A stretch of DNA of 64,000 nucleotides, taken from NCBI GenBank assembly GCA_046328505.1, contig JAXLWL010000004.1, forward strand, positions 9,559 through 73,558. Reading direction: 5' to 3'. The stretch's first letter is position 1, and each line of letters opens with the position of its first letter. Position numbers and translations under genes: made by a program. The stretch comes from Anaerolineae bacterium (GTDB taxonomy: Bacteria > Chloroflexota > Anaerolineae > Epilineales > JAHCIE01). The notes under the pieces are model-generated. The model was not told where the DNA came from. It worked only from the letters and a program-made list of their open reading frames with translations, and searched no databases. Positions 1 through 64,000 of this stretch are shown one piece after another.

Positions 1-388
1 CCCCACGGGTTCTCGACGATCCCCCATACGTGATCCGACCAGGTGATGAGAATGAACAGAGCATCGATGATCCAGATGCCATAGTTCTTCAGGAACTTGG
101 GCGCGGGCCGCTTGAGGCCGACGTACTTCTGCACCACGTCATTGAGCGTGCCGAACGGGCAGAGAGCGCACCAGAAGCGCCCCATGAACACGAAAATGAT
201 GGGGATGAGCGGCCACCACAGGACCCAGGTCAACGCCGTACCCAGGTTGTCGTGAGCAGCCGACGGACCGGCGACGAGCTGGAACATAATCAGGACAAAC
301 ACAGCCGCCGTCACGGCCTGAAAGACCGAAGGGAATAGACGGCTCTTGAAGATACGCAGAACGAACGGCCTCTCAAGAAGATTGGTGC
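1..388 (-). CDS. NapH/MauN/FixG-type 4Fe-4S ferredoxin-like membrane protein, N-terminal part only (gene continues past window start)
   Basis: Minus-strand ATG at 386-388 preceded by AAGGGAG. Translation MSTNLLERPF...FWCALCPFGTL carries the CxxCPxG motif of NapH/NosR-type membrane ferredoxins plus hydrophobic helices. The reading frame is open to the window edge, so it is absent from the ORF track. Confidence 0.45.
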
Positions 389-1807
389 TCATCGGGCGCT
401 CCCTTTGGCCGCGGCGATAGCTTGATGAGCCGCCTTCACCTGCGATTCCTTAGCCATCGTCCTCTTGAGGAAGAACGCGACCGCAATCACCAGGGCGTTC
501 ACTGACCCAAAACCGCCGAGAACTAACGCCTTCGTTATCGGGTCTGTCCCACTTACCGCGGCGCCGTGCCCGCTCGCTTGCCCTCCCATATCGCCCTGGG
601 CCATCATCGCCGCGTGTCCGCCACCGGCAGCGGCATCAGACATCAGCCACACGCCGTAGAAGTCGTGCGTCACAGCGTGAGAGCCATCGCCCATCGTCTT
701 CGCGACCTGCTGTGCGGCGGCGACATTCTTATCACTGAGGGCTTTGGCCATCGGCTGGAGAGCCGCGCCGATCTTGTACACCGAGGGCGCGAGCGCCTTG
801 GGCCAGACGGTGTGGCCAACGAGGACCTCGATACGCCCTAGCTTCTCCTGGGCGATACCCAGGCTGCTATCGTCGCCCTTCTCCCATGCGGTAATCCGCG
901 TCCGCAGGTCGGTGACATTGCTCGTGAGGTCCAGATAAGCCGATTGCGTACAGGCCGCGTCTTTGACGCCCGCGGTGGTATCCAGCCAGGTGTAGAAGTC
1001 GTGAGTCAGGTCGTGCGAGGCATCGCTGAGGGGCTTCATGGCAGCCTGCGCAGCGGACGCATCCTTCGCCTTGAGAGCGTCACTCACCGGCATGAGCGCC
1101 ATGGCAATCGCTTGCACCGGCTTGGCAACCGCTTGATCCGAGGACATGTGCTGGACGAGGACTGCGATACGGTCGGCTTTCTCCTGAGCCACGCCCAGGC
1201 TGGCCTCATCCCCCTTTTGCCACTGATCCACACGCGTCTTCAAGTCCGCGATGTTCTGAGTGAGATCCAGGTAGTTGGCGTGCGGCGCCATTTCGGTGAA
1301 CTTCGCATCTTTCAGGCTTGGCAGCCACTCCCCGTAGAACGCGTGGGTGAGATCGTGGGAAGCATCTCCCAAGATTATCGCCGCGGCTTGACCACCCGTG
1401 ACATCTTTGTCCATGAGGGCCATATCCATCACCGCGACGCCCCCCTTGGCCTTGCTGATGGCTGCGTTCATGCTCTCCGGCCAGGCGACATGACTGAGCA
1501 TGGTTTGGATACGTTCCACCTTCTCCTGGGCCACGGCCATGCTCGCTTCATCACCCCTTTGCCATTGGTCCACGCGTGTCCGAAGGTCGGCGATATTGCC
1601 GGTCAGGTCGAGATAGGAGGCATGAACAGTCTCCATTGGAGCTGCAGCCGAGGCGCCTCCCACGGTCGTGCCGTGTGCAGCCATATGCCCTGAACTGCCG
1701 CCATCAGCTGAGACGGTGCTCCTAGAGATAAGGCCAAGCGTGAGTAAGAGCAGAATACCTGCTGTGGCAAGACAGAGTGCCTTGTGGTGCAAGTGCGGCG
1801 ATTTCAT
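389..1807 (-). CDS. secreted/membrane-anchored protein made of three ~140-aa repeats (YLDLTxN..DLRTR..W.KGD / SHDLTHDFY motifs), putative metal-binding helical repeat protein
   Basis: Track ORF 389..1885. Start refined to the ATG at 1807 (MKSPHLHH...), which has GGAGGA 7 nt upstream. N-terminal hydrophobic signal, C-terminal hydrophobic anchor, three internal repeats. Confidence 0.6.
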   Translation of the reverse strand: MKSPHLHHKALCLATAGILLLLTLGLISRSTVSADGGSSGHMAAHGTTVGGASAAAPMETVHASYLDLTGNIADLRTRVDQWQRGDEASMAVAQEKVERIQTMLSHVAWPESMNAAISKAKGGVAVMDMALMDKDVTGGQAAAIILGDASHDLTHAFYGEWLPSLKDAKFTEMAPHANYLDLTQNIADLKTRVDQWQKGDEASLGVAQEKADRIAVLVQHMSSDQAVAKPVQAIAMALMPVSDALKAKDASAAQAAMKPLSDASHDLTHDFYTWLDTTAGVKDAACTQSAYLDLTSNVTDLRTRITAWEKGDDSSLGIAQEKLGRIEVLVGHTVWPKALAPSVYKIGAALQPMAKALSDKNVAAAQQVAKTMGDGSHAVTHDFYGVWLMSDAAAGGGHAAMMAQGDMGGQASGHGAAVSGTDPITKALVLGGFGSVNALVIAVAFFLKRTMAKESQVKAAHQAIAAAKGSAR

Positions 1808-2633
1808 CTTGTTTCCTCCTTGATTGAGACCTGATAAGAATTGCCCGGCCGTCGAACCCGGCAGCCTTGCCGACGGTCGCGACAAACTCCTGGTTCAGCG
1901 TGTCGCGCACCTAAAGTTGCGCGATGCAATGCAGCCCGATGAATGCATTTCTCAGCTCGTTATTCAGTTGAGTGGCAAAGGGGAGAAGTCACCCTGAACG
2001 AGTTGTTGTTAGTATGAATGCTTCGGCTCCAGGTGATCAGAATTGGTGTATGTCTCGTATTATCCCGTGAACTACTGAGCGTGGCCTGATGCAAAACTGA
2101 GGGACTGCTGAGGATGTGATCGGCGGGGAATTAACGGCTGCTTGAGGGACGGCACAGCTTTTCCAACGACAGCCATGTTATACCAATTGGTGGTGACAGC
2201 GATGCATGGGGTCACGGCGTGCATCTGCCAACGGATAGGAACGGATAAGCTGTAATAGGCAGTACTTGATATGACGAATGGCAATGTACGACCAGCTCGT
2301 ATCTGCTGGAATAGCACGTTCTTTTTCAACGCGTTAGAGGTCATTTGGAAATTAGGGGAAAAGGCCAAGGCGGTTGAGACAGTGATGAGATATTTCTTGT
2401 GTTGCTGCCATGTCCTGAGGTAAGGGCACGCTCAACAGGATGGCAAACTCTGTCAGAAACTACGGTCCCCGTGGTGCTGCAATAGGAATAGTTCCGGGAC
2501 GCTGGTGTTCATCGAGACCCTCGGCGTGTTCCTCCAGCATCTTGCCGCCTAGCTGCAACTTCACTCATACTGTCTCTACATAGGCTCCAATACCATGAGG
2601 TCTCCGCCAGATGTTGACGCTACTGGGCACCAC

Positions 2634-3848
<1,215 letters not shown>

Positions 3849-4182
3849 TCGCCACTTGGCCGCTGCCGAGCAGCTCAGTGCGGCCAAATCGCTCGCAGGC
3901 GCAACCATGCCCGACGGAAGCAAGAATGAGTGAAGGGCGCCAAATTAACCCCAACGGAAAACCCGCGAGGTGGCTCCGGCTGGCTTCTCATGCGCTTCAA
4001 ACGCAACAGAGCCAACCATTGACGGTCGGCGGGGGCTTACAAACCGTCCTGATCGAGGCTAAGAGTTCCTACGATGCTGCGAGATATAAGAACGGTCGCT
4101 TGCCTATTCACGCGAGCATAGGACTTTGACGTACCCGATAATAGTTGTATACTTGAACTATTATAGAATGAGAGGGGCAGGG

Positions 4183-4635
4183 ATGGAACTCGTAGCGAAC
4201 CAGGATGTTACAGGCTTTGCGCTTCAAGAAGGAATGATCGCTCTGGTGCGGTCTCTTGGATTGCACCGGGGCGATATCACACCATGTGGCGAGCCTGTCT
4301 CAGTGGGAGAGGCCCATGCCCTGCTCGAATTGCGTCGAACCCAGCCCCTTTCACAGAATGATCTGGCTGAGCGTCTCGAGTTGGAGAAGAGCACGATCAG
4401 CCGATTGGTAGTTCAGATGGAGACGCGGGGATGGATCGAGCGGTACCGAGCGGCACCAGATCGGCGCGTGCAACATCTTTGTTTGACTGCGAGTGGGCAG
4501 AGCATCGCGGCCAGGCTAGCCGCGGCGAGACAGGACATGTTCCGACGAATCTTGGAAGCGATTCCCGACTGCCAGCGCGGAGCGGTTATCGAAGCCTTGA
4601 GAACTCTTGTGGAGGCAACGCGTGAAACCCGTTGA
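4183..4635 (+). CDS. MarR-family transcriptional regulator
   Basis: Winged-HTH signature LSQNDLAERLELEKSTISRLVVQMETRGWIER. Start is ambiguous (4126 or 4183). Confidence 0.8.
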   Translation: MELVANQDVTGFALQEGMIALVRSLGLHRGDITPCGEPVSVGEAHALLELRRTQPLSQNDLAERLELEKSTISRLVVQMETRGWIERYRAAPDRRVQHLCLTASGQSIAARLAAARQDMFRRILEAIPDCQRGAVIEALRTLVEATRETR

Positions 4636-4636
4636 G

Positions 4637-5155
4637 ATGAGGAACCCGAAGACAGTGGCAATTGTTGGCTTGGTCGCCCTTGTAGCGGCCGTGATCGCGG
4701 TCGTCACTTTGACACTGGTCAGTCATTATCGAGCAGCTGCTGTACAAGCGAGGCAAGCCGAGATCGAGGCTCGTGGCGCGGACGTCATGCCGTTCGACCA
4801 GAATCAGACACAGCATATCTTCACACCTACAGATGATGGGGGTCTGCAGCAAGTTGTCGCCAAAGACCCATCCAACCAGCAACAGATTGCCTTGATCCAG
4901 GCGCACCTGAGCGAAGAGGCGGACCGTTTCAAGCGCGGTGACTTCGCCGACCCAGCCAGCATTCATGGTCAGGACATGGCCGGCCTCAGCGAGTTGGAGA
5001 CTGGCGCCGCGAGCATCGACATCCAATACGCCCCATTACCGAATGGTGCCGAGATTCGCTACACCGCGAAAGACCCCCAGCTTGTCATGGCGCTCCACCA
5101 CTGGTTCATGGCGCAACTGGCGGACCATGGAGCACACGCCTCGATGCATCCCTAA
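4637..5155 (+). CDS. membrane-anchored hypothetical protein (N-terminal TM helix, His-rich C-terminus)
   Basis: Track ORF 4607..5155. A TM segment VAIVGLVALVAAVIAVVTLTLV follows a basic N-terminus. The gene overlaps the MarR stop, so co-transcription is likely. Confidence 0.5.
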   Translation: MRNPKTVAIVGLVALVAAVIAVVTLTLVSHYRAAAVQARQAEIEARGADVMPFDQNQTQHIFTPTDDGGLQQVVAKDPSNQQQIALIQAHLSEEADRFKRGDFADPASIHGQDMAGLSELETGAASIDIQYAPLPNGAEIRYTAKDPQLVMALHHWFMAQLADHGAHASMHP

Positions 5156-5193
5156 TGTGATGCTCACGGGCATGGTCTCAACGGTAGAGGTTC

Positions 5194-5487
5194 TCATTGG
5201 CTTAGCGCCGCATCATCCTCGACCTGGATGCGCCGAGGTCCGAGCCGCCGCTGTGTCCGTAGCTGGCGGATCCACTGCTCTTGGTCCGCGAAGACCTTCT
5301 GGTTAGGGAAGTGATGCGGGCGACGACGGCGGCTGTGGAGGCCTGAAACACCGTCCGCTTGGTAGCGACGCCACCACTTGCGTAAGGTCGGACGCGAGAT
5401 GCCACAGCGACGACAGACAAAGTCTGCATCCTGCGTTCGTTCGCAGAGCTGCACCCAGGCGAGACGTTGTTTGGTTTCCCGATCCAT
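5194..5487 (-). mobile_element. IS481-family transposase N-terminal (HTH) fragment, truncated remnant
   Basis: 97 aa (...CRRCGISRPTLRKWWRRYQADGVSGLHSRRRRPHHFP...) matches the HTH N-terminus of IS481-type transposases. The DDE catalytic domain is missing. Confidence 0.6.
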
Positions 5488-5727
5488 GCCAGGGTTCTCC
5501 CTACGGATTGAGTCGCTGGGTCTCGTGCTGGTCGGCCTGATGGCGAAGATAAGGATAGCAAGGGGCTCGTCCGTGTCAAGGGGACGCTGACGCGCCCCTG
5601 TGACGCGTCCTGCGCGCCTTGCTCTGCAACGGCTTGTGCCATCAGGCCAACCAGAGTTCCTACTCAGCGACTAGACTTGCTCCTCAGGTTGAAACCATGT
5701 TTGCGTACCCCGCATTATGGTATAGAT

Positions 5728-6051
5728 GTTCCGGTTGCGTGCCAGTTCATCGAGACACATGAACAGCGGACCGGCGAAATCGCGGCGTTTACGGGCTACT
5801 TCGCCTTCTGGCCGGCGCAAGCAGTGGATTAGGACAGGTTGGTACTCTTGGTCGTTGGAGAAATTGTCCGCAAGCCCGCCATCGTGGATGGGCAGATTGA
5901 GCCTCGCGATATGCTTTGCCTGAAAGTGGGGTTCGACCACAACGTCGTAGATGGCGCGCCGGCGGCACGTTTTGTCGAGCGCCTGGTAGAGTTGATCGAG
6001 AGCGGGCATGGGCTCGCGGAGGCGCCCTTTATGCTCGCTACCAGGGCCTAG
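5728..6051 (+). pseudogene. C-terminal fragment of a 2-oxoacid dehydrogenase E2 (dihydrolipoamide acyltransferase) catalytic domain
   Basis: Track ORF 5839..6051. ...RKPAIVDGQIEPRDMLCLKVGFDHNVVDGAPAARFVERLVELIE matches the conserved E2 C-terminus (DHRVVDGA motif). The upstream in-frame sequence is interrupted by TAG at about 5830. The minus-strand ORF 5671..6009 is antisense to it. Confidence 0.55.
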
Positions 6052-6121
6052 ACCTCGGCGCCTCGAATTAGAAGCCAGCTGGGTATAGTTTCGAGAGGGA
6101 ACACCCGAGACCGAACCTCAT

Positions 6122-6610
6122 CTACTGAGGGTTCCGGACGATCGGGTAGCCGGCGTTTTCCCAGGCAACCATGCCACCTGCCAATTGGAAAACGTTAGTG
6201 TAGCCCTGCTTGACAAGCGTTTGAGCCGCTTCTGTACTCATGCGCCCACTGCGGCAGTACAGGACGATCTTGGCATTCTTGTCGGGCGGCAGCTTATCCA
6301 GATGGCTACCGATCTCATTGTACGGAATTGAAACGTCCGTTTGGGCAATATCCCCCTCGTAGGGGATGTGGACATTCACGAAGGCAAAGTCCTTCTGCCC
6401 AAGCATAGCCTGGAGTTCCTTCGGGCTAACGTCGGTATAGGTTCCGCCCTGCGCGGTTACCAGCTTCCCAATGCTTGCCCCCGACTGTGTAGACGTCGTG
6501 GAGCTGGACAATCCTGATTGCGTGCATGATGCAAGAACAACCGCTCCAAGAACCGCGACGAGACAAAGAAGCCACGAGCGCATCATCCTGTCCCCTTTCG
6601 GTAACGGCAA
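6122..6610 (-). CDS. rhodanese-domain sulfurtransferase lipoprotein
   Basis: Signal peptide with lipobox (VLASCTQ). Rhodanese active-site region KIVLYCRSGRMSTEAAQTLVKQGYTNVFQLAGGMVAW. Confidence 0.8.
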   Translation of the reverse strand: MPLPKGDRMMRSWLLCLVAVLGAVVLASCTQSGLSSSTTSTQSGASIGKLVTAQGGTYTDVSPKELQAMLGQKDFAFVNVHIPYEGDIAQTDVSIPYNEIGSHLDKLPPDKNAKIVLYCRSGRMSTEAAQTLVKQGYTNVFQLAGGMVAWENAGYPIVRNPQ

Positions 6611-6670
6611 GTATCCGATCCTCTTGTACTCGCGATGAAAGGCGAAGTGAGTTACTTCGACCTACCTGCA

Positions 6671-6940
6671 TCAGCGTTGGAGTGTTTCGCGCATTTCCTC
6701 ATACTCCGCTTTGGTGATCTCGCCGCGGGCATAGCGGCTCTTCAGAATGTCGAGAGCGCTACTCCCTGCTGCGGATGCCGAACTGGTCGAGCCCGTCGAT
6801 GTATTGGAACCACCACCCGCAAAAGCTCGGACCGCCAGAATGAGCAAGACAATTAGCCCGCCCCAGAAGAGCACCATCATCAAGCCTCCCATCATCATCC
6901 ATCCCCAGCCCCACCCGGTTCCAAATCCCATCATGTTCAA
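6671..6940 (-). CDS. SHOCT-domain small membrane protein (Met/Trp-rich N-terminus)
   Basis: C-terminus LDILKSRYARGEITKAEYEEMRETL is the SHOCT motif. N-terminus MNMMGFGTGWGWGWMMMGGLMMVLF, TM segment. Confidence 0.7.
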   Translation of the reverse strand: MNMMGFGTGWGWGWMMMGGLMMVLFWGGLIVLLILAVRAFAGGGSNTSTGSTSSASAAGSSALDILKSRYARGEITKAEYEEMRETLQR

Positions 6941-7091
6941 TCTCCTTTACGACTAACATCAGATCCAAACCTGAGCGACATGGCGACTTGCCCGCACTGT
7001 CACGTGCCTCATAGGAAGATGTGCCCAGTCTCTCGACTGAAAATACAGCGCCAAGAGACCGGGCTTTTGTCTCCGCCAACCGGTGTAGACG

Positions 7092-7835
7092 TTACTCGAT
7101 ACCGTACCAGGATTTCAGGTACCCGCGCATCTCAGCGATTTCGGCGGTCTGGGCTGCGACGATGCTCTGAGCGAGGCTCTTGATCTCCTGATGCTCTGCC
7201 TTGCCTAGCGCGACGTTCGCCATGTCGATGGCGCCCTCGTGGTGCGGGATCATCATCTGCATGAACATGCGGTCGGCGTCGAAGTTGCCGCCCATCATCT
7301 GGGCCATGTCGTCGTCATCCATCATGCCGTTACCCATCATGCCGCCCATCATCCCACCCATCATGCCCCAGCCTGAAGTGGATGTCTGCGGAGCGTTGGG
7401 GTACCATTGCTTCCGCCAGTCCTGCATTTGAGCAATCTCACGCTGTTGGGCTGTGATGATGCGCTGGGCCAGGTCATCCATCTCGGGACGGGCAGAGTTC
7501 TCGACCATGTGCTGCGTCATGAGCACGCCCATCTGGTGATGCGCAATCATCTGGTCCAGAAACTGGAGGTCATACGGCTGGCTGGACGCTGTGCTGCCCG
7601 AACCTGTACCGAGCCTACCACCCATCATGCCGCCGGTACCACGGTTGCCCATCATCCCCCCGGCGCCCCGGTTCCCCATCATGCCACCGCTGCCCCAATT
7701 GCCCATCATGCCGCCGTTGCCCCAGTTACCCATGGGGCCTTGCGCCAGGGCAACCGTCGTCAGGCCGACGACCAGGGCGAGCACTGTGAGGCCAGCAGCG
7801 AGAATACCCAGTATTCGAAGCTTCATCTCAATCAT
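7092..7835 (-). CDS. DUF305-family secreted protein with Met/Gly-rich repeats (copper-resistance associated)
   Basis: N-terminal signal/TM. Four repeats of GGMMGN[WR]G. Two DUF305 half-domains (DLQFLDQMIAHHQMGVLM and DRMFMQMMIPHHEGAIDMA, each ending ...WY). Confidence 0.8.
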   Translation of the reverse strand: MIEMKLRILGILAAGLTVLALVVGLTTVALAQGPMGNWGNGGMMGNWGSGGMMGNRGAGGMMGNRGTGGMMGGRLGTGSGSTASSQPYDLQFLDQMIAHHQMGVLMTQHMVENSARPEMDDLAQRIITAQQREIAQMQDWRKQWYPNAPQTSTSGWGMMGGMMGGMMGNGMMDDDDMAQMMGGNFDADRMFMQMMIPHHEGAIDMANVALGKAEHQEIKSLAQSIVAAQTAEIAEMRGYLKSWYGIE

Positions 7836-7953
7836 CCTCTCTCGATCATTGACAGGCGCGTGCGCCGTGTGAGCTATCTACTCGCAGTGTAACATAGCAA
7901 CATCAAGAGAAGATGCGCAGAATGCTCAAGATTTGGTCAAGATTGTGGAACTG

Positions 7954-9075
7954 CTACGAGGCTATGGGTAGACTGAAAGAGAAGGTTGCACCCTGTCCGG
8001 GGCCGGCGCTATCTGCCCAAATGCGTCCACCCTGGGCCTCAATAAGCGCTTTGGCAATGGTCAGTCCGATACCGCTGCCGCCGAGCGCGCGCGAGCGGGC
8101 TTTGTCAACGCGGTAGAAACGCTCGAACAGATGGGGGAGATGCTCTGCCGGGATGCCGATACCGGTGTCGGTGATGTGAAACACGACCATGTTAGCACTT
8201 CGCTCTGCGCTGACGCCTACACTGCCGCCGGACGGCGTATAGCGCAAGGCATTGCCAAGCAAGTTGATCGAAACCTGGATGACACGGTCTGCGTCGGCGG
8301 TGACACGCGGTAGGTCTGTCGGAACCGCGCGGGTCACACGGATGCCTTTGTCGCTGAACTGGCTCTCCATCCGCGCCAGGGCATGGGTCACAAGCTCGGC
8401 TGGTGGATGCGGCTGGATATGCAGGGGAAGCTGGCGAGCTTCCGCACGGGATAACTCCTGCAGCTCCTGGACCAGTCGGCGCAGCCGCCCCACCTCGTTA
8501 TGCAGCATCGCCCAGGTCTCGGCGCTCGGCTCGACGACACCATCGAGTAGCCCTTCAGTGTAGCCTTCCAGTGTCGCGAGGGGAGTCCTTAGCTCGTGGG
8601 CGACATCCCCAATCAGAGCGACGCGGCGACGCTCGGTGGCTTCCAATTCCTCCGCCATGATGTTGAACTGCTCGGCCAGTGCCCCCAACTCGTCGTCCGC
8701 GCTCACAGGGACGCGCTCGGTATAATGCCCAGCCGCGATACGCCGGCTGGCCTGAACCAACCTTTGAAGAGGTGTGACGATTCGCGCGGAGACGACAAAG
8801 CTGATCGCTATGGCAGCCACCGTTGCCGCACTTGTACTGATGACGAGGGCCTGGAGCATGGCTGTTTGGAAGGCCTGGGCCGTCGTTTGTTGCGCGCCCG
8901 CCATCATGCCTCCCATCATGTTCATACCAGGCCCCATCATGCGTCCCATCACCCGATCAAAAAGCGTTGGTCCAATGGCTAGCGTCGCCACGACCAGCGT
9001 TACCACTCCCACGGCAATGACCAACAGGTGTGCGAACAACAGACGCGTGTGGAGGGACGAGCCCGTCGCAGCCAT
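7954..9075 (-). CDS. sensor histidine kinase (HAMP-HisKA-HATPase) with Met-rich extracytoplasmic segment
   Basis: H-box HELRTPLATLEGY. G-boxes DTGIGIP and GGSGIGLTIAKAL. Sensor region MGRMMGPGMNMMGGMMAG. Start chosen at the internal ATG (MAATGSS...) adjacent to the regulator stop. Confidence 0.8.
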   Translation of the reverse strand: MAATGSSLHTRLLFAHLLVIAVGVVTLVVATLAIGPTLFDRVMGRMMGPGMNMMGGMMAGAQQTTAQAFQTAMLQALVISTSAATVAAIAISFVVSARIVTPLQRLVQASRRIAAGHYTERVPVSADDELGALAEQFNIMAEELEATERRRVALIGDVAHELRTPLATLEGYTEGLLDGVVEPSAETWAMLHNEVGRLRRLVQELQELSRAEARQLPLHIQPHPPAELVTHALARMESQFSDKGIRVTRAVPTDLPRVTADADRVIQVSINLLGNALRYTPSGGSVGVSAERSANMVVFHITDTGIGIPAEHLPHLFERFYRVDKARSRALGGSGIGLTIAKALIEAQGGRIWADSAGPGQGATFSFSLPIAS

Positions 9076-9079
9076 GTCT

Positions 9080-9790
9080 CTATCCTCCCTGCGCCGCAAA
9101 TCGGTAACCGACACCGCGAATTGTCTGGATGTAGCGAGGTGCACCTGGGTCGTCGCCGAGCTTCTTGCGCAGATTAGCAACATGAACGTCAACCACGTGG
9201 TCATCGCCGAAGTAAGTGGCGCCCCACACCTGCTCCAGGAGCTGATTGCGGGTGAACGCTCGGCCCGGGTACGATGCCAGCGTTGTTAGAAGGTTGAACT
9301 CCAGCGGCGTGAGGGAAACGGGCTGACCCGCGAGGGTTACCTCGCGGCGTATCTGGTCGATCAACAGGTCGCCGAACCGCTGGGGCGACGGAACCTCGGG
9401 CAGGGTGTTCGAGCCGTGGCGCGGCCGTCGGAGCATGGCGCGAACGCGCGCGACCAGCTCGCGCGGCGAGAACGGCTTGGTAAGGTAATCGTCGGCGCCC
9501 ACCTCCAGCCCAATGACGCGGTCATATTCCTCGGACTTGGCTGTGAGCATGATGACGTATGCGTCGGAGAAGGTGCGAAGCCGACGGCAGACCTCCAGCC
9601 CATCTAGGACAGGTAACATCAGGTCGAGGATGACGACCAAAGGCGCGTGCTGACGCGCCAACTCGATGGCCGCCAGACCGTCATTGGCGGTCAGGACGGC
9701 GAAGCCCTCGTGTTCGAGATAGCTTCGCACCAGGTCGCGGAGGGGCGGCTCGTCGTCCACCACCAGGATTGTGGGCTGAGTATTCGTCAT
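9080..9790 (-). CDS. OmpR-family response regulator
   Basis: Receiver domain (ILVVDDEPPLR, D in LVVILDLMLP, ...TAKSEE) followed by a winged-helix C-terminus (RVHVANLRKKL...GVGYRF). Confidence 0.9.
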   Translation of the reverse strand: MTNTQPTILVVDDEPPLRDLVRSYLEHEGFAVLTANDGLAAIELARQHAPLVVILDLMLPVLDGLEVCRRLRTFSDAYVIMLTAKSEEYDRVIGLEVGADDYLTKPFSPRELVARVRAMLRRPRHGSNTLPEVPSPQRFGDLLIDQIRREVTLAGQPVSLTPLEFNLLTTLASYPGRAFTRNQLLEQVWGATYFGDDHVVDVHVANLRKKLGDDPGAPRYIQTIRGVGYRFAAQGG

Positions 9791-9830
9791 GGAATGTAGG
9801 GTCGCGGGAGATTTCGCCATTGACCAGTAT

Positions 9831-9859
9831 CTCCAATTGTTTTATACTCTGTTTTATCA
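9831..9859 (+). promoter_or_regulatory. sigma70-like promoter TTGACC-17-TATACT upstream of the blaI/copY-like gene, with a TGTTTTAT direct repeat overlapping the -10
   Basis: TTGACC at 9831-9836, TATACT at 9854-9859. TGTTTTAT occurs at 9849-9856 and again at 9861-9868. AT-rich island within GC-rich DNA. Confidence 0.4.
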
Positions 9860-9917
9860 TCTGTCAAATAGCCGCCTCAATTCCCGGATGAACTCAGTGA
9901 AAGAAAGTAGGACGAGC

Positions 9918-10343
9918 ATGACCAAGCCCATCCCTGTCCAGGCGTTTCGGCTTGATCAACACGGCTTAATGCGGTTCTTTGGGGAACTGGAAGCGCGTGT
10001 CATGGATGTGATGTGGGATCTGGAGGAGGCCCCGATCCAGGATGTGTGCGACCGGCTTGGCGAATGCAACTATCTCACCGTCACCACGGTCATGAACCGT
10101 CTTGTGTACAAAAATGTCCTGCAACGATGGCGGGTCGGTAAGGTGTACTTCTACGCCCCTGTCCAGACGCGGGAGGAGTTTCTCCAGAGCGTGTCGCATC
10201 AGGTCGTGCAGAGCCTTGTCAAGGATTTCGGGAAGCTGGCGATAAGCCAGTTCTCCGATGTGATTGATGACCTAACCTCCGAAGACCTGGCGGCGTTGGA
10301 ACAGGCCATCCACGAAGCCCGACAGAAAGCAATCCGTCGTTAG
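9918..10343 (+). CDS. BlaI/MecI/CopY-family transcriptional repressor
   Basis: Track ORF 9789..10343. Start refined to MTKPIPVQ.... Winged-helix N-terminus (LMRFFGELEARVMDVMWDLEE...TVTTVMNRLVYKNVLQR). Confidence 0.75.
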   Translation: MTKPIPVQAFRLDQHGLMRFFGELEARVMDVMWDLEEAPIQDVCDRLGECNYLTVTTVMNRLVYKNVLQRWRVGKVYFYAPVQTREEFLQSVSHQVVQSLVKDFGKLAISQFSDVIDDLTSEDLAALEQAIHEARQKAIRR

Positions 10344-10364
10344 GCAGACACGGAGTTAGCATTC

Positions 10365-11285
10365 ATGCGTGTTCAACAAGGCCGGTACCCTTTGTTAACA
10401 TTGGTCAGCCTAGCCACCTTCCTTACGGTGGGACTTAGCATAGCCCTGTTGGCCTACGGTTTTGCCGACTACCACTCAATTCTCGCCATTTGTCGGCTGG
10501 CGTGGAGCGAGGTTGTCGATCACGGCGTGTGGCCGATGGTGACTCCGATACTGGTGTTGCTGCTCATGGGTGGCAGCGCCGTAGTTGCCTTGGTCAGACA
10601 GCTTGTTGCGACGCGTCGTCTTCACCTCCGCCTCGCCCCACTGCTCGTGAACACACCGTCTACTGTGGTCGAGGCGACACAGCGACTTGGAATCGCGGGA
10701 CGAGTGGACGTCGTATATTCCGATGCTCCGTTAGTCTTCTGCTATGGTCTGTTGAAACCGCGCGTTTGCCTGGCAACAGGGCTGCTACGCTTGCTGGATG
10801 ACGAGGAGTTGACTGCCGTTTTGCTGCATGAACGCCACCATCTTCTCAGGCATGACCCGTTAGGTGTTCTCGCCAGTCGATGCCTGGCCGCGGCGCTCGG
10901 CGTGTTACCTGTCGCTCGCCAACTTGCCACGCGTTATCTGCTTGCGAAAGAGCTAGATGCCGATCGCCACGCCGTCGAGAGCTTGGGGGATCCGACGCCG
11001 CTTGCGAGCGCTATTCTCAAGTTGAACCGTGCCCGGCCCCAGTGGCGTCTCGGTCAGGCGGCCATTAGCCCATTGAATGTGACGCATGAACGCGTCGTGC
11101 AGCTGTTGACGGGAACTCCAGGGCCATTACCTCATCCAGGTCTCGGTGCAGCTCTATCGACTCTGGCTATCATTGCCGTGATCTTCACCGCGAGCTTCGC
11201 TCCTCTCCTATTGCTCCGCGAGAGCACGGAGCTTCATACCCATTGCGACCCGGCGGTGGGCGTGACAAGTATCTCTCCGACGTAG
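10365..11285 (+). CDS. BlaR1-type M56-family membrane metalloprotease (signal-transducing partner of the BlaI-like repressor; no extracellular sensor domain)
   Basis: Four TM helices. HExxH motif in LLHERHHLLRHD. Gene order is repressor then peptidase. Confidence 0.7.
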   Translation: MRVQQGRYPLLTLVSLATFLTVGLSIALLAYGFADYHSILAICRLAWSEVVDHGVWPMVTPILVLLLMGGSAVVALVRQLVATRRLHLRLAPLLVNTPSTVVEATQRLGIAGRVDVVYSDAPLVFCYGLLKPRVCLATGLLRLLDDEELTAVLLHERHHLLRHDPLGVLASRCLAAALGVLPVARQLATRYLLAKELDADRHAVESLGDPTPLASAILKLNRARPQWRLGQAAISPLNVTHERVVQLLTGTPGPLPHPGLGAALSTLAIIAVIFTASFAPLLLLRESTELHTHCDPAVGVTSISPT

Positions 11286-11854
11286 CTCCAGTAGTTAGTC
11301 GTTCTCCAACTGCCTCAGGTCCGCAAAGAATAGACTCTGGCATAAAGGTGGCCCAACTGGAGATAGACTTCTTGACGGGGATGATTCCCCACCACCGCAG
11401 TGCCATCATGATGGCGGAAATGGCCGCGATGAAGGCGACGAAGCCCGAGCTGCGTCAACTGGCGCAGAAAGAAATCAGTGAGCAGCGCGGCGAGATCGAG
11501 AAGATGACGGCCTACCTGCGCGACTGGTACGGCATAGAGGCGCCAACGGCGCAAATGATGACACCCGAGATGATGATGAAGATGGACATGCCGATGTTGC
11601 ACGGCATGATGTTCGATGACGCGGCCGCTATGGCCCGTCGTGAGGCGAAAACAGGCACGGACTTCGACATCGAGTTTATGAGCAGCATGACGCAGCACCA
11701 CAGCCAGGCGATCATGATGGCCTCAGCTGTCCTGATGAACGGTTACCACGCCGACCTCTACAAGATGGCGAACAACATCGTCATGTCACAGGGCGAGGAG
11801 ATCCAGCAGATGGATGAGTGGCTTAATGCCTGGTATGGTGTGGCAGATCCGTGA
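11243..11854 (+). CDS. DUF305-family protein, Met-rich
   Basis: Two DUF305 half-domains (DFLTGMIPHHRSAIMMAEMA and DIEFMSSMTQHHSQAIMMASAV, each ending ...WYG). Start uncertain; a GTG near 11349 is possible. No obvious signal peptide. Confidence 0.65.
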   Translation: MRPGGGRDKYLSDVAPVVSRSPTASGPQRIDSGIKVAQLEIDFLTGMIPHHRSAIMMAEMAAMKATKPELRQLAQKEISEQRGEIEKMTAYLRDWYGIEAPTAQMMTPEMMMKMDMPMLHGMMFDDAAAMARREAKTGTDFDIEFMSSMTQHHSQAIMMASAVLMNGYHADLYKMANNIVMSQGEEIQQMDEWLNAWYGVADP

Positions 11855-11939
11855 CTCAGCACATCATCAGAATTGCCTTAGTTTTGCTTCAGCCCGGTGG
11901 GTTACTATAGAGATGTTGTCTCACGTGTTGCGCTGAAGT

Positions 11940-12175
11940 GAGCCAGGACCGCGACTGCCGAGGGACTGAACGATACCGCAGTGGCGCGGCAATTGGACAT
12001 CAGCGTCGATACGACGTACCACTGTGGAAGACGCCGGTTGGGCTTGCAGGCTGTGTCGATGGATGGGTTAAGCGTCGACGAGTGGCTGGAAGATGCGCCG
12101 CGACCGCGCAAACCGCCGCAGATCACGGCGGAGCAGGTGTGCCAGTTGGCGGCCTTGGCGGGCGAGCACCCCTAA
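11940..12175 (+). mobile_element. IS630-family transposase N-terminal HTH fragment (remnant)
   Basis: ...GLNDTAVARQLDISVDTTYHCGRRRLGLQAVSMDGLSVDEWLEDAPRPRKPPQITAEQVCQLAALAGEHP* matches the IS630/Tc1 HTH N-terminus (RPRK...EQ...LA.EHP). No start codon and no catalytic domain. Confidence 0.5.
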
Positions 12176-12220
12176 AGGTGGGAAGCAACCGACCTAATGT
12201 ACTAGAGGGATTGCTGAAGA

Positions 12221-12973
12221 ATGAATGCTGCAAGGCAAGTCGAAAAAGACGGCACAGTTGCCACTTCAAGCGTCTCAACTTCTGAGACTAGCTACGGACA
12301 GACGGACATCGTTGTTAGGACGCTTTCTCAGCACTGGCTGTTGATATTGAACATCATTATGGGTGTTTTTGTTGCCCTGCCGTGGCTCGCGCCCCTCCTT
12401 ATGGCAAATGGTTATGAGATGCCGGCGAAGGCCATCTATCTAGCCTACAGCCTCACCTGCCATCAACTTCCGGAGCGCTCATACTTCTTGTTTGGCCCAA
12501 AGGTTATGTACTCCATGACCGAGATCGCCTCCGTCTGGCCGTCTCAGGACATGCTGATTCGCCGCCAGTTCATTGGCACGCCTGCTATGGGCTACAAGGT
12601 GGCGTGGTCGGACCGCATGGTGTCAATGTATACCGCCATGTTTGTGGGAGGTCTTGTCTTCGCTCTCGTGCGCCACCGTGTACCCCGGTTGAGCTGGCGA
12701 TCATTCCTCCTGATAGGCGTCATGCCCATGTTCCTGGACGGCTTCTCGCACATGATCAATGATCTGTCAGGCTGGGGCTTTCGCGACAACAATGCCTGGC
12801 TCGCGGCTTTGACGGGGCATGTTTTCCCTGCCACATTCTACGGAGGCGACGCGATAGGCTCCCTAAACTGGTGGTTGAGGTTGGTCACAGGACTATTATT
12901 CGGCTTCATGGTGATCTGGCTGGCTTACCCGGTGATCGGTCGCGAGTTGGAGAGAACTTCAATACACAATTGA
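12221..12973 (+). CDS. DUF2085-family integral membrane protein
   Basis: Conserved LTCHQLPERS motif with several TM helices. Confidence 0.6.
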   Translation: MNAARQVEKDGTVATSSVSTSETSYGQTDIVVRTLSQHWLLILNIIMGVFVALPWLAPLLMANGYEMPAKAIYLAYSLTCHQLPERSYFLFGPKVMYSMTEIASVWPSQDMLIRRQFIGTPAMGYKVAWSDRMVSMYTAMFVGGLVFALVRHRVPRLSWRSFLLIGVMPMFLDGFSHMINDLSGWGFRDNNAWLAALTGHVFPATFYGGDAIGSLNWWLRLVTGLLFGFMVIWLAYPVIGRELERTSIHN

Positions 12974-13156
12974 GGCTCCTTCGGGTGCTAAACTCTGCCT
13001 GGTTCTGCTCTTCAGCAGATCCTCAGGTTTGCCTCAGGTTTGCGTCAGCCCATGCTGCTATGATGGAGCTGCTATTGGAACTTATCGCGCCTGCCAGTGA
13101 GCAGAGATCGCGACCATTCGAGAGAAAGGCTAATGATCCAACATGACAATGCGAGG

Positions 13157-13642
13157 ATGCGTATGTGGCTGCGAGTGACCCGTATCCTACTGGGGATCAT
13201 CGGGGTCGCCGCCCTGTTCGTGGTCGCGGCATGTTCCTCTCAGTCTGCTGCGCCGACCACATCCGGTAGTGCTTCCACGACGCAAGGAGGCGCATCGGCG
13301 CCAAAAGCGAGCGGCGCGAGCCTTGTGTTCGACGAGACGTCGGTGGACTTTGGCAAGGTGCCCTTCGACAAGATGGTGGAGAAGAGCTTCGTCTACCGCA
13401 ACGTCGGCACGAAACCTATTAGCATCGTCGAGAAACCGAGAGTCGACACGGTCGCTGGCTGCTGACCGCCTCAGCCCGTCGTCAGTTCGACGACATTGCA
13501 GCCCGGTGAGACCGCTACACTTCGCGTTGCCCTTGTCATGCATGAAGGCATGGGCGGCGAACATGACTTCCGTGTCACGGTCAAGACGAACGATCCGGTC
13601 CAGCCCGAGACCGTTCTGACGGTCAAAGGCGTCTTCGGCCCG
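13157..13642 (+). CDS. DUF1573-like (Ig-fold) lipoprotein with an in-frame TGA at 13463-13465 (pseudogene or candidate selenocysteine site)
   Basis: Lipobox VVAACSS. The frame reads ...FDETSVDFGKVPFDKMVEKSFVYRNVGTKPISIVEKPRVDTVAGC-TGA-PPQPVVSSTTLQPGETATLRVALVMHEGMGGEHDFRVTVKTNDPVQPETVLTVKGVFGP*. The TGA falls where DUF1573 proteins carry the CGCT motif. Both halves are listed separately in the ORF track. Confidence 0.5.
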
Positions 13643-13722
13643 TAAGGCCCTCTCCTCGCGCTTCACCAGGAGCGCGGGGAGGGCCACATTTCATTCGTCA
13701 GAGTCAAGCGCTCGTCCGCACC

Positions 13723-14178
13723 TTGAAGGTTCACATGCTCCCTCGATTCATATTGCCGCTAGTCCTCCTGGCGATTCTCCTGTCAGCCACGCTCAGTGCC
13801 TGCCGTGTCGCTCCTTTACCCGAAGGTGTCACATTCACACAGGTCATGGAAGGCAAGGACCTGTACGAGGCCAATTGTGCAGCCTGTCATGGTCCAGCTG
13901 GTGAAGGGCAAGATTGGCGCACTCCCGTGCCCGCCGGTCTTCTGCCAGCCCCGCCCCACAATAACGAGGGCCACACCTGGCATCATCCGGACCAGCAGCT
14001 TCTCGAGATCGTTCGGGACGGCGGCAAGACGCAAGGCAGCACAATGCCTGCGTTCAAGGATCGCCTGACCGACGCGCAGATGAAGGCGATTCTAGCCTAC
14101 ATCAAGACACTCTGGGGGCCTGAGGAACGAGCACGACAGGCAGAGCTGACACGTCTCAACATGAGCGACCACAAGTAG
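13723..14178 (+). CDS. class I c-type cytochrome (single CxxCH), secreted lipoprotein
   Basis: Signal peptide/lipobox (LSAC). Heme-binding motif NCAACHG. Met ligand region GSTMPAF. Confidence 0.75.
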   Translation: MKVHMLPRFILPLVLLAILLSATLSACRVAPLPEGVTFTQVMEGKDLYEANCAACHGPAGEGQDWRTPVPAGLLPAPPHNNEGHTWHHPDQQLLEIVRDGGKTQGSTMPAFKDRLTDAQMKAILAYIKTLWGPEERARQAELTRLNMSDHK

Positions 14179-14283
14179 CGAGTAATGGTTACCCAGTTCT
14201 TCGTACTCCTGGTTCCGCAGGCGTTAGACCCGCTGGTGCATCTACCAAAGATGTCGAAGCCACTATTTCCCTTAGTACTCTGT

Positions 14284-16371
14284 TCACTTATGGCGAAGCA
14301 AACGGGCCGAATTGCCAAGGATGCCAAGATCGGGTAGAGATTGCGCGGCAGCCGCCAGAATAGGTGGCAGAATACCAATTGCAGCCAGCGATAGCCCCAC
14401 GAGATTGTAGCCAGCGGTGAACCCGATGTTCATCTTCACAACCCGCATTGTCCGTTTGGCAATCTTGAACAGTTCGGGCACCAGCGTCCAATCTTCGCGC
14501 ATCAGAGCAACATGCGCTGCCTCGATCGCCACATCCGTCCCGGCTGCTCCCATAGCGATTCCTACGTCAGCCTGGGCCAAGGCGGGCGCATCATTCACGC
14601 CATCTCCTACCATCACGACGACGTGTCCCTGAGCCTGATACTTCTTCACCACAGCGATCTTCTGTTCTGGCAGCAGGTTGGCGCGGTACGCTACATGGAG
14701 CGCGTCGGCAAGGGCTGCGGCCGTTCGTTCGTTGTCCCCGGTCAGGAGTTCAATGTGCTCAATCCCAAGAGCACGAACGGATGCCAGCGCCTCGGGCACT
14801 TCCGGGCGCAGGGTGTCAGCAGCCGCGAGGATGCCTGCCGGTTCGCCATTTTGGGCCACGAACAAGAGAGTCTTGCCTTGTGCCTGTAGTTCATCGGCGA
14901 TAGAGGGTACTTCAAGCATTGGAAGCATTCGGCGGCTACCGATGGTCACGAGGTTGCCGTTTACCCGTGCCTGCACTCCCATGCCAGGAACAGATTCAAA
15001 GTCCTCCGGCTCGAGCGAAGACAGTCCGCGCTCTCGCGCAGCCGCGCGTGCAGCTTCAGCGAGTGGATGCTCTGAGTAGCGCTCGGCAGATGCAGCAAGC
15101 GTCAAGAGGTCATTCTCGGAGAGGCCGTTGAGAGGGACGACGTTGGTGATCTGCGGACGGCCAAGCGTCAGTGTGCCTGTCTTGTCTACGAGAAGCACAT
15201 CAGCACGGGCAAGCAACTCCAGGTACTTCCCACCTTTGATAAGGAGCCCTCGTTTGGCTCCCGCCCCAATGGAAGCCAGCATAGCAATCGGCGTTGCGAG
15301 AGCAAAGGAGCAGGAGCAAGCCACAACCAACACCGCGGTGGTCGCGAGAGGGTCGCGGCGAACCAGAAAGGTGAGTGTCGCGATGCTTGCGACCACCGGT
15401 AGGTAGTAGGCAGAGAACTTGTCACCGATGCGTTGGATGTCGGCCTTATGCGCTTCGGCTTCCTCTACCAGCTTAATCACGCGACCAAAAGTCGTATCAG
15501 GGCCGATATGGGTCGCACGAATGCGCACACTCCCTAGCCGGGCAATCGTCGCCGCAAACACGCTTGCCCCTGGCCCGACCTCCACGGGCATCGCTTCGCC
15601 GGTGATAGTTGCCTGGTCCACTGTGGCCTGACCGCTGACGACCTCGCCATCCACCGGAATCTTGTCGCCGGGCCGGATCACAACGATCTCACCCACGCGT
15701 ACTTCGCTGGCCGGGACTTCATACTCCTCGCCGTCCCGTTCAACCCGCGCTGTCTGTGGGGCCAGTGCGGTCAGGTCTTTCACAGCACGTCGCGCGCGCT
15801 CCGTGGTGAAGTGCTCCGCGTAGTCACCCACACGCATGAAGAAGACGACGACGGCCGCTGTTGCCCATTGGCCAACGATTAAGGCAGCGACCGCGCCCAC
15901 ACTCATCAACGTGTGGGAAGTGATCTCTCTCTTCAAGGCGGAGCGGATGACGTTGCGAAAGATGGGGTAGCCAAACACGAGGACAATGCCCACACCGACA
16001 AACCAGGGGACACGTGCGGTGAGCGCTTCGAAAAGGCCTAGCCACTCGCCTACAACCACGACAAACAGCACGACGCCAAAGACGATCCCAAACAAAGTCA
16101 GGACCTGTCGGGTCAAGCCAGCCAGGGGAGCGGTAGATCGCTGCTCGTTGTCCGACTGAGGGACCGCGTATCCTGCACCCTCGACCGCCTTGCAGACGGA
16201 CGCCAAGTCCACTTGTGCTGGATCGAGCTGGATCACAGCTTTCTCTGCTGTCAGTGAGACATCTACCGCATGGACACCGGGGAGGGCCGATATGGCGCGC
16301 TGGACGCTCTTGGTGCATTCCACGCAGTCCATGCCGCGAATGGGAACCTCCAAGGTGTTGAGGCTGGCCAT
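14284..16371 (-). CDS. heavy-metal translocating P1B-type ATPase (N-terminal HMA domain; TM6 motif reads CSC instead of CPC)
   Basis: HMA domain GMDCVEC. DKTGTLT phosphorylation motif, GDGVNDAP, TGE motif. TM6 VVACSCSFALATP (15310-15318 encodes CSC). Start at MASLNT (16371), directly after the arsR stop. Confidence 0.85.
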   Translation of the reverse strand: MASLNTLEVPIRGMDCVECTKSVQRAISALPGVHAVDVSLTAEKAVIQLDPAQVDLASVCKAVEGAGYAVPQSDNEQRSTAPLAGLTRQVLTLFGIVFGVVLFVVVVGEWLGLFEALTARVPWFVGVGIVLVFGYPIFRNVIRSALKREITSHTLMSVGAVAALIVGQWATAAVVVFFMRVGDYAEHFTTERARRAVKDLTALAPQTARVERDGEEYEVPASEVRVGEIVVIRPGDKIPVDGEVVSGQATVDQATITGEAMPVEVGPGASVFAATIARLGSVRIRATHIGPDTTFGRVIKLVEEAEAHKADIQRIGDKFSAYYLPVVASIATLTFLVRRDPLATTAVLVVACSCSFALATPIAMLASIGAGAKRGLLIKGGKYLELLARADVLLVDKTGTLTLGRPQITNVVPLNGLSENDLLTLAASAERYSEHPLAEAARAAARERGLSSLEPEDFESVPGMGVQARVNGNLVTIGSRRMLPMLEVPSIADELQAQGKTLLFVAQNGEPAGILAAADTLRPEVPEALASVRALGIEHIELLTGDNERTAAALADALHVAYRANLLPEQKIAVVKKYQAQGHVVVMVGDGVNDAPALAQADVGIAMGAAGTDVAIEAAHVALMREDWTLVPELFKIAKRTMRVVKMNIGFTAGYNLVGLSLAAIGILPPILAAAAQSLPDLGILGNSARLLRHK

Positions 16372-16373
16372 GC

Positions 16374-16718
16374 TCAATCTTCCCTTTCGACGTTGTAGCG
16401 CGTGCATTGGTACACACCTTGCGCTACATCAGCCAACAGTTCTTCGGCCAGGCAGAGCAGTTGGCCGACGCGCTCGTCACTGAGACGATAGTACACATGG
16501 CGCCCCCGCTTCTCGCGCGTGACGAGGCCACAGTCATTCAAGCAAGAGAGATGATTGGAGACATTGGGCTGCGTCAGCCCAGTGACCGCAATGACTTCCG
16601 TGACACTACGCGGCCCATCTCGAAGGGCCTCAAGGACGGCGAGACGGGAGGAATCTGAAAAGCCTCGAAAGAGCTTGGCCTTCAACTGGGTCGCTTGGGC
16701 ATGTGCGGCAATTAGCAT
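16374..16718 (-). CDS. ArsR/SmtB-family metalloregulatory repressor
   Basis: HTH LAVLEALRDGPRSVTEVIAVTGLTQPNVSNHLSCLNDCGLVTREKRGRHVYYRL with candidate metal-site Cys/His. Start at MLIAAHAQ. Immediately upstream of, and co-oriented with, the ATPase. Confidence 0.8.
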   Translation of the reverse strand: MLIAAHAQATQLKAKLFRGFSDSSRLAVLEALRDGPRSVTEVIAVTGLTQPNVSNHLSCLNDCGLVTREKRGRHVYYRLSDERVGQLLCLAEELLADVAQGVYQCTRYNVERED

Positions 16719-16741
16719 AGGCTCGTCCTGGGTATATTTGT

Positions 16742-16788
16742 ATATCACTATGTGCTGATATATTATTGTGATTGCTGCGATTTGTCAA
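16742..16788 (-). promoter_or_regulatory. arsR promoter (TTGACA-17-TAATAT) with an overlapping ATATCA-N8-TGATAT palindrome, a candidate ArsR operator, in the divergent arsR/CDF intergenic region
   Basis: Minus-strand -35 at 16783-16788 and -10 at 16760-16765. The perfect 6-bp-arm inverted repeat at 16742-16761 overlaps the -10 and the predicted transcription start. Confidence 0.5.
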
Positions 16789-16851
16789 GACATGGTAAGC
16801 AAGCACCAGTTGCCAAAGACCGGACCAAGAAGCGGGGAGGAGTAGGGCGAG

Positions 16852-17754
16852 ATGGCGCATACTCACGAGCACGGGCCAGCGAATTACGGCCGAGCGTTTG
16901 CCATTGGCGTGGCTTTGAATCTCGGCTTTGTCATCATAGAGGGCGGCTACGGCTATGTGTCTAACTCGCTCGCCCTCGTCGCGGATGCCGGGCATAACCT
17001 AAGCGATGTTCTTGCCCTTCTATTGGCCTGGGGAGCGAGTGTTCTCGTTTTGCGCCTTCCGACCGTCAAGCATACGTACGGGATGCGGAGCACCTCTATT
17101 CTTGCTGCTCTTGTCAACGCAATGTTACTTCTCATTGCCATTTCGGCAATTGTGTGGGAAGCTCTCCAACGGCTGATGAACCCCGCGCCAGTCGAGGCTG
17201 AGACAGTTATCTGGGTCGCTGTCGTGGGCATTGTCGTCAACACCGTGACCGCGCTGCTGTTCATGTCCGGCCGCCAGCACGACCTTAACATCCGAGGCGC
17301 CTTCATGCACATGGCGGCTGATGCGGCCGTTTCGGCGGGCGTCGTTCTAGCCGGCTTCGCGATTATAGTAACTGGTTGGGAATGGCTTGATCCGGTGGTG
17401 AGTCTGCTCATCGCAGCAGTGATCTTCGTAGGAACCTGGGGGCTGCTCAAAGAGAGCATCAATATGGCGCTTGACGCGGTACCGGAAGGTATTGACCTTA
17501 GTGAGGTCAAGAGTTACCTCGAAGGGCTACCGGGTGTGATCGAAGTTCACGATCTCCATATCTGGCCCATGAGTACAACTGAAACTGCCTTGACAACTCA
17601 TCTTGTTATACCGGACCACAGGGCCGATGATGCGCTATTGAACGAAGTGCTAGAAACACTCCACGACAGGTTTGGCATCGAGCACACCACGATACAGATT
17701 GAAGCAGGCAATACGGCGCATCCGTGTAAACAAGCCCCGGCTCATACTGTTTGA
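16852..17754 (+). CDS. czcD: cation diffusion facilitator (CDF) family divalent metal exporter
   Basis: Six TM helices, conserved HNLSDVLALLLAW, and a C-terminal cytoplasmic domain. Divergent from arsR. Confidence 0.8.
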   Translation: MAHTHEHGPANYGRAFAIGVALNLGFVIIEGGYGYVSNSLALVADAGHNLSDVLALLLAWGASVLVLRLPTVKHTYGMRSTSILAALVNAMLLLIAISAIVWEALQRLMNPAPVEAETVIWVAVVGIVVNTVTALLFMSGRQHDLNIRGAFMHMAADAAVSAGVVLAGFAIIVTGWEWLDPVVSLLIAAVIFVGTWGLLKESINMALDAVPEGIDLSEVKSYLEGLPGVIEVHDLHIWPMSTTETALTTHLVIPDHRADDALLNEVLETLHDRFGIEHTTIQIEAGNTAHPCKQAPAHTV

Positions 17755-17882
17755 GAGACTTCGTGGAGCACAAGAAAGGAACCCGGCAGCGCAGGTACCG
17801 AGTTCCCGTAGTTCTCGTATGCCTTCTCCTCTTTCTCAGCCTCCACACCGCTTAATGTACCGAGTGCAGGTGCATTCTTACC

Positions 17883-18557
17883 TCACCCCGGATACCACTT
17901 GTTGCGCCATTCGCGCATTTGGCTGATTTCCCGTTCCTGCGCGGCGATGATGTCGGCCGCTAGCTGCCTGATCTCGGGCTTCGTCGCCCGTTGCTGAGCG
18001 ATCTTTGCCGCCTCAATAGCGCTCTCGTGATGCGGGATCATCGTATCGATGAAGGCCTTGTCGAAGGGGGACGCTGTTTGGAGCTTCTGGACGTCCTCCG
18101 CCATGTTGCCCATGTCGCTCTTCATTTCGGGTAGCATCGGCATGCTCGCCATGGCCGGCGTCTGGTCCGAACCGTACCATGCCTTACGCCAGGATTTCAT
18201 CTGCTGAACTTCCTTGTCCTGGCTACTGACGATAGCGTCGGCGAGTTGACGGATCTCGGAGTGTTCGGCGCGAGATTGAGCCACCTTAGCCATGGCGACG
18301 GCGCCCTCATGGTGCGGCACCATCATGTCGATGAACTGCTGGTCGAACGGCGCCTTTGGATCGGTTGTTGAATGCCCTGCCAACGCGTGGTTCATCCCCA
18401 TCCCTGTAGAGGATTGAGGTGGGCTTTGCATAGGCTGGCTTTGTTGCTGACCCTGTGTCTGTGGGCTACAGGCGATGACGCTGAAGCCTAGCAGGAGGCC
18501 AGCGACCAGGGCAGGAAAGTGGCGTCGAAGGTTCTGCATTACGGAGAGTCCTTTCAA
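17883..18557 (-). CDS. DUF305-family lipoprotein, Met-rich
   Basis: Lipobox VIACSPQ. DUF305 half-domains DQQFIDMMVPHHEGAVAMA and DKAFIDTMIPHHESAIEAA, each ending ...WYG. Confidence 0.8.
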   Translation of the reverse strand: MKGLSVMQNLRRHFPALVAGLLLGFSVIACSPQTQGQQQSQPMQSPPQSSTGMGMNHALAGHSTTDPKAPFDQQFIDMMVPHHEGAVAMAKVAQSRAEHSEIRQLADAIVSSQDKEVQQMKSWRKAWYGSDQTPAMASMPMLPEMKSDMGNMAEDVQKLQTASPFDKAFIDTMIPHHESAIEAAKIAQQRATKPEIRQLAADIIAAQEREISQMREWRNKWYPG

Positions 18558-18718
18558 GGGTCACGGTAGAGTTGAGGATCTGGTTTGTGCGACTTCGGTT
18601 ACTGCGCATGAACACAATCGGGCAACAAGGCGCGGGTAAGAGCCTCTTGTTTTACATCCTATAAAAGATCGCTGTCCGAATTCTAGCTTAACTCGCCGGT
18701 GTAGGCAAGAATGCGCTT

Positions 18719-21280
18719 TCAGGAAGTGCTTGTGGGAGCTCGCTCAACCGATGGAGAAGCACTCGTCGAAGGCTCGCCGCCAATAGGTTGCGCCAGATCA
18801 CTCTCGACGCGCTTGAGAGACACGGCATTGACGGCGACGATGATGGACGACAGCGACATCAGCAGCGCCGACCACTCCGGCCGCAGCATGATACCATAGG
18901 CGGGGTAAAGAATACCCGCGGCGACGGGAATCGCCAGGATATTGTAAACCGAGGCCCACACAAGGTTCTGCTTCATCTTGCGCACCGTCGCCTTCGACAG
19001 CTTGATGGCGCGGATGACGTCCACCGGATCGCTCTTCATGAGCACGACCTTCGCCGTCTCGATGGCGACGTCTGTACCCGCGCCGATGGCGATGCCGATG
19101 TCGGCCTGGGCCAACGCCGGGGCATCGTTGACACCATCGCCCACCATCGCGACGCGTTTGCCCTCCGACTGGAGCTGCTTGACGTAGCCCGCCTTGTCCG
19201 CGGGTAGCACCTCGGCGAACACCCGCTCGATGCCCAGCTCGTGTGCTACCGCCTGGGCCGTGCGCGTGTTGTCGCCGGTCATCATCACGACCTCGATGCC
19301 CAGGTCTTTCAGGCCCGCGACGGCCACCCCCGCGCTTGGCTTGACGGTATCCGCCACCGCGACGATGCCGGCCGGCTGCCCATCCACCGCCACGAGCATC
19401 GGCGTCTTGCCCGCCTCTGCCAGGCTCGCCATCCGCCCCTCCAACTCTTGCACGTCCAGACTGTTCTCGGCCATCAGCCGCGCGTTTCCGACTAGCACCG
19501 TGCGCCCGCCGACAGTGGCGCGGATGCCGCGGCCCGTGATTGCCTCGAAGCCACTGGCGTCGTCAAGCTGGAGCCCTCGTCCCTGTGCCCCCGCCACAAT
19601 CGCCTCGGCCAACGGGTGCTCCGAGCCGCGCTCGGCTGAGGCGACCAGGCGCAGTAGCCCGTTCTCGTCCAACGATCCTACCGCGACAATATTCGTTAGC
19701 GATGGCTTGCCCTCGGTCAGCGTCCCTGTCTTGTCGAGAACGATGGCGTTGATGTCGGACACCCCTTCGAGCGTGGCGGCGTCCTTGATGAGTATGTTGT
19801 GCCGCGCGCCAATGCCGGTGCCGACGGCGACGGCGGTTGGCGTCGCCAACCCCAGGGCATCGGGGCAGGCGATGACGACGGCCGAGATGGCGAAGGTAAG
19901 GGCCGTGATGAGGGCGGCGTTCAGCCCGAAGTACCACGCCAGGAAAGTAACGATGCCCGCGCCGACGGCGAGAATCACGAGGTACTGCGCCGCCCTATCG
20001 GCCAGGCGCTGGCCGGGCGCCTTGGAGTTCTGCGCCTGCTCGACCAGCTTCACGATCTGGGCCAGCGCCGTCTCCGCGCCAACGGCCGTCGCGCGGAAGC
20101 GCACGCTGCCCGTGCGGTTGATAGAGCCAGCTACCACTTTGTCGCCGGCCCGCTTGGTCACCGGCAGGCTCTCGCCTGTGACCAGGGCCTCGTCAATGGC
20201 GGTCTCGCCCTCGGTCACCTCGCCGTCCACCGGCACCTTGTCGCCAGGCCGCAGGACGACGATGTCGCCGACCTGCACCTCGCTGCTGGGAACGGTCATC
20301 TCCTGGCCGTCGCGGATGACGGTCGCCTGGGGTGGCACAAGATCGAACAAGGCGCGCAGGGCATCGTTCGTCCCCCGCCGCGAGCGCATCTCCATCCAGT
20401 GGCCGAACAGGACGAACGTCACGAGCATGGCCGCCGCTTCGTAGAACGTCTCCCCACCCAGGAAGGTGATCAGAACGCTGAAGACGTAAGCGGCCAGGAC
20501 GCCGGTGGCGATGAGGACGCTCATGTTGAGCATCCCGCGCTTGAGGGAATAGTACGCACCGGCGATGAACAGCCAGCCACAATAGAAGACCACCGGCGTG
20601 GACAGGATGAGCATGATAATGTTGGTGTCCAGGCCGAAGGTCGGCAGGCGCAAGCCGAGAAAGTTCATGCCCAGGGGGGAGTAGAGGACAGTCGGGATGG
20701 TGAGCAGGAGGGCGATGAAGAACTTGTTGCGCATGTCGCGCTCCATCGCCGCCGCCATGCCCGGATCGGACATGTCGTGCCCCATGTGCTCGTGCGCGCT
20801 GCCCTGCGCTGCGTGCTCCATGCCACCATGTGCCTCGTGAGACGTCGGCGGGGTAGTGGGCGCGACATGGTGGGCGCGGGCATGGTCGTGGGCGCGGGTC
20901 GCGGGCATCTCGTACTGCATGCGGTCATGCTTGGTGCCCATCGTGATGGGCTGGGTCTGCACACCGTGGGCGAGGTGCTGCATCTGACGCTGCGGGGAGG
21001 GCGCGACAGTCTCGTGAGGGTGGCCATCCGCCGCCGTGCAATCGCAACCGGTGGACGCGATAATCTGCTCGATCTGCTCGCGGCTAATCATCCCCTCGTG
21101 GTAGCCTACGTGAACGACGTTGTTCGCCCAGTCCAGGTGGACGCTTGTGATGTGCGGATTGACGCGAAGGGCCTTTTCGACCGCGGTGGCGCAGTCGAGG
21201 CAATACAGACCATCCAGCTTGAACGTCGCGTGCTGAGCAGTATGCACCTGGTCCTGGTGAGCTCTCTTGTGATCCATCAT
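18719..21280 (-). CDS. heavy-metal translocating P1B-type ATPase with N-terminal HMA domain and His-rich stretch (TM6 motif CPD)
   Basis: HMA domain LYCLDCATAVEKAL. His-rich HDHARAHH...HEAHGGMEHAAQGSAHEHMGHD. DKTGTLT, GDGVNDAP. TM6 VVIACPDALGLATP. Start at the ATG at 21280, which has GAGAGG upstream. Confidence 0.85.
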   Translation of the reverse strand: MMDHKRAHQDQVHTAQHATFKLDGLYCLDCATAVEKALRVNPHITSVHLDWANNVVHVGYHEGMISREQIEQIIASTGCDCTAADGHPHETVAPSPQRQMQHLAHGVQTQPITMGTKHDRMQYEMPATRAHDHARAHHVAPTTPPTSHEAHGGMEHAAQGSAHEHMGHDMSDPGMAAAMERDMRNKFFIALLLTIPTVLYSPLGMNFLGLRLPTFGLDTNIIMLILSTPVVFYCGWLFIAGAYYSLKRGMLNMSVLIATGVLAAYVFSVLITFLGGETFYEAAAMLVTFVLFGHWMEMRSRRGTNDALRALFDLVPPQATVIRDGQEMTVPSSEVQVGDIVVLRPGDKVPVDGEVTEGETAIDEALVTGESLPVTKRAGDKVVAGSINRTGSVRFRATAVGAETALAQIVKLVEQAQNSKAPGQRLADRAAQYLVILAVGAGIVTFLAWYFGLNAALITALTFAISAVVIACPDALGLATPTAVAVGTGIGARHNILIKDAATLEGVSDINAIVLDKTGTLTEGKPSLTNIVAVGSLDENGLLRLVASAERGSEHPLAEAIVAGAQGRGLQLDDASGFEAITGRGIRATVGGRTVLVGNARLMAENSLDVQELEGRMASLAEAGKTPMLVAVDGQPAGIVAVADTVKPSAGVAVAGLKDLGIEVVMMTGDNTRTAQAVAHELGIERVFAEVLPADKAGYVKQLQSEGKRVAMVGDGVNDAPALAQADIGIAIGAGTDVAIETAKVVLMKSDPVDVIRAIKLSKATVRKMKQNLVWASVYNILAIPVAAGILYPAYGIMLRPEWSALLMSLSSIIVAVNAVSLKRVESDLAQPIGGEPSTSASPSVERAPTSTS

Positions 21281-22040
21281 GACGCCTCTCGTTGCATCAA
21301 ACACACAATACATTCACCTTTCCAAAGTATACGCGATTTGCTTTATGCACGGTAAAAGTTACTGCCGCGCATCGTGATCAACAGCCGTAAATACGTCGGA
21401 TGGCTAGGTTCCGCTTGAGGGCGAACGCATGTTGCCTGACGCATTGCTTTGAACATAGGTGACGATGCAGCAAATCAACAAGCAGGACGATCGGATGGAG
21501 TGACATGCGAGTCCAGTAGAGGTGCGAATCAATACGCTACGTGGAGGGAGCGCCATGTCCGATAGCCTCGCCCTCTCTGCTACTGTCCTTGATCGTGTTC
21601 ATACAATCAACTCTCCCGAAGACCTACACCGCCAGAAGGTTTTCACCTCAATCGTCGTCGGCATACTGTTGGAGCAGACCATCAGCATGCCTCAAGATAG
21701 TAGAGCGGTGAACCGGCGGTCTGCAGGCTCAGACGTTAGCTGATCTCGATGACTGTAACCGTGCTCTTCCCCTCACCACGAAATCCGCCACACTTCAACG
21801 AAATTCCCGTCGACGCGTTACCATTTGCCCCCCTTGTGCGTCTACTTATTGTAACTATATACTGTTTTCGCTACTCCGATCATCCTGCCGACGTTTCGTC
21901 GCGCGCCTCGTCCTCCGGCGATCAGCGCATTCTTACCCTCATCATCGCCTCGCTGATTTGCGCCCTGCTGTTCTCGGCTGACACGCCCAGGCTCTTCCGC
22001 CGTCTCGACCCCCGTCGGGACTGCCCTCCAGGAGGTCACC

Positions 22041-22724
22041 TTGGCTAGCTCGCCTCTTACCCCTAGTCGTGCCCTGCGCCGACCCCGCCGCATTGACATG
22101 CGCATCGTCGTCGGCGTCCTCCTCATGCTTGCCACCACCCTCGGCTCCCTCGCCTTCTGGACGGCCATCTCGGATGCCCGTCCCGTCGTGGTGGCGACCC
22201 ACGACCTGCCGGCCCTCGCCGTGCTCACCCCGTCCGACCTCACCGTCGCCCACGTCCGCATGGACGATACCCTCTACCAGGCTGCCATCCCTGGCGACGA
22301 TCTCAACACTCTCGTGGGTAAGCCCCTGTCCCAGCCGGTCTATGCCCAGGAGGTGCTGGTGCGCCCCCACATCGCGCCGCGTCCGGCCCTCGCCGCCGAC
22401 CAGGTCGCCATGACCATCGCCATCACGCCTGAGACAGGCGTCGGCGGACGGCTGCGGCCCGGCGACCAGGTGCAGGTGCTCGTCACCCTCAACAAGGGCA
22501 AGCCTGACGTGCGCTCGGCGGTCGTCCTCGACCGCGTCACCGTCTACGATGTCGGCTACGAGCAGCGAGTCGGCGCCATCAACACCGACAGCATCACCGG
22601 CAGCGGGGCGCAAGGCACGGCCCGGTGGCTGACACTGGCGGTGACCGCCGAGCAGTCGCGCCAGTTGGCCGAGGCGAAGGGCAGCGGCGACCTGGATGTG
22701 ACGCTGCTCCCGCCTCGGCGATAG
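22041..22724 (+). CDS. cpaB: Flp pilus assembly protein CpaB/RcpC (SAF domain)
   Basis: N-terminal TM helix. SAF-like region (TPSDLTVAHVRMDD...GKPLSQPVYAQEVL). First gene of the tad operon. Confidence 0.75.
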   Translation: MASSPLTPSRALRRPRRIDMRIVVGVLLMLATTLGSLAFWTAISDARPVVVATHDLPALAVLTPSDLTVAHVRMDDTLYQAAIPGDDLNTLVGKPLSQPVYAQEVLVRPHIAPRPALAADQVAMTIAITPETGVGGRLRPGDQVQVLVTLNKGKPDVRSAVVLDRVTVYDVGYEQRVGAINTDSITGSGAQGTARWLTLAVTAEQSRQLAEAKGSGDLDVTLLPPRR

Positions 22725-22734
22725 GGGCGGCGCC

Positions 22735-24162
22735 ATGAGCCAGTCCAATCCTGCGCAGCCTCAGCGGCTGCCCGATCCTCTCGACGCGCGCTGGCGCCTG
22801 GCCGTTGGGCTCGGCGACCCCGACCGTGAGCGCGCCCTGCTGCCGGCCCTCCGCGCCCTCGGCGACTTCGTCGTCGTCGAGCGCTGCCTGGCGGCCGACC
22901 AGCTGCTCGCCTGCCTCCAGGGGCGGCGCGCGGATGCGGCGATCCTGGCCTTCGACCTTCACCGGCTCAGCCAGGGCGTCATCGCCGACCTGCGCCAGAC
23001 GCGTGTCCCCCTCGTGACCCTGGCGCCCGACCCGAACCAGGAGCGGTGGCGCTCGCTCCCCGGCGTCGTCCTTCCCCTGGACGCCGACGCGGCGATGCTG
23101 GAGCGCGCCCTCACGGCAGCGCTGCGCGGCGAACGCCCACCGCCCGCCGAGCAAGACGAGCCGCTCACTCTGTCGCCGACGCAAGAGGCCCGGTCCCAGG
23201 CGCCGCCCGCCCTCTCTCTCATCGCCCTCGCCGGCGGCTACGGCAGTCCAGGGCGCACGACCCTCGCCCTCAACCTGGCGGCCGCCCTCGGCGCGGTCGC
23301 CCCCACGGTCCTGGTGGACGCCGACCTCAACAACCCCAGCCTGGCCATCCACCTCGACGCCGATCCCACTCGTAACCTCTCCATGCTGGCCCACGCGGAG
23401 CCCGACACGCCCCGCGCCTGGCGGCATGCCCTCGACGGGGAAACCCAGCCCCTAGCGGCCCGCAGCCCCCACGCGGTTGTCCTGTGCGGCCTGCCCAAGC
23501 CTGAGCTGCGCAGCCAGCTCACGCTGCCCTTCTTCGAGCGCCTGCTGGAGCATCTCCGCCTCCGCTATCGGTACGTCATTCTCGACGTCGGCGCGGAGGT
23601 ACACGGTTCCGAGTCCGCCCTGCACCGCGCCGCCCTGCAGCTGGCCGACCACACCCTCGTCATCGTCGCCGCCGACCTGGTCGGGCTGCGCCAGGGCCAG
23701 CGCGCCTTGACCTACCTGACCGACACCCTCGGGTTGCCCCACGAGCGTGTCGCCATCATCCTCAACCGCCACGACCGCCACCGCCATCACAGCCGGCCGG
23801 AGATCGAGTGGGCGCTCGACCGGCCAGTGGCCGGCGTCATTCCCTACGACCACGCCGCCGTGCAGCGCGCCCTTGACCGCCAGCAGCCCTTGCTTCTGGC
23901 CGGGAAGAGCCGCGCCGGCCGCGCCATCCTCGACCTGGCCGAACGCCTCCACGCCGGCCAGGTTGTCCTGCCCCCCGAAGCGCCTTCGAAGCGCCGCTTC
24001 CCCTGGCGACTCAACATTAAGAAGTCCAAGACCGGGCAGACGACGCCCGTTGAAGGAGACTTGCATGGCCACGTCCCTATCCCAGATGAGCCCCTGGCCG
24101 AGGGGCAGCTACGATCCAACGGTCGAGCGCGCCCTCCGCGCCGAGGTCCGCGAGGCCGTTAG
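22735..24162 (+). CDS. cpaE: Flp pilus assembly protein CpaE/TadZ (receiver-like N-domain plus ParA/MinD-type ATPase)
   Basis: Deviant Walker A IALAGGYGSPGRTTLALNLAAAL. Followed by the CpaF gene. Confidence 0.8.
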   Translation: MSQSNPAQPQRLPDPLDARWRLAVGLGDPDRERALLPALRALGDFVVVERCLAADQLLACLQGRRADAAILAFDLHRLSQGVIADLRQTRVPLVTLAPDPNQERWRSLPGVVLPLDADAAMLERALTAALRGERPPPAEQDEPLTLSPTQEARSQAPPALSLIALAGGYGSPGRTTLALNLAAALGAVAPTVLVDADLNNPSLAIHLDADPTRNLSMLAHAEPDTPRAWRHALDGETQPLAARSPHAVVLCGLPKPELRSQLTLPFFERLLEHLRLRYRYVILDVGAEVHGSESALHRAALQLADHTLVIVAADLVGLRQGQRALTYLTDTLGLPHERVAIILNRHDRHRHHSRPEIEWALDRPVAGVIPYDHAAVQRALDRQQPLLLAGKSRAGRAILDLAERLHAGQVVLPPEAPSKRRFPWRLNIKKSKTGQTTPVEGDLHGHVPIPDEPLAEGQLRSNGRARPPRRGPRGR

Positions 24163-25393
24163 CCGCCTGCTCAGTGACACGCAGTGGCTGACGCCCAGCG
24201 CCGCCGACGAGGCGCGCATCCGCGCCCTCATCCACGAGCACGTCGTCGCCTACCAGCGCCGCGCCGCTACGGCTAACACCGGCCCTCCTCTTCAACCCCG
24301 AGGCGGTCGAGCAGCATCTCTTCGATGGCCTGCTGCGCATGGGCATCCTCCAGCCGCTCATGGACGCGCCGAGCGTCGAGGAGATCATCTGCAACGGCCC
24401 GCAGCGCATCTTCGTCATCGAGGACGGGCAGAAGCGTCTCATGAGCGACCTGTTCTTCGACGACGACGAGGAGCTGCGGCAGCTCGTCAAGCGCCTGGTC
24501 GGGCCCCTGGGCCGCCGCCTGGACGAGTCCGCTCATGGTGGATGCGAGGCTGCTCAACGGGGCGCGGCTCAACGCCGCCATCCCGCCGGGCGACGACCCG
24601 CTGGTGCTGCCTCACCATCCGCAAGTTCACCTTGCGCGCCCACTCCCTGGAGCAGCTCGTCGAGTTGCGAACGCTGCCCGAGCACGGCGGCGCAGTTCCT
24701 GGACGCCGCGGTGCAGGCGGGCGTCAACATCCTCGTCAGCGGAGCAACCGGCGCCGGCAAAACGACGATGCTCAACGCGCTGGGCGCCTCCATCGCGTCG
24801 CTGGACGAGCGCGTCGTGACGATTGAGGAAGTGGCTGAATTGCAGCTCGACCGCCAGCTCCCCGACTGCGTCTCTCTACAGGCGCGAGCGCGAGCAACGT
24901 CGAAGGCGTGGGCGAGATCCGCATCCGTGACCTGGTCAAGAACGCCCTGCGTATGCGGCCGACGCGGATCATCGTCGGGGGAGTGCGCGGCGCGGAGGCG
25001 CTGGACATGCTGCTGGCCATGAACACCGGCCACGAAGGCTCCCTCGCCACCATCCATGGCAACTCGCCCCGCGACGCCCTGGACCGGCTGGTGACCCTGG
25101 CGATGATGGCTGAGGAGCGGCTGTCCAACGAGGCCCTCACGAAGATGGTGGCGCGCACCATTGAGCTGGTGCTCCAGGTGCGCTTCGAGCCGCGGACGGG
25201 CCAGCGGCGGCTGGTGAGCATCTTCGAGGTGACGGGGCTGGAAGGCGAGGTGATCACCGGCAACGACATCTGGGCGCTGGACGAGAAGAGCGGCCGCCTC
25301 GTCTGGACCGGCATCCAGCCGCGCTGCCTGACCAAGCTGGCCGCGCGGGGTATCCCGTATACCTTCGCGCCGACGCGCGGGCCGTCCGACTGA
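24065..25393 (+). pseudogene. cpaF: cpaF/tadA (Flp pilus assembly ATPase, VirB11/GspE family) disrupted by about five +/-1 frameshifts
   Basis: CpaF-like sequence is readable only by switching frames near 24270, 24530, 24605, 24680 and 24885. Examples: MATSLSQ...EARIRALIHEHVVAYQRRAA / LFNPEAVEQHLFDGLLRMGILQPLMDAPSVEEIICNGPQRIFV / MVDARLLNGARLNAAIPPGDDPLVL / TIRKFTLRAHSLEQLVELRTLPEH / [33 protein letters not shown]...[10 protein letters not shown] / [52 protein letters not shown]. Walker A and the His box are present but lie in different frames. Confidence 0.75.
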
Positions 25394-25730
25394 CACTTTC
25401 CTGCTACTTTCCCGGTTGCGTGTCCAGGAAAGTGGCAGGAAAGTCAGGAAAGCCCGCATTGGAGCCTCACTTTCCCGGCAGCGCGTCCAGGAAAGTGGCG
25501 GGAAAGCCGGAGAAACACACCTTGGAGCATCACTTTCCCGGCAGCGGGTCCGGGAAAGTGATGGGAAAGCAGGAAAAGCACGCGTTGGAGCTCCACTTTC
25601 CCGGCAGCGGGTCCGGGAAAGTGGCAGGAAAGTCGGGGCAGAGCAGTTTGCCGTCGATGCAACCGCCAAGTTCGCTCCACTTTCCCAACTCGTGGTCCGG
25701 GAAAGTGGCAGGAAAGCGCCGGGAAAGTGG
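25394..25730. repeat. five tandem copies (period 63 bp, one of 84) of a unit containing an 11-bp-arm palindrome CACTTTCCCGG-N8-CCGGGAAAGTG
   Basis: Palindromic cores at about 25405-25432 (variant), 25468-25497, 25531-25560, 25594-25623 and 25678-25707, with an extra half-site GGGAAAGTGG at 25721-25730. Each core is followed by a conserved GCAGGAAAG..TTGGAGC segment. Intergenic between cpaF and tadB. Confidence 0.85.
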
Positions 25731-25766
25731 CGTCTGGTACACTAGGGACAGGAGGGTGGGTTCAGC

Positions 25767-26624
25767 ATGATACCAATTCTACTCTCAGTTGGTTTAGGGT
25801 TGGCCGTCTTCTTCGTCTACGACGGGCTGACGCGCCCACCTACGCCCCAGGTGGAGACGCGAGAACGAACGCGGCTCGACGGGTTCCTGCTGCGGGCCGG
25901 TCTGCCGGATGTCAAGCCCCGCGAGTTCGCCTTGTTCTCTCTGGCCTGCAGCTTGGCCACCGCCATCGTCAGCCAGATCCTCCTGGGCTGGGGCATCGTC
26001 AGCCTGCTGGCCCTCCTGTTCGGCCTGGCGGCGCCCCTCGCCTACTACGCCCACCGCCACGATAGCCGCCGCGCTCAGGTCCAGGCCGCCCTGGTCGAGG
26101 CCATCGCCCAGCTCCGCGATGCCATCCGCAGCGGCCTCTCGGTTCAGGAGGCGCTGGTCGGTCTGGCGCGCGTCGGGCCAGAGGCGCTGCGGCCTGAGTT
26201 CGTCACGCTCGTCCGGGATATGCAACTCGACGGTGGTGAAGCGGGGCTGGTCGCCATGCGCGACCGCCTCGCCGACCCGCTGTTCGACATCGTCGCCGCC
26301 ACCCTCATCCTCAACGACCGGCTCGGTGGCCGCAACGTCAGCCAGGTGCTCGACGAGCTGGCCGAGACGACGCGGGCGCAGCTGCGCGTCCAGGATGAGC
26401 TGCGCGCTCACCAGGCTCAGACAGTGCTGTCCGCCCGAGTTGTGGCCGTCATGCCCCTGATCGTGCTGATCATCATTCGCCAGATGAACCCGCGCTACCT
26501 GGCCATCTTCAACGACTGGTCGGGCCAGGTCATCCTAGCGCTGTGCGTCCTGAGCATCGCCATCGGCTACGGGGCCATGCTCTGGATCACGCGCCTGCCG
26601 GCCGAGCGCCGCATCTTGAGGTGA
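25767..26624 (+). CDS. tadB: Flp pilus assembly inner-membrane protein TadB (T2SS-F domain)
   Basis: 285 aa with an N-terminal TM segment, a cytoplasmic helical domain and C-terminal TM segments. Position and architecture fit TadB. Confidence 0.75.
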   Translation: MIPILLSVGLGLAVFFVYDGLTRPPTPQVETRERTRLDGFLLRAGLPDVKPREFALFSLACSLATAIVSQILLGWGIVSLLALLFGLAAPLAYYAHRHDSRRAQVQAALVEAIAQLRDAIRSGLSVQEALVGLARVGPEALRPEFVTLVRDMQLDGGEAGLVAMRDRLADPLFDIVAATLILNDRLGGRNVSQVLDELAETTRAQLRVQDELRAHQAQTVLSARVVAVMPLIVLIIIRQMNPRYLAIFNDWSGQVILALCVLSIAIGYGAMLWITRLPAERRILR

Positions 26625-26628
26625 CGCC

Positions 26629-27603
26629 ATGCCTTTCCATTTCCACCTGTCGAGTCCGCCCGTCGCCGTCATTCTCTTGCCCCTCCTCTTCAGCCTGGGC
26701 GCCTACCTCATCCTCATGGCGCAGCCCATCGGTCGGCCGCGGCCTGACTTGAAAGAACGCCTGCGCCGCCTGGACGTGGACGAGAGGATGCGCGAGCAGA
26801 TGAGCCAGCCCATCCGCCGCCCCATCTTCGCCTCGCGCTGGCTGGAGGCCATCCTGCGACCTATCCTCGACGACGTCGGGCGGCTCGTGCGCTCGGTGCT
26901 GAGCCTATTCGGGCTCGGCGGCGGACGCCGGTTGGAGCGCAAGCTGCACATCGCGCGGCCCGAGGTCGAGATCTCCCAGTTCTTCGGCGAGAAGCTCGCC
27001 GCCGGGCTGATCGGCCTGGCGATCTTCCCGGTCATGAATGCCCTGGGCCTCCAGCCGTTCGGGACGTGGCCGACCTGGCTGTGGGGTGTCGGCTTCCTGG
27101 TCGGCTTTCTCAGCCCCGATTGGGACCTGGAGCGGCGGCTGGCCGAGCGGCGCATCGACGTCCTGATGGAGTTGCCGACCGTGCTGGACATGCTCACCAT
27201 CGCGACATCGGCAGGGCTGGCCCTGGAGCAAGCCCTCATCCTCGTCGCGCGGGAGAGCCAGGGCCTCGTCGCCCAGGAGCTGCAGCACGTAGTGCGCGAG
27301 ATGGCGCTGGGTCAGCGTTCCCTCGACGGCGCCCTGTCCGACATGGCCGAACGCAACGATGTGCCGCAACTGACGACCTTCGCCAACCACGTGCGCGCCG
27401 CCTACCAGCAGGGGACGCCTCTCATCCAGACACTGCGAACCCAGGCGGTGAGCCTGCGGGAGCAGAAGCGACTGCGGATTGTGGAAGAAGGGGGGAAGGC
27501 GAGTGTCAGGATGCTCTTCCCCGTGGCCCTCTTCATATTACCGGTCCTCTTCGTCGTACTCCTGCTGCCGGCGGTCTTCGAGCTGCTCAAGCTCGGGCGA
27601 TAG
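26629..27603 (+). CDS. tadC: Flp pilus assembly inner-membrane protein TadC (T2SS-F domain)
   Basis: 324 aa paralogous architecture immediately after tadB. Confidence 0.75.
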   Translation: MPFHFHLSSPPVAVILLPLLFSLGAYLILMAQPIGRPRPDLKERLRRLDVDERMREQMSQPIRRPIFASRWLEAILRPILDDVGRLVRSVLSLFGLGGGRRLERKLHIARPEVEISQFFGEKLAAGLIGLAIFPVMNALGLQPFGTWPTWLWGVGFLVGFLSPDWDLERRLAERRIDVLMELPTVLDMLTIATSAGLALEQALILVARESQGLVAQELQHVVREMALGQRSLDGALSDMAERNDVPQLTTFANHVRAAYQQGTPLIQTLRTQAVSLREQKRLRIVEEGGKASVRMLFPVALFILPVLFVVLLLPAVFELLKLGR

Positions 27604-27635
27604 GCAGGAGAGGAACTGCACAAGGAGGTGAGGCA

Positions 27636-27857
27636 ATGCTGTTCATTGTGTCGTTGTATCTGAGTTGGCTGCATAGCTATTTTCACAGGCTCGTCCTGCG
27701 CGTCTGGCGCGACGAGGAAGGGGCGTCGCTGGTGGAGTACGCCATCCTGGTGGCGCTCATCGCCATCGTCGCCATTGCTGCCGTCCAGGCCCTCGGCAAC
27801 GGGATCACCGGCGTCTTCCAGAACATCCTGGGGCGCATTCAAGGCCTGGGACGGTAG
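27636..27857 (+). CDS. flp: Flp/Fap-family type IVb pilin precursor
   Basis: ATG at 27636 with AAGGAGG 8 nt upstream. 73 aa MLFIVSLYL...EEGASLVEYAILVALIAIVAIAAVQALGNGI carries the Flp processing/hydrophobic motif (G-x4-EY). Hidden inside the spurious ORF 27066..27857. Confidence 0.75.
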   Translation: MLFIVSLYLSWLHSYFHRLVLRVWRDEEGASLVEYAILVALIAIVAIAAVQALGNGITGVFQNILGRIQGLGR

Positions 27858-27860
27858 GAA

Positions 27861-28289
27861 TTGGAGACTGGAAGCGTGTCGTCCTTGTATGCATCTGTTG
27901 TGGCCGTCGGCATCTTCGCAGCTGCCACGGTCACCGACATCCGCTCGCGTCGCGTGCCGCGCTGGCTCACGCTTGGCGGCATCCTACTCGGCCTGGCAGT
28001 CGCCGCCATGAGCGGGTCGGAGGCCCTACTTGCTAGCCTCGCTGGCCTGGTCGTCGGCGGGGTACTTCTGCTCCCCTTTGTCCTCAAAGGCGGGATGGGT
28101 CTGGCGGATGCGCTCCTGCTAGCAGCCGGTGGGGCGTGGCTGGGCTGGCAGCCCATTCTCCATGTCGCGCTGTGGGGCGCGCTGGCCGGTGGCATCCTGG
28201 CCCTCGTGGCGCTGGCCCGCGGGCAGCGCTCCCTTCCCTACGCGCCGGCCCTGCTCGTCGGCGTCCTACTGGCGTTGGCGGTACGATAG
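27861..28289 (+). CDS. cpaA: prepilin peptidase (A24 family, CpaA/TadV-like)
   Basis: 142 aa polytopic membrane protein with conserved Asp residues (ATVTDIRSRRVP...LGMGLADALLLAAGGAWLG). Confidence 0.7.
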   Translation: METGSVSSLYASVVAVGIFAAATVTDIRSRRVPRWLTLGGILLGLAVAAMSGSEALLASLAGLVVGGVLLLPFVLKGGMGLADALLLAAGGAWLGWQPILHVALWGALAGGILALVALARGQRSLPYAPALLVGVLLALAVR

Positions 28290-28302
28290 GAAGGTCGCCG
28301 TC

Positions 28303-28725
28303 ATGAACAGGCTCGAACGCTGGCTTGAATTTCATCAACGGTTGGAGATCGGCGCGGCGATGGTCGAAACAGCGGTTGCCTTTCCCCTGCTCATTATCGT
28401 CGCGCTGGGTCTCGTTCAGTTCGCCCTGTACGCCCACGCCCAGAACGTGGTTGTCGGCGCAGCCCAGGATGGAGCTCGCGTGGCGGCTGCCGAGGACCGC
28501 CACATCGAGGACGGGCTTGCTCGCGCCCACGACCTGCTACGGGCCGGACTCGGGCCGAGCGCCGAGGGGGTGAGCGTGCGCGGCGTGGACGGCGGGGACG
28601 TCGTGATGGTCGAGACGCAAGGCCGGCTGCGGCTTATCCTCCCGTGGGTGGGTGACGCCTCGCTGCCGCTCCACGCGCAGGCTATGATAAACAAGGAGGC
28701 GTTTCATGCTAGCCCGTCGCGCTAA
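28303..28725 (+). CDS. TadE-like pseudopilin
   Basis: Start refined to MNRLERW.... TadE N-terminal motif ERWLEFHQRLEIGAAMVETAVAFPLLIIVALGLVQF. Confidence 0.6.
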   Translation: MNRLERWLEFHQRLEIGAAMVETAVAFPLLIIVALGLVQFALYAHAQNVVVGAAQDGARVAAAEDRHIEDGLARAHDLLRAGLGPSAEGVSVRGVDGGDVVMVETQGRLRLILPWVGDASLPLHAQAMINKEAFHASPSR

Positions 28726-29155
28726 GTCCGCACGCTCCTGCGAGCGCGCTTCGGCGCTCGTCGAGGTTGCCCTCGTCTTGCCCCTGCTGCTTGTGCTCGC
28801 CTTCGGTGTCGTGGGTGTGAGCCGTGTCGTCCAGGCGCGGATGGGCGTGAGCGCCGTGGTGCGTGAGGCCGCTCGATCGGGCGCACTGGCGCAGGAGCCA
28901 GGCGAAGCCGTCGCCCGAGGGCTTTCGGTGGGACATGCGGTCGCCGAGGGGTATGGTCTGACCAACGGCTCGTTGGCGCTGGGTGTAGACGCAGGAGGTT
29001 TCGGGCCTGGTGGGAGTGTGCGGGCGAGTGCGGGTTACACAATATCGCTGGGCGATCTTCCGCTCCTTAGTTGGGCCAGCGTGAATGTGGCGAGCGAGCA
29101 CGTCGAGCGTGTGGACCTCTACCGCTCGCGGTGGACATCTGGAGGGAGGCCATGA
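28706..29155 (+). CDS. TadE-like pseudopilin
   Basis: RSCERASALVEVALVLPLLLVLAFGVV matches the TadE N-terminal motif. Confidence 0.6.
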   Translation: MLARRAKSARSCERASALVEVALVLPLLLVLAFGVVGVSRVVQARMGVSAVVREAARSGALAQEPGEAVARGLSVGHAVAEGYGLTNGSLALGVDAGGFGPGGSVRASAGYTISLGDLPLLSWASVNVASEHVERVDLYRSRWTSGGRP

Positions 29156-29619
29156 GGCGGTTGACAACGACACCGCTGAGAAGGCTTGACTTCCTGCTGG
29201 CTCGCGATGCCGGCCAGGCAATTGTGTGGGTCGCGGTGATGCTGCCGCTGTTCCTGGCGGTGATTGGCCTATCCATCGACGGCGGGTTGGTCTTCAGCGC
29301 CCGCCGCGAGTTGCAGAATGTCGCCGATGCGGCAGCTCGCGCCGGGGCGATGCAGATTGACGAGCGGGTCTACCGCGAGAGCTTCGGGCAGCGCGTCGTT
29401 CTCGATCCAGGCGCAGCGCAGGCAGCCGCCGTTGATTACATCGGGATGCAGCCAGGTCATCCCTCGGCATCCGTCAGCGCCGGCCCACAAGGGGTGCGGG
29501 TCGACACGGCGCGCGACGTGCCGACGAGCTTCTTGAGGCTCGTCGGGATTGAGACGGCGCGGGTGACGGCCACGGCCATCGCCGAGGTGCGCCACGGCAT
29601 TGAGCGGGGGGAACGGTAG
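29152..29619 (+). CDS. TadG-like (Tad_N domain) pilus assembly protein
   Basis: Start refined to MRRLTTT..., with GGAGGGAGG RBS. ARDAGQAIVWVAVMLPLFLAVIGLSIDGGLVFSARRELQNVADAAARAG matches the TadG N-terminal domain. Confidence 0.55.
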   Translation: MRRLTTTPLRRLDFLLARDAGQAIVWVAVMLPLFLAVIGLSIDGGLVFSARRELQNVADAAARAGAMQIDERVYRESFGQRVVLDPGAAQAAAVDYIGMQPGHPSASVSAGPQGVRVDTARDVPTSFLRLVGIETARVTATAIAEVRHGIERGER

Positions 29620-29628
29620 GAGGTAGGT

Positions 29629-30309
29629 ATGGATGTCAAGGACATGAGACCGGAAACCGAGACGGCGCGGGCGCGCCGGCCGTTCTGGATTGTCGCCGTC
29701 ACCCTGTTCGCCATCGTGCTCGTTGGGCTGCTGGCAGCGTACGGGCTGGACCGGCGATTCCGCGCGCCCGTGGGTGTCGAGCCGGCGCCACCGGGTAGCG
29801 CCTCTAGCCAAGCGCGCGCGCCAGGGACGCCGCCAACGGCTCTGCCCGCCGCGCAGCCTTCAGCCGTCGTCGTTGCACCGACGGTTGCCATCACACCGAC
29901 ACTCCCCGCTGGCTTGCGACTGGCCGACTCGCCCCTGGAGCGCGAGATCGAGGCCGCCTACCTGCACTACTGGCAGGTTCTCGCTGAAGCCAACCTGACG
30001 CTCGACACGTCTCGACTGCCCGAAGTGGCAGCCGATAAGGAGCTTGTCCAGGCGCAGCAGCAGGTCAACGACCTCAAGGCACAAGGCAGGGCCGCCAAGC
30101 TGGATGTTGAACATCGGACGGCCTTCGCGAAGGTCACTCCGACCCAGGCTGTCATCGCCGATGAGTACCTGAACAAGAGTGTGTTTGTGGATCCGGTCAC
30201 AAAGGAGGAGCTGAAGACTTCGTCGCCGCCGACCGTCGAGAAGCTATCGTTCACGATGCGGAAGATCGACGGGCAATGGAAAGTCGTGGAGGCGCTGCGC
30301 TATGATTAA
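29629..30309 (+). CDS. membrane-anchored hypothetical protein (tad-locus accessory)
   Basis: N-terminal TM helix (FWIVAVTLFAIVLVGLLAAYGL) and Pro/Ala-rich linker. Overlaps the next gene. Confidence 0.45.
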   Translation: MDVKDMRPETETARARRPFWIVAVTLFAIVLVGLLAAYGLDRRFRAPVGVEPAPPGSASSQARAPGTPPTALPAAQPSAVVVAPTVAITPTLPAGLRLADSPLEREIEAAYLHYWQVLAEANLTLDTSRLPEVAADKELVQAQQQVNDLKAQGRAAKLDVEHRTAFAKVTPTQAVIADEYLNKSVFVDPVTKEELKTSSPPTVEKLSFTMRKIDGQWKVVEALRYD

Positions 30310-31408
30310 GCATCTCTTTCCATCACTGGTTCTCGCTTTGCTCGTAACCGCTTTTCTTTCTACCTCCGTTCATGCCGACGGGCCAAACCCCGACCGGCCG
30401 CAGCCGCATGTCAATCGCGATCATCTGAACGTTCAGACCCGTGTCGAGAGCCGCCGCGACGGAGTCTATGTTGAGATTTCCGTCCAACAGTCAACGCCAG
30501 GGGAAGACCGGCCGAGTCCGCATGCGCGTGCTACCGATGAACCCTCGAACAACACTGCATCTGCAACGACTGCTACAAGTTCGGCTCAGCCGGTGAGCAC
30601 GGGACCGCAGGAGCGCTACTGGAGCAACAACACCGGGATCTACCGCGAGACGGTAGACGGTCACGTAATCCAGCTCACGCCGCCACCTATTGGCACAGCC
30701 AGCCTGAGCGCCTGGGACACCGCGCGGGCTAACCACCCCGACCAGACGCCGTATCTCCTGTACGTGGACGACCAGTACAACGGCGTCGTCTGGATCCCCC
30801 AGTCGCCCCAGAACGGCAACGTTCGCATCGAGGCGATGCCCTCCGCCCAGCCCTCGCGTCCCTCAGGTGATGACAACAGCACGGACGCGCGCGAAGTCGC
30901 CCTCAGCGCCCTGGGCCACGTGCGCCTCCCCGACATGCACGTCCGCGTGAACCCGTCCCTTGGCCTCGTCAACCTGCCGGGCTGGTTTTGGGTCGACGGC
31001 TACGACGGTCGCCCCTTCGGCGTCAGCCGCACCGTCCATGTCCCGCCCGAGATTGGCGACGATGTCCCCGATACCGTCGTCCCTGCCGACGACCCCCGTC
31101 GGCGCGGCACGAGTTTCACCGTCAGCGTGCGGATCTGGCCGAGCCAGTATGAGTGGAACTTCGGCGACGATCACATCCTGGTGACCGACTCCCTGGGCAA
31201 GCCCCACCCTGCCGAGTCCGACATCCAGCATACCTACGAGACCTCTTCCCTGGGTTTTGCCAACGGCTTCCCCGTTCGGCTGAGCGTCACCTTCCACGCC
31301 GAGTACCGCGTCAACGGTGGCCCGGCTGAGGCGCTGCCCTCGATCACCCAGGTGGTCGAGTACGGCTACCGCGTGCAGGAAGCGCAATCGGTTCTCACCG
31401 GTCATTGA
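30302..31408 (+). CDS. secreted hypothetical protein (tad-locus accessory)
   Basis: Signal peptide [25 protein letters not shown]. No recognisable domain. Confidence 0.45.
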
Positions 31409-31428
31409 GTGGGAGCGAGGAGGAAGTC

Positions 31429-34400
31429 ATGCAGACGACCTACGTAGACATGGACGAGCAGCGGCGCGACCGTGTGAGCCTCCTGGGGCTGATTGTCGGC
31501 CTGGTGGGCGTGGGCGTCTTCCTCTATAAGGTGCCCGGCCCGCCCCACTTGCCCGCGACGTGGCCGACGTGGGCTGGCATCGTCACGACCCTGCAGGGCA
31601 GCTATCTCCCCCTGGATGGCGTCATCTACGTGCTCATGATGCTCGCCTGGCTGCTCTGGGCCTGGCTGGCTTTCTCGCTTGTCCTGGAGCTGATTGTCGT
31701 AACCGTCGAGAAAGTCTCACAGGGCGCGGCGTGGGCGCGAAGCCTACGCGCTGCGGCTGACCATGTCACAGCGCCCATCGTGCGCCGCGTGGTGCAGGGC
31801 GCCGTCGTGGCAACCGTCGTGGTCAACCTCGTGGGCCGGTCGGGGACGCCGGCGAACGCCGCACCTATGGAGACAACCCCGATTGTGCTCCAGCAGCGGG
31901 CGCCAACAGATGCTGCGCCTCCGGTGGTCGAGCAAGAGGCCGAGCACAATCCGCGCGTCGTCGAGTACACGGTGCAGTCGGGCGACAGCCTGTGGGCCAT
32001 CGCCGAGCGCTTCTACGGCGACGGCGACGCCTATCCCCGCGTCGTCGCGGCCAACGTCGGCCGCGCCATGCCGAACAATGGGCGCTTCACGCCGGCCGGC
32101 GTCATCCACCCTGGCTGGGTGCTGGTCATCCCGCTCCCCGACGAGGCGCCGGCCGAGCACAGGCAGCGGACCACCTACGTCGTGGCAAAAGGGGATACAT
32201 TGTGGGGCATTGCCGGGAGGTTCTTGGGCGACCCGACCCGCTGGCCGGAAATCTTCGAGCTGAACCGCGGCGTTGCCCGCCATCCCCAGACGGGCTGGAC
32301 GCTCACGAACCCTAACCTCATCTGGCCGGGCCTGCCCCTCCAGATACCTGTCGAGGCGCCATCTGAGCAGCCCGCGCCCCTGCCCCCGGCTCCTGTTGTC
32401 GAGCATCCAGTGGAGACCTCGCCAGTTCCCGGCCTCCAACCTGGTACGATTACAACGGCAACGCCTCGGCCCGCAGAGCCTAAGCAAGTCGTCGTCGAAA
32501 CGCCCGTGGCAACACCGGTTCCCGTCGCCACGCCCTCGCCGGTCGTGCACGAGCAGGCTCTACCGCCTATAGTGTGGGGGGCAGTGGGGCTGATGGTCGC
32601 CGCCGGCATCGCTGGCCTGGCCTTGCGGCGTCGGGTGCGGCGCAGCGTGGCCGAGTCGCTGGCCCCCGACCCGGCGGAGGTCATGCCGCCCCACGGCGAC
32701 TTCGTCGACGCCGAGTTCGCGCGCCTGCTGCGCCACCGGCTGCAGAATGGCGAGGTCGAGGCGGCCGTTCTGGTTGCCGAGCAGACGCTGCGCTTCCTAC
32801 GCGATGAGGGCATAGAGGGAGTCTCCCTCATCATGGCCGGCCAGGGCGCCAAGTCAGTCAACCTGATTCTGTCCACGAGCTTACAAGACAAGGAGCGTAT
32901 TATCGCCTTGGCGCCTAAGATGGGCGCGCGCCTCGGCGGAACGGTCAAGGCGGAGACGACGTGCGACGACGATATCGCCCTCGAGGTATCGGAGCCCAAG
33001 CTCGCCGATGTCGCGTCTGCCTCTAAGCGCGCCCACGAGTTGCCCCGCCTTGTCGCCGTCGGGCTCTTGCCTCAGCAGACCACAACCTACATCAACTGGC
33101 CGAAGGCGGGTCATGTCCTTATCGCGGGGACCCCAGGCGGCGGGACGGACATAACGCTCACTAGCCTCATGTGCGCGTTGGCGACCCGCTATCACCCGGA
33201 CGCTCTCCGGCTGTACACCGTTGCCAGCCGCCGCGCCCTGCCACACCAGCTGTTCGATCTGCCACACGGGGTTGAGATCGCCGATTCGTCCGACGCAAGA
33301 GGCGTGCAGGGAATCCTGGAGCAGGTGGAGGCCGAGCTTGTTCGACGCATGAAAGCCGCCGCCGAAGGAGAAGCGACCCGGGAGCCAGAGATTGTGATTG
33401 TGCTGGGCGAGCTCGCCGACGTAGAGGACATTGCAGCGGTGGACATGATCGGAACGCACGGCACGGCGCATGGTATCCAGCTTCTTGCCGCCACAAGCCG
33501 CGTGGACGAGATCCCCGACGGGACGTTGGCGCTCTTCTCCACGCCGCTGGTTCTGCGACTACTCGACGACGAGACCAGCATTCGCGTCTTGGACGACAGC
33601 GCTGCCGCCGACCTGGGGCGCGGTGACATGTTCCTGTCCCTGGACAGCCGCTGGCCGATCCAGATGCGCGGCCTGCGCGTCTCACCGGAGCACCTGGATC
33701 AGCTGGTTACAGTGATGCGTGAGGCCTATGGGGAGCCGACACCGGCCCCATCCCTGGCAACCGCCGACGAGAACGACGCCGAGATAGTTGCCGACGGCGA
33801 GGAGCTTTCCGTGCAGTCGCCGAACGGGCACGCGCCAGCGGCTGTACCGGCCAAACCAGTCGAGGCTAAGCCCGACCTTCCGGTGGACGCGAGCGCAGCG
33901 GAAAACGACCTTGTTGAGCCTGTCACACTAGCGCTCCCGGCGCTTAACGGCCACACGCCACCGATACCCCTGCCGAGCGACGCCTCAGACGCGCCGCCTG
34001 AGGTCGACGGGGTTGAGGAGGAGCCGCCGGTGTTCATCCAGTGCTTCGGCAGCCTGGTCGTCCGATACGCGGGGAAGACCCTGCAGGCCAGGGCAGAAGG
34101 GCGCGCCATCCTCAAGTCGTGGGAGGTGATCGCCTACTTGGCGTGCTATCCACCCGAGGGCGTGACCGTGGATCGGCTAATCGCCGATGTCTGGCCCGAC
34201 ACTGACGGCGCTGACAAGAACGTGCTGCACATCGCGATGTACCGAGCACGCAAGGCACTGCAAGAGCAAGTCGAGAGTGTCAGCGACGACGTCATTCGCC
34301 TGGACCGCGATGGGACGTGTCTCCTCGACCGCGCGTTGGCCACGTCGGATGTCCACCAGTTCATGGCGCTCGTCTCGCGGGCACAAAGGCTTCCGTCTGC

Positions 34401-34854
34401 CCAAGCCAGGGCCGCATTGGAAAGAGCGCGGGACCTGTACCAGGGGGACCTGCTCTCCAGCCCTCAGGCGCGAACGTTCCACTGGCTTGACAATCGCGGG
34501 GCGAGCGGGTTGACGCTTCGCGAGACCTACCGCATCGAGTACCAGCGAGCCATGTGCCAGTTGGCGGGGCTCTACCGCGAAGACGGCGAGTTCCAGCGGG
34601 CTCAGGCGCTGCTGAAGGGCATGCTGCAGCAGGAGCCAACGCTCGAAGATGTCGTGCGCGAGCTGTATCGTCTCTACGCGCAGATGGGCGACCTGGCCGG
34701 GTTACGGCGGGAAGACCGTCGCCTGCGTCTGGCGCTGCAGTCCGCCTACTACGACCCGAACAACCCCGACGACGACCCCGGCCTCTACTCGCCCGAAGCC
34801 GAGACCGTCGCGCTATATAATGAGATACACAGGGCCCTGAACCCGATAAGCTAG
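31429..34854 (+). CDS. giant multidomain protein: N-terminal TM helices, two LysM domains, Pro-rich linker, TM helix, FtsK/SpoIIIE-like P-loop domain with degenerate Walker A, C-terminal BTAD (SARP-type transcriptional activator) domain
   Basis: LysM domains [20 protein letters not shown]... and [20 protein letters not shown].... FtsK-like [27 protein letters not shown] (no Walker Lys) and [12 protein letters not shown] (Walker B-like). BTAD-like [25 protein letters not shown]...[10 protein letters not shown]. Start at the ATG at 31429 with GAGGAGGA upstream. Confidence 0.6.
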
Positions 34855-35024
34855 GCCAATCCTGCCGTCCCACAACCTTCTATTCCTGTCCCCGCCCAAG
34901 CGGCTATGCTACTCGTGCATAACCGCTTGGTTGACTGTGTGACGTACCAGCCTATAATCAGCGGGTAGTGAGGGATGACCCGCTGACGGGTCTGTCTGAG
35001 CGTTGAGTGGCGGGGGGAAGGCGT

Positions 35025-38000
35025 ATGGACCTGGAAGGGTGGAAGCAAGCGACGAGAGAGCGGCTGCACGGAATGGCGGAGATCCTCCGGCGCAAGACAC
35101 CGGGCGCGGTGTACGGAGGGCTATCCGCAGCGGCTATACTGCCCATTATCAGCGCGCTAAACCAGGGCGACCTCATGGCGGTCCTGGCGTTTGGAAGTCT
35201 CCTCGGCAGTGTTGGCGCTGGCCTCATCACCAACCAGATTCAAGCGTGGAAGGACAAGAGCGACACGGAGTTGGCCGAGGAGCTGACGCAGAAGGCCGAA
35301 ACCGACGCCAAGTGGCGCGAGGCGCTGGACAAACTGATGCAGGAATTGGAGACACCGCGCCTTGCCCAGGAGACTCTCGCCCCCGGCGGCCGCGCCTGGC
35401 TCGCCGAGGCTCTCAACCAGGAGCTGACGCGTCTGGGTAGCAGCGTTCGCGTCCAAGGCAACGGGAACGTCGTCGCTGCAGGCAACATATCGGATAGCGT
35501 CATCAATTCGGGCCGCGTCGAAGCGCGCGAGGGTAGTGTCGTCATCATAGCGCAGCAGGTCTCGCGCGATATAGTGGCGAGCCTCAAGCCGGAAGGTCTG
35601 TCTGCGAGCGAACTCCAGGCCATCACCGAGCCCTACCTCAAGTACCTCATCACCCGCTACCGCTACCTCGACTTCAAGGGTATGGGCATGGCAGACCGCG
35701 TCCCATTGCGCCTCCCGATTGAAGATATGTACATTCCTCTTCGCGCACGCGTCGAGATACCACGATGGGAGCGGTCAGGTTGGCAGGACTTTGAGGCTTT
35801 GTCGGATCGTGAAGCGCAGTTGCTTGGAAGCCTGGAAACACCGGAGGAATCAAGATACACTACGGAGCGCTTCGGTGGATCCCCATGGCTCCTCGATCTT
35901 CTGGGGCGCCACGACGGTCTAGTCATCGTTGGTGACCCTGGGGCGGGCAAGACGACCTTCCTCAAGCATCTGACACTCTCCTTGGCGCTAGGTCATGGCG
36001 AAAGAGTTGGCTTAGCTAATCGTCTGCCCGTCCTAGTCCCGCTCTCGGCCTACGCTAGGGCTCTCGAGCTAGAGGACGTTGCTCTCCAGGAGTTCCTGGG
36101 GACGTATTACCGTAACCAGGGTACTGACCTATCGATTGACGCCCTCCTTGCGGCAGCGCTGTCCGACGGGCGCGCCCTGGTCATGTTTGATGGCCTCGAC
36201 GAGGTCCAGGAGATTACGCGCCGCGGTCTGGTACTGGAACGAGTGACCGCCTTCTACGCGCTGCACCGCCAACGCGGCAACAAGTTCATCCTCACTAGCC
36301 GAATCGTGGGCTACAAAGACGTGCGCCTGACGGCCGAAGGGCTCGAAGAGTGTACGCTGGTCGACTTCGACGAACGGGACATCCGCGAATTCATCAATAA
36401 GTGGACGTGTGCTGTGGAACAGGCGATCCACGGTCCGAGCGCATTTAGTCTCCGGCAGGCCGAGATCGAGGGGAATGAGCTGCTTGACGCTATTGCGCGC
36501 AATCCAGGTGTCCGCCAACTCGCTGCTAACCCCCTCCTGCTTACCATTCTGGCCCTCATGAAGCGCCAGGGTGTTGCCTTGCCCGAGCGCCGGGTCGAGC
36601 TATACGACAAGTACGTCGAGACGCTACTGCGCCATTGGAACCTGGCGCGGGGGTTGGACCGACGCGCAGCGCGGGACCTGGACGTGGTAGAGACGCTAAG
36701 AGTCATAGCGCCGCTTGCATTGTGGATGCAAGCGACAAGTCCAGGGCGTGGATTGGTTAAGCAAGCCGATCTACAGCGCCAGCTGATTGCCATCTACAGT
36801 GAGCGCGGGGAAGCAGACCCGGAGCGCGCTGCACGTCAGTTTCAGCACGACGTTCGCGACCACGCCGGGCTGCTGCTGGAGCGTGGTCCACGTGAGTACG
36901 GCTTCATCCACCTGACGTTCCAGGAGTATCTGGCTGCGGTGGCTATTGCTCAACATGGGCAGGTGGACGTGGCTCCAGTAGTGCGTACTCTGGCTGCGCA
37001 TATGGATGATGCCAGCTGGCGCGAAGCTGTACTCCTGACTATCGGCTATCTTGGTCTCATACAGCAAAGGGACGAAGCTGCGGGCGATGTGCTGCAGCAG
37101 CTTGTAGCTAGCCCTGAAGCTTCGCCTGCAGCTGTCGTATTAGCAGGTGAGGCGGCAGTTGATGCCGGACCAGGCGGAGTGTCAGTAAGCGGGCGTCAGG
37201 CAGTGGCTGGGGCGCTTCTGGCCGTCATGCGTGATGACGAGCATGCAGACGCTCTAACGCGAGCTGCGGCAGGTGATGCCCTGGCGAAGCTCGGCGATCC
37301 GCGATTCCGTGCCAACGCGTGGTTCCTGCCCGACGAGCCGCTACTGGGCTTCGTCAAGATTCCATCGGGTGGACTCACAATGGTCGAAGGCAGTACCGAG
37401 AACGTTGTCGATGTCCCTACGTTCTTCATTGGCCGCTACCCGGTAACGGTGGCCCAATTTGAGGCATACGTGGACGCGTCCGGCCAAACCCCCGTGAACA
37501 AACAGAGCCTTCGCGATCCCGTTAACCGTCCGGTGCGCTATATCAGCTGGAGCGAGGCGATGAATTACTGCCGCTGGTTGGCGGGAACGTTGCGGGTGTG
37601 GGCCGACACGCCACAGCCACTAGCCGATTGGCTGCGCGGGACCGGCGAGCGACCGCCCGGACGTATCACACTGCCGAGCGAAGCGGAATGGGAGAAGGCA
37701 GCGCGAGGAACGGCTGAACATACGTATCCCTGGGGCGAGCAGCCCAACCCAAATCGAGCTAACTACCGTGACACAAAGATTGGTGACACAAGTTCGGTCG
37801 GCTGTTTTCCTAGTGGTGCCAGTCCATACGGTATTGAGGAGATGGCTGGGAATGTTTGGGAGTGGACGCGCAGTATTCTAAAGAATTACCCTTATGACCC
37901 GAAAGACGGGCGTGAGGACGAAGCGATAGAAGGGAATCGCGTGGTGCGCGGGGGAGCGTTCATTGATAATGCCACCAGCTTGCGCTGCTCATTCCGCGGC

Positions 38001-38063
38001 AGGTATAGTCCCTTCTATGGAGGCAACGATCAGGGGTTTCGGGTCGTATTTTCCAATCTCTGA
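35025..38063 (+). CDS. STAND NTPase: N-terminal ~145-aa helical domain, G/N-rich strand motif, NACHT domain, C-terminal FGE-sulfatase (SUMF1-like) domain
   Basis: Walker A LVIVGDPGAGKTTFLKHL, Walker B LVMFDGLDEV. FGE-sulfatase signature RYPVTVAQFEAYV...LPSEAEWEKAARG...SPYGIEEMAGNVWEWT...VVRGGAF...GFRVV. Shared motif VQGNGNVVAAGNISDSVINSGRVEA at 35448-35531. Confidence 0.85.
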   Translation: MDLEGWKQATRERLHGMAEILRRKTPGAVYGGLSAAAILPIISALNQGDLMAVLAFGSLLGSVGAGLITNQIQAWKDKSDTELAEELTQKAETDAKWREALDKLMQELETPRLAQETLAPGGRAWLAEALNQELTRLGSSVRVQGNGNVVAAGNISDSVINSGRVEAREGSVVIIAQQVSRDIVASLKPEGLSASELQAITEPYLKYLITRYRYLDFKGMGMADRVPLRLPIEDMYIPLRARVEIPRWERSGWQDFEALSDREAQLLGSLETPEESRYTTERFGGSPWLLDLLGRHDGLVIVGDPGAGKTTFLKHLTLSLALGHGERVGLANRLPVLVPLSAYARALELEDVALQEFLGTYYRNQGTDLSIDALLAAALSDGRALVMFDGLDEVQEITRRGLVLERVTAFYALHRQRGNKFILTSRIVGYKDVRLTAEGLEECTLVDFDERDIREFINKWTCAVEQAIHGPSAFSLRQAEIEGNELLDAIARNPGVRQLAANPLLLTILALMKRQGVALPERRVELYDKYVETLLRHWNLARGLDRRAARDLDVVETLRVIAPLALWMQATSPGRGLVKQADLQRQLIAIYSERGEADPERAARQFQHDVRDHAGLLLERGPREYGFIHLTFQEYLAAVAIAQHGQVDVAPVVRTLAAHMDDASWREAVLLTIGYLGLIQQRDEAAGDVLQQLVASPEASPAAVVLAGEAAVDAGPGGVSVSGRQAVAGALLAVMRDDEHADALTRAAAGDALAKLGDPRFRANAWFLPDEPLLGFVKIPSGGLTMVEGSTENVVDVPTFFIGRYPVTVAQFEAYVDASGQTPVNKQSLRDPVNRPVRYISWSEAMNYCRWLAGTLRVWADTPQPLADWLRGTGERPPGRITLPSEAEWEKAARGTAEHTYPWGEQPNPNRANYRDTKIGDTSSVGCFPSGASPYGIEEMAGNVWEWTRSILKNYPYDPKDGREDEAIEGNRVVRGGAFIDNATSLRCSFRGRYSPFYGGNDQGFRVVFSNL

Positions 38064-38256
38064 CTCCTTTGAGGGGTTGAGGGCAGGCAGGTGAAACCCC
38101 CTCCTGCAGAGGGGGCCGGGTGAAGACCCTAACCCACCCAGTAGCAGAAGACCCCCACCCAGCCTCTCCCAGAGGGAGAGGCGCCTGACTTGTTCCCCTC
38201 AAACGCAGATGGCGAGGCCGGCAGAAGTTGACTTGGCCGGCCAAGGATGACAGACG

Positions 38257-41200
38257 ATGGACCTAAACACTTGGAAACAAGCTGCGCGTGACCGCCTTGT
38301 CGCGATCCGTGACGCGTTTCGCGGCCGCGCTCCGGGTACGTTGTACGGCGCTCTCTCAGCAGCTGCAATACTGCCCGTCGTTGCTGCTGTGAACCAGGGT
38401 GACTTTGCCGCGCTAGTGGCGCTCACTGGTGTTGTCGGCGGCGTGGGCGGCAACCTGATTGCGAACCAGATCCAGGCGTGGAAGGACAAGAGCGAGGCGG
38501 AGATTGCCGCGAACCTGACCGAGAAGGCCCAGGCGGACGACCAGTGGCGCGAGGCGCTGGACACGCTCATCGAGAAGCTCGACGTAGTGGCGGCAGTCGA
38601 AGTCGGGCTGAGCCAGGCCGACCAGCAGTGGTTCCAGGAGACGTTGCAGGCCGAAGTCGAGCGCCTGGGCAGCCGCGTCACAGTTAACGTGAAGGGCAAC
38701 CGCAATGTGGCGCCCGCTGGTGATATTCGCGAAAGCACGATTTTCACCGGCGACAATGCGACCTACATCGAGCGGCTCGACATCCGCTCGGCGGTCTTCC
38801 ATACGCCTCCGCAGCCTGGGCATGTCGATCCCAAAGAGCTACTGTGGACATATCTCAACCAGGTCATCAGCGACACTGGAGCCCTTGACTTGTCCGGCGT
38901 CGACAAGCGCACTGCTAGCGACCCTGAAGCAGCCCGCCTCGAGTTAGCTGCCGTGTACACTGCTCTAGATACGCTCCGACTTGAGGAACGACGGAGAACC
39001 CTGTCTTCCCAAACAGTGGAACAGATGGAACTGCCTTTCTTGTCAGAGCGCCAGTCGGTTCTTGCCTTTGTAAATGACGCGAAGTACGCAGCCCTCCTGG
39101 GTGACCCCGGCTCTGGCAAGACGACGTTTGCCAACTTTTTGGCGCTGTGTCTGGCGGGCGAAATTCTTGGCGAGGACCGCGCTAACCTGGCGCGTCTTGG
39201 GGACGCGTGGAAGCAGGACGCCCTCCTGCCCGTTCGCGTCGTTCTACGCCAGTTCGCCGCCCATCTCCCTGCGCCGCCTGACGCGAGCGCCAGCCTGCTG
39301 TGGGACTATATCATCCGCCGCCTAGGTCCGGGCCTGGACGGCTTCGCGCCTTTGCTGCGGAAGCACCTTGTCCAGCACGGCGGCCTGCTCATCCTCGACG
39401 GCCTGGACGAGGTGCCTGAGGCCCACCACCGCCGCGAGATCGTCAAAGGGGCCGTTCTCGACTTCAAGCGCCAGTTCCCGAAGGTTCGCATCCTGCTGAC
39501 CAGCCGCACCTATGCCTACCAGAACCGGCTATGGCGGCTGCCCGGCTTCGACGAGGCCGTCCTGGCGCCGTTCACGCCGGAGCAGGTTGACCTGTTCGTG
39601 AACAACTGGTACGCCCACATGGCCCAGGTGCGGCCCAACCTGTCGTCCGACGAGGCCCAGGGTCGCGCCGAGCGCCTCAAGGAGACCATCCACCGCGAGA
39701 GCCATCTGGCCGAGCTGGCCGAGCGCCCGCTACTGCTCACTCTCATGGCGTCCCTCCACGCCTGGCGTGGCGGCGCCCTGCCGGAGGACCGCGAGCAGCT
39801 CTACGACGAGAGCGTCGAGCTGCTGCTGGACGTGTGGGAGCGGCCCAAGGAGGTGGTGGACAGCGAGGGCAGCACGATCCTCCAGACGGAGAGCCTGGCC
39901 GAGTGGCTACGCGCACCCCAGGCGGACGTGCGTCAGGCGCTGGAGGCGCTGGCCTTCCGCGCCCACCGCGACCAGCCTCAACGAACCGGCGCGGCCGACA
40001 TCGGCGAAGACGCCCTGGCCGGGGCGCTGCTCAAAGTGGCGAAAGGCCGCGACCTCACCCTCGACCGCATCATTGACTATATCCTCGACCGCACCGGGCT
40101 GCTGGTCAATCTCGGCGAGGGCATCTACAGCTTTCCCCACCGCACGTTCCAGGAGTACCTGGCCGCTCGCCACCTGAGCGAGACCGACTTCCCGGGCCGG
40201 CTGGTCGAGCTGGTGCGGGCGGACCCGGAGCGCTGGCGCGAGGTGATGCTGCTGGCCGGGGCCAAGGTCAAGCGGGGGACGCCGTTCGCGGCGTGGGCGC
40301 TTGTGGATGCCCTGTGCTTCGGCGAGTGCGGCGACGGCGCCGGCGACGCCGACTGGTACGCCGCGCTGCTCGCCGGTCAGCTCCTGGTCGAGACCGGCAT
40401 GCACAAGGCGGCGGGGACGCCGGCCACGGCGGCGAAGGTGGCGCGGGTGCGCGGCTGGCTGACGAGGCTGGTGAGGGAGGGGCATCTGCCGCCGGTGGAC
40501 CGCGCTGCCGCAGGGCGCGCGCTGGGCTGGCTCGGGGACGAGCGGCCGGGCGTCAGTATCATTGTCCGCAATGGCGCGCAAATACCCGATATCGATTGGA
40601 TCGCGATTGAGCCGGGGCCGTTCATCATGGGGAACGATCATCCGCTGGCCGACTGGGCCAAACATATGGAAACGCCCCAGTTCACCTGCCAACTCATCAC
40701 ACGGCCCTATCGTATCAGCCGTTATCCGGTGACAGTGATGCAATATCAGGCATTCGTGGACGCTGACGGGTACCAGAACGCGCAGTATTGGTCCCTTGCA
40801 GAAGCAGCAGGTGTCTGGCGAGACAAACACACACTTCGCCGTGTACCATATCTGGTGGAGGATAGGATTGAATGGAAAGAGGAGTGGGCTGACCAGCCCT
40901 TAAGCTATGGTGTGCTATACTCCGCGCCCAATCAACCTCGGGTTGGAGTCACTTGGTACGAGGCGGCTGCGTTCTGCGCCTGGCTGAGTGAGGTTCTCGG
41001 CAAGCAGGTGCGACTGCCCACGGAAGCGGAGTGGGAGCGAGCGGCACGCCACACCGACGGGCGTGCCTATCCTTGGGGGAACGACTTCAACCCGCAACGT
41101 TGCAACATGGGTGATACGGGAATCGGTGCGCCGTCAACAGTGGGGATTTTCCCGAACGGCGCTTCAGCGTGCGGGGTACATGACATGGCCGGCAACGTGT

Positions 41201-41439
41201 GGGAATGGTGCAGCACGAAGTGGCTGGATAGCTATGACAGCTACGAAACGCGGGTCGATGATAGCATGACAGGAAGCGAAGACCGCGTGGTGCGTGGGAG
41301 CGCGTTCGACCTTCGTGGGGAATTCGTGGAATGTGCATTCCGCCTTGGGATTAGTTCAGTCGGTAGGAGCAGCAATCAGGGGTTTCGGGTGGTGTCCCCA
41401 GCCTCTGACTCTCTGGCCTCTGAATCCTCTGACCTCTGA
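38257..41439 (+). CDS. STAND NTPase paralogue: N-terminal ~145-aa domain, G/N-rich strand motif, NACHT domain, C-terminal FGE-sulfatase domain
   Basis: Walker A LLGDPGSGKTTFANFL, Walker B LLILDGLDEV. FGE signature RYPVTVMQYQAFV...LPTEAEWERAARH...GVHDMAGNVWEWCSTKW...VVRGSAF...GFRVV. N-terminus MDLNTWKQAARDRL... is paralogous to MDLEGWKQATRERL... of the preceding gene. Shared motif VKGNRNVAPAGDIRESTIFTGDNATYI at 38692-38766. Confidence 0.85.
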   Translation: MDLNTWKQAARDRLVAIRDAFRGRAPGTLYGALSAAAILPVVAAVNQGDFAALVALTGVVGGVGGNLIANQIQAWKDKSEAEIAANLTEKAQADDQWREALDTLIEKLDVVAAVEVGLSQADQQWFQETLQAEVERLGSRVTVNVKGNRNVAPAGDIRESTIFTGDNATYIERLDIRSAVFHTPPQPGHVDPKELLWTYLNQVISDTGALDLSGVDKRTASDPEAARLELAAVYTALDTLRLEERRRTLSSQTVEQMELPFLSERQSVLAFVNDAKYAALLGDPGSGKTTFANFLALCLAGEILGEDRANLARLGDAWKQDALLPVRVVLRQFAAHLPAPPDASASLLWDYIIRRLGPGLDGFAPLLRKHLVQHGGLLILDGLDEVPEAHHRREIVKGAVLDFKRQFPKVRILLTSRTYAYQNRLWRLPGFDEAVLAPFTPEQVDLFVNNWYAHMAQVRPNLSSDEAQGRAERLKETIHRESHLAELAERPLLLTLMASLHAWRGGALPEDREQLYDESVELLLDVWERPKEVVDSEGSTILQTESLAEWLRAPQADVRQALEALAFRAHRDQPQRTGAADIGEDALAGALLKVAKGRDLTLDRIIDYILDRTGLLVNLGEGIYSFPHRTFQEYLAARHLSETDFPGRLVELVRADPERWREVMLLAGAKVKRGTPFAAWALVDALCFGECGDGAGDADWYAALLAGQLLVETGMHKAAGTPATAAKVARVRGWLTRLVREGHLPPVDRAAAGRALGWLGDERPGVSIIVRNGAQIPDIDWIAIEPGPFIMGNDHPLADWAKHMETPQFTCQLITRPYRISRYPVTVMQYQAFVDADGYQNAQYWSLAEAAGVWRDKHTLRRVPYLVEDRIEWKEEWADQPLSYGVLYSAPNQPRVGVTWYEAAAFCAWLSEVLGKQVRLPTEAEWERAARHTDGRAYPWGNDFNPQRCNMGDTGIGAPSTVGIFPNGASACGVHDMAGNVWEWCSTKWLDSYDSYETRVDDSMTGSEDRVVRGSAFDLRGEFVECAFRLGISSVGRSSNQGFRVVSPASDSLASESSDL

Positions 41440-41464
41440 CTCCCTCTGGGTCTTTGTCCCTTGG

Positions 41465-41499
41465 GGTCTGGGGGCTTTGCCCCCAGACCGGATTTTGGG
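41465..41499 (+). terminator. GC-rich hairpin (11-bp stem GGTCTGGGGGC/GCCCCCAGACC, TTT loop) followed by GGATTTTGGG; terminator- or attenuator-like element 6 nt upstream of the caspase start
   Basis: Perfect inverted repeat at 41465-41489 with a short U-run after it. Lies between NACHT gene 2 and the caspase gene. Confidence 0.3.
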
Positions 41500-41504
41500 A
41501 GAAA

Positions 41505-42494
41505 ATGATGGCCAACACATTTGACCATGGCTACGCACTGCTCATCGGCGTCGGAACGTGCGCCTACACCGCCTGGTCGCTGCCGGTGACGGTCAAGGAC
41601 ATGGGGGCGCTGCGCGGCGTCCTGGCCGACCCAACGCTGTGCGCCTACCCCGACGACGCCGACCACCTGCGCCTGCTCCACGACGCCGGCGCGACCCGCG
41701 CCGACATCCTCGACGGCCTGGCCTGGCTTGCCGAGCGCACTGCGGCCGACCCCGATGCCACCGCCATCGTCTACTACTCGGGCCACGGATTGGTGGACAA
41801 GGCCAGCAGCTGCTACTACCTTATCCCCCACGACGTGCAGCCCTTCGACATTCCCGGCTCGGCCCTGCCCACCGACGACTTCCACGCCGCGCTGCGCAAA
41901 GTCAATGCGCGGCGCCTGCTCGTCGTCATTGATGCCTGCCACGCCGAGGGCATGGCGACAGCGAAGGATCAGCCTGCCTTCGCGCTGCCGAAGGGCTTCG
42001 AGCAGGAAGCGCCATCGAAGGGGCTGGTGGACGCGCTGAAGGAAGGCGAGGGCCGCGCCGTGTTCACCTCGTCGCGGGGAACGCAGAGTTCGTGGATTCG
42101 GCCTGACGGCGCGATGAGCATCTACACGTACCATCTCATCGAAGCGCTGCACGGCGCGGCGGCTCAACTCGGTGACACGACTGTGACGGTGGGCCAGCTC
42201 CAGCACCACCTGGGTCGAACGGTTCCCGAGAGCGCCCGCGCAATGTGGAAGCAAGAGCAGACGCCCTTCTTCGACACGGCGACCGAGGACTTCCCCGTGG
42301 CACTGCTGCGCGGCGGCAAGGGGCTGCCGGCCGGCGGATGGCAGGCGGTGGAACCGTCGACCGCGCCGCGTCCGCGGACATCCATCAAGGCAAAGGGCAA
42401 CCGCAATGTCGTGTCCGGCGGCGACATGCGCGGCAACGTCATCGTCACGGGCGACAACGCCAACATCCGGAGGGGAGATGACCAGGATGAGTGA
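41505..42494 (+). CDS. caspase-like (peptidase C14/CHAT-type) protease with C-terminal G/N-rich motif shared with the upstream NACHT proteins
   Basis: Catalytic dyad context IVYYSGHG and LLVVIDACHAEG. C-terminal tail KAKGNRNVVSGGDMRGNVIVTGDNANIRRGDDQDE (42383-42494). GGGAGA RBS then ATGATG. Confidence 0.8.
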   Translation: MMANTFDHGYALLIGVGTCAYTAWSLPVTVKDMGALRGVLADPTLCAYPDDADHLRLLHDAGATRADILDGLAWLAERTAADPDATAIVYYSGHGLVDKASSCYYLIPHDVQPFDIPGSALPTDDFHAALRKVNARRLLVVIDACHAEGMATAKDQPAFALPKGFEQEAPSKGLVDALKEGEGRAVFTSSRGTQSSWIRPDGAMSIYTYHLIEALHGAAAQLGDTTVTVGQLQHHLGRTVPESARAMWKQEQTPFFDTATEDFPVALLRGGKGLPAGGWQAVEPSTAPRPRTSIKAKGNRNVVSGGDMRGNVIVTGDNANIRRGDDQDE

Positions 42495-42513
42495 GCCGTC
42501 ACTCCAGGAGAGT

Positions 42514-42702
42514 TCAGACAACTCGCAGAAGCACGGCGACGAGTATGATCACGAAGACCAGGAGCAGGCACCCAAGGCCACGGGGTGATTGCGCCTCGGG
42601 CTGCGTTATATAGACGATGGGGGGCGGTGGCTGGCTGGACACGGCCGGTGCAGCCAGTATCAGAATGATGACGATTGTTATCACAAGGACTAAGGCTTCC
42701 AT
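42514..42702 (-). CDS. small two-TM membrane protein with central Pro-rich loop (paralogue of 58211..58405)
   Basis: ATG at 42702 with AAGGAGG 6 nt upstream. MEALVLVITIVIILILAAPAVSSQPPPPIVYITQPEAQSPRGLGCLLLVFVIILVAVLLRVV. Divergent from the STAND gene at 42897. Confidence 0.6.
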   Translation of the reverse strand: MEALVLVITIVIILILAAPAVSSQPPPPIVYITQPEAQSPRGLGCLLLVFVIILVAVLLRVV

Positions 42703-42896
42703 CGGGCGCCTCCTTTGGACAATCTCACCGTCGCAATGACAGTGTAGTCCCACAGACGCCCCAAAAAGCGGACTAAGCTGTCCGAGAACTCGTACAGCGC
42801 GGCCGAAATCTAGGACCGGTAGAGGTGTATTTTGTATGTAGCTCGATGAGGAAGCGGGGACAGAACTGATCGTTTCGAACGGAGGGCCAGCCGCCG

Positions 42897-45186
42897 ATGA
42901 ACGAGCAAAGGCGCGAGTTCGGACTTCTTCTCACGCAAGGGCTGAAGAGTATCGCCGCCCGTCAACACAAGGGTCTGGGCGTCCTGGAGGATGAGCTCGG
43001 CTACGAACTCGGCGTCACCGGCTGGGCGATCCAGGGTTGGCGCCAGGATCGCATCCCGCCCCACCCTGGCCAGGTTTGCTCTTCTAGCCCGCAGATGTGT
43101 ACAGCAGGGAGGCATGGATCGCCAGTGGCTCCTCCGTTTCCTCACGCTGAGCCAGTACCCTGAGAAAGATGGATTGCTGGCTGAGTTATGTCCTGGAGAG
43201 GCTGAGCCGCGAGGGGCTGCGCACCATAACCTCCCCGGCCGTCCATACGAATCCTTCATCGGGCGAGAGAAGGAACTGGCAGACCTTGTGCCTATCCTTG
43301 CCCGCGAGCATCGTATCGGGGTCGTCTGCATTAGTGGGATCGGTGGCGTAGGCAAGACGGCGTTGGCCCAGGAAGTTGCCCACCGCTTCTGCACTGCGAC
43401 CTCGAAACTGCCCTCGGCCGACCGCTTTGAGGCTATCGTCTGGGTCACCGCCAAGCGGACGGAGCTTCTGGCACGAGGTCTCACGCAACGGCAGCCCACG
43501 TTTAGCGACCTCGACGGTGTTTACCGCGCCATCGCCGATGTCCTGGATTTGCCGGCGGTCATGCGCGCCGCGACGCGCGAAGAGCAAGAGCTTCTCGTGA
43601 CTCGCGTGCTCGGCGAACATCGGGTTCTCCTGGTGCTAGATAACCTGGAAGACGTGGATGACCCGGCTCTGATGGTATTCTTGCGCGATCTTCCCACTCC
43701 CAGCAAGGCCGTCGTCACCACCCGCCACCGCATCGACGTCGCAGCGCCGATCCATCTCCGCGCTTTGAACGAAAGCGATGCGCAAAAGCTCATTGCGTCG
43801 GAGTGCCAGCGCCATAATCTACAACTGACGAATGACGAATGCGACAAGCTGCTCCGCCGGACCGGCGGCCTGCCGCTGGCGATTGTGCGCACCATCGGTC
43901 GGATGGCCTGGCGCGGCAGCAGCATCGAGATGGAGCTGCGTCAACTTGGAGCGCCCACCTCCGAAATCTATCAGTTCTGCTTCGATAAGAGCATCGCTCT
44001 CATTCAGGGCAGCGATGCTCATCGTCTATTCATGGCCCTCGCTCTCTTCGCGGCTGACGCCAGTCGAACCGCCATCGGCGAGGTCGCCGGCTTGAATGGA
44101 GATACGTTGAGCCGCGACGAAGGATTGAGTGATCTCGACGTGCTTTCGCTGGTCAACAAGAGTGCTGACCGCTTCAGCCTGGACCCGCTGACAAAGGTCC
44201 GGGCACAGGCAGAACTCAGGGCGAATCCCGCTTTTGAGGAGTCAGCCCGCGAGCGCTTCCAGGATTTCTACACGCAGTTCGCTTTCGACACGTGTGGCGA
44301 AACGTACTGGGGAAGCTATCTTCGGCAGGAGCGCTATGACGAAGTTGAGCGAGAGTTCGAGAACATCCTGGCTGTGTTTTCCTATGCTCGCGAGGCGGAA
44401 GACAACCTGACGATCGTGCGCTTGTTCAGCTCGATTGTTCACTTCATGGCTCGCCGCAACCGGTGGCCGGAGCGTCTGTCCTGGGTCCATCCCGCCATCG
44501 CGGCAGCCCAACGGCTAGAGGATGTTGCGTCGGAGGTCTGGTTTCGAATTGATGCCCTGGGCTGGATGCTACTCCAGCAAGGACGGACTGAAGAAGCCCT
44601 CGAGCAGTTGAATCTCGTGGAGAAGCTTGTCCCCAGGCTTGATGTTGAAACAGCTTACGATGCGACGATCTTCGTCCATTGTTACCGGAGTCGAGCAGCA
44701 CGGCGGCGAGGTGATCTGGACGAAGCGTATCGAGCGCTCCAGCCGGTATTTGACCAACCATGCCATCCTTTTGCGAGCCGTCACCTGCTCACTTACCTGG
44801 GCGAGCTGCTGTACTACCGGGGAGAATACGCGCAGGCGCGCAAGGTTCTTGCCGAAGCCGCGGCGATCTGCGATGAGATCGGCGACGATTCGGGGCGCGC
44901 CATTGTTCTCAACACCCTCGGCCTCACGTTAGTGCAGCAGACGGCGTATGCCGAGGCCGAGCCAGTCCTCGACGAAGTACTCGCATTCGAAACGAGTCTC
45001 GGCCGCGTTCATGGAATCGCGCGCGCACAGCAGGGCCTCGCGATGCTGGCCTGGGCGCGTGGCGATCGCGCGAAGGCTCTTGAGCTGGGCCGCCGGTCCA
45101 GCGCCGGTTTTGCCCGCCTTGGCATGCGACAGGAAGAGGCCGAGGTCGCCAACCTTATAGCCGACTGGGGCAACGAGATCCATTAA
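42897..45186 (+). CDS. STAND NTPase: N-terminal HTH, NB-ARC ATPase, TPR repeats; N-terminal region carries a -1 frameshift near 43074-43078
   Basis: HTH MNEQRREFGLLLTQGLKSIAARQHKGLGVLEDELGYELGVTGWAIQGWRQDRIPPHPGQV (frame 0) continues as LLARRCVQQGGMDRQWLLRFL (frame +1), colinear with the intact paralogue at 58607. Walker A GVVCISGIGGVGKTALAQEV, Walker B VLLVLDNLED. C-terminal TPR-like repeats. Confidence 0.7.
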
Positions 45187-45297
45187 CTCTCTTCCCTAAC
45201 AGCTGCATGTTTCTTGACAGAGCGTAACCGTCTCCCACCCTCAGCGTTCTAATTAGTACACCTTGTGGACAGCAATGCGGCTGGAGGGAGAGAGGGA

Positions 45298-48900
<3,603 letters not shown>

Positions 48901-48982
48901 CAGACTCGATAAACACTTCATCGAATTTCGAAGTAGACAACAGCCAATCCCTATGCGGCTCCGAAGTCCAGGGAACTGTTCG

Positions 48983-49990
48983 CTAAACTCTCGAGCGTGT
49001 AGCGTACCATCTTTGCCACGCTTGAACGAGGGCTGGATTTGTGCAACGCGCAATAATATCTTGTGCCATTTCCGCCCAAGCCCGACGGCGTGCCGCCTCA
49101 GCACACAGTACCAGAAGCAGATTGTGGTACGCGGCCGGAAGGTGGGAATGCCTCGCTAACCCTTCGAGTTCCTGCTGGGTGAGAACTGGCTGTATCATGT
49201 GATCGATGCTCTGAGCCATGGTATCAAGTACTCTCTCGGACTCCCTCTTTGGAAGCATCAACGAGTCAGGATTTTGCTCAGCGTGAACTGAGAGATCGAC
49301 GGATATGGATGGCAGGTCATTTTGGTATAGATGCAAGCTATCACTGAGGTGATGATAGGAGCCGACCTCAATACCTAACCAGCCCGCGACAATCTCATGG
49401 AGCGAGGTAAACTGGACTACGTTGTGTGGCAAACCTCGGAAGATGTCGTTGCTCCTCATAACTTGCAGCCACTCAAGTTTGCCGTTCCTCACCTTAAGCA
49501 TTGACAAAATATTGCAAGGGATATCCGGGTTAACTGGTTCGCCATCAGGGTTGGGAAAGTCAATGGCCGGGTCCCATATCTGCAAAACAACTTGCCGAGT
49601 GCTCGAATTGTTCTGTAAGGCCAGGAATGCGCGTTCTAGTTGATCGACTCCGAAGTGACGCCGCAAACGAAAGCCGTATGCCCCATGGTAGATGTCGCTG
49701 TAACCCGCAAACTTGGGCAGTTGTCGGTTCCAGTAATTTAGGAATTTGGCATCATTGCGACCATTCAGGATCCAGATGACCTCCGCAATGGCAAACGCCG
49801 GGTTGAGCGGCGGGTGGCGTGACACAATCCAACGTTGTCGAGGGTCGCCGATGCAAAAGACAGCGTGCAGAAGTTCAACGGTAGATCCGCCACGACCCGC
49901 ATGCGCATGAGTGCTTTGAGCACCCATCAATTGCTCCATTACCTGTTGCCATACTTCGTCAGCCGTTTGACCTTCATAGACGTGAATCAT
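48983..49990 (-). CDS. thymidylate synthase (ThyA)-fold protein, divergent; candidate pyrimidine dNMP hydroxymethylase/methylase
   Basis: TS hallmarks: AFAIAEVIWILNGRND, YGFRLRRHFG, SSTRQVVLQIWDP, and catalytic-Cys context PDIPCNILSMLKVRNGKLEWLQVMRSNDIFRGLPHNVVQFTSLHEIVA. Not canonical ThyA. Start at MIHVYEG (49990) with GGAGAG upstream. Confidence 0.7.
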   Translation of the reverse strand: MIHVYEGQTADEVWQQVMEQLMGAQSTHAHAGRGGSTVELLHAVFCIGDPRQRWIVSRHPPLNPAFAIAEVIWILNGRNDAKFLNYWNRQLPKFAGYSDIYHGAYGFRLRRHFGVDQLERAFLALQNNSSTRQVVLQIWDPAIDFPNPDGEPVNPDIPCNILSMLKVRNGKLEWLQVMRSNDIFRGLPHNVVQFTSLHEIVAGWLGIEVGSYHHLSDSLHLYQNDLPSISVDLSVHAEQNPDSLMLPKRESERVLDTMAQSIDHMIQPVLTQQELEGLARHSHLPAAYHNLLLVLCAEAARRRAWAEMAQDIIARCTNPALVQAWQRWYATRSRV

Positions 49991-51716
49991 GAACTCTCCG
50001 TCTTGCTGACAGCAGGTCATTCAGCCCCCATTTTGGGGGATACCAATAGGTTAACGGTTGGGACCGCCAGCGATATACCTGTTTGATACGCTTTCTCTCG
50101 CTTCTACCCTTGATATCTGGATGTGCTAGTCTTGCGTACTTATCGACCTCACAGAACAGATTCTGACAATCTATCAACTGAAGGGGCCTACCGAACAGAG
50201 ATTGAAATGGGAGCTCGAGACGAGCAAATTCTTGTTGTTGCCGGTCAGTTACCAGGCGAATCACGTCAACCTCGTTCAGGCCTCCAAGATCGGTAAAACA
50301 CTTCCGAATTCCGTCACGTGCGCCTGGCCCAGGTACAACAAACTCCATCTCACTGAAATTAGTGATCGGGCTGTAGTTGATGTCGATGACGTATTGATAC
50401 GCAAGAAAGTCGCCCAACATCGGATACGAACGAAGGAGTTCAAAAGCATGCCTCATTGAACGTGCCTCGGTCAGGCGCCGTGGAACCCCATCTTCCATCA
50501 TTCTCTCAAGCAACTTTAGATAGCTTCGGTGTTTCACACTGAAACCAAAACTGCTTGCACCCGAAGGCATGATATACGCTGCTGAGAAAATAGGCTCGCC
50601 GGCTTCTCGGGCTTGAGCGAGCACTTGATCGTATTTCTCAAAGGAGTAGTCTCGATAGGCAATTCCACCCAAAGCGCTAAGGAGGAGTTCCCAGGTTTCA
50701 ATCCGGTTGAATATCTTAAAAAGAAGTATTCTGAAGAAGACTTCATCGGCCGTCGGATCACCCTCATAGATGACCCTTTGGACAAGGTATTGACTCACTC
50801 GATCGGAAGCCCGATAAGCATTAGTGAACTTATGTCTGGCGAGAATAGGGTCGTTTGTCCAAGGGGGCGGCTCATTAGCAAACCTCCGAAAGAAGATGGC
50901 TTGTCGTTCAGTGGCAAACCTCCAGTAGGTGTCGTAGACCTCCGTCGGCTTGGCCGGGGAGAGACTGGAGAAGATAGTTAGGCCAGCTGGTCGTGGACCA
51001 GTTTGCGCACCTGGTAGGTCTAAGCTCAATTGCCCCTTTACTTCAGACTGTAGGAAACCAGCGCGCCTTGATGCCTGTCTGCTCCTTCGAGATGTTCCGC
51101 TCTTCTGACGCACTTCCTCAATCGTTGCCACAACGGTTTTCAGGGCGTCATCGACCGCGCCGTCGTTGTCGACAACCCAAGTAGGGTATTTTACCCTTTC
51201 CCGTTCGGCAAGTACGTCGTAGTTCCCTCTAACCATCTTCCAGAAATCGATAGGGTCATCCTCTCTGAGGGGCGAGGACCGTCGGATCAGGAAAGCCGCT
51301 GTCGGTACGACTTTGCCCCAATACTTTATCTCCACATCAAGCATGGCCTCGAGTACTGACCGACTTACTCCACGGGCTATTCCATATACCCAAGTGGACC
51401 ACCAGAAACGATCAAGTACGATAGATTTCCCGTCGCGTAGTGATGGGAGAATTCGCTTCTCAATAGTGTCAACGTGGGCGGCGACATGCAGCATTTGCAG
51501 ACTGGTTGGACTGAGAGACTCAATCCCAAACCTCTCGGTCGCATGATGCAGTTCGTAGACATGAAGTCCTAAAGTTCCAGCCTCACGTCCTGGAAACGCC
51601 AAATAGTCGCATGCGCGTCCCGTTGAGTTCAGATGTTGTGTTAGCGCCTCAGCAAGAGTTGTCTTTCCAACTCCATCTGGCCCCTCGAAGACGTACAGCT
51701 CGCCCCAACCGATCAT
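49974..51716 (-). CDS. fusion protein: N-terminal thymidylate-kinase-like P-loop dNMP kinase domain (~200 aa) plus C-terminal ~370-aa domain of unassigned function
   Basis: N-terminus VFEGPDGVGKTTLAEAL...AFPGREAGT...VLDRFWWSTWVYG parallels Tmk (EGxDGxGKTT / REPGGT / DR...S..AYQ). The C-terminal domain (YDTYWRFATERQAIFFRRF...YRASDRVSQYL...) has no family I can name. Overlaps both neighbouring genes, so the set reads as an operon. Confidence 0.65.
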   Translation of the reverse strand: MIGWGELYVFEGPDGVGKTTLAEALTQHLNSTGRACDYLAFPGREAGTLGLHVYELHHATERFGIESLSPTSLQMLHVAAHVDTIEKRILPSLRDGKSIVLDRFWWSTWVYGIARGVSRSVLEAMLDVEIKYWGKVVPTAAFLIRRSSPLREDDPIDFWKMVRGNYDVLAERERVKYPTWVVDNDGAVDDALKTVVATIEEVRQKSGTSRRSRQASRRAGFLQSEVKGQLSLDLPGAQTGPRPAGLTIFSSLSPAKPTEVYDTYWRFATERQAIFFRRFANEPPPWTNDPILARHKFTNAYRASDRVSQYLVQRVIYEGDPTADEVFFRILLFKIFNRIETWELLLSALGGIAYRDYSFEKYDQVLAQAREAGEPIFSAAYIMPSGASSFGFSVKHRSYLKLLERMMEDGVPRRLTEARSMRHAFELLRSYPMLGDFLAYQYVIDINYSPITNFSEMEFVVPGPGARDGIRKCFTDLGGLNEVDVIRLVTDRQQQEFARLELPFQSLFGRPLQLIDCQNLFCEVDKYARLAHPDIKGRSERKRIKQVYRWRSQPLTYWYPPKWGLNDLLSARRRVHDSRL

Positions 51717-52513
51717 ATCAGACCCCCCAAGCCAATTTGGATGCCGCCCTGATCCAACTTGCTGGAGCAGATGTTAGCCTCAACTTCCTCCTTCAATCCA
51801 CTCAAGGTTCGCTTGCCCACACCTCCTAGTGTCGCGACCCCGGTGATGCAATGCATCTGTGTGAGCTCGAGGCCCAACTCATGGGCCACGAAGCGCCCCA
51901 GGTTGCAGAGGCCCAAGTAATTTCCATAAGCTCGTTCGAAGAGGTACTGAGTAGCGTACACCCCCATAATAGCAAGCTCTTCACTGTTGAGCGGAATGAA
52001 CATTACATGCTGCAGGCAGGGAAAGCCACGCCGACGTTGATTACTGTGATCGAGTACTGGGTCGAAGATCATGGCTTGCAGAGCGCTACGCCGATGATTA
52101 CCGCGCTGATAGGTGGTAATAATGTGGTCAAGCTGATTCATCTTACCGGAACCATAGGCTATCAGGCGCTCAAAATAGACACCGTAATGATTTCGGGAGT
52201 CCTCCTTAAGTTTAGGTAGGACGCGAAGGTAACGCTCAAACAAGACGGCTCGCTCGCCGCCTGGATTCCAAAGAGATTGAGGGAAGATCGTGTTGGCTAC
52301 GGTACGGCATGACTGCTTACTGTGGCAGCTAAGGTGACGGTCGAGTACTTGACGGACGCTATCCATTTCAATGGGTGTACTGTTCGATAGCCCAGTCACG
52401 TCTACCACTAATGGCGTAATCTCTTCTACGCCCCGATCCATCAACTCCAGGAATGCTTGGGACCAGGCGAGCGATATGTTATTGCTGGCAATATGAACTG
52501 GCCTACTCCTCAT
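51713..52513 (-). CDS. second thymidylate synthase-fold protein (266 aa, divergent)
   Basis: YGVYFERL, QRGNHRRSALQAMIFDP and RRRGFPCLQHVMFIPLNSEELAIMGVYATQYLFERAYGNYLGLCNL align with TS motifs (YGFQWRHF / DSRRxIVSAWN / PCHxxFQFYV...). Shares ATGA overlap with the kinase gene. Confidence 0.65.
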   Translation of the reverse strand: MRSRPVHIASNNISLAWSQAFLELMDRGVEEITPLVVDVTGLSNSTPIEMDSVRQVLDRHLSCHSKQSCRTVANTIFPQSLWNPGGERAVLFERYLRVLPKLKEDSRNHYGVYFERLIAYGSGKMNQLDHIITTYQRGNHRRSALQAMIFDPVLDHSNQRRRGFPCLQHVMFIPLNSEELAIMGVYATQYLFERAYGNYLGLCNLGRFVAHELGLELTQMHCITGVATLGGVGKRTLSGLKEEVEANICSSKLDQGGIQIGLGGLI

Positions 52514-53375
52514 AATCAGGGTCCTCCAAGTATCGATACATCGCGCGCCCTACATAGTTCCTTCGTGAGACTCGAACAAAGGCTGACCAACCTGTAGTAG
52601 GATGAGCAAGTCGCCCAAGACCAGGCTTGCGGCCTGAAAGGATTGTCCTTGCCTCATCAGCCTCCTCCACCCGAACGCACATTCCTTCTACGGTTACGCC
52701 GTCTGGCAAGACCACGAAGTCATTGACCTGCAAGTCAATGGGGCGACCTTGCCAGTGAAGATCGACCGGGATCACATGTCCATCGACGTCCTCGCCCAAG
52801 ATATCCGATTGGATTTCTTTCGGCGTTACCCGCTTCAGTTGGTCTGCATGTGATGCTGAGACAAGCTTCAGCATCACGTGCATATGGGTAATGAGTGTGG
52901 TGTAGCCAACACCGAACAGTTCGGCTACCCTATAAACTTCATCCGGGTTACATGATGGGATGGTCCAGCCGCGCTCGGTGAAAGCCCGACCGACAGCCGT
53001 CTTGGGCATGAGGAACAAACCCGCGAAACAGTCAGCCACAAATTCCTCGCTATCAGCTAAGCCTTGCTCATATGGTCTTTCCAAGGCCTGGTCCATGCGC
53101 ATGCCGTGGCCGAACACATGATGCCCAAGTTCATGAGCACACGTAAAGGACTGACGCCCACGCGGTCTGTGCGATGATACCGTGATCAAAGGACCCCGCT
53201 GCCGAACATACATGCCCTCGAGGCTTGGCATATCGGTAAAGCGCACTTCAATGCCGAGATTCTCCACAACGCTATAGATCGAAACCGGATTGTAGATTCC
53301 CAATCCTTGCGCTTGCCTGAGAGCAAGCGCCCGCTCGTTCGCCTCGAGAACCAAACGTTTTTGCGTTCCATTCAT
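52503..53375 (-). CDS. ImmA/IrrE-family (DUF955) Zn-metallopeptidase
   Basis: HEXXH in FTCAHELGHHVFGH. Immediately downstream of, and overlapping, the XRE gene. Confidence 0.8.
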   Translation of the reverse strand: MNGTQKRLVLEANERALALRQAQGLGIYNPVSIYSVVENLGIEVRFTDMPSLEGMYVRQRGPLITVSSHRPRGRQSFTCAHELGHHVFGHGMRMDQALERPYEQGLADSEEFVADCFAGLFLMPKTAVGRAFTERGWTIPSCNPDEVYRVAELFGVGYTTLITHMHVMLKLVSASHADQLKRVTPKEIQSDILGEDVDGHVIPVDLHWQGRPIDLQVNDFVVLPDGVTVEGMCVRVEEADEARTILSGRKPGLGRLAHPTTGWSAFVRVSRRNYVGRAMYRYLEDPDYEE

Positions 53376-53722
53376 CGAGCATCCCCTTCGGATCGCAGAG
53401 CAGCAAGCAATTGAAGTAGACGATCCAGGTCGTCCTTATCGAGCTTCGCCAGTTCACGAGCCGCAAGTTCTATCTTGTCCTGCGCCAAGCCAGTTTCATC
53501 CGCTCCTTCGCCTAGCAACCAGTCTACGGACACGCCGTAAATGCGCGCGAGTTCGACTAATTCTTCGGACGATACACGTCTCCTTCCTGCCTCCGCTTCT
53601 GAAATCGAAGGGCGATGTAGTCCAAGCATCTTGGCTACTTGCCCTTGCGAAAGGCCAGCCATTTCTCGTGCGAGACGAAGTCTTGAGGCAAATGGTTTTC
53701 GCTTCTCATCAGTCCGGCTCAT
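53372..53722 (-). CDS. XRE-family HTH transcriptional regulator
   Basis: Start refined to ATG (MSRTDEK...) with AAAGGAGGG upstream. HTH LRLAREMAGLSQGQVAKMLGLHRPSISEAEAGRRRVSSEELVELARIYGVSVDWLL. Confidence 0.8.
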   Translation of the reverse strand: MSRTDEKRKPFASRLRLAREMAGLSQGQVAKMLGLHRPSISEAEAGRRRVSSEELVELARIYGVSVDWLLGEGADETGLAQDKIELAARELAKLDKDDLDRLLQLLAALRSEGDAR

Positions 53723-54011
53723 TGCCTTGCCCTCCTTTGGGTTCGACAAGCTCGTAGAGTCGCGCTACGATGTCCCTCACCTTTGGCGATTCGCCATTGA
53801 CTGGGGCTAACATAACCTTCATTGGGACCTCACGCCGGAGGGACTCCGATAGCATTACAGAAACTTCCGTTGCATTCAAACTATCAAATCCCTCCAGGTC
53901 ACCTATTGGACGAGTAGCGTCACTGATCCTCGGAACTGCATATCCGCTCCAGCTCTGATTCTCCACGAGAGCTTCAATCAGTGTGTTTCTGATCTCATCA
54001 ATAGTCATTAG
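53709..54011 (-). CDS. small hypothetical protein (100 aa), first gene of the XRE/ImmA operon
   Basis: ATG at 54011 with GAGAGGG 8 nt upstream (MTIDEIRNTLIEALVENQSW...). Overlaps the XRE start. Confidence 0.45.
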   Translation of the reverse strand, partial: LMTIDEIRNTLIEALVENQSWSGYAVPRISDATRPIGDLEGFDSLNATEVSVMLSESLRREVPMKVMLAPVNGESPKVRDIVARLYELVEPKGGQGNEPD

Positions 54012-54038
54012 CAATCCCTCTCTTACCACTGGTAAGAA
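54011..54038. promoter_or_regulatory. operator-like triple half-site TCTTACC-N4-GGTAAGA-N3-TCTTACC at the 5' end of the XRE/ImmA operon
   Basis: Perfect 7-bp inverted repeats at 54011-54017, 54022-54028 and 54032-54038, immediately upstream of the first gene of the minus-strand operon. Confidence 0.45.
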
Positions 54039-54269
54039 AATCTTACCACAACTTCGGGCATTTGTCAAGTGGCAGAACAGTGAATCGGCGGCAAGTTTGA
54101 AATGTTGCTGACACAGGACCGTTTGACTCTTTCTACAGCAGGGTAGAGATACACCAGCTGCGACCATTGTGCTCGGGTCGGTTGTTGGTGGCAGAGCGCA
54201 TCAGTGACATCCTGGACAATATGATAGTCGGGACGTATCATATGGGCGGTAGATGGAGACTTAGAAGCC

Positions 54270-55010
54270 ATGAAACAGACCGTCATTTTCAATGACACGC
54301 GGATGCGCCTGGATGATGCTTTCCAGGTGCGGCACATTGCCACCTTTCCCGTCCAAACATGCAGTTCAAAGGACCAGGTTGACGCGGTACTGGCGGAGTT
54401 CGGGGACTTCGACCAGATACCGGTGGCCAATGGCGACGACGTTGTGGAAGTCATCGAGCGCGAAGGCGCTCGGAAGCGCCCCATCGCATTAACCGATGTT
54501 GTGTCGGCCTACGAGCCGCTGGCTAAGTTCCTCCCGATGCTGGAGCACTCGCCCTACCGCCTCGTCACGGAAGGTGGCAAGGTAACAGGTATCGTCACGC
54601 GCAGCGACACTTTGAAATTGCCGGTGCGCTTGCTCGCCTTCATGATGATCACTCATCTCGAAATGTTGATGGCGGACCTCATCCGAGCCAGATATCCCGA
54701 CAGCACAGGCTGGCGGCGCCGGCTCTCCGAGGAGAGACGAGCCAGAATCGACCAGAAAGAAGAGGAGCTACGCCAGCCAGGCAATAATCCAGAGCCGCTG
54801 GAGCTGACCGATTTTGCGGACAAGCGTGAAATCGTCCGTGTTGAGTACGACCTTCCTAACCGCTTCCAGAAGGACCTCGGCGACATCGAACGTGTGAGGA
54901 ATTCAGTGGCCCACGCCGGCAACTACGCTCAGACCGAGGACAGACTGAGGAAGTTCGTCAAGCGCATTCGGCTGGCGGACAAGTGGATCGAGGAACTGAG
55001 CCGGCTTTGA
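54270..55010 (+). CDS. hypothetical protein with N-terminal CBS-like region and C-terminal Rx4H (HEPN-like) motif
   Basis: KVTGIVTRSDTLKLP resembles a CBS pair element. C-terminal ERVRNSVAHAGNY fits the Rx4-6H HEPN motif. Assignment is weak. Confidence 0.4.
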   Translation: MKQTVIFNDTRMRLDDAFQVRHIATFPVQTCSSKDQVDAVLAEFGDFDQIPVANGDDVVEVIEREGARKRPIALTDVVSAYEPLAKFLPMLEHSPYRLVTEGGKVTGIVTRSDTLKLPVRLLAFMMITHLEMLMADLIRARYPDSTGWRRRLSEERRARIDQKEEELRQPGNNPEPLELTDFADKREIVRVEYDLPNRFQKDLGDIERVRNSVAHAGNYAQTEDRLRKFVKRIRLADKWIEELSRL

Positions 55011-55174
55011 CCTGAGTTGGTGTAAAAACTCTAACCGAGGCTGACTTGCCGACGATGTTGAGTATAATCAGGCCGTGGTGTGCCTGTACGCAGAAAGGCG
55101 CGTGCTGTGTGAACACGCGTGACCGTCTCGACGAGGGCACGCCTCCCCAACCTCCAATCCCTAGAAAGCTGCCC

Positions 55175-58171
55175 ATGTCCGCCTACCGCAAAAAGCTTAT
55201 TGAAGTCGCCCTCCCCCTCGATGCCATCAACAAGGAGTCGGCGCGCGAGAAGTCCATCCGGCACGGCCACCCCTCCACCCTGCACCTGTGGTGGGCGCGC
55301 CGCCCCCTCGCCGCCTGCCGCGCCGTCCTGTTCGCCTCCCTCGTGGACGACCCCTCGGCCCTGCCGGAGCAGTTCCCGACCGAGGAAGCGCAGGAAGCCG
55401 AGCGCCAGCGCCTGTTCCGCATTATCGAGGCGCTCGTCAAGTGGGAGAACTCCAATGACGAGGCGGTGCTAGACGCGGCCCGCCGCGAGATCGCCCGCTG
55501 CGTGGCCCGCGCCCACGACGTCGAGCTGGCGGCGAACGCGGTGCCGGCCCAGGTCGCCGAGGCTTTGCGGGAGTACGCTCCGCCGGTCCTCGACCCGTTC
55601 TGCGGCGGCGGCTCCATCCCCCTCGAAGCGCAGCGCCTCGGGTTGGAGGCCCACGCCAGCGACCTCAACCCGGTGGCCGTGCTCATCACCAAGGCCCTCA
55701 TCGAGATCCCGCCCAAGTTCGCGGGGCAGCCGCCGGTCAATCCTGAGGCGCGCAAGGACTTGTTTGCGTCGGGGAACGTGTCTACCGCAGAGGGCGCAGA
55801 GGGGCGCGGAGCAGAGGGACAGGACAATACAAAATCTCATCCTCTGCGTTCCTCTGCGTCCTCCGCGGTGAATCCTTCTTCGGCGGCGGCGAGTCCTCGC
55901 TGGACCGGGGCCAAAGGGCTGGCCGAGGATGTGCGCTACTACGGCAAGTGGATGCGTGACGAGGCCGAGCGGCGCATCGGCCACCTCTACCCGAAGGTGA
56001 AGCTGCCGCCGGAGCAGGGAGGCGGCGAGGCGACGGGCATTGCCTGGCTGTGGGCGCGCACCGTCAAGTGCCCCAACCCAGCCTGTAGCGCGCAGATGCC
56101 GCTGGTGCGCTCGTTCGCGCTCTCGACCAAGAAGGGCAAGGAGGCGTGGGTTGAGCCGATCGTGAACCGAGAGGCCAAGACGGTGCGCTTTGAAGTACGC
56201 AGTGGCAAGAGGCAGTCGCACGAAGGCACTGTAAACCGAAGAGGCGCAACCTGTATTGTCTGCGGTACCACCGTTCAGTTCGACCACATCCGTAGTGAGG
56301 GCAAGGCCCACTGTATGGGCGCACAACTCATGGCGATTGTGGCCGAAGGCCAGCGCGAGCGAGTGTACGTCGCCCCAAATGCGGAGCACGAAGCGGTAGC
56401 GGCCCAAACCGAGCCTGATTGGGCACCAGAGACGGACTTACCAGAGCAGGCGCTTGGCTTCCGCGTGCAACTCTACGGCATGACAAAGCACCGCGACCTC
56501 TTCACCCCGCGCCAGCTTGTTGCTCTCACGGCTATGAGCGACTTAGTGGGCAAGGTGCGAGAGCGCGTACAGCGGGACGCCTCTGCAGCGGGGCTGACAG
56601 ACGACGTAGTGGCCATAAGTACAGGACAAACGGGGGCACAAGCATACGCCGATGCAGTCGCAACATATCTCGCGTTTGCGTTAGACAAAGCAATAGATCG
56701 CAATACGTCTCTTTGTACCTGGGAACACGGTATGGACAGGATGAGAGGCACGTTCGGACGTCAAACGTTGTCCATGATATGGGATTTCGCGGAAACAAAT
56801 CCCTTTGCTGGGGCGGGTGGCGACCTCGGCGGAAGTGTAGAATCACTATCGGAGGTACTAGAGACGCTGGGTCGAAATTGGCCGGGTGAGACCATACAAC
56901 GGGATGCAGCCTCTGGCACGCATATCCGGGAAGTCATATACTCCACAGACCCACCCTACTACGACAACATAGGATACGCAGACCTTTCGGACTTTTTCTA
57001 CATCTGGCTCCGCCACTCTCTGGTGGGTGTTTATCCCGAGCTATTTACTACTTTGTTGGTTCCGAAGACACAAGAGCTGATTGCAGCTACCTACCGCTTC
57101 AACGGAAGTAAGGAGCGAGCACAACAATTCTTTGAAGAAGGACTCCGGAGCGTATTCACGCAGATGCGCAAAGCGCAATCTTACGAATATCCGGTCACCA
57201 TCTACTATGCATTCCGACAGGCTGAAAGCGAGGAAGACGAGGAGGCGGCTTCGGGAACAAGTGCGAATGGAGCCGAGCTTCGATCGTCCACAGGCTGGGA
57301 AACCATGTTGGAAGGATTGCGCAATGCTGCATTCGCAGTAACCGGCACATGGCCAGTGCGAACAGAGCAGGCAAAGCGTATGCGCGATCAGGAAGCTAAC
57401 GCTCTTGCCTCCTCCATTGTTCTCGTCTGCCGGCCGCGGCCGGAGAATGCGCCTCTCGCCACGCGCCGGGAGTTCCTGACGCAGCTTCGGCGCGAGCTGC
57501 CCACCGCCCTCAAGACCCTGCAGCGCGAGAACATCGCCCCGGTGGACCTGGCCCAGGCCGCCATCGGCCCCGGCATGGCCGTCTTCTCCCGCTACAGCAA
57601 GGTTGTCGAGGCCGATGGCTCGCCTATGCGCGTTCGCACCGCTCTGCAGCTCATCAACCAGACCCTCGACGAGGTCCTGGCCGAGCAGGAGAGCGAGTAC
57701 GACGCCGACACGCGCTGGGCGGTCGCCTGGTTCGACCAGTACGGCATGAACGAGGGGCCGTACGGCGTCGGCGAGACCCTGTCCAAGGCCAAGAACACCG
57801 CCGTCGCTGCCCTGGTCGAGGCGGGTATCCTCCAGGCGCGGGGCGGCAAGGTGCGCCTACTGGCGCGGGATGAGCTCTCCCCCGACTGGTCGCCGACGAC
57901 GGATACCCGCCTCACCGTCTGGGAGGTGACGCAGTACCTGATTCGCGCCCTCCAGAAAGGCGGCGAGGGCGCGGCGGCAGACCTGCAGGCGCAGGTGGGG
58001 AGCGTGGGCGAGGTAGCGCGCGACCTGGCGTACCGCCTGTACACGACGTGCGAGCGCAAGGGCTGGGCGCAGGAGGCGCTGGCGTACAACAGCCTCGTCG
58101 TCGCGTGGCCCGCCATTCAGGCCCAGGCAGCGAGCCGGCCCACAGCTCCCACGCAAGGTACCTTGCTCTAG
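55175..58171 (+). CDS. DUF1156-family N6-adenine/N4-cytosine DNA methyltransferase with internal Zn-ribbon (COG1743-like)
   Basis: N-terminus MSAYRKKLIEVALPLDAINKESAREKSIRHGHPSTLHLWWARRPLAACRAVLFASLVDDP is the DUF1156 hallmark. Zn-ribbon CPNPAC...CIVCG. Catalytic DPPYYDNIGYADLSDFFYIWL. Confidence 0.85.
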   Translation: MSAYRKKLIEVALPLDAINKESAREKSIRHGHPSTLHLWWARRPLAACRAVLFASLVDDPSALPEQFPTEEAQEAERQRLFRIIEALVKWENSNDEAVLDAARREIARCVARAHDVELAANAVPAQVAEALREYAPPVLDPFCGGGSIPLEAQRLGLEAHASDLNPVAVLITKALIEIPPKFAGQPPVNPEARKDLFASGNVSTAEGAEGRGAEGQDNTKSHPLRSSASSAVNPSSAAASPRWTGAKGLAEDVRYYGKWMRDEAERRIGHLYPKVKLPPEQGGGEATGIAWLWARTVKCPNPACSAQMPLVRSFALSTKKGKEAWVEPIVNREAKTVRFEVRSGKRQSHEGTVNRRGATCIVCGTTVQFDHIRSEGKAHCMGAQLMAIVAEGQRERVYVAPNAEHEAVAAQTEPDWAPETDLPEQALGFRVQLYGMTKHRDLFTPRQLVALTAMSDLVGKVRERVQRDASAAGLTDDVVAISTGQTGAQAYADAVATYLAFALDKAIDRNTSLCTWEHGMDRMRGTFGRQTLSMIWDFAETNPFAGAGGDLGGSVESLSEVLETLGRNWPGETIQRDAASGTHIREVIYSTDPPYYDNIGYADLSDFFYIWLRHSLVGVYPELFTTLLVPKTQELIAATYRFNGSKERAQQFFEEGLRSVFTQMRKAQSYEYPVTIYYAFRQAESEEDEEAASGTSANGAELRSSTGWETMLEGLRNAAFAVTGTWPVRTEQAKRMRDQEANALASSIVLVCRPRPENAPLATRREFLTQLRRELPTALKTLQRENIAPVDLAQAAIGPGMAVFSRYSKVVEADGSPMRVRTALQLINQTLDEVLAEQESEYDADTRWAVAWFDQYGMNEGPYGVGETLSKAKNTAVAALVEAGILQARGGKVRLLARDELSPDWSPTTDTRLTVWEVTQYLIRALQKGGEGAAADLQAQVGSVGEVARDLAYRLYTTCERKGWAQEALAYNSLVVAWPAIQAQAASRPTAPTQGTLL

Positions 58172-58210
58172 CCCGTTCCTCGCCGATGGATATCGTGAGT
58201 GTGCGGCGGG

Positions 58211-58405
58211 CTAGATGAAGCGGAGCAGGGCAAGGATGAGGAGCGCGATGAACAGGACCACCAGGCAACCCAGGGCGTTGTTGTTGGGCGGCTGCGCCCC
58301 CGGCACGACAACGACCACCGGCGGCTGCGGCCGCCTCATGCTGAAGATGCCCGCTATTAGCACGATTACGAACACGATCCCTAGCACGACGAGTGGGACT
58401 TCCAT
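58211..58405 (-). CDS. small two-TM membrane protein with central Pro-rich loop (paralogue of 42514..42702)
   Basis: ATG at 58405 with AAGGAGG 8 nt upstream. MEVPLVVLGIVFVIVLIAGIFSMRRPQPPVVVVVPGAQPPNNNALGCLVVLFIALLILALLRFI. Divergent from the STAND gene at 58607. Confidence 0.6.
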   Translation of the reverse strand: MEVPLVVLGIVFVIVLIAGIFSMRRPQPPVVVVVPGAQPPNNNALGCLVVLFIALLILALLRFI

Positions 58406-58510
58406 CGTCAGACCCTCCTTTGCTCGATTGGACACCCTCGGTCACGTTAAGCGTACAACCGACGCGCACTGGAGGATCAGACCGATGCGCTGAGATTTCT
58501 GCGTCGGCAG

Positions 58511-58528
58511 GCTATGAAAATTCATAGC
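58511..58528. promoter_or_regulatory. perfect palindrome GCTATGAA-AA-TTCATAGC nested inside a larger imperfect inverted repeat (GATTTCTGCGT...ACGCAGAATC) in the divergent promoter region of the small-TM/STAND gene pair
   Basis: 8-bp arms at 58511-58528, flanked by about 58494-58505 and 58531-58540. Lies between the two divergent start codons (58405 and 58607). Confidence 0.4.
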
Positions 58529-58606
58529 TAAACGCAGAATCCTCGGAGCGTCCTTGCAGTAGAGTGTGACATGGTGCGGATTCCTACATGCGACAGGGAG
58601 GGCAAC

Positions 58607-60970
58607 ATGTCTCGGTTCGGTGAATTACTGACGGGAGCCATCAACAGCATCGCGGCATATGAGCGCAAGACCGCCTTGAATATCGAAACAGAGCTGGGCG
58701 GGAAGATCGGCCTGACGGCAGCGAGCATCCAGCGCTACAAAGCCGGCCATGTTCCGCCGGACGCGCGCACCATTGAGGTGCTGGCTTCGGAGGCAGTCCG
58801 GCGGGCCTATCTCAATCAGCAATGGCTGGAGCGCTTCCTAAAAGCGGCGCGCTACCCGGCGCCACAACGGTTAGTCGAACAGCTTTTTCCAGTTAGCACT
58901 CAGCCATCTCGCGCGCTCCGGATTCCCCACAATCTGCCCGCGCCATCCTATCCGCAATTCATCATGCGCGAGCGAGAGTATCGGCGCGTCGTCGAAGGCC
59001 TGAAGCAGCGAACACCGACTGTCGTGATATCTGGAATGGGCGGCACAGGGAAGACGAGCCTGGCGCGAGAAGTGGCGGGACATTGCCTCGAGGCCAGAGA
59101 CAACTTCCCCAGCTTCGCCGCTGCTGTATGGGTGAGCGACAAAGGGCGTCCCGGGACGACGACGTTAAGCGGTGTGCTGGACGAGATCGCTCGGACCTTG
59201 GATCACTGGGATCTCACGCAGTTGGCGCACGAGGAGAAGAAATCCCAGATTGAGCAGGTGCTACGTTGGCAGCCCGTGTTGATAGTGATCGACAACTTCG
59301 AGACCATCACCGACGGCAGCCTACTCGGCTGGGTTATGAAGCTGCCGCCGCCCAGCAAGGCATTGATCACGACGCGCGAGAAGCGGGAAGAGTTCCTGGG
59401 TAGTTGGCTAGAGGACCTGGGCGGCATGAATGAGGCAGAGGCGCGGGAACTTGTTGCCCAGCGCCTGCGGCAGCTGCGCATGACGAACCTCGTCACCGAA
59501 CCTAGTCAGCTGGACCCGTTGATTGATGCGACCGGCGCTAACCCCCAGGCCATGCAGATGGCAACCGGCCAGCTCAAGTATCAGCGCTCGCTGCAGCAAG
59601 TCATCGATGACCTGCACGCGGCGCGCGGCCAGGTATTCGACGACATCTTCGCACGATCGTGGAGTCTCATCGACAAGCCGGCGCAGCACGTGCTCCTCGT
59701 CGCGACTTTCTTCCCGACAAGTACCGCGGCCGAAGCCCTGGCCAAAGCCGCCGATGTCTACGACTTTGGCCTCGAGCAAGCCATTGAACTCCTGACCGAC
59801 CTGGCTCTGCTTGACGTTGAGCAAACCGGATTGGACCAGCCGCCTCGCTACGGGCTGCATCCCTTGGTACGCGCGTTCGCAAGCGAGAGATTGCGAGAGG
59901 AGACGACATTCGAATTGGCCGCCCGTCAACGTTGGTGTCGGTACTATGTCGAGTTCGCCGAGCAGCACATTGTCCGCACGGTGCCCCGGACTCGCTACTG
60001 GAATAGCCTGCTAGGCCGAGATCTGACGCTGGCCAATCCCGAGAAATCGAACCTATGTAGCGCCCTAGAGTGGGCTGAAGTGCATCACTGCGACGAACTG
60101 CTTGTCGAGCTAATGATACGATGGGCGCACTACATGGGTCGCCGCAACTTCCGTGAGCGGATCCAGTTCTCAAAGAAAGCAGCCGATGCGGCAGCACGTT
60201 TGGGTCACCAGTGGGATGAAGCGGTGTTGCTGATAGACGCCTACGGTTGGGTTTGCATTGAAGCCGGGTTGTTCGAGGATGCGCACCATGCCATCTCCCG
60301 TGGCTTGGAGTTAGCCTACTGCATCGAGTCGGCTGACCTGATTGCCCTTGGCAATGCGTTTCTCGCCAGACTATGTATCGACACGGGTGGCGACCTGGAT
60401 AGGGCGGGCGCGCTCCTTGACACGGCGCGTCTTGTCGTCCCGAATATCGGTTCAGATCTGGAGGCGGTCATCCGCGTCCGAGTGGACTTGGCGAGCGGTG
60501 ACCTGGCCGCCAAGCGGGGAGACTATCTCAAAGCGATCCAGTGCTATGAAGACGCGCTCGCAGATGGCTGGCATTACGGCGGCGAAGAGCCCGTCGTCGA
60601 GGCGAAATTCAGGCTCGGGCAAGTCTTCCTTGTCGAAGGTGACGTCCAGCGGCGGTTGGGTGAAGCTGCCCTTGCGCAAGGTGAGGCTGCCCATGCTGGC
60701 GGAGAACTCGAACAAGCCGAAATAATGCTGAGGCGCGCCGAGGAGTGTTTTACCCAGATACTCGACGCGCGGCACCAATCGAGCCTGTTGGACCTCACGT
60801 TCGCGCAGTATGGCCTGGCCTGCGTCGCCGTCCGCCGGGGCGACTTCGCGCGGGCGCGCACCTTCGCGTCGGAGGCAGAGGGCACGCTCTCGCAATTGGG
60901 CGTAAGCCACGCCCTGCGCGGCAAGGTGCGCCAGCTACTGGACGATCTGGAACACATGCGCTCGCCTTGA
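58607..60970 (+). CDS. STAND NTPase: N-terminal HTH, NB-ARC ATPase, TPR repeats (intact paralogue of 42897..45186)
   Basis: GGGAGGG RBS. HTH MSRFGELLTGAINSIAAYERKTALNIETELGGKIGLTAASIQRYKAGHVPP. Walker A VVISGMGGTGKTSLAREV, Walker B VLIVIDNFE. C-terminal TPR-like repeats. Confidence 0.8.
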   Translation: MSRFGELLTGAINSIAAYERKTALNIETELGGKIGLTAASIQRYKAGHVPPDARTIEVLASEAVRRAYLNQQWLERFLKAARYPAPQRLVEQLFPVSTQPSRALRIPHNLPAPSYPQFIMREREYRRVVEGLKQRTPTVVISGMGGTGKTSLAREVAGHCLEARDNFPSFAAAVWVSDKGRPGTTTLSGVLDEIARTLDHWDLTQLAHEEKKSQIEQVLRWQPVLIVIDNFETITDGSLLGWVMKLPPPSKALITTREKREEFLGSWLEDLGGMNEAEARELVAQRLRQLRMTNLVTEPSQLDPLIDATGANPQAMQMATGQLKYQRSLQQVIDDLHAARGQVFDDIFARSWSLIDKPAQHVLLVATFFPTSTAAEALAKAADVYDFGLEQAIELLTDLALLDVEQTGLDQPPRYGLHPLVRAFASERLREETTFELAARQRWCRYYVEFAEQHIVRTVPRTRYWNSLLGRDLTLANPEKSNLCSALEWAEVHHCDELLVELMIRWAHYMGRRNFRERIQFSKKAADAAARLGHQWDEAVLLIDAYGWVCIEAGLFEDAHHAISRGLELAYCIESADLIALGNAFLARLCIDTGGDLDRAGALLDTARLVVPNIGSDLEAVIRVRVDLASGDLAAKRGDYLKAIQCYEDALADGWHYGGEEPVVEAKFRLGQVFLVEGDVQRRLGEAALAQGEAAHAGGELEQAEIMLRRAEECFTQILDARHQSSLLDLTFAQYGLACVAVRRGDFARARTFASEAEGTLSQLGVSHALRGKVRQLLDDLEHMRSP

Positions 60971-61036
60971 GCGCGTCAGATGTGGATGAGGGCCCTCTGT
61001 CGAAGGGATGAGAACGTCAATCGGAAAGGGAATTCA

Positions 61037-64000
61037 ATGGCGACGACGAACCACGAGCGCATCGGCAAAGTCATGGAGTTGCTGCGCGCCGGGCTGAAAC
61101 CGTATGTCACGCGCGAGCTCGAAGCGAAGCACGGCAAGTACTGGGTCACGACGGTGACACAGAAGTGGCCCCACGACCTAGACTGGAGCGACAGCGACGA
61201 GCCGAACCTGGATGCCGCCGTTCTCCTGCGCATGATGTGGGACGAGTGGAACGAGGTCTTCCGGAACACCCTGGGCTACGCCGAACGCAGCATCGTCAGC
61301 GAGCTGCGCGACACGCGCAACCGCTGGGCGCACCAGCGCGGCTTCTCCCTGGACGACACCTACCGCGCCCTGGACAGCGCCCAACGCCTCCTCCTCGCCG
61401 TGTCCGCCCCTGAGGCCGAGCAGATCGACCGTATGAAGCAGGAGGTTCTGCGGCTTCGCTACGAAGAGGAGACGAAGCGCGAGGCCAAGAAGGCCGCCGT
61501 CGCCGCCACCGAGGGTCAGCCGAGCGCCGGCCTGCGTCCCTGGCGCGAGATCGTCACACCCCACCCCGACGTCGCGGCCGGCCGCTACCAGCAGGCGGAG
61601 TTCGCCGCCGACCTGGCCCAGGTGCATCGCGGCGAGGGCACCGACGAGTACCGTGACCCGCGGGCCTTCTACCAGCGCACCTATCTGACGGAGGGCCTGC
61701 GCCGCCTGCTCAAGGACGCGCTGCTACGCCTCAGCGGGCAGGGCGGCGAGCCGGACATCGAGCTCCAAACCAACTTCGGCGGCGGCAAGACCCACTCGAT
61801 GCTCGCCCTCTACCACCTGTTCTCGGGCGTCTCGTCGAGCGAGTTGGCCGGCATCGAGGGCGTGATGCGCGAGACCGGCGTGGCGATGTTGCCGCAGGTG
61901 CAGCGCGCCGTCCTGGTCGGCACGGCCCTATCGCCCGGCCAGCCGCGGCGCAAGCCCGACGGCACGCTCGTCAACACACTGTGGGGCGAGCTCGCCTGGC
62001 AGCTCCTCGGCCGCGACGGCTACGACCTGGTCGCCGAAGCCGACCGCAACGGCACGAACCCCGGCGCCGCCCTCAACGAAGTGCTCAGCATCGCCCAGCC
62101 GTGCCTCATCCTCATTGACGAGTGGGTCGCCTACGTCCGCCAGCTATACACCAACCCCAACCTGCCGGCTGGCTCGTTCGAGGCGAACCTGACGTTCGCC
62201 CAGGCGCTCACCGAGGCGGCCCGCGCCGTGCCTCGCGCCATGGTCGTCGCCAGCATCCCGACGTCGGACATCGAGACCGGCGGCGAGGGCGGCAGGGTGG
62301 CCCTTGATCACTTGCGCAACGTCTTCGGCCGCATGGAGTCGCCCTGGCGGCCGGCCAGCGCCGAGGAGGGCTTCGAGATTGTGCGCCGCCGCTTGTTCGA
62401 GCCGGTCACCGATCCCAGCCTCTACGCCGCGCGCGACGCCGTCGTGGACAGCTTCATGAACATGTACCGCACGCAGAAGGCCGAGTTCACCCAGGACACG
62501 CGCTCGGCCGACTACGAGCGGCGCATGAAGGCGGCCTACCCCATCCACCCCGAGCTATTCGACCGGCTCTACAACGACTGGTCGACGCTGGAGAAGTTCC
62601 AGCGCACGCGCGGCGTGCTGCGCCTGATGGCCAAGGTCATCCACGCCCTGTGGGAGCGCGACGACCGCAACCTGCTCATCATGCCCGGCGTCGTGCCCAT
62701 TGACGCGCCTTCGGTGCAGGACGAGCTGACGCGCTACCTGGAAGACCCGTGGATGCCCATCATCGAGAAGGACGTGGACGGGCCGCACTCGCTGCCGCTG
62801 CGCCTCGACCGCGAGAACCCCAACCTGGCGCGCTATTCGGCCACCCGCCGCGTCGCCCGCACCCTCTACCTCGGCTCGGCGCCGACGCTGCACACGGCGC
62901 ACAAGGGCATTGACGACCGCAGCATCAAGCTCGGCGCGGTGCAGCCGGGCGAGTCGGCGGCGACATTCGGCGATGCCCTGCGCCGCCTGGCCGATCAGGC
63001 CACCCACCTCTACCAAGACGGGCAGCGCTACTGGTACTCGACGCAGCCGAGCGTCAACCGCCTAGCCCAGGATCGCGCCGCCCAGCAGACGGAGGACGCC
63101 GTCGAGACTGAGATCATCCGACGGCTGCGCCTGGAGCTGCGGCAGCGGGGCGACTTCGCCGCCGTGTACGCGGCGCTGCCGTCGGGCGACATCCCCGACG
63201 AGATGGAGACGCGGCTGGTCATCCTGGGTCCAGGCCAGTGGCACACCAAGGGCCAGGATAGCCCCGGCCGCAAAGCCGCCAAGGAGACGCTCGATCTGCG
63301 CGGCGGGATTCCCCGTCGCTACAAGAACACCCTCGTCTTCCTCGCCCCCGATAGCGCGCGCCTGGCCGACCTCCAACAGGCGGTGCGGCAGTACCTGGCG
63401 TGGAAGTCCATCGAGGCCGAGAGCGAGACTCTGAACCTCGACGCATTCCAGGCCAACCAGGCGAAGACGAAGAGCGCCGACGCCGACGAGGCTGTGAGGC
63501 GGCGCATCCCCGAAGCCTACGTCTGGCTGCTCGTCCCGACGCAGCCGGATGCGCATGGGCCACTGGAGTGGGAGGACATCCGTGTCCAGGGGACAGACAG
63601 CCTGGCCATGTGTGCCGCCAAGAAGCTCGTCAACCAGGACTTGCTCAAGACGCAGTGGGTGGGCACGCTGCTGCGCGTAGAGATGGACCGTATCCCCCTG
63701 TGGCGCGGTGACCACGTCGCGGTCCGCCAGCTCGCCGACGACTTCGCCCAGTACCTCTACCTGCCGCGCCTCACCGGACCGCGCGTTCTTCACGAGGCGA
63801 TCCAGGATGGCGTGCGCCGCATAACGTGGGAGCAGGAGACGTTCGCCTACGCCGACGCCTTCAACGCGACCACCAGCCGCTACACGGGGCTGGAAGTCGG
63901 CCACATTGTGAGCGTCAGCGCCAGCGCCGACGCCGTCGTCGTCAAGCCCGAGGTCGCCCGCCGCCAGATGGACGCCGACGCCAGCAAGGTCGTCACACCG
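61037..64000 (+). CDS. DUF499-family ATPase with N-terminal Swt1-like HEPN motif; 3' end beyond window
   Basis: Open frame from the ATG at 61037 to the window end, absent from the ORF track because no stop is reached. N-terminal ELRDTRNRWAHQRGF carries the Rx4H HEPN motif. P-loop TNFGGGKTHSMLALYHL, Walker B-like CLILIDEWVAY. Usual partner of DUF1156 methylases. Confidence 0.8.
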   Translation, partial: MATTNHERIGKVMELLRAGLKPYVTRELEAKHGKYWVTTVTQKWPHDLDWSDSDEPNLDAAVLLRMMWDEWNEVFRNTLGYAERSIVSELRDTRNRWAHQRGFSLDDTYRALDSAQRLLLAVSAPEAEQIDRMKQEVLRLRYEEETKREAKKAAVAATEGQPSAGLRPWREIVTPHPDVAAGRYQQAEFAADLAQVHRGEGTDEYRDPRAFYQRTYLTEGLRRLLKDALLRLSGQGGEPDIELQTNFGGGKTHSMLALYHLFSGVSSSELAGIEGVMRETGVAMLPQVQRAVLVGTALSPGQPRRKPDGTLVNTLWGELAWQLLGRDGYDLVAEADRNGTNPGAALNEVLSIAQPCLILIDEWVAYVRQLYTNPNLPAGSFEANLTFAQALTEAARAVPRAMVVASIPTSDIETGGEGGRVALDHLRNVFGRMESPWRPASAEEGFEIVRRRLFEPVTDPSLYAARDAVVDSFMNMYRTQKAEFTQDTRSADYERRMKAAYPIHPELFDRLYNDWSTLEKFQRTRGVLRLMAKVIHALWERDDRNLLIMPGVVPIDAPSVQDELTRYLEDPWMPIIEKDVDGPHSLPLRLDRENPNLARYSATRRVARTLYLGSAPTLHTAHKGIDDRSIKLGAVQPGESAATFGDALRRLADQATHLYQDGQRYWYSTQPSVNRLAQDRAAQQTEDAVETEIIRRLRLELRQRGDFAAVYAALPSGDIPDEMETRLVILGPGQWHTKGQDSPGRKAAKETLDLRGGIPRRYKNTLVFLAPDSARLADLQQAVRQYLAWKSIEAESETLNLDAFQANQAKTKSADADEAVRRRIPEAYVWLLVPTQPDAHGPLEWEDIRVQGTDSLAMCAAKKLVNQDLLKTQWVGTLLRVEMDRIPLWRGDHVAVRQLADDFAQYLYLPRLTGPRVLHEAIQDGVRRITWEQETFAYADAFNATTSRYTGLEVGHIVSVSASADAVVVKPEVARRQMDADASKVVTP

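Follow-up and report, generated by a model that had tools for sequence, protein, structure and literature searches.

We describe here a protein encoded by the last gene of a tad operon in a 64-kb stretch of Chloroflexota DNA (64,000 nucleotides, nt; hereafter, the window), which we interpret, with a probability of roughly one half, as a membrane-integrated, cell wall-anchored one-component transcription activator dedicated to its own Tad pilus operon. Because the protein carries a complete SARP module and SARP-type repeats precede tadB, we favor membrane-tethered activation of pilus genes over a purely structural role or a separate secretion apparatus. The earlier note had proposed a trans-envelope signaling or assembly scaffold for a pilus or secretion system, which is compatible with our data but under-specified, since the SARP module and the tadB repeats point to transcription activation.

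Table 1. Coordinates in the window of the putative regulator gene, its predicted domains, and the accompanying tad operon
Feature	Position	Strand	Details
tad operon apart from the regulator gene	22041..31408	+	
cpaB	22041-22724	+	
tadZ	22735-24162	+	
tadA	~24065-25393	+	Broken by indels
Array of 63-bp units in tadA-tadB spacer	25406..25636	+	Palindrome and GGAAAG pair per unit
Candidate operator and promoter of tadB	25698..25743	+	Three direct repeats, -10-like box
tadB	25767-26624	+	
tadC	26629-27603	+	
flp	27636-27857	+	
Prepilin-peptidase-like gene	27861-28289	+	
tadE	~28303-28725	+	
tadE-like	28706-29155	+	
tadG-like	29071-29619	+	
Conserved bitopic protein	29629-30309	+	
Conserved secreted protein	30302-31408	+	
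Putative regulator gene (whole)	31429..34854	+	1141 aa plus stop; last gene of tad operon
N-terminal membrane module	31474..31845	+	TM1 aa 16-36, TM2 aa 64-92, loop, TM3 aa 121-139; hydropathy, conservation, modeled helices
Two predicted extracytoplasmic LysM domains	31957..32346	+	aa 177-235 and 248-306; Pfam LysM E 3.5e-14; pLDDT ~80-89
Pro-rich disordered stalk, then TM4	32347..32625	+	Stalk aa 307-378, TM4 aa 380-399; hydropathy, model
Predicted cytoplasmic FtsK-motor-like pseudo-ATPase	32701..33738	+	Alpha-like aa 425-535, RecA-like beta aa 540-770; Pfam, PDB sequence matches, Foldseek
Degenerate Walker A	33124..33150	+	AGTPGGGTD, aa 566-574; Thr at Lys position, Asp at Ser/Thr position
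Degenerate Walker B	33391..33414	+	IVIVLGEL, aa 655-662; Gly for Asp, Glu kept; aligned to EccC VIDEF
Disordered Pro/Ala/Glu-rich linker	33739..34023	+	aa 771-865, 95 aa; pLDDT <50; joins ATPase-like domain to SARP module
SARP module	34024..34839	+	OmpR-type winged helix aa ~866-965, all-helical BTAD aa 974-1137; Pfam, Foldseek

The start codon (ATG at 31429) lies 20 nt past the stop of the preceding gene and is preceded, 7 nt away, by the Shine-Dalgarno sequence AGGAGG, and the gene product is 100% identical to NCBI MFN8473872.1 (1141 aa). The ORF described in the earlier note is real, but its figures were mismatched, as a length of 1149 aa belongs to an upstream TTG start at 31405 with the same end (34854), a harmless discrepancy. 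The protein is currently annotated as a 'LysM peptidoglycan-binding domain-containing protein,' which conceals its FtsK-like and SARP parts as well as its linkage to tad. We considered if the gene is a frameshift fusion of separate genes, as the earlier note had allowed, or a pseudogene whose locus is decaying. The tadA gene of the same operon does appear to bear five small indels relative to a 95%-identical counterpart, which suggests that the Tad system may be inactive in this genome. The regulator gene, however, is open without interruption across 1141 codons, recurs with the same full-length architecture and length in dozens of independent genomes, and has a dN/dS of 0.17 overall (0.08-0.19 for each of the folded and membrane segments) against an 88%-identical orthologue, the reference for all dN/dS values given below. 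Based on this recurrence and dN/dS, we rejected the artifact or pseudogene explanation, whose probability is close to nil.

Our Pfam and hydropathy analyses recovered all of the N-terminal parts that had been described, i.e., the TM helices, the two LysM domains, the Pro-rich spacer (24% Pro across aa 295-395), and the additional TM helix. The LysM pair is flanked by TM3 and TM4, and the positive charges fall on the opposite side of the membrane: the cytoplasmic loop at aa 93-120 is Arg-rich and conserved (family consensus GAAWVRxLR..D..T.P.VRR), and RRRVRR directly follows TM4 on its cytoplasmic side. According to the positive-inside rule, the LysM domains are predicted to lie outside the cell, and the FtsK-like domain and the SARP module in the cytoplasm. 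The LysM domains, with a dN/dS of 0.08, are putatively peptidoglycan-binding, as judged by their domain matches.

The central region, for which another fold had been conceivable, proved to be FtsK-like both by sequence and by fold. More specifically, Pfam FtsK_SpoIIIE (PF01580) matched aa 554-666 (45 bits, cut-off 24), sequence matches of the P-loop domain in the PDB were to EccC5 and FtsK, and a Foldseek search with the AlphaFold2 model (pLDDT ~90 for the pseudo-ATPase domain) retrieved the FtsK motor 2iut (E 5.8e-17, TM-score [target] 0.5-0.55) with ~380-420 aligned columns, an alignment length that covers both the alpha and the beta subdomains. Further Foldseek matches were to TcpA (1.8e-12) and to EssC/EccC ATPase domains (E ~1e-11). 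Such E-values lie well outside the range of chance similarity. The Walker A motif does not conform to GxxxxGK[ST] in this protein or in any of the 115 aligned family members (consensus AG-x-P-G-x-G-[AVT]-[DE]): its Lys is found in none of them. Of 68 cluster representatives, 54 have A, V, or T in place of the Lys, and in 48 the next residue is D/E. These data strengthen the initial view of a Lys-less, probably catalytically dead Walker A, and the family-wide loss of Lys indicates an old, conserved pseudo-ATPase rather than a local mutation. Likewise, Walker B departs from hhhhDE, the Asp position being Gly in 39 of the 68 representatives and Asp in only 7, with Glu being retained in 58. The FtsK-type 'TR' arginine (R706) is present here and in 64/68 representatives. 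As Walker A is degenerate in all members and the Walker B Asp is lost in most, the protein is predicted not to be a motor; despite the lost Walker residues, purifying selection still acts on the FtsK-like domain, with a dN/dS of 0.11.

In its layout, with TM helices at the N terminus, then a linker, a motor fold of the alpha+beta type, and finally a DNA-binding winged helix, the protein resembles FtsK/SpoIIIE and Streptomyces TraB (best structural matches 2iut and 6t8o). Unlike in those proteins, the Walker A Lys is missing from the entire family and Gly mostly replaces the Walker B Asp; the protein also lacks a gamma domain, carries LysM domains within its outside loop, and is predicted to be unable to translocate DNA. 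The shared layout, together with the top fold matches being DNA-bound FtsK motors and the conjugative coupling protein TcpA, could indicate a derivative of FtsK, TraB, or coupling proteins that uses its winged helix to hold DNA at the Tad base for uptake or mobile-element transfer. Consistent with this possibility, related tad loci adjoin conjugation genes (TrbL plus a VirB4-like gene in L087, TcpC in L002), others are located on plasmids, and transformation of Micrococcus luteus requires Flp pili (PMC4322843). We nevertheless regard a DNA-handling receptor as improbable: the Walker data argue against a motor, the winged helix is of the promoter-activating OmpR/SARP type with a BTAD and not an FtsK gamma domain (the Pfam models Ftsk_gamma and FtsK_4TM gave no match at E<=1), and conjugation genes are absent from the 64-kb window.

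By sequence, the P-loop domain is most closely related to the type VII ATPases EccC/EssC (D2/D3), and the nearest outgroup in a representative search consisted of multi-FtsK-domain giants. The D2/D3 domains of EccC/EssC are regulatory more than catalytic units. Whereas EccC-like proteins retain GxxGxGK[ST] and contain three or more ATPase domains in tandem, the present protein has one domain that lacks the Lys; the EccC/EssC equivalog model scored only 43 bits (cut-off 346) and matched a single domain, not three tandem ATPase domains. T7SS genes are absent from the 64-kb window. A PADLOC match (mad8, E 3.6e-6) was weak and reflected a generic P-loop, and the corresponding defense-gene assignment was dropped.

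The C-terminal part comprises the linker, with a dN/dS of 0.57, and the SARP module, with one of 0.15. The SARP-type BTAD that had been noticed at the C terminus is confirmed, but the DNA-binding winged helix in front of it had been overlooked, such that a complete SARP is present. Pfam BTAD (PF03704) matched aa 974-1088 (26.4 bits, cut-off 22.1), a domain present in most homologues, and Trans_reg_C matched aa 896-947 just below its cut-off (25.4 versus 26.2 bits). By Foldseek, the model aligned with EmbR (2fez, 1.1e-7) and AfsR (8hvr, 9.4e-7, TM-score [target] 0.69) over ~280 columns spanning both the winged helix and the BTAD. Accordingly placed directly before the BTAD, the modeled OmpR-type winged helix is borderline by sequence and clear by predicted fold, and conservation extends to both its 'WPD' motif and its recognition helix.

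An OmpR-type winged helix followed by a helical BTAD is likewise found in the SARPs AfsR, EmbR, ActII-ORF4, and DnrI. Known SARPs, however, are soluble proteins with an N-terminal SARP module, to which 'large' SARPs append NB-ARC/TPR or LAL and EmbR appends FHA, whereas the module here is C-terminal and membrane-tethered, and comes after LysM domains and a dead FtsK-like domain. Moreover, known SARPs are tied to antibiotic clusters, whereas the present family occurs in Chloroflexota and is tied to pili. The proposed one-component logic, i.e., an OmpR-type winged helix held at the membrane by a TM helix together with an outside sensor, is shared with ToxR, CadC, and TcpP. ToxR has the reverse order, with an N-terminal winged helix, and ToxR-type proteins lack BTAD, ATPase-like, and LysM domains and are found in Proteobacteria. 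ToxR-type activators bind multiple sites and tether DNA to the membrane (PMC10629549).

A candidate target of the SARP module lies upstream of tadB, where three direct repeats, in the order CGGGAAAGTGG, CAGGAAAGCGC, and CGGGAAAGTGG, place GGAAAG at 25700, 25711, and 25722, i.e., with an exact spacing of 11 bp. A -10-like TACACT (25738-25743) lies 9-10 bp past the last repeat without a -35. Next come AGGAGG (25750) and the ATG of tadB (25767). We found neither a sigma-70 -35/-10 pair nor any Rfam family in the tadA-tadB spacer. In published SARP promoters, direct repeats are 11 or 22 bp apart and the 3' repeat lies 8 bp from a weak -10 that lacks a -35 (PMC10936776), a layout that the candidate operator and promoter upstream of tadB resembles. 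Triple 11-bp-phased repeats occurred three times in 64 kb, one of them being the tadB site, versus 0.1 times in shuffles. The same layout recurred in three orthologous loci (L085, L086, and L005), in each case as the sole such cluster of the locus and at the same place. In L005, the motif has drifted to GGTAAG in five copies of CCGGTAAGTG and the recognition helix is also different, although few loci were compared. A weak version of the repeats was detected in L087, L001 lacks both the tadA-tadB spacer and a repeat cluster, and a GC-rich cluster far upstream in L091 was considered unpersuasive. In the window, the spacer (373 bp) holds 12 of the 23 GGAAAG sequences of the entire 64 kb, and each 63-bp unit of its array combines a palindrome (ACTTTCCCGG-N8-CCGGGAAAGT) with a GGAAAG pair spaced by 11 bp. 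The units may represent extra binding sites. However, the repeats belong to this larger palindrome-containing array, which could instead form an RNA structure, serve a different regulator, or represent a REP-like element.

The protein architecture is common to ~90 homologue clusters, and in all eight full-length relatives with usable flanks (the window, L001, L005, L085, L086, L087, L089, and L091), a tad operon has the gene at one of its ends: it is the last gene in seven and, in L001, divergent and adjoining cpaB. The initial description of the gene as closing the tad locus is hence right and applies generally, and our analysis confirmed the tad genes upstream of it. In the window, the gene downstream has a strong promoter of its own (TTGACT-16-TATAAT), which marks the operon end. 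A defense island neighbors the locus. These eight tad operons share no further conserved DNA-binding protein. The protein matched no Pfam or NCBIfam model of the named Tad families (TadA-G, TadZ, TadV, and RcpA-C), and a LysM/FtsK-like/SARP protein in tad loci was not described in the literature searched, so that calling it unusual was fair. We conclude that this protein family is a conserved, unnamed additional component of Chloroflexota tad operons. A scan of genome contigs with 19 sequences rested on LysM-motif patterns, and nearly all of its 80 loci were unrelated LysM genes, with only L005 being useful. Two distant matches, in Micromonospora and Acidimicrobiales, whose similarity lies mainly at the SARP end and whose genes are not linked to tad, were left out of the family.

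Three of three relatives that share the N-terminal module alone were also tad-adjacent. For the tad-linked giants on Streptomyces and Brachybacterium replicons, profile comparison detected the TM+LysM module only, and we make no claim of homology for their cytoplasmic parts. Because the actinobacterial relatives and the tad-linked giants on Chlorohelix plasmids detectably share this module alone, the conserved core function may be envelope-related and not transcriptional. The same observation fits a structural scaffold, i.e., an envelope-spanning part of a secretin-less Tad machine in single-membrane bacteria that has no role in transcription, in which the LysM domains would sit in peptidoglycan, a pseudo-FtsK ring would lie under the platform or on the TadA/TadZ ATPases, and the BTAD, whose region also matches TPR models in Pfam, would serve as a TPR-like binding surface. 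The position of the gene in the operon, where it comes last, after the minor pilins and a pair of conserved extracytoplasmic proteins (neither of which has family matches), agrees with such a part. FimV and TsaP are LysM-bearing peptidoglycan anchors of type IV filament machines. In Chloroflexota, whose Tad systems lack secretins, LysM would hold a filament machine at the peptidoglycan in the case of the PilO-LysM of Litorilinea, and LysM-bearing PilO-like proteins have been proposed as archaella anchors (PMC12488501). FimV, TsaP, and PilO-LysM, however, all lack the cytoplasmic ATPase-like and DNA-binding domains of the present protein. Furthermore, a pure scaffold needs neither a winged helix nor a recognition helix, both of which are under purifying selection; it leaves the 11-bp-phased tadB repeats unexplained; and the 95-aa floppy tether fits reaching DNA better than rigid scaffolding. 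We therefore hold a structural scaffold to be possible but rather unlikely as the sole function, and it could coexist with an activator role.

For the membrane-tethered activator that we favor, we envisage the following mechanism. The winged helices of the SARP modules would bind the 11-bp-phased GGAAAG repeats, as their co-occurrence suggests, and the bound module would recruit RNA polymerase to the -35-less promoter. The tadB promoter would then drive tadB, tadC, flp, the minor pilins, and the regulator gene itself, giving rise to a positive feedback loop. Throughout, the protein would remain in the membrane, with the long tether giving the SARP module reach to the DNA, comparable to ToxR and CadC. 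The FtsK-like domain, predicted from its lost Walker residues neither to bind nor to hydrolyze ATP, would act as an oligomerization or docking module, plausibly as an FtsK-like ring. The LysM domains would either fix the protein in the wall beside the pilus machine or report the state of the wall or pilus, thereby coupling pilin supply to the envelope. More speculatively, and with a low likelihood, a wall-held pseudo-FtsK ring at the Tad base could present six tethered SARPs to the ~18 GGAAAG sites of the spacer, tying the operon DNA to the machine as a checkpoint for assembly or surface contact, at which pilin transcription would depend on the condition of the pilus or wall. Such a checkpoint would follow a logic similar to that of flagellar FlgM or PilA-PilS feedback, but in one membrane protein derived from a retired DNA pump.

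Tad pili without secretins are encoded in about a third of Chloroflexota genomes (PMC12488501), and how Tad pili are built, anchored, and regulated in single-membrane bacteria is poorly known. If our interpretation is true, SARP activators would no longer be confined to soluble antibiotic regulators of actinomycetes but would include a membrane-tethered form from another phylum, and the family would provide a clear example of an FtsK-type motor retired to a non-catalytic module. Together, the protein, its operator, and the pilin genes would then form a compact circuit by which transcription is coupled to the cell wall or pilus.

The giant gene occupies a single uninterrupted ORF of 1149 aa in the ORF listing of the window (31405[TTG] to 34854). 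Its ATG at 31429 follows an AGGAGG by 7 nt and the stop codon of the preceding gene by 20 nt, and the 1141-aa product from this ATG is 100% identical to MFN8473872.1 (record title, 'MAG: LysM peptidoglycan-binding domain-containing protein [Anaerolineae bacterium]'). Thus, the ORF and start of the earlier note hold, whereas its length of 1149 aa counts from the TTG. ORF listing, Pfam, hydropathy, and fold matches agree, as that note had claimed, that one ORF carries transmembrane (TM) helices, two LysM domains, an FtsK-type fold, and a BTAD domain. NCBIfam matches were to EccC/EssC only, partial and far below threshold. The stalk is 24% Pro, and Arg-rich segments follow TM2 and TM4, which places the LysM pair and stalk outside and everything beyond aa 400 inside.

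Features of the giant protein and of the loci compared; dN/dS is relative to the 88%-identical orthologue in the related locus L085, and Pfam cut-offs are in parentheses
Feature	Sequence	Position	Details
Whole protein	giant protein		dN/dS 0.17
TM helices	giant protein	aa 16-36, 64-92, 121-139, 380-399	hydropathy
LysM x2	giant protein		Pfam E 3.5e-14; dN/dS 0.08
FtsK-like domain	giant protein	aa 425-770	dN/dS 0.11
FtsK_SpoIIIE	giant protein	aa 554-666	Pfam 45 bits (24)
Linker	giant protein	aa 771-865	dN/dS 0.57
SARP module	giant protein		dN/dS 0.15
Trans_reg_C (OmpR-type winged helix)	giant protein	aa 896-947	Pfam 25.4 bits (26.2)
BTAD	giant protein	aa 974-1088	Pfam 26.4 bits (22.1)
11-bp-phased triple clusters	window	2086-2113, 13010-13048	e.g., CCTCAGGTTTG x3
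Heavy-metal cluster	window	14284-21313	directly upstream of tad operon
tadA (pilus motor ATPase gene)	window	24065-25393	split across two reading frames; indels at about 24283, 24529, 24588, 24684, 24886
63-bp tandem array	window	25406-25636, 25680-25731	3.6 copies, 83% match
GGAAAG x3	window	25700, 25711, 25722	immediately 5' of tadB
TACACT (-10-like)	window	25738-25743	then AGGAGG
tadB ATG	window	25767	
Conserved gene	window	29629-30309	bitopic, outside domain ~120 aa
Conserved gene	window	30302-31408	signal peptide, WNFGDD (PKD-like) motif
Sigma-70 promoter	window	34931-34958	TTGACT-16-TATAAT, near consensus
NACHT-type STAND NTPases	window	35007-38063, 38257-41439	paralogous; C-terminal FGE-sulfatase domain fused to each
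NB-ARC+TPR	window	42991-45186	
SNF2 helicase with NOV_C	window	45265-48900	
5-hmdU DNA kinase	window	49974-51716	
DUF1156 protein	window	55046-58171	
Further STAND NTPase	window	58571-60970	
EccC-like gene	L001	1-1304	runs off locus
Conjugation-type neighbours	L087	20550-23714	
Conjugation-type neighbours	L002	1-91	
Conjugation-type neighbours	L003	172-1677	
Conjugation-type neighbours	L004	1075-2184	

In an AlphaFold2 model built from an alignment of 48 sequences (mean pLDDT, 73), folded parts reached ~85 to 94 and LysM ~80 to 89, and values fell below 50 in the stalk, the TM4 region, and aa 773 to 863. The top-ranked Foldseek matches in the PDB were FtsK motor domains (2iut, 5.8e-17; 6t8o; 6t8b; 2ius) over ~380 to 420 columns, so that alpha and beta subdomains are both present; together with the Pfam score, this upholds an FtsK-like central region. 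Conjugative coupling protein TcpA (1.8e-12) and EssC/EccC ATPase domains 2 and 3 (~1e-11) also matched, with HerA ranked after the latter. The C terminus matched the SARP EmbR (1.1e-7) and AfsR in a transcription initiation complex (9.4e-7; target-normalised TM-score, 0.69 to 0.70), and because of these matches it is, as modelled, a whole SARP module (winged helix plus BTAD). The BTAD named previously is present, but the winged helix had been missed.

The Walker A motif reads AGTPGGGTD and Walker B reads IVIVLGEL, aligned with VIDEF of EccC. A word-indexed search returned 133 homologues; ~80 of them, mainly from metagenome-assembled genomes of Chloroflexota, are full length (roughly 1000 to 1300 aa) and share the domain content. 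These full-length homologues and the low whole-protein dN/dS rule out a frameshift fusion of separate genes or a decaying gene, and an artefactual ORF is excluded. Exhaustive phmmer with the FtsK-like domain against 1.84 billion representatives gave 246 clusters at E ≤ 1e-10, of which 91 reached E ≤ 1e-30; the weaker matches were EccC-like giants with multiple FtsK domains and GxxGxGK[ST] intact. The P-loop lysine was found in 0/115 distinct aligned family members, in line with the proposed Lys-less, probably catalytically dead Walker A. Among 68 cluster representatives, the Lys position was A, V, or T in 54, the next residue was Asp or Glu in 48, and the Walker B Asp had become Gly in 39; the Walker B Glu (58/68) and the FtsK-type 'TR' arginine (64/68) were retained. 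Judged from sequence, the domain is probably a pseudo-enzyme under maintenance, because the Lys is missing family-wide and dN/dS is low, and its P-loop would not bind nucleotide, given the lost Lys and the acidic residue at the Mg-ligand position. FtsK translocase was rejected as a class for the protein because both Walker motifs fail.

The window operon runs cpaB, tadZ, tadA, tadB, tadC, flp (product containing …GASLVEYAILVALIAIV…), a small A24-type peptidase gene, tadE, tadE, and a tadG-like gene, and ends with genes for a bitopic 226-aa protein, a secreted 368-aa protein, and the giant protein. This order recurs in the related loci L085, L086, L087, and L005 (giant protein identities of 88%, 54%, 43%, and 39%), bearing out that the giant gene closes the tad locus; the gap 5' of it is 22 bp in the first three, the loci with called genes. 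Among more distant full-length members, the giant gene is tad-adjacent in L089 (34% identity), last in the tad operon in L091 (24%; LysM, Trans_reg_C, and BTAD), and divergent from cpaB in L001 (36%). Two remote matches, sharing mainly the SARP end and lacking tad linkage, were left out of the family. In Brachybacterium, and on plasmids of Streptomyces (linear) and Chlorohelix, the final gene of the tad operon likewise encodes a 1000- to 1800-aa LysM membrane protein, with detectable homology in the TM+LysM module only. Tad pili are encoded in ~1,234 of 3,780 Chloroflexota genomes, all without secretins (PMC12488501).

The two genes directly 5' of the giant gene have no family match and are kept in L085, L086, L087, and L005; their products are likely extracytoplasmic partners. 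In L001, the final gene of the tad operon encodes a 1384-aa EccC-like protein with multiple FtsK domains, such that one locus holds a live FtsK-type ATPase and a dead one. Against its 95%-identical L085 counterpart, tadA in the window has five 1- to 2-bp indels within 600 bp (net +3), marking either a pseudogene or an error-prone assembly stretch; all other tad genes are intact.

Of the 23 GGAAAG and 18 CTTTCC present in the entire 64-kb window, 12 and 6, respectively, fall within the 373-bp spacer between tadA and tadB; the 12 include the triplet before tadB, a candidate operator. No -35/-10 pair was found within this spacer. In published descriptions of SARP promoters, direct repeats are spaced by 11 or 22 bp, and 8 bp separate the 3' repeat from a weak -10 (PMC10936776). 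Clusters of three 6-mers phased at exactly 11 bp number 3 in the 64-kb window versus 0.1 in shuffles, and the sole such cluster in each of L085, L086, and L005 occupies the same position before tadB. The repeats are CCGGGAAAG x3 in L086 and a drifted CCGGTAAGTG x5 in L005, where the recognition helix differs as well; L087 has a weak version only (GAGTAA, GAGTAA, GGGTAG), and L089 has two clusters (TGTCACGCC) directly 5' of the giant gene itself. The sole DNA-binding domain conserved across these tad operons is that of the giant protein. A purely structural part in a secretin-less Tad machine, which would suit the synteny and the TM+LysM module common to other tad-end giants, leaves both the conserved winged helix and the phased repeats unaccounted for, and we regard it as rather unlikely.

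Each 63-bp unit of the spacer array carries a palindrome, ACTTTCCCGG-N8-CCGGGAAAGT, of the GGAAAG motif and a pair spaced 11 bp; the array is conserved in L085, is down to one palindrome in L086, and matched no Rfam family. It could represent extra regulator sites, RNA structure, or a REP-like element. The other two phased clusters of the window bear no sequence relation to the GGAAAG sites and may serve another OmpR-type regulator.

The next gene 3' of the giant gene, encoding the first NACHT-type NTPase, has its own promoter. The stretch from 42991 to 60970 looks by content like a defence island, and BREX (PglZ), MmeI, and Bil-type genes also flank L085 to L087. The heavy-metal cluster comprises two HMA P-type ATPases, a cation diffusion facilitator, and DUF305. 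Over the tad operon (22 to 34 kb), G+C is 0.64-0.72, up sharply from about 0.60, which suggests horizontal acquisition. Several related tad loci reside on plasmids or adjoin conjugation-type genes (TrbL, T4SS pilin, PrgI, TraC-like, VirB4-like, TcpC, and NlpC/P60 or lytic transglycosylase), hinting that mobile elements carry these Tad systems or are served by them. Such neighbours and the FtsK/TcpA fold would fit a receptor for DNA uptake or transfer, an improbable role for a protein whose P-loop is dead in all family members and whose DNA-binding module is of promoter type.

Each single domain is already known, and database labels stop at LysM protein or SARP regulator; the literature searched yielded no description of the domain combination, membrane topology, family-wide pseudo-ATPase, or Chloroflexota Tad link, consistent with the architecture having been called unusual. 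By domain content the protein qualifies as a SARP, in an unprecedented context. Most likely (probability of roughly 0.5), it is a membrane-tethered, wall-anchored SARP activator. Its SARP module would bind the 11-bp-phased repeats before tadB and drive tadB, flp, and onward to its own gene while the protein remains in the membrane, as ToxR does (PMC10629549). Oligomerisation or docking would fall to the dead FtsK-like domain, and anchoring or sensing to LysM; activator and structural roles may exist side by side.

What the first reader, a model, noticed from the sequence alone, without database searches (positions are those of the whole stretch)
35025..42494. Two NACHT-FGE-sulfatase NTPases plus a caspase-like protease linked by a shared G/N-rich strand motif: candidate amyloid-type NLR signalling/cell-death module
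Three consecutive same-strand genes share a 25-30 aa motif. NLR1 has VQGNGNVVAAGNISDSVINSGRVEA (35448-35531). NLR2 has VKGNRNVAPAGDIRESTIFTGDNATYI (38692-38766). The caspase has KGNRNVVSGGDMRGNVIVTGDNANI at its extreme C-terminus (42383-42491). NLR2 and the caspase even share the identical 17-nt string AAGGGCAACCGCAATGT. The G/N-rich pattern with alternating hydrophobics resembles the short amyloid signalling motifs that couple fungal HET-S-type effectors to NWD2-type NLRs. It also resembles the motifs reported computationally next to NB-ARC/NACHT genes in multicellular bacteria. Here the motif sits after a paralogous ~145-aa N-terminal domain in the NLRs, not at the extreme N-terminus, and the effector partner is a caspase-like protease. 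Both NLRs end in an FGE-sulfatase domain as a presumptive sensor. The arrangement suggests ligand-triggered NLR oligomerisation that templates and activates the protease. I do not recognise it as a described system.
Basis: partly seen in the sequence, partly recalled or inferred. Interest (0 to 1): 0.9.

Follow-up and report, generated by a model that had tools for sequence, protein, structure and literature searches.

The report
NLR–caspase module with shared adaptor motif
Two bacterial immune-receptor genes and a neighbouring caspase gene share a short glycine/asparagine-rich motif that most likely docks the protease onto the activated receptors; this coupling principle is already described, here in an unusual layout behind an uncharacterised helical domain.

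Summary
Three co-oriented genes encode two paralogous NACHT + FGE-sulfatase proteins and a C14 caspase. All three carry a ~25-aa G/N/V-rich motif: after a ~140-aa N-terminal domain in the NLRs, and at the caspase C-terminus.

An HMM built only from non-window instances finds exactly these three sites in the six-frame window (E 2e-10, 4e-10, 0.009).

The motif belongs to a described class. The caspase-family tail consensus (GERSVAIGGDVxGSxIITGDxN) matches published BASS6 sequences (hhalign P 4e-7). It also forms the beta half of Pfam EAD10 in neighbouring STAND proteins.

In 29 of 47 related caspase loci the tail matches another ORF in the locus, almost always the adjacent gene. In the other loci found with the same N-terminal domain and a caspase, the motif type switches concordantly in both partners.

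So receptor–effector coupling through the motif is well supported. Its amyloid nature is untested; AlphaFold leaves the motif unstructured in monomers.

What looks new:
- the internal position of the motif;
- the unannotated helical N-terminal domain with a hydrophobic hairpin (588 clusters);
- two receptors beside one protease.

Verdict: a new variant of a known kind, of moderate interest.

The parts
34931..34958 (+). Promoter-like site (TTGACT-16-TATAAT) about 65 nt upstream of the NLR1 start; possible operon promoter
   Evidence: 11 of 12 consensus matches. This is a consensus match only, not shown to function.
35025..38063 (+). NLR1: N-dom + motif + NACHT + FGE-sulfatase (1012 aa from the MDLEGW start; the ORF opens at GTG 35007)
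   Evidence: The start at 35025 is inferred from alignment with NLR2 and homologues, which all begin MDLxxW. P0132, returned by the representatives search, has this sequence and length.
35025..35450 (+). NLR1 N-terminal helical domain ('N-dom', ~140 aa) with a hydrophobic hairpin
   Evidence: No Pfam match. Family of 588 clusters. KD19 maxima of 1.7-2.0 at about aa 27-69.
35451..35525 (+). NLR1 motif VQGNGNVVAAGNISDSVINSGRVEA (the most diverged copy)
   Evidence: score 55; 1/2000 shuffles reach it; E 0.009.
35919..36404 (+). NLR1 NACHT NTPase module (Walker A GDPGAGKT at nt 35931, Walker B DGLDE at nt 36189)
37395..38048 (+). NLR1 FGE-sulfatase (FGS, C-type-lectin fold) C-terminal domain, presumed sensor
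   Evidence: E 6e-45.
38257..41439 (+). NLR2: N-dom + motif + NACHT + FGE-sulfatase (1060 aa), 31% identical to NLR1 overall
38257..38676 (+). NLR2 N-dom
38689..38769 (+). NLR2 motif VKGNRNVAPAGDIRESTIFTGDNATYI
   Evidence: score 87; 0/2000 shuffles; E 1.8e-10. pLDDT about 31-36 in the monomer model.
39088..39615 (+). NLR2 NACHT module (Walker A GDPGSGKT at nt 39100, Walker B DGLDE at nt 39397)
40594..41394 (+). NLR2 FGE-sulfatase domain; the catalytic cysteine position of FGE is not conserved
   Evidence: E 4.6e-48; where T. curvata FGE reads GGSFLCH, NLR2 reads GSAFDLR.
41508..42494 (+). Caspase (Peptidase_C14, 328 aa; the ORF opens at TTG 41454) with the catalytic dyad His93/Cys144
   Evidence: (P0001 is 100% identical, named 'caspase family protein, Anaerolineae bacterium'). 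AlphaFold2 pLDDT about 90 for the domain.
42393..42467 (+). Caspase C-terminal motif KGNRNVVSGGDMRGNVIVTGDNANI, 8 residues before the stop
   Evidence: E 7e-6 against the caspase-tail HMM; E 4.3e-10. Tail residues 272-328 have pLDDT below 50.

Best explanation
This is a three-gene NLR/caspase conflict (abortive-infection or programmed-death) module in a defence island of an Anaerolineae genome.

Components:
- Two paralogous STAND receptors. Each has a helical N-terminal domain, a ~25-aa beta-type motif, a NACHT NTPase, and a non-catalytic FGE-sulfatase (FGS, lectin-fold) sensor.
- One C14 caspase whose C-terminal tail carries the same motif.

Proposed mechanism:
1. The FGS domain binds an invader-derived ligand (inferred from the Kaur et al. 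model).
2. The NACHT module oligomerises (inferred from STAND biology).
3. Oligomerisation brings the otherwise unstructured motif segments together.
4. The clustered motifs assemble with the caspase tails through a homotypic beta-interaction. The pairing is shown by comparative genomics; its physical nature is inferred.
5. Caspase molecules are concentrated and activated, and perhaps the membrane-directed N-terminal domain as well.

The leading specific model for step 4 is amyloid-like templating, as proposed for BASS motifs and shown for Bab/Agp BASS11. I give that sub-claim about 0.4, and the homotypic coupling itself about 0.75.
For: Domains and active-site motifs are intact. The motif is shared well beyond chance.

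The motif belongs to a described class:
- Window-type motif versus the caspase-tail consensus: hhalign P 3.7e-9.
- Caspase-tail consensus versus 21 published BASS6 sequences: P 4.2e-7.
- A BASS6 HMM ranks caspase tails and neighbour N-termini as 19 of its 20 best hits among 4993 ORFs.
- Neighbours of homologous caspases in L003 and L012 match Pfam EAD10 above threshold. Their EAD10 match covers almost the whole profile and contains the same motif as its beta part.

Pairing is the rule in this caspase family:
- In 29 of 47 loci the caspase tail has z>4 (0/200 shuffles) to another ORF in the locus. This is almost always the adjacent gene, and nearly always near its N-terminus.
- Cognate pairs score above non-cognate pairs (permutation p 0.003).

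Motif type co-varies in loci with the same N-dom NLR:
- L047: GSGAIAQDHSVAAGAGGIAIG / GSGSAAVDHSAAAGAFGIAING
- L060: ...GDGSIAQGGSVAAGKGGIAVKGNVQGGI / ...GSGAVAQNGGVAAGAGGVAVRGKVEGGI
- L085/L086: the same motif type
- L015 and the window: the GDRNV...TGD type

Context is a defence island with Hma, a thymidine-hypermodification-like cassette and further STANDs.

Literature: STAND-FGS systems with adaptor-coupled effectors (PMC8195603), BASS on CHAT effectors, and amyloid signalling in antiphage defence.
Against: - No direct evidence of interaction, of amyloid formation, or of any phenotype.
- AlphaFold2 leaves the motif unstructured in both monomers.
- The window motifs do not reach Pfam EAD10 and score only 5.5 bits against my BASS6 HMM. 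Membership is therefore transitive.
- The same motif also sits between caspase and NTPase inside single polypeptides (L004, L022, L029). A trans-acting role is therefore not the only possibility.
- Five N-dom NLR loci found independently of the caspase have no caspase within 8-9 kb (L001, L002, L083, L087, L088).
- NLR1's copy is weakly similar to the caspase's and may not pair with it.
Confidence: 0.6

Rival explanations
1. The motif is a homotypic adaptor, but it forms a finite, non-amyloid assembly rather than an open-ended templated fibril. This could be strand exchange or a small beta-solenoid within the NLR ring, functionally like CARD-CARD or the other EADs.
For: Kaur et al. treat EAD10 as a small alpha+beta domain acting through homotypic interaction. 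Neighbours in L003 and L012 carry the motif as part of an almost full-length EAD10 match with a helical half. The motif occurs inside fused caspase-NTPase proteins, where templating is not needed. Only one motif copy is present per window protein.
Against: The composition and the G-punctuated short-strand pattern match BASS6. In the wider family such motifs occur in tandem, like solenoid rungs (P0255). A related class, BASS11, forms real amyloid with signalling function. The window proteins lack the helical half of EAD10.
Confidence: 0.25
2. The motif is only a conserved effector-to-NOD linker. The free caspase-plus-tail gene is a fission product of a caspase-motif-NACHT-FGE fusion, and the similarity to the NLRs reflects common descent, not interaction.
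For: Fused forms exist (L004, L022, L029). L015 looks like a split of such a fusion: the caspase tail ends ...QAEHYY and the next ORF begins MLPMAAIGGED. The motif is predicted to be disordered. N-dom NLRs often lack a nearby caspase.
Against: Many free caspases at about 60% identity keep the motif at their extreme C-terminus with high conservation. The motif type changes in step in both partners across loci. Cognate pairs exceed non-cognate pairs. In 29 of 47 loci the tail matches another ORF in the locus, almost always the adjacent gene, whatever the tail type, including helical EAD-like tails.
Confidence: 0.08
3. The motif is a protease recognition or cleavage site. The caspase tail acts as an autoinhibitory pseudosubstrate, and the activated caspase cuts the NLRs at the motif to release the hydrophobic N-terminal domain as a membrane-damaging fragment, as in gasdermin-type activation.
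For: The motif lies exactly at the junction between N-dom and the NTPase. It has conserved R and D residues (G-x-R, TGD). N-dom contains a buried hydrophobic hairpin.
Against: Nothing supports it directly. The same motif class pairs Bell-domain proteins with NLRs in loci that have no protease. It also sits at the extreme N-terminus of many neighbouring NTPases, where cleavage would release nothing.
Confidence: 0.05

Closest known systems
BASS (bacterial amyloid signalling sequence) NLR/effector gene pairs, especially BASS6 (Dyrka et al. 2020, bioRxiv 10.1101/2020.01.06.895854)
   Same: A short G/N-rich motif is shared between the C-terminus of an effector and an adjacent NLR, in filamentous phyla including Chloroflexi. 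The BASS6 consensus (SGERSVAVGGD..G.I.TGD) is the consensus of this caspase family's tails. BASS motifs on CHAT effectors are reported.
   Different: BASS motifs were defined on Bell-domain effectors and on the extreme N-terminus of NB-ARC/NACHT proteins with TPR or WD repeats. Here the effector is a C14 caspase and the sensor is FGE-sulfatase. The NLR-side motif is internal (aa about 145-171), behind a 140-aa domain. The window copies are diverged (GNRNV...) and match BASS6 only through intermediates. The preprint's headings and abstract describe experiments on BASS1 and BASS3 only.
EAD-coupled STAND NTPase-FGS conflict systems and EAD10 (Kaur, Burroughs, Iyer, Aravind: eLife 2020 PMC7159879; eLife 2021 PMC8195603)
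   Same: A STAND NTPase with a C-terminal FGS domain; an N-terminal adaptor repeated on a neighbouring effector; caspase among the effector domains listed for these systems; several paralogous NTPase-FGS copies per genome. Pfam EAD10 in related loci contains this motif as its beta part.
   Different: The window proteins do not match Pfam EAD10 and lack its helical half. The paper lists EAD1, 2, 7, 8 and bDLD3 for NTPase-FGS, not EAD10 and not this N-dom. No DGR reverse transcriptase or template repeat is in the window.
Bab/Agp antiphage Abi system with BASS11 (Ibarlosa et al. 2024, bioRxiv 10.1101/2024.11.07.622273)
   Same: Adjacent genes in a defence island share a ~25-aa motif. The sensor's motif activates the effector by amyloid templating, which is shown experimentally.
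   Different: [quoted passage not shown] The effector is a small Bell-like pore former, not a caspase. The motif family is different.
Fungal HET-S/NWD2 (HeLo domain + prion-forming domain, templated by an NLR N-terminal motif)
   Same: The order 'helical membrane-directed domain, then short beta motif' resembles N-dom + motif. The NLR carries a matching motif.
Apaf-1/caspase-9 CARD-CARD recruitment and bacterial STAND proteins with fused N-terminal caspases (Nature 2026, PMC13581612)
   Same: A STAND oligomer recruits or carries a caspase for proximity activation. FGE-sulfatase sensors are listed among defence STANDs.
   Different: The adaptor here is a short, probably beta-forming motif rather than a death-fold domain.

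Membership tests
BASS-type amyloid signalling pair (Dyrka 2020) | The same short motif at the C-terminus of an effector and in an NLR encoded by an adjacent or closely linked co-linear gene | tested here: met
   The caspase motif ends 8 aa before the stop. NLR2 ends 68 nt upstream of the caspase start. Scores are 87 (NLR2) and 55 (NLR1) against a shuffle mean of 29.
BASS-type amyloid signalling pair (Dyrka 2020) | NLR-side motif at the extreme N-terminus of the NLR | tested here: not met
   The motif is at aa 145-171 (NLR2) and 143-167 (NLR1, from the MDL start), after N-dom. The same holds in L015, L047 and L060.
BASS-type amyloid signalling pair (Dyrka 2020) | Match to a published BASS profile (BASS6) | tested here: inconclusive
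   Direct tests are weak: 5.5 bits (E about 2) for the window copies and hhalign P 1e-4 (30%). The transitive route is stronger: window type to caspase-tail consensus P 3.7e-9, and consensus to BASS6 P 4.2e-7.
BASS-type amyloid signalling pair (Dyrka 2020) | Forms amyloid fibrils or prion-like foci, with cross-seeding between partners | not testable with these tools
   Monomer AlphaFold2 models give pLDDT 25-36 for the motif. Multimer modelling was not available.
EAD-coupled STAND NTPase-FGS system (Kaur 2021) | A STAND NTPase followed by a C-terminal FGS (FGE-sulfatase) domain | tested here: met
   Walker A and B are intact.
EAD-coupled STAND NTPase-FGS system (Kaur 2021) | The adaptor in the NTPase N-terminal region is duplicated on an effector encoded by a neighbouring gene, and cognate copies are closest to each other | tested here: met
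   (the window pair is reciprocal best among 11 loci).
EAD-coupled STAND NTPase-FGS system (Kaur 2021) | The adaptor is one of the defined EAD/bDLD domains (here Pfam EAD10, PF19954) | tested here: not met
   No EAD10 hit for the caspase tail at E<=10 or for the NLR2 segment at E<=1. Neighbours in L003 (33.9 bits) and L012 (27.4 bits) do pass the 24.1-bit cut-off.
EAD-coupled STAND NTPase-FGS system (Kaur 2021) | Frequent association of the FGS gene with a DGR (reverse transcriptase, template repeat) | tested here: not met
   No TR/VR-type repeat and no RT among the annotated window ORFs. A DGR could lie elsewhere in the genome.
Caspase / Peptidase C14 | Caspase fold with a His-Cys catalytic dyad | tested here: met
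   Pfam 1e-17. SGH93G and DAC144H are invariant in 35 homologues. AlphaFold2 pLDDT is about 90.
Formylglycine-generating enzyme (catalytic FGE) | Active-site cysteine pair | tested here: not met
   Where bacterial FGE (6s07) reads GGSFLCH, NLR2 reads GSAFDLR. This points to a binding rather than a catalytic domain. The identity of the catalytic Cys in FGE comes from my own knowledge.
Bell / HeLo-like membrane-targeting execution domain (candidate identity of N-dom) | A ~100-aa helical bundle whose first helix is hydrophobic, with an acidic residue at position 2-3, and homology or fold match to Bell | tested here: inconclusive

The most novel reading that the evidence does not exclude
N-dom plus motif is a built-in HET-S-like execution switch fused to the receptor. 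Receptor oligomerisation nucleates a beta-assembly of the motif. That assembly unlocks the buried hydrophobic hairpin of N-dom in cis, causing membrane damage. In trans it templates the caspase tail. One nucleus would thus fire two different death effectors, and two receptors of different specificity would converge on one protease. N-dom would then be a new, widespread family (588 clusters) of NLR-linked cell-death domains.
Probability: 0.2. Interest if true: 0.7.

Novelty: new variant of a known kind. Interest (0 to 1): 0.45.

Why it matters
Two independently described concepts appear to overlap here, and I did not find that overlap stated in the papers I read. They are the Saupe/Dyrka 'amyloid signalling motifs' and the Aravind 'effector-associated domains'. 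The BASS6-like motif is the beta half of Pfam EAD10 in related loci.

The locus also gives a compact, testable case in which a caspase, rather than a pore former, would be switched on by such a motif in bacteria. That mirrors Apaf-1/caspase-9 recruitment with a different adaptor.

It exposes a large unannotated N-terminal domain family. In the members examined the domain is always followed by a variable beta-type motif, on NACHT/NB-ARC receptors with FGS, HEAT or WD40 sensors.

If the motif is a real templating switch, this would extend amyloid signalling to protease activation. It would also extend it to motifs embedded inside receptors.

Tried and rejected
- **Pfam, NCBIfam and PADLOC on the N-terminal 145-200 aa and on the caspase tail:** nothing significant.
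- **Stand-alone 'N-dom + motif' effectors:** I first took P0124 and P0129 for stand-alone effectors. Their contigs show NACHT-FGE genes broken by DDE_3 transposases, and the L001/L087 assemblies are fragmented. This idea was dropped.
- **The 17-mer as evidence of gene conversion:** rejected as stand-alone evidence, because an unrelated 17-mer is also shared by the two genes.
- **Direct BASS6 HMM scoring of the window motifs:** too weak. I used profile-profile comparison through the caspase-tail consensus instead.
- **Widening the N-dom sample:** the metagenome scan with the N-dom alignment returned only 4 loci. The third word-indexed homologue search returned only 11 proteins. The unbiased estimate of caspase co-occurrence therefore rests on few loci.
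- **DGR search:** no template/variable repeat and no reverse transcriptase in the window.
- **Downstream NB-ARC-TPR gene (42991-45186):** it has no motif copy and was not included in the module.

Full report
**1. What is there**

Three co-oriented ORFs lie between 35.0 and 42.5 kb:
- NLR1: 35025-38063 (the ORF opens at 35007)
- NLR2: 38257-41439
- caspase: 41508-42494 (the ORF opens at 41454)

Pfam gives NACHT plus a C-terminal FGE-sulfatase domain for both large proteins, and Peptidase_C14 for the small one. Walker A and B motifs and the caspase His93/Cys144 dyad are intact.

The two NLRs are 31% identical overall and 49% identical over the N-dom and motif alignment.

NLR1 and NLR2 are separated by 193 nt; NLR2 and the caspase by 68 nt. 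A strong promoter-like site lies at 34931-34958, and no plus-strand terminator-like site lies between the genes. One operon is therefore plausible.

The caspase is 100% identical to a protein annotated from an Anaerolineae MAG on an 836-kb contig.

The surroundings are a defence island:
- an NB-ARC-TPR STAND gene;
- an HmaA helicase, a DUF1156 methylase and a HEPN-DUF499 ATPase;
- a thymidylate-synthase-like gene and a 5-hmdU-kinase gene;
- a second NB-ARC-TPR gene.

**2. The observation**

The caspase tail aligned to every window ORF scores 87 with NLR2 and 55 with NLR1. The next best score is 43. Shuffles average 29 ± 4.2.

An HMM built only from 12 instances outside the window picks exactly these three sites out of 1379 six-frame segments: E 1.8e-10, 4.3e-10 and 0.009.

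The shared 17-mer is real. It is not remarkable alone, because another 17-mer is shared by the same two genes. The 68-75 nt of motif DNA are 71-74% identical.

**3. The motif is a member of a described class**

Homologues of the caspase at about 60% identity come from Anaerolineae, Chloroflexia, Caldilineae, Planctomycetota and filamentous cyanobacteria. They carry interchangeable C-terminal tails.

The commonest tail is GERSVAIGGDVxGSxIITGDxN. Others are:
- GSGAIAQGPGAVAAGAGGVAVGGDVxGG;
- QxGKYNIxIGxAxGIAIGD;
- coiled-coil tails;
- EAD7, EAD9, TCAD2 or KTSC domains.

Table S2 of Dyrka et al. 2020 lists BASS6 pairs such as GERSVAVgGDNSGTISTGDGA / GARSVAVaGDNHAHIFTGDGV and ATGFRSVAVGGDVGVAITGDGAR. 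This is the same consensus.

Quantitative support:
- An HMM of 21 published BASS6 sequences ranks caspase tails and neighbour N-termini as 19 of its 20 best hits among 4993 ORFs.
- hhalign gives P 4.2e-7 for the caspase-tail motif against BASS6, and P 3.7e-9 for the window-type subfamily against the caspase-tail motif.
- The direct comparison of window type against BASS6 is weak (P 1e-4).

Independently, the N-termini of the STAND genes next to the caspases in L003 and L012 pass the Pfam EAD10 threshold (L036 and L065 just below it) over nearly the whole profile. That profile is a ~35-aa helical part followed by ...ATGERAVAxGGxxxxAxIVTGDxN.

So the BASS6-like motif is the beta half of Aravind's EAD10. 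The window copies themselves do not reach Pfam EAD10.

**4. Pairing is the rule, and it co-varies**

I tested 47 loci with a free caspase. In 29 of them the tail has a highly significant local match (z>4; 0 of 200 shuffles) to another ORF in the locus.
- The match is almost always to the adjacent gene and nearly always near its N-terminus (in most within the first 90 aa).
- This holds for every tail type.

Over 11 loci with the GERSV-type motif, cognate pairs score higher than permuted pairs (p 0.003). The window and L007 pairs are reciprocal best.

The most telling evidence comes from NLRs with the same N-terminal domain that lie next to caspases in L015, L047, L060 and L085/L086. The motif type switches in both partners together:

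| Locus | Caspase | NLR |
|---|---|---|
| L047 | GSGAIAQDHSVAAGAGGIAIG | GSGSAAVDHSAAAGAFGIAING |
| L060 | YSATVTGDGSIAQGGSVAAGKGGIAVKGNVQGGIRL | FTATVSGSGAVAQNGGVAAGAGGVAVRGKVEGGIHI |
| L085 | ...GGGVVATGGSVAAGKGGVAVSGDVHGDI | ...GSGAIVQGAGAMGAGAGSVVVGGDVLGSI |
| L015 | GDRNVVAENITGGVIQTGDNS | GDRNFVGNATNSIVQLGDHA |

**5. The N-terminal domain**

N-dom (about 140 aa) has no match in Pfam, NCBIfam or PDB sequences.

A full HMMER scan of 1.84 billion representatives finds 588 clusters (425 at E<=1e-10). The domain starts at residue 1-10 in nearly all of the 150 listed proteins.

Full-length members are mostly NACHT + FGE-sulfatase. NACHT + HEAT and NB-ARC + WD40 also occur.

In about 140 members the domain is always followed by a G/N/V/A-rich beta-type motif of variable type, sometimes two types in tandem. 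An example is P0255: GSGAIAQGPGAVAAGERGVAVGGHVQGSTIVTGDANR.

AlphaFold2 predicts an eight-helix bundle with pLDDT 85-93. Helices at about aa 27-46 and 50-69 form the most hydrophobic stretch of the whole protein, with KD19 of 1.8-2.0.

N-dom occupies the position that the caspase occupies in fused caspase-motif-NACHT-FGE proteins (L022, L029). I therefore infer that it is an effector or membrane-association domain. This is inference only.

**6. Limits**

- The motif is unstructured in both monomer models, with pLDDT 25-36. This cannot separate a conditionally folding motif from a linker.
- The motif also occurs inside single polypeptides (L004, L022, L029).
- L015 looks like a split of such a fusion.
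- N-dom NLR loci found without reference to the caspase (L001, L002, L083, L087, L088) lack a caspase within 8-9 kb; L085/L086 have one. The caspase is thus an optional partner, or it is encoded elsewhere.
- NLR1's copy is much closer to the motifs of other N-dom NLRs (P0124) and to the L015 caspase than to the window caspase.
- The FGE-type domains lack the FGE active-site cysteine position. This fits the sensor role proposed by Kaur et al.
- No DGR is in the window.

**7. Interpretation and comparison**

The best-supported reading is an adaptor-coupled NLR/caspase death module. The pairing through the motif is shown by comparative data. Ligand sensing, oligomerisation and proximity activation are inferred from STAND and caspase biology. 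Amyloid-like templating is a plausible but untested physical mechanism.

All main ingredients are already published:
- BASS motifs, including on CHAT effectors;
- STAND-FGS systems with adaptor-linked effectors and several paralogues per genome;
- experimental amyloid signalling in an antiphage system;
- FGE-sulfatase sensors in defence STANDs.

What differs here:
- the motif lies internally, behind a new domain family;
- the effector is a C14 caspase;
- two receptors sit with one protease;
- the data link BASS6 with EAD10.

Noticed in passing
window 45265-64000: An Hma-type defence system. It comprises an HmaA SNF2 helicase (45265-48900; PADLOC 1691 bits), a DUF1156 methylase (55046-58171), and a HEPN_Swt1 + DUF499 ATPase (60980 onwards, running off the window). 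Two inserts interrupt it: a low-GC cassette and a second NB-ARC-TPR gene (58571-60970).
   Followed up: partly
window 48983-53375 (minus strand): A cassette of a thymidylate-synthase-like gene, a 5-hmdU DNA kinase (HMUDK_hel, 5e-113), an unannotated 266-aa ORF and a Peptidase_M78/IrrE gene. GC here is only 0.52, against about 0.62-0.69 around it. It looks like a horizontally acquired thymidine-hypermodification module.
   Followed up: no
window 25389-25716: Five tandem ~63-nt units, each holding an inverted repeat (CACTTTCCCGG...CCGGGAAAGTG). They lie just upstream of two T2SSF (TadB/C-like) genes at 25767-27603. The function is unknown.
   Followed up: no
window 42897-45186: The NB-ARC + TPR gene downstream of the caspase has no motif copy. 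A short ORF in another frame (42897-43163) overlaps its 5' end, so there may be a frameshift or a mis-set start.
   Followed up: no
window 31405-34854: A 1149-aa protein combines two LysM domains, an FtsK/SpoIIIE-like ATPase and a Trans_reg_C + BTAD (SARP-like) C-terminus. It lies directly upstream of the module. PADLOC gives a weak mad8 hit.
   Followed up: no
L004 4077-7256; L022 9698-13522; L029 10001-13519; L015 9986-13561: In L004, L022 and L029 the caspase, motif and STAND NTPase are fused in one polypeptide of 1059-1274 aa. In L015 the same arrangement is split into a caspase-plus-tail gene and a following NTPase-FGE ORF.
   Followed up: partly
L001 8871-9341; L002 9016-10107: N-dom NACHT-FGE genes are interrupted by DDE_3 transposase insertions right after the motif. 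This produces apparent stand-alone 'N-dom + motif' proteins (P0124, P0129). In L001 a second NLR-like ORF (12405-12935) starts directly with a closely similar motif, MQSRGDRNVMGENLRDNVIQTGDQ.
   Followed up: partly
L003 5215-6822; L012 11115-15494; L036 1255-2763; L065 7146-9650: The beta half of Pfam EAD10 (PF19954) has the same consensus as published BASS6. Two literatures appear to describe overlapping objects under different names.
   Followed up: yes
window 39390 and 41705: A second exact 17-mer (CATCCTCGACGGCCTGG) is shared by NLR2 and the caspase gene outside the motif. It shows that 17-nt identities arise by chance or codon bias in this GC-rich DNA.
   Followed up: yes
window 41470-41484: A GC-rich hairpin (GGGGGC-TTT-GCCCCC) lies in the 68-nt spacer between NLR2 and the caspase. 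A GGGAG Shine-Dalgarno-like site follows, before the ATGATG start. It was not scored as a terminator by the scan.
   Followed up: no
window 2634-21313: The left part of the window is a metal-homeostasis region. It holds two P-type ATPases (one with an HMA domain), a cation-efflux protein, a DUF305 protein and a HAMP histidine kinase. It is unrelated to the finding.
   Followed up: no

Follow-up and report, generated by a model that had tools for sequence, protein, structure and literature searches.

Two adjacent genes of an Anaerolineae bacterium encode NLR-like proteins that share an N-terminal domain (N-domain), and the locus raises the question of what this domain does. The initial annotation had proposed a paralogous domain with a long hydrophobic helix, possibly a membrane-targeting or pore-forming effector of the HeLo or Bell type. 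We analyzed the domain in the 64-kb stretch of DNA that contains both genes (the window) and in related loci. Its boundaries, predicted fold, family size, architectures, motif pairs and adaptor fusions are reported here, and the N-domain is probably a new death effector.

Two NLR-like genes and their paralogous N-domains

The relevant features of the window are as follows.

35025..38063, + strand: NLR1, open reading frame of 1012 aa with an ATG start
35025..35444, + strand: NLR1 N-terminal all-alpha domain, aa 1–140 (translation, AF2, family HMM match)
35454..35522, + strand: NLR1 Gly/Asn/Val-rich motif QGNGNVVAAGNISDSVINSGRVE, aa 144–166, in a disordered linker (AF2, motif alignment)
35919..36404, + strand: NLR1 NACHT NTPase, aa 299–460, Walker A GDPGAGKTT (Pfam PF05729, E 6.7e-10)
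37395..38048, + strand: NLR1 C-terminal FGE-sulfatase (C-type-lectin fold), putative sensor (Pfam PF03781, E 6e-45)
38257..41439, + strand: NLR2, open reading frame of 1060 aa
38257..38670, + strand: NLR2 N-terminal all-alpha domain, aa 1–138, paralogue of that of NLR1 (translation, BLASTP, family HMM match)
38692..38760, + strand: NLR2 motif KGNRNVAPAGDIRESTIFTGDNA, aa 146–168 (match to the caspase tail)
39088..39615, + strand: NLR2 NACHT NTPase (Pfam PF05729, E 1.6e-10)
40594..41394, + strand: NLR2 FGE-sulfatase, putative sensor (Pfam PF03781, E 4.6e-48)
41505..42494, + strand: caspase-like protease (Peptidase_C14), directly 3' of NLR2 (Pfam PF00656, E 8.8e-18)
42393..42461, + strand: C-terminal tail motif of the caspase KGNRNVVSGGDMRGNVIVTGDNA, like the internal motif of NLR2 (translation, motif alignment)

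By Pfam and translation, both NLRs are built in the order N-domain, Gly/Asn/Val-rich motif, NACHT and FGE-sulfatase, and the presence of PF05729 and PF03781 in both places them among bacterial NLR-like STAND (NACHT) proteins with an FGE-sulfatase sensor. The Walker A (GxxGxGK[ST]) and Walker B (DGLDE) signatures are present as GDPGAGKTT or GDPGSGKTT and DGLDEV. As the initial annotation had described, the shared motif precedes NACHT, which in the Pfam matches begins at aa ~299 in NLR1 and ~278 in NLR2, about 120 residues further on. The full-length AF2 model had a pLDDT of 83.8. Comparison with an orthologue at another locus (L008) indicates that the caspase likely starts at MMANTF. Searches of the 64-kb window by tblastn with a reverse transcriptase and Avd from a DGR-linked relative (L019), and by blastn of both C-terminal regions, found no DGR reverse transcriptase, Avd or template repeat; within the window, NLR1 and NLR2 do not qualify as DGR targets, and a DGR acting from beyond it is possible.

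Re-translation reproduced the two reading frames and the quoted N-terminal sequences exactly. The identity first put at about 60% over some 110 aa was measured at 55% over aa 1–110 (60/110), far beyond chance, and at 50% over aa 1–145; outside the N-domain the two proteins are 36% identical. The N-domain coding regions form a nucleotide repeat (D1, 71%). Because identity at third codon positions is 46%, and nucleotide identity 61–71%, the N-domains are old paralogues under purifying selection rather than products of recent duplication or gene conversion. The view of the N-domain as a discrete paralogous unit was borne out, and the same domain recurs in 522 cluster representatives.

Predicted fold and membrane propensity of the N-domain

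The AF2 model of the N-domain had pLDDT values above 90 across most of aa 1–140 and a pTM of 0.78, and the same helices were obtained in the full-length model; by prediction, the resting domain is a compact bundle of seven helices. Helix 1 (aa 3–23) is amphipathic and highly charged. The hydrophobic stretch of about 40 residues in the initial annotation is real (aa 27–70), but AF2 divides the supposed single long helix into two, a hairpin of helices 29–46 and 50–75 with a conserved N/Q-G-D turn between them. This hairpin (aa 29–75) is conserved, uniformly hydrophobic and contains a Gly zipper, and amphipathic helices flank it in sequence, those after it spanning aa 80–137 in NLR1. The acidic helical region said to follow the hydrophobic stretch was recovered at aa 76–137, which is helical and net acidic.

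Across the family, Y30 and P40 are invariant, and W6, A44, G48, G64, L67, D102 and L118 nearly so. At strongly conserved positions the residues are mainly small or hydrophobic, and no obvious catalytic constellation was found among conserved positions in the family alignment. Helices 2 and 3 are the best conserved, with mean Eisenberg hydrophobicities of 0.51 and 0.41 and hydrophobic moments of 0.08 and 0.17, while helices 1, 4, 5 and 6 are amphipathic (moment 0.27–0.42) and helix 7 is weaker (0.18). Family-wide, the two hydrophobic helices have mean Kyte-Doolittle values of 1.18 and 1.46, both reach the classical transmembrane threshold of 1.6 in only 3% of 149 members, and on the Hessa scale they sum to +5 to +7 kcal/mol, so that spontaneous or translocon-type insertion is not predicted. 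The hairpins of NLR1 and NLR2 lie at the most hydrophobic end of this range (1.7–2.0 in both segments). By Wimley-White values the segments did no better than a segment from within NACHT, and the positive-inside signal in the charges around the hairpin is weak.

The N-domain family, its motif and its partners

An exhaustive HMM search recovered 522 cluster representatives at E≤1e-3 and 345 at E≤1e-10; since these represent clusters at 50% identity, the family comprises at least 522 clusters. Word-index protein searches nearly miss it (1 match with NLR1 and 10 with the alignment), so that the exhaustive search was required. Almost all members lie at the N-terminus of STAND proteins, and every full-length member examined (43/43) carries the domain fused in cis to an NLR, with NACHT in 40/43, FGE-sulfatase in 36/43, NB-ARC and TPR in 2, WD40 in 1 and HEAT in 1. 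The all-in-one arrangement of effector, motif and NLR, which the initial annotation had expected to be unusual, is thus the commonest form. The domain had no match in Pfam, NCBIfam, PADLOC or PDB: there was no Pfam match at E≤1 for NLR1 aa 1–192 or NLR2 aa 1–198, no consistent Pfam family at E≤1 among 51 alignment sequences (49 family members plus NLR1 and NLR2), and no PDB match at E≤10 in a sequence-profile search. Plasmids gave no tblastn match, no description of the domain was found in the literature searched, and the only names given to family proteins are 'SUMF1/EgtB/PvdO family nonheme iron enzyme' and 'formylglycine-generating enzyme'. Named sources are few, namely filamentous Chloroflexota and Ca. 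Entotheonella. A profile scan of genome contigs with a narrow alignment gave only 4 loci, all from Caldilineae, and the taxonomic range is therefore poorly sampled.

The Gly/Asn/Val-rich motif directly follows the N-domain throughout the family. In the 40 aa after the domain in 151 members, G (x2.35), I (x2.1), N (x1.8) and V (x1.8) are enriched, and L (x0.38), P (x0.39) and K (x0.81) are depleted, which is the composition bias reported for BASS (bioRxiv 10.1101/2020.01.06.895854). The motif of NLR2 is identical to the caspase tail at 15/23 positions, with an ungapped score of 78 where shuffled motifs gave 29.6±3.8, a SW score of 87 (z=13.7) and 74% nucleotide identity over 68 nt. The NLR1 motif matches the same tail more weakly (SW 55, z=6.3) and also matches the motif of NLR2. 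The tail scored 87 and 55 against the NLRs of the window and at most 33 against those of other loci, and four cognate within-locus pairs reached z values of 8.6–15.5. The motif thus resembles BASS and FASS, which are ~20–25 aa long, rich in G, N, Q, V and I and poor in K, P and L, and like them it occurs both at the C-terminus of an effector and in the NLR of the adjacent gene, with greater likeness within than between loci. Their extreme N-terminal position is not shared, in that NLR1, NLR2 and most of the family carry the motif internally (aa ~144–168) and the NLRs of L015 and L019 carry it after a helical leader of ~55 aa. The region is disordered in the AF2 monomer (pLDDT <50 at aa 147–168 of NLR1), which is compatible with amyloid formation and not diagnostic of it. 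In 3 members the Gly-rich region had weak matches to YadA_head, a beta-roll.

Examination of other loci revealed stand-alone forms of the domain. In three independent Anaerolineae records (L015, L016 and L017), a gene for a 203-aa protein of N-domain and motif lies 168 nt upstream of a gene for a 931-aa NACHT-FGE NLR, whose N-terminal segment GDVRGDLVTGTKTTAFDQRGQ matches the tail of the smaller protein (SW 89, z=12.7). As the flanking genes are housekeeping genes, the 203-aa protein is the only candidate effector there. At L019 the order is DGR reverse transcriptase, Avd, NLR-A, a 219-aa N-domain protein and NLR-B, and the tail motif of the 219-aa protein is common to the N-termini of both NLRs; the relatives at L005 and L011 are likewise DGR-linked. 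At L013 (Ca. Entotheonella), a stand-alone N-domain protein of 184 aa comes after an all-in-one NLR and has a tail that matches (SW 106, z=15.5). Most of the family is known from metagenome fragments, so that a stand-alone form may in some cases be a truncation; the forms cited here as evidence lie on long or replicated contigs. Four other apparent stand-alone proteins (P0001, P0131, P0155 and P0145) were rejected because they are pieces of frameshifted NLRs from contigs of low coverage or long reads.

EAD7 or EAD11 matches lie C-terminal to the N-domain in P0148, P0153 and P0200. P0148 consists of N-domain, motif and EAD7 (E 3.4e-22), and at L018 a gene for N-domain, motif and EAD11 precedes an EAD11-iSTAND gene. 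The adaptor pairing at L010 was not confirmed, with EAD7 in P0153 scoring 23.8 against the Pfam cut-off of 32 bits and the adjoining NACHT protein lacking EAD7. A caspase is paired with an NLR at L008 as in the window, but with a different, co-varying motif and a different gene order. Most N-domain loci examined, including L006, L013, L015 and L019, have no caspase.

Proposed effector role, rival explanations and relation to known systems

On balance, we read the N-domain as a non-enzymatic cell-death effector module of NLR-like STAND proteins that acts in amyloid-like signalling and possibly attacks membranes. Its effector role is well supported by genomic context: the effector position anticipated for it in NLR and amyloid-like systems was found in the NACHT and NB-ARC fusions, in the stand-alone domains with motif-bearing neighbours, and in the EAD7 and EAD11 fusions. 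We infer that the domain may be toxic and insert into membranes and that the motif may be amyloid. The FGE-sulfatase sensor would bind an invader ligand, and oligomerization of NACHT would gather the motifs into a beta-rich, amyloid- or beta-solenoid-like assembly. This assembly could cluster and open the N-domains so that the hairpin is uncovered and inserts into the membrane, by a logic analogous to that of colicins and Bcl-2, and could template the identical motif on partners, which would be the downstream caspase-like protease in the window and a free subunit of N-domain and motif elsewhere. Our searches found no homology between the N-domain and any protein of proven membrane activity.

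The caspase already gives the window an effector that is an enzyme, so that the N-domain might serve as a scaffold and not as a toxin. As a non-toxic adaptor, it would regulate polymerization of the motif, as a solubility cap or an oligomerization platform, and recruited partners such as the caspase would be the real effectors. Like Death-fold adaptors the domain is all-alpha and non-enzymatic; the motif always comes directly after it, the window and L008 encode caspases with matching tails, and adaptor-adaptor fusions, as which the EAD7 and EAD11 forms might be read, do occur. However, L015–L017 contain only the N-domain-motif protein and an NLR between housekeeping flanks, with no other effector, conservation peaks in the hydrophobic hairpin and not on a surface, and the caspase partners lack an N-domain, so that it is not the homotypic adaptor; we regard the adaptor reading as unlikely. 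Purely by analogy with gasdermins, the domain would be a pro-toxin if a motif-recruited caspase cut the disordered linker and freed it. Such a linker does separate N-domain and NACHT, and a caspase is adjacent and motif-matched at two loci that differ in gene order, but the absence of a caspase from most N-domain loci examined, and of any identified cleavage site, makes release of this kind improbable. We give slightly more credence, though still little, to a composite in which an NLR with its own executioner and an internal prion-like motif, once activated, nucleates a mixed polymer that recruits N-domain-motif subunits, the caspase or both. Such a polymer would be a bacterial counterpart of the ASC speck or inflammasome, with a membrane-attacking module and a caspase sharing a single amyloid-like scaffold, and the caspase might also cut the linker to free the N-domain.

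The hairpin could alternatively be a constitutive membrane anchor, a permanent two-transmembrane or re-entrant element that holds the NLR at the inner membrane and might serve, for instance, to sense phage entry. Both segments of NLR1 and NLR2 exceed 1.6 on the Kyte-Doolittle scale and are joined by a short polar turn, the flank on the N-terminal side carries positive charge, and for NACHT-CLec targets of DGRs Doré et al. 2024 (PMC10907252) reported transmembrane predictions in N-terminal extensions that are uncharacterised. The threshold is reached by both segments in just 3% of the 149 members, however, and the Hessa sums are unfavorable (+5 to +7 kcal/mol), the Wimley-White values do not surpass those of the internal NACHT segment, AF2 gives a compact globular bundle with high confidence, and the stand-alone and EAD-fused forms suit an effector better. 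A permanent anchor is accordingly very doubtful.

Returning to the effector reading, the closest comparison is with the Bell, Babybell and HeLo systems, that is, HET-S/NWD2 in fungi, the Bell-BASS/NLR pairs of Actinobacteria and Cyanobacteria, and Bab/Agp in E. coli. These share with the N-domain (L015, L019) a small all-alpha domain and a Gly/Asn/Val-rich motif of ~25 aa that is matched on the N-terminus of the adjacent NLR. The N-terminal membrane helix of HeLo or Bell type that the initial annotation had suggested did not hold up. In those systems helix 1 is hydrophobic, a predicted pore-lining region of 'MEPIS' type that ~4 helices cup, and the whole domain has 4–5 helices and 80–110 aa. 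In the N-domain helix 1 is charged, there are 7 helices in 140 aa, the hydrophobic element is an internal hairpin, and no sequence or fold kinship was found; the Pfam (E≤1) and PDB (E≤10) profile searches gave no match to the class of HeLo, Helo_like_N, SesA, Bell and Babybell. Their genomic syntax, a domain with a C-terminal motif beside a motif-bearing NLR, was found at L015–L017, L019 and L013, and by this syntax the N-domain works like a member of the Bell class; membership itself does not follow. Unlike the Bell and HeLo pairs, it is usually in cis with its NLR and the motif is internal, a three-part arrangement of effector, motif and NOD that we did not find in the paper on bacterial amyloid signalling that we consulted, where NLRs have either an integrated effector or an N-terminal motif. 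BASS-type tails have been reported on other effectors too (bioRxiv 10.1101/2020.01.06.895854, 10.1101/2024.11.07.622273), as seen here for the CHAT/caspase and EAD7 proteins.

An effector role would give a large, currently invisible domain family an identity and a testable role, including regions that the literature on DGR-diversified NLR 'antigen sensors' treats as uncharacterised N-terminal extensions. A second, non-homologous executioner domain would join the Bell/HeLo class of amyloid-controlled death effectors, with a new wiring in which the signalling motif lies inside the receptor and also on a caspase-like protease. If the membrane activity is true, the N-domain would represent a new pore-forming or membrane-disrupting fold, and two-gene systems such as L015 would be compact models for bacterial amyloid-like immune signalling.

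Resemblance to other systems is more partial. NLR1 and NLR2 share the core of NACHT and FGE-sulfatase with STAND-FGS conflict systems and DGR 'antigen sensors' (Kaur et al. 2021, PMC8195603; Doré et al. 2024), in which EADs or effectors hold the N-terminal place taken here by the N-domain; the domain is absent among those listed for STAND-FGS systems and, unlike the DGR-diversified sensors, the two NLRs have no DGR parts in the window. A hydrophobic helical hairpin with amphipathic helices, seen in sequence and predicted secondary structure, may recall the Bcl-2 and colicin pore formers as an analogy of architecture, although scores were below significance and there was no sequence similarity. 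The SLATT 2TM predicted pore-forming effectors are similar in their two-helix hydrophobic element, non-enzymatic nature and enrichment in systems of multicellular bacteria; the N-domain is larger, with at least 5 additional helices and sub-transmembrane hydrophobicity, and no SLATT or EAD family was among the Pfam matches at E≤1 over aa 1–140. Bell-type systems and the N-domain family both occur in filamentous or multicellular bacteria.

A tandem NLR pair and the family of its N-terminal domain

NLR1 and NLR2 are tandem ORFs on the same strand, followed by a caspase-like gene:

35025..38063, + strand: NLR1, ORF of 1012 aa with an ATG start
38257..41439, + strand: NLR2, ORF of 1060 aa
41505..42494: caspase-like Peptidase_C14 gene, 65 nt downstream of NLR2

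A purine-rich GGGGGGAAGG stretch precedes the ATG of NLR1. Both NLRs consist of an N-terminal part followed by NACHT (PF05729), a helical/HEAT-like region and FGE-sulfatase (PF03781), and this NACHT and FGE-sulfatase core is of the known STAND-FGS type (PMC8195603). The N-terminal region itself had no Pfam match, NCBIfam and PADLOC likewise added nothing, and the sole annotation of NLR1 at NCBI (MFN8473873.1) is 'SUMF1/EgtB/PvdO family nonheme iron enzyme [Anaerolineae bacterium]'. The N-terminal sequences quoted in the initial annotation were exact and the two proteins do share a domain there, although the identity, put at ~60% over ~110 aa, was measured at 55% (aa 1-110), with 50% over aa 1-145 and 36% over the remainder. 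Third-codon-position identity between the two N-domains was only 46%, indicating that they are old paralogues whose likeness was kept by selection and not by recent conversion.

A word-indexed protein search returned a single relative, P0001, which is an orthologue of NLR2 with a frameshift, encoded on a metagenome contig; the gene upstream of it resembles NLR1, indicating that the tandem pair is conserved. At E<=1e-3, an exhaustive HMM search built from three sequences (aa 1-167) recovered 522 cluster representatives, of which 345 also passed E<=1e-10 and 32 passed E<=1e-30. Among the best 150 of these 522, nearly every match began between residues 1 and 10 of the protein. Named relatives came from Anaerolineae, Caldilineaceae/Caldilineales, 'Chloroflexi' and Candidatus Entotheonella, and the bulk of the family is represented by metagenome sequences only. 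Y30 and P40 were invariant in a 51-sequence alignment, and W6, A44, G48, G64, L67, D102 and L118 nearly so. Full-length members (n=43) mostly carried NACHT (40/43) and FGE-sulfatase (36/43), with NB-ARC and TPR in 2/43, WD40 in 1/43 and HEAT repeats in 1/43, demonstrating that the N-domain is a mobile module placed N-terminally on varied STAND NTPases and sensors. No description of it was found in the literature searched, either in full text or within papers on related systems; the family is large, unannotated and directly testable. Three small members (P0039, P0052 and P0129) have, after the N-domain and a Gly-rich region, a common C-terminal domain that had no Pfam match and is apparently strand-rich (..IEFDITVFAEDM..IKVEYYYRRHWL..). 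In P0150 that place is taken by a hydrophobic segment and a Thr/Pro-rich region, and P0146 carries an AAA_35 ATPase N-terminal to the N-domain.

Predicted structure and comparison with Bell and HeLo domains

AlphaFold2 modelled the NLR1 N-domain from the 51-sequence alignment with a mean pLDDT of 84.3 and a pTM of 0.78 (block means 86-96 over aa 1-140), predicting helices at 3-23, 29-46, 50-75, 80-93, 95-108, 110-116 and 120-137. The full-length model (pLDDT 83.8, pTM 0.75) had the same helices, with helix 3 broken at aa 61-64, followed by a low-confidence linker at aa 147-168 (the G/N motif; pLDDT 37-43) and a pre-NACHT helical region. The 40-residue helix described earlier is indeed hydrophobic, but these boundaries resolve it into a hairpin of two helices joined by a conserved N/Q-G-D turn. 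Across the family, conservation was highest in helices 2 (0.61), 3 (0.58) and 5 (0.61). Helices 2 and 3 were uniformly hydrophobic (mean Eisenberg H 0.51 and 0.41; hydrophobic moment 0.08 and 0.17), and helix 3 has a conserved small-residue pattern, LGxxxGxVGxNL. Helices 1, 4, 5 and 6 were clearly amphipathic (moment 0.27-0.42), helix 7 less so (0.18), and helix 1, where 7.8 of every 24 residues are charged, was strongly polar.

The system would work much like the Bell and HeLo membrane-targeting domains paired with bacterial or fungal amyloid signalling motifs (BASS/FASS), yet the N-domain does not qualify as one of the HeLo/Bell domains with which the initial annotation compared it. Pfam searches of NLR1, NLR2 and the 51 aligned sequences gave no profile similarity; helix 1 is charged, whereas that of Bell/HeLo is hydrophobic; the N-domain has seven helices over 140 aa, in contrast to a 4-5-helix bundle of 80-110 aa; and there was no structural match. 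Foldseek found no solved structure matching the model (best E 0.95 against PDB), comparison with BFVD gave no match (best E 0.96), and neither did a PDB sequence-profile search.

Motif pairs and the wiring of the N-domain

The 40 residues after the N-domain were enriched family-wide in G (x2.35), I (x2.1), N (x1.8) and V (x1.8) and depleted in L (x0.38) and P (x0.39). This is also how the composition of bacterial amyloid signalling sequences and of beta-helical proteins is reported to be biased (bioRxiv 10.1101/2020.01.06.895854). In monomer models the stretch was disordered, and in some members it weakly matched the YadA-head beta-roll repeat.

The window caspase ends in a tail of ~35 residues (..KAKGNRNVVSGGDMRGNVIVTGDNANIRRGDDQDE) that repeats the motif of NLR2 (VNVKGNRNVAPAGDIRESTIFTGDNA): 15/23 residues are identical, the ungapped score is 78 (best-in-window null from shuffled motifs, 29.6±3.8) and the Smith-Waterman z is 13.7. 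Even at the DNA level, identity is 74% over 68 nt. The same tail matched the NLR1 motif more weakly (z=6.3) and scored at most 33 against the motifs of NLRs at other loci. In a Caldilineales MAG (L008), the gene immediately upstream of an N-domain NLR encodes a caspase whose end, ..HGSGAIAQDHSVAAGAGGIAIG.., matches that NLR's own, different internal motif KGSGSAAVDHSAAAGAFGIAING (z=8.6), which indicates that the motif co-varies within loci.

Separate proteins of 180-220 aa, consisting of the N-domain and a C-terminal motif, also exist. One Anaerolineae genome is covered by three independent records (L015/L016/L017). Between housekeeping genes, it encodes a 203-aa N-domain protein and, 168 nt downstream, a 931-aa NACHT-FGE NLR; the N-terminus of this NLR is a ~55-aa helical leader followed by GDVRGDLVTGTKTTAFDQRGQ, a match to the 203-aa protein's tail GNVHGDVVTGQRTTLFDQRGQ (z=12.7). 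In Ca. Entotheonella palauensis (L013/L014), an apparently frameshifted all-in-one NLR precedes a stand-alone 184-aa N-domain protein whose tail matches the NLR motif (z=15.5). Locus L019 encodes a DGR reverse transcriptase, Avd, NLR-A, a 219-aa N-domain protein and NLR-B, in that order, and parts of the 219-aa protein's tail occur at the N-termini of both NLRs, which are of the NACHT-FGE type. Adaptor-coupled forms comprise P0148 (N-domain-motif-EAD7, E 3.4e-22) and L018, where an N-domain-motif-EAD11 gene precedes an EAD11-iSTAND gene; EAD pairs are a coupling device between effectors and NTPases (Kaur et al., PMC7159879, PMC8195603). Together with the window and L008, these neighbourhoods place the N-domain in the effector position in three different wirings. 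The all-in-one effector-motif-NOD architecture is unusual, as first noted, but standard inside this family. Relatives at L005, L011/L012 and L019 are DGR-linked (RVT_1 with IGNLTSQ motif, bAvd), as in Doré et al.; no DGR reverse transcriptase, Avd or template repeat was found in the 64-kb window.

Proposed mechanism and genomic setting

The N-domain is probably an executioner-type module of amyloid-like NLR signalling, non-homologous to Bell/HeLo, with unusual effector-motif-NOD wiring and a motif-matched caspase partner. The boundaries of the domain, its predicted fold, its family and their architectures, and the matches between motif pairs are demonstrated; beyond these, we propose that ligand binding by the FGE-sulfatase sensor would cause NACHT oligomerisation, that the G/N motifs would assemble into a beta-rich polymer, and that this polymer may cluster or open the N-domains, exposing the hairpin for membrane attack. 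It may also template the motif on partners, namely the window caspase and, at other loci, free N-domain subunits. For Bab/Agp, experiments have shown that motif pairs of this kind are able to trigger antiphage cell death. This class of mechanism is an established one, and the membrane action is only a proposal. We consider an effector role for the N-domain probable, and the mechanism as a whole, membrane action included, slightly favoured.

It is unlikely that the N-domain is non-toxic and merely scaffolds or caps the motif; in the L015-type system, the N-domain protein is the only candidate effector. Windows 27-45 and 50-68 of NLR1 and NLR2 reach 1.7-2.0 on the Kyte-Doolittle scale, as a constitutive membrane anchor might; on the Wimley-White octanol scale the same windows give only -1 to -3.6 kcal/mol, like an internal NACHT segment. 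Over 149 family members, the Kyte-Doolittle means of the two hairpin segments are sub-threshold (1.18 and 1.46), both segments reach at least 1.6 in only 3%, Hessa-scale energies sum to +5 to +7 kcal/mol, and the flanks show a weak positive-inside signal only. A constitutive two-transmembrane anchor is therefore unlikely as a family-wide property, and we regard anchoring as an improbable account of the N-domain. Release of the N-domain by the caspase as a pro-toxin, a reading that overlaps our main model, seems equally improbable. Conditional insertion of the hairpin into the membrane after a conformational change is possible.

Further genes in the window include:

7954..9204: HAMP histidine kinase, upstream of the island
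14284..16407 and 18719..21313, - strand: two heavy-metal P-type ATPases (HMA + E1-E2_ATPase), upstream of the island
22735..27603: T2SSF-type (secretion/pilus platform) genes and a CpaE/MinD-like ATPase gene, upstream of the 1149-aa gene
31405..34854: 1149-aa protein with LysM repeats, FtsK/SpoIIIE ATPase, Trans_reg_C and BTAD/TPR, directly upstream of NLR1
42991..45186: NB-ARC/TPR STAND, defence-type
45265..48900: SNF2 helicase with NOV_C, defence-type
55046..58171: DUF1156 protein, defence-type
58571..60970: NB-ARC/nSTAND1 STAND, defence-type

The N-domain is absent from the four defence-type proteins, and the P-type ATPases and histidine kinase appear unrelated to the N-domain finding. Several unannotated ORFs lie between the T2SSF-type genes and the 1149-aa gene. 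A low-GC block at 48983..53375 (- strand; 0.52 against 0.59-0.69 in adjacent windows) codes for a thymidylate-synthase-like protein, an uncharacterised 266-aa protein, an IrrE/Peptidase_M78 protein, and a fusion of a 5-hmdU DNA kinase (HMUDK_hel, E 5e-113) with a thymidylate-kinase-like domain. Such thymidine-hypermodification gene sets are usually phage-borne; this one lies inside the defence island.

Follow-up and report, generated by a model that had tools for sequence, protein, structure and literature searches.

The question raised by this locus is what an operon that combines two thymidylate-synthase-fold proteins with a thymidylate-kinase-like fusion, behind an XRE repressor and an ImmA-like peptidase, does for the bacterium that carries it. 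An ORF check found all six minus-strand ORFs of the first-pass annotation at their stated positions; they span 48983-54008 of the window (the entire 64,000-nucleotide stretch of Anaerolineae DNA analysed). In order, their products are an acyl-carrier-like protein, an XRE repressor, an M78 peptidase, TS2, a Tmk-like kinase-PF18723 fusion and TS1. The junctions had been described as ATGA-type overlaps. This applies to two of them, each 4 nt long, where the TS2 stop meets the kinase start (51713-51716) and the XRE stop meets the M78 start (53372-53375), whereas the remaining three overlap by 11 nt (52503-52513), 14 nt (53709-53722) and 17 nt (49974-49990), as computed with start codons from independent gene callers. 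The lower GC ascribed to the block was borne out, with 0.50-0.53 across 49-54 kb against 0.62-0.70 in both flanks.

The left boundary of the embedding site is hmaA, an SNF2/DUF3883 helicase gene (45265..48900, plus strand; PADLOC HmaA, E = 0, 1691 bits), and the right boundary is hmaB, a DUF1156 methylase gene (55046..58171, plus strand; PADLOC HmaB, E = 0), followed by a DUF499 gene that corresponds to HmaC (PADLOC, E = 0). The helicase-DUF3883 and DUF1156/DUF499 genes listed earlier as neighbours are these three Hma genes, and the operon lies inside the system rather than beside it. Embedded genes occur in 62.7% of Hma systems, about 23% of these genes are part of known defence systems, and for seven further Hma-embedded candidates anti-phage activity was confirmed (bioRxiv 10.1101/2024.01.29.577857). 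The operon resembles the cargo described there by Payne et al. in its location between hmaA and hmaB, as for Septu and the HEC/PDC candidates, and in its foreign GC content, but differs in being absent from the PADLOC-DB v2 models: PADLOC gave no match for TS1 or TS2, and only the N-domain of the kinase touched PDC-M51B. We give an even chance to this cargo of the hmaA-hmaB interval being an inducible anti-phage cassette.

The flanks, which are Hma genes without prophage genes, also show that the block is not the end of an intact prophage, as had been considered. A prophage remnant, or a counter-defence module of phage origin that has stayed in the chromosome, would account for the low GC, for the PHROG matches of TS1, the kinase and PF18723, and for a phage-type repressor/antirepressor pair of the kind common in prophages. 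However, besides the position between hmaA and hmaB, phage structural, integrase and lysis genes were not found, a search of 50,697 phage genomes returned nothing for TS2, and in many phyla the six-gene order is kept on chromosomes and conjugative plasmids where phage genes are absent. Such an origin is hardly probable at all.

The proposed XRE/ImmA control was supported by PADLOC matches of both regulators to CapH and CapP. The XRE-family HTH repressor (116 aa; 53372..53722, minus strand, start from independent gene callers) matched Pfam HTH_3 at 1.1e-15 and capH at 2.4e-14. The M78 / ImmA-IrrE zinc metallopeptidase (290 aa; 52503..53375, minus strand), named 'ImmA/IrrE family metallo-endopeptidase' by NCBI, matched Pfam Peptidase_M78 at 3.9e-15 and capP at 2.9e-19. 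A promoter scan and direct reading of the sequence defined a minus-strand control region (54021..54068) with the promoter TTGACA-17-TAAGAT (54068-54040), the palindrome TGGTAAGA-ttt-TCTTACCA (54048-54030), which overlaps the -10, and a third half-site, GTGGTAAGA (54029-54021). Palindrome and half-site presumably serve the XRE repressor as its operator. The window contains a single GTAAGA-N3-TCTTAC (0.00 expected), and 20 of 41 retrieved loci likewise have one copy each; wherever its position was checked, this motif immediately precedes the carrier gene, and it is kept across phyla. As in the CapH/CapP systems of CBASS and other defence operons, and likewise in ImmR/ImmA and DdrO/IrrE, an HTH repressor and an M78 metallopeptidase head what would be a defence operon, and a palindromic operator overlaps the promoter; here, however, the cargo under control differs and a carrier-protein gene precedes the regulators.

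With a conserved operator for the repressor lying over the -10, the operon should normally be off. This misfits a constitutive mark and bears on the idea that modified thymine marks host DNA as self for recognition by Hma or some other restriction module. The location inside a helicase-methylase-ATPase system and the homology to phage DNA-modification enzymes would agree with self-marking, but the cassette has no conserved neighbour encoding a cognate nuclease, whether modification-dependent or modification-blocked. In every other locus examined the cassette lies outside Hma and it is therefore not an Hma component. We regard self-marking as very improbable.

TS1 (335 aa; 48983..49990, minus strand) is a dUMP-hydroxymethylase-like enzyme of the thymidylate synthase family (Pfam PF00303, 1.4e-23; phrog_5131, 7.7e-61). 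Alignment revealed the full ThyA catalytic set with Asn at the uracil-specifying position. TS1 scored 6e-26 with MilA and about 1e-13 with ThyA, and its nearest phage homologues are the dUMP hydroxymethylases of SPO1-like, SP-10 and ViI-like phages, in line with the distance from housekeeping ThyA noted earlier. Based on the catalytic set, the Asn and these relatives, TS1 is a candidate dUMP hydroxymethylase. TS1, TS2 and the kinase all remained below the NCBIfam cut-offs for thyA/tmk, which speaks against the ordinary thyA considered earlier.

TS2 (266 aa; 51713..52513, minus strand) is a divergent thymidylate-synthase-fold protein, which gave no match in a Pfam search and matched TIGR03283 at 4.6e-12 and, by Foldseek, MilA at 8e-10. 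Its AlphaFold model (pLDDT 90.9) had structural matches to MilA and ThyA at 8e-10 to 1e-7. The invariant residues Cys166, Asn198, Tyr113 and Arg141/142 are kept, whereas equivalents of ThyA Arg21, Glu58, Arg166 and Asp169 are lacking according to a weak hhalign residue mapping. The first-pass annotation of a TS-like pair consequently holds for the fold of both proteins, but half of the ThyA active-site set is missing in TS2. The Pro-Cys nucleophile is kept in both, as claimed; the 'SRR-like' phosphate-binding stretch is found in part, as T-R-Q with one Arg in TS1 and H-R-R in TS2. TS2 lacks residues for folate-dependent catalysis, and an inducible cassette of the type proposed does not account for its presence, which counts against that reading. 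The TS2 family comprises 1385 clusters among 1.84 billion representatives and is found on conjugative plasmids.

The 580-aa fusion begins with the thymidylate-kinase-like P-loop domain recognized previously, a Tmk-fold kinase (aa 1-207; 51096..51716, minus strand) with P-loop and DRF motif kept. Where canonical enzymes have a Phe that stacks on dTMP and an Arg that binds phosphate, this domain has invariant His77 and His81, a change in the acceptor pocket that makes plain dTMP a less likely substrate. The C-terminal ~370 aa, left unassigned before, were identified by HMM search as PF18723, 'HMUDK_hel' (aa 250-580; 49974..50969, minus strand; Pfam 5e-113), with the invariant stretch Q518-N519-x-x-C522-E523-x-x-K526-Y527. 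PF18723 likewise covers a phage protein whose annotation reads 'aGPT-Pplase clade 1', and the phage relatives lie within DNA-level modification clusters. An hhalign comparison of PF18723 with the clade-2 transferase gave no sequence link, which counts against the inducible cassette. The domain shares its fold with the 5-PmdU transferase PUGT, its closest functional structural relative, which flips bases in duplex DNA (PMC11472151). This fold and the invariant Cys-Glu-x-x-Lys-Tyr motif suggest that PF18723 acts on a DNA base. M6 gp55, a phage homologue, is dispensable in vitro for the kinase and glycine-transfer reactions (PMC8989533); its clade therefore has no known activity, a further point against the inducible cassette.

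The identity of PF18723 and the dUMP hydroxymethylases among the relatives of TS1 strengthen the link drawn earlier to phage 5-hmdU kinase and transferase pathways. In phages M6, ViI, SP10, PhiW-14 and PaMx11, a dUMP hydroxymethylase and 5-HMUDK are followed by an aGPT-Pplase clade 2 amino-acid:DNA transferase (PMC5889632, PMC8989533, PMC11472151). In contrast, the kinase here belongs to the Tmk and not the 5-HMUDK family, the helical domain to clade 1 and not the characterised clade 2, PLP, radical-SAM, FAD and acetyltransferase tailoring genes are lacking, and the genes lie under repressor control on a bacterial chromosome or plasmid. A modified base in DNA would not be required if dUMP, methylene-tetrahydrofolate and dTMP/dCTP were drained to dead-end products and phage DNA synthesis stalled for shortage of dTTP, similar to known dCTP-deaminase / dGTPase defences. 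The genomic context of the phage PF18723 relatives and the base flipping by PUGT argue against such starvation, which moreover should not require a pair of TS-fold proteins plus kinase and carrier protein, and we consider it unlikely.

The first gene, described before as a small protein, is present and encodes an acyl-carrier-like protein (99 aa; 53709..54008, minus strand; weak Pfam PP-binding match, 0.016) with a GFDS motif, the serine of which would be the phosphopantetheine attachment site. F41 and S43 are invariant in the family alignment, and G40 and D42 occur in at least 90% of sequences. In a profile search against the PDB, 38 of 43 weak matches were ACPs aligned on the DSL serine. The PCC 7113 homologue carries the NCBI annotation 'acyl carrier protein', and ACPS phosphopantetheinyl transferase genes are present in 8 of 17 related cassettes. 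The role of this protein does not follow from an inducible anti-phage cassette and counts against it. Carrier and transferases would instead fit the synthesis of a modified nucleoside or nucleotide on a phosphopantetheinyl carrier, to be secreted as an antibiotic or to act inside the cell as an antiviral analogue. Mildiomycin biosynthesis, with its MilA step, provides a precedent, and among solved structures TS1 and TS2 both match MilA, a CMP hydroxymethylase, best. Yet adenylation, condensation, ketosynthase, glycosyltransferase and export genes were found in none of the cassettes examined, and the embedding in defence systems, the TIR-Nmad2 co-occurrence, the core in common with validated DS-4 and the CapH/CapP-type control make this explanation improbable.

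DS-4 (working ID NTTI), from the DefensePredictor screen in E. coli (Science 2026), is a validated anti-phage system, reported with no mechanism, with the gene order TS, dNMP kinase, PF18723 protein, TIR, Nmad2, and plaque assays in E. coli showed protection (PMC13092281). Each of the two operons encodes a protein of the thymidylate synthase family together with a P-loop nucleotide kinase and PF18723; TS1 is 27% identical to DS-4A (2e-18) and the PF18723 domain 27% identical to DS-4C (2e-31). DS-4 includes TIR and Nmad2, its adenylate-kinase-like kinase is a separate protein, and it has one TS but no carrier protein, TS2 or XRE/M78 regulators, whereas here a Tmk-fold kinase is fused to PF18723, two TS-fold proteins are present, and TIR and Nmad2 are absent. 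Three natural loci (L005, L009, L014) unite both architectures. At L005, one array contains the carrier-XRE-M78 block, PF18723, TS1, TIR and Nmad2; TS2 was not separately detected there, and a single 846-aa ORF extends across the positions where TS2, kinase and PF18723 would be expected.

The block of carrier, CapH/CapP-like regulators and TS2 extends over at least seven phyla and conjugative plasmids. Across 17 cassettes, the kinase slot holds a Tmk-fused kinase, a separate kinase or MazG_C, and the dU-enzyme slot TS1, dCTP deaminase, MazG or a 2OG-Fe(II) oxygenase of the thymine-7-hydroxylase-family type. This exchange may reflect functional replacement and counts in favour of an inducible cassette; kinase-less variants without TS1 would need another route to the aberrant nucleotide and count against it. 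On an Acuticoccus plasmid, where no PF18723-type gene is annotated in the stretch examined, TS2 is immediately followed by a gene annotated as uracil-DNA glycosylase, a possible further replacement.

For the inducible anti-phage cassette, we infer the trigger, every catalytic step and the antiviral outcome as follows. At rest, the CapH-like repressor would occupy GTAAGA-N3-TCTTAC over the -10 and keep the operon off. Upon infection or DNA damage, the CapP-like peptidase would cleave the repressor, by analogy to CapH/CapP, ImmR/ImmA and DdrO/IrrE. The induced enzymes would then work on the dUMP branch of pyrimidine metabolism, TS1 converting dUMP to 5-hydroxymethyl-dUMP and the Tmk-fold domain phosphorylating this product or its 5-CH2OH group. 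The base analogue would enter the most actively replicating DNA, during infection that of the phage, where PF18723 may process it by excision or adduct formation and so block phage replication. TS2 and the carrier protein, which travel in one block with the regulators, may take part in the chemistry or its control. DS-4 itself counts against this reading in two respects: its protection is weak (about 1 log on lambda, small plaques; PMC13092281), and its likely effector, TIR, is absent here.

Among the roles listed in the first-pass annotation, an anti-phage measure is favoured, DS-4 having already been shown to be anti-phage (PMC13092281), and constitutive self-modification and a prophage remnant are disfavoured. 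Judged by the homology of its TS, kinase and PF18723 core, the operon appears to be a widespread variant of a DS-4-type anti-phage system. Most likely it is inducible, and its predicted chemistry would make non-canonical dU/5-hmdU nucleotides and process them on DNA.

The minus strand between 48983 and 54008 carries six co-directional genes, encoding in order of transcription a small carrier-like protein, an XRE regulator, an M78 peptidase, a divergent thymidylate synthase-fold protein (TS2, 266 aa), a 580-aa kinase fusion and a second thymidylate synthase-fold protein (TS1, 335 aa). ORF listing recovered every member of the overlapping operon that the first-pass annotation had drawn, with 4-nt ATGA overlaps at two junctions (51713-51716 and 53372-53375) and overlaps of 11, 14 and 17 nt at the others, where the starts are those that independent gene callers chose for metagenomic contigs of identical sequence. 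The lower GC content claimed for this block was likewise borne out, with 0.50-0.53 across 49-54 kb versus 0.62-0.70 on both sides. For proteins identical to those of the cassette in an Anaerolineae MAG, NCBI gives the names 'thymidylate synthase', 'putative DNA base hypermodification protein', 'ImmA/IrrE family metallo-endopeptidase' and 'helix-turn-helix transcriptional regulator'. In that record accession MFN8473883.1 is the XRE protein and MFN8473884.1, directly after it, a CBS-domain protein encoded on the other side of the small first gene (53709-54008, minus strand), which therefore appears to be unannotated there.

An ordinary thyA plus tmk assignment was rejected on the NCBIfam cut-offs, TS1 scoring 81.3 and TS2 45.9 against 174.55 for thyA and the kinase 48.3 against 83.25 for tmk. 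TS1 (48983-49990, minus strand) matched the Pfam family PF00303 (Thymidylat_synt) at 1.4e-23. Its best relative of solved structure was the CMP hydroxymethylase MilA (6e-26), with ThyA enzymes at about 1e-13, and its closest phage relatives were annotated dUMP hydroxymethylases of SPO1-like, SP-10 and ViI-like phages. In an alignment with E. coli ThyA, TS1 retains R21, E58, Y94, R126, C146, R166, S167, D169, N177, H207 and Y209. The Asn at the 177 position indicates that the base is probably uracil and not cytosine, and the Arg-Ser pair presumably denotes a deoxynucleotide substrate, by analogy with specificity work on MilA. TS1 is a candidate dUMP hydroxymethylase, with the reservation that hydroxymethylase and methylase chemistry are not separable by sequence.

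The fusion protein (49974-51716, minus strand) consists of a Tmk-fold kinase domain (aa 1-207), a disordered linker (aa 208-249) and a C-terminal domain (aa 250-580). A Pfam scan of the whole protein returned Thymidylate_kin and generic AAA families, and not PF18748 (5-HMUDK type). The C-terminal domain, which the first-pass annotation had left unassigned and proposed to compare with thymidine-hypermodification families, proved to belong to one of them, PF18723 'HMUDK_hel', at 5e-113. By tblastn it was present in 514 records among 50,697 phage genomes, mainly of ViI-like, M6-like, SP10-like and Microbacterium phages, and the named phage homologues are called 'aGPT-pyrophosphorylase clade 1'. 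The 'Pplase1' protein of phage Guerrero matched PF18723 at 9e-83; in phage M6 the ORF after the 5-HMUDK position did so at 3e-55, with Nmad5 and a TS-like gene coming next. Reconstitution of the M6 pathway worked with the kinase gp54 and the clade-2 protein gp51 alone and did not require gp55 (PMC8989533), so that no activity is known for clade 1. The PF18723 family has an invariant motif, Q518-N519-x-x-C522-E523-x-x-K526-Y527 (A-C-E-I-D-K in DS-4C, the homologue discussed below), and the clade-2 motif is E-T-x-x-C, seen as 'QEVETVLCKW' in M6 gp51 and as Glu243/Thr244/Cys247 in PUGT. The resemblance between the two motifs is suggestive and an equivalence of Cys522 and Cys247 would be conjecture; when the PF18723 family alignment was compared with M6 gp51 by hhalign, no signal resulted. 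The cassette differs from phage thymidine hypermodification in that neither a 5-HMUDK-family kinase nor a clade-2 aGPT-Pplase transferase with the E-T-x-x-C motif was found in it. No PLP, rSAM, FAD or acetyltransferase tailoring genes were present in the operon or its flanks, and no phage genome context was seen.

The closest characterized counterpart is DS-4, an anti-phage system of E. coli validated in the DefensePredictor study, in which a thymidylate synthase, an 'adenylate kinase'-type dNMP kinase, a PF18723 protein, a TIR protein and Nmad2 are encoded in this order (PMC13092281). In the same study 5-hmU kinase and thymidylate synthase were among the domains newly tied to defence; DS-4 gave modest protection, and its parts were not analysed further there (PMC13092281). 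TS1 is 27% identical to DS-4A (2e-18) and the PF18723 domain 27% identical to DS-4C (2e-31). In both systems a P-loop nucleotide kinase lies beside PF18723, but that of the cassette is an N-terminal Tmk-fold fusion of a family other than DS-4B. No TIR or Nmad2 ORF was found in or beside the cassette operon; both are present in related loci. The cassette is probably a defence cassette of the DS-4 kind, and the pyrimidine-modification type of module envisaged in the first-pass annotation is supported.

TS2 (51713-52513, minus strand) is the more divergent of the two synthase-fold proteins. It matched TIGR03283 at 4.6e-12 and no Pfam family, and a sequence search against the PDB found nothing. 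Its AlphaFold model (pLDDT 90.9) matched many structures of ThyA as well as MilA and a dCMP hydroxylase from a phage, at 8e-10 to 1e-7. The TS2 family retains the Pro-Cys nucleophile, Asn198, Tyr113 and Arg141/142; equivalents of R21, E58, R166 and D169 are missing in a residue mapping by weak profile alignment, which makes a conventional folate-dependent dUMP methylase unlikely. Among 1.84 billion representatives of 50% identity clusters, TS2 was found in 1385 clusters at E <= 1e-3, which span at least seven phyla. It is also carried by 23 plasmids, of which 13 are conjugative. It was not found in the 50,697 phage genomes.

A comparative census, comprising 27 genome loci retrieved with the fusion protein as query together with metagenomic contigs and plasmids and scanned by phmmer, resolved these systems into three blocks. 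Block A contains the carrier protein, XRE, M78 and TS2, with the carrier detected in 15 of 17 such loci, and these genes are inherited together. Block B comprises PF18723, a kinase and a dU-branch enzyme. Its kinase is a fused Tmk domain, a stand-alone kinase or MazG_C, which DefensePredictor predicts to be a nucleotide kinase (PMC13092281), and its dU-branch enzyme is TS1, a dCTP-deaminase-like protein, MazG or a 2OG-Fe(II) oxygenase (DIOX_N/2OG-FeII_Oxy). Block C is TIR plus Nmad2, as in DS-4. The window thus corresponds to A + B and DS-4 to B + C, and three loci (L005, L009 and L014) have all of A, B and C. These non-homologous replacements argue that a kinase activity, the supply or alteration of a dU nucleotide and a glycosylase-fold enzyme would all be required.

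Several loci showed further variation. In two of them that represent one cassette lineage (L033, 9844-11595, and L034, 6661-8412) the 2OG-Fe(II) oxygenase and an Sfp-type phosphopantetheinyl transferase replace TS1; the oxygenase could possibly provide an oxidative route to 5-hydroxymethyl-uracil. Another (L035) has an extra gene of the inosine/xanthosine triphosphatase family NTPase_I-T, a nucleotide-pool enzyme, directly after TS1 (10716-11090). The Acuticoccus sp. MNP-M23 plasmid NZ_CP133481.1 encodes at 2862-8538 a dCTP deaminase, a small protein, an HTH protein, ImmA/IrrE, a C1 peptidase and a TS2-like protein, with a MazG gene and an annotated uracil-DNA glycosylase on the opposite strand, the glycosylase gene directly downstream of TS2; no PF18723-type gene is annotated in that interval. 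A papain-like C1 peptidase between M78 and TS2 also occurs in one other locus (L023).

The product of the first gene is 99 aa long, and its GFDS motif is invariant in the family. A homologue search with this protein returned only itself, and the family alignment was assembled by synteny. Against the PDB the resulting profile gave weak E-values (0.013 to 0.8), with 38 of 43 matches being ACPs aligned on the phosphopantetheine serine, and the homologue on the cyanobacterial plasmid of PCC 7113 is named 'acyl carrier protein' by NCBI. Of the 17 block-A loci, 8 have an ACPS phosphopantetheinyl transferase gene; the block-C-only loci lack one. In Salmonella phage Guerrero (ViI-like), the gene for the PF18723 protein Pplase1 (4827-6050) is followed, about 4.4 kb further downstream, by a 'putative acyl carrier protein' gene (10468-10638). 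This may be a phage counterpart of the carrier/PF18723 association or a coincidence.

The XRE and M78 genes are adjacent at the operon head and matched the PADLOC profiles capH (2.4e-14) and capP (2.9e-19). A promoter scan placed TTGACA-17-TAAGAT with an extended -10 at 54068-54040 (minus strand). Overlapping its -10 element, direct reading of the sequence revealed a perfect palindrome, TGGTAAGA-ttt-TCTTACCA, at 54048-54030 (minus strand), followed by a third half-site at 54029-54021 (minus strand); the 8-nt arms are under the length threshold of the repeat search and were found by reading and by script. The core GTAAGA-N3-TCTTAC occurs once in the 64-kb window versus 0.00 expected, and exactly once per locus in 20 of 41 fetched loci, directly upstream of the carrier gene wherever its position was checked. 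The loci bearing it belong to Chloroflexota, Calditrichota, Acidobacteriota, Pseudomonadota, Bacteroidota and Cyanobacteriota. Since this putative operator is widely conserved over the -10 element, the operon would normally be repressed by XRE. The arrangement resembles CapH/CapP in the adjacent XRE and M78 genes at the operon head and the palindromic operator at the promoter. In CapH/CapP, ImmR/ImmA and DdrO/IrrE, proteolysis of the repressor releases the operon, and by analogy the cassette may be released by proteolysis of XRE.

The cassette is embedded between hmaA and hmaB, since HmaA (45265-48900, plus strand) and HmaB (55046-58171, plus strand) flank it; a HmaC ORF runs from 61037 to the window end and makes the Hma system complete, all three with a PADLOC E-value of 0. 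That the cassette is the end of an intact prophage was rejected on the flanking genes, which are those of Hma. Among 1,485 Hma systems, 62.7% hold embedded genes; known defence systems account for about 23% of these genes, and seven further embedded candidates proved to be anti-phage (Payne et al., bioRxiv 10.1101/2024.01.29.577857). A component of Hma was rejected as an identity for the cassette, since every other copy examined lies outside Hma; the cassette is autonomous cargo.

The neighbourhood holds other candidates for conflict functions. A 246-aa protein encoded at 54270-55010 (plus strand) combines a CBS domain (Pfam 2e-6) with an RNSVAH (Rx4H HEPN) motif at its C terminus. Its alignment with DS-11 (CBS+HEPN), a single-gene defence that has been validated, runs over the full length at 25% identity, with RNDVMH in register. 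Its gene is a second cargo in the hmaA-hmaB gap; it is transcribed divergently from the cassette and shares the low GC content. Proteins of 799 aa (58571-60970, plus strand) and 731 aa (42991-45186, plus strand), judged by sequence to be of the STAND NTPase + TPR type, had no PADLOC match; the former lies between hmaB and hmaC as a third embedded gene and the latter just upstream of hmaA. A caspase-like protease (41454-42494, plus strand; PADLOC 'caspase' 4.6e-16) follows three very large ORFs of 1149, 1018 and 1060 aa (31405-41439, plus strand) with no or marginal PADLOC matches, and these may together form another conflict system upstream of the Hma island.

On the combined evidence, the reading with the best support, to which we give even odds, is that the cassette is an inducible anti-phage system acting through a non-canonical pyrimidine. 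Its rivals are starvation of the nucleotide pool, small-molecule biosynthesis, self-marking and a prophage remnant. In the inducible anti-phage reading, dUMP would be diverted to a non-canonical pyrimidine nucleotide, for which 5-hmdUMP from TS1 is the likeliest candidate. This product would be phosphorylated by the kinase domain, and the resulting base in DNA would be the target of the PF18723 domain. This specific sequence of misincorporation and then processing on DNA is the more tentative part, and we lean somewhat against it. An improbable extension gives the carrier a role as co-substrate of the chemistry. A Cys-dependent enzyme, either TS2 or the PF18723 domain, would produce an exocyclic 5-methylene intermediate from an activated 5-(phospho)hydroxymethyl-uracil, and attack by the 4'-phosphopantetheine thiol of the carrier would link the protein covalently to phage DNA or to the nucleotide. 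A chemical precedent is the phage clade-2 transferase, for which beta-mercaptoethanol, a thiol, can serve as the nucleophile on 5-PmdU DNA (PMC8989533). If true, this would represent an enzymatically installed DNA-protein crosslink used as an immune effector.

In summary, the cassette is not categorically new, because its domain families were defined computationally (Iyer et al. 2013; Burroughs et al. 2015, both as cited in later papers) and DS-4 is validated. Its architecture is undescribed as far as the searched literature shows and is absent from PADLOC-DB v2. What distinguishes it are block A with TS2, the carrier and the conserved operator, the Tmk-PF18723 fusion and the dUMP-hydroxymethylase-like synthase. 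Enzymes with which phages disguise thymine are here encoded by a bacterium, within a defence system and under what is presumably a damage-type switch, and protection against phage by a cassette of this sort has been demonstrated for DS-4. To this the widespread variant adds three conserved parts: a synthase-fold protein that has apparently lost its folate and phosphate ligands, a carrier often accompanied by its own phosphopantetheinyl transferase, and an operator shared across phyla. Cultured organisms bearing it include Allocoleopsis franciscana PCC 7113, on plasmid pMIC7113.01 as genes WP_015186121 to WP_015186116, and Sinorhizobium fredii, also on plasmids. Identification of the product would provide the first activity for PF18723 and could reveal a new way of killing phages through non-canonical pyrimidines.
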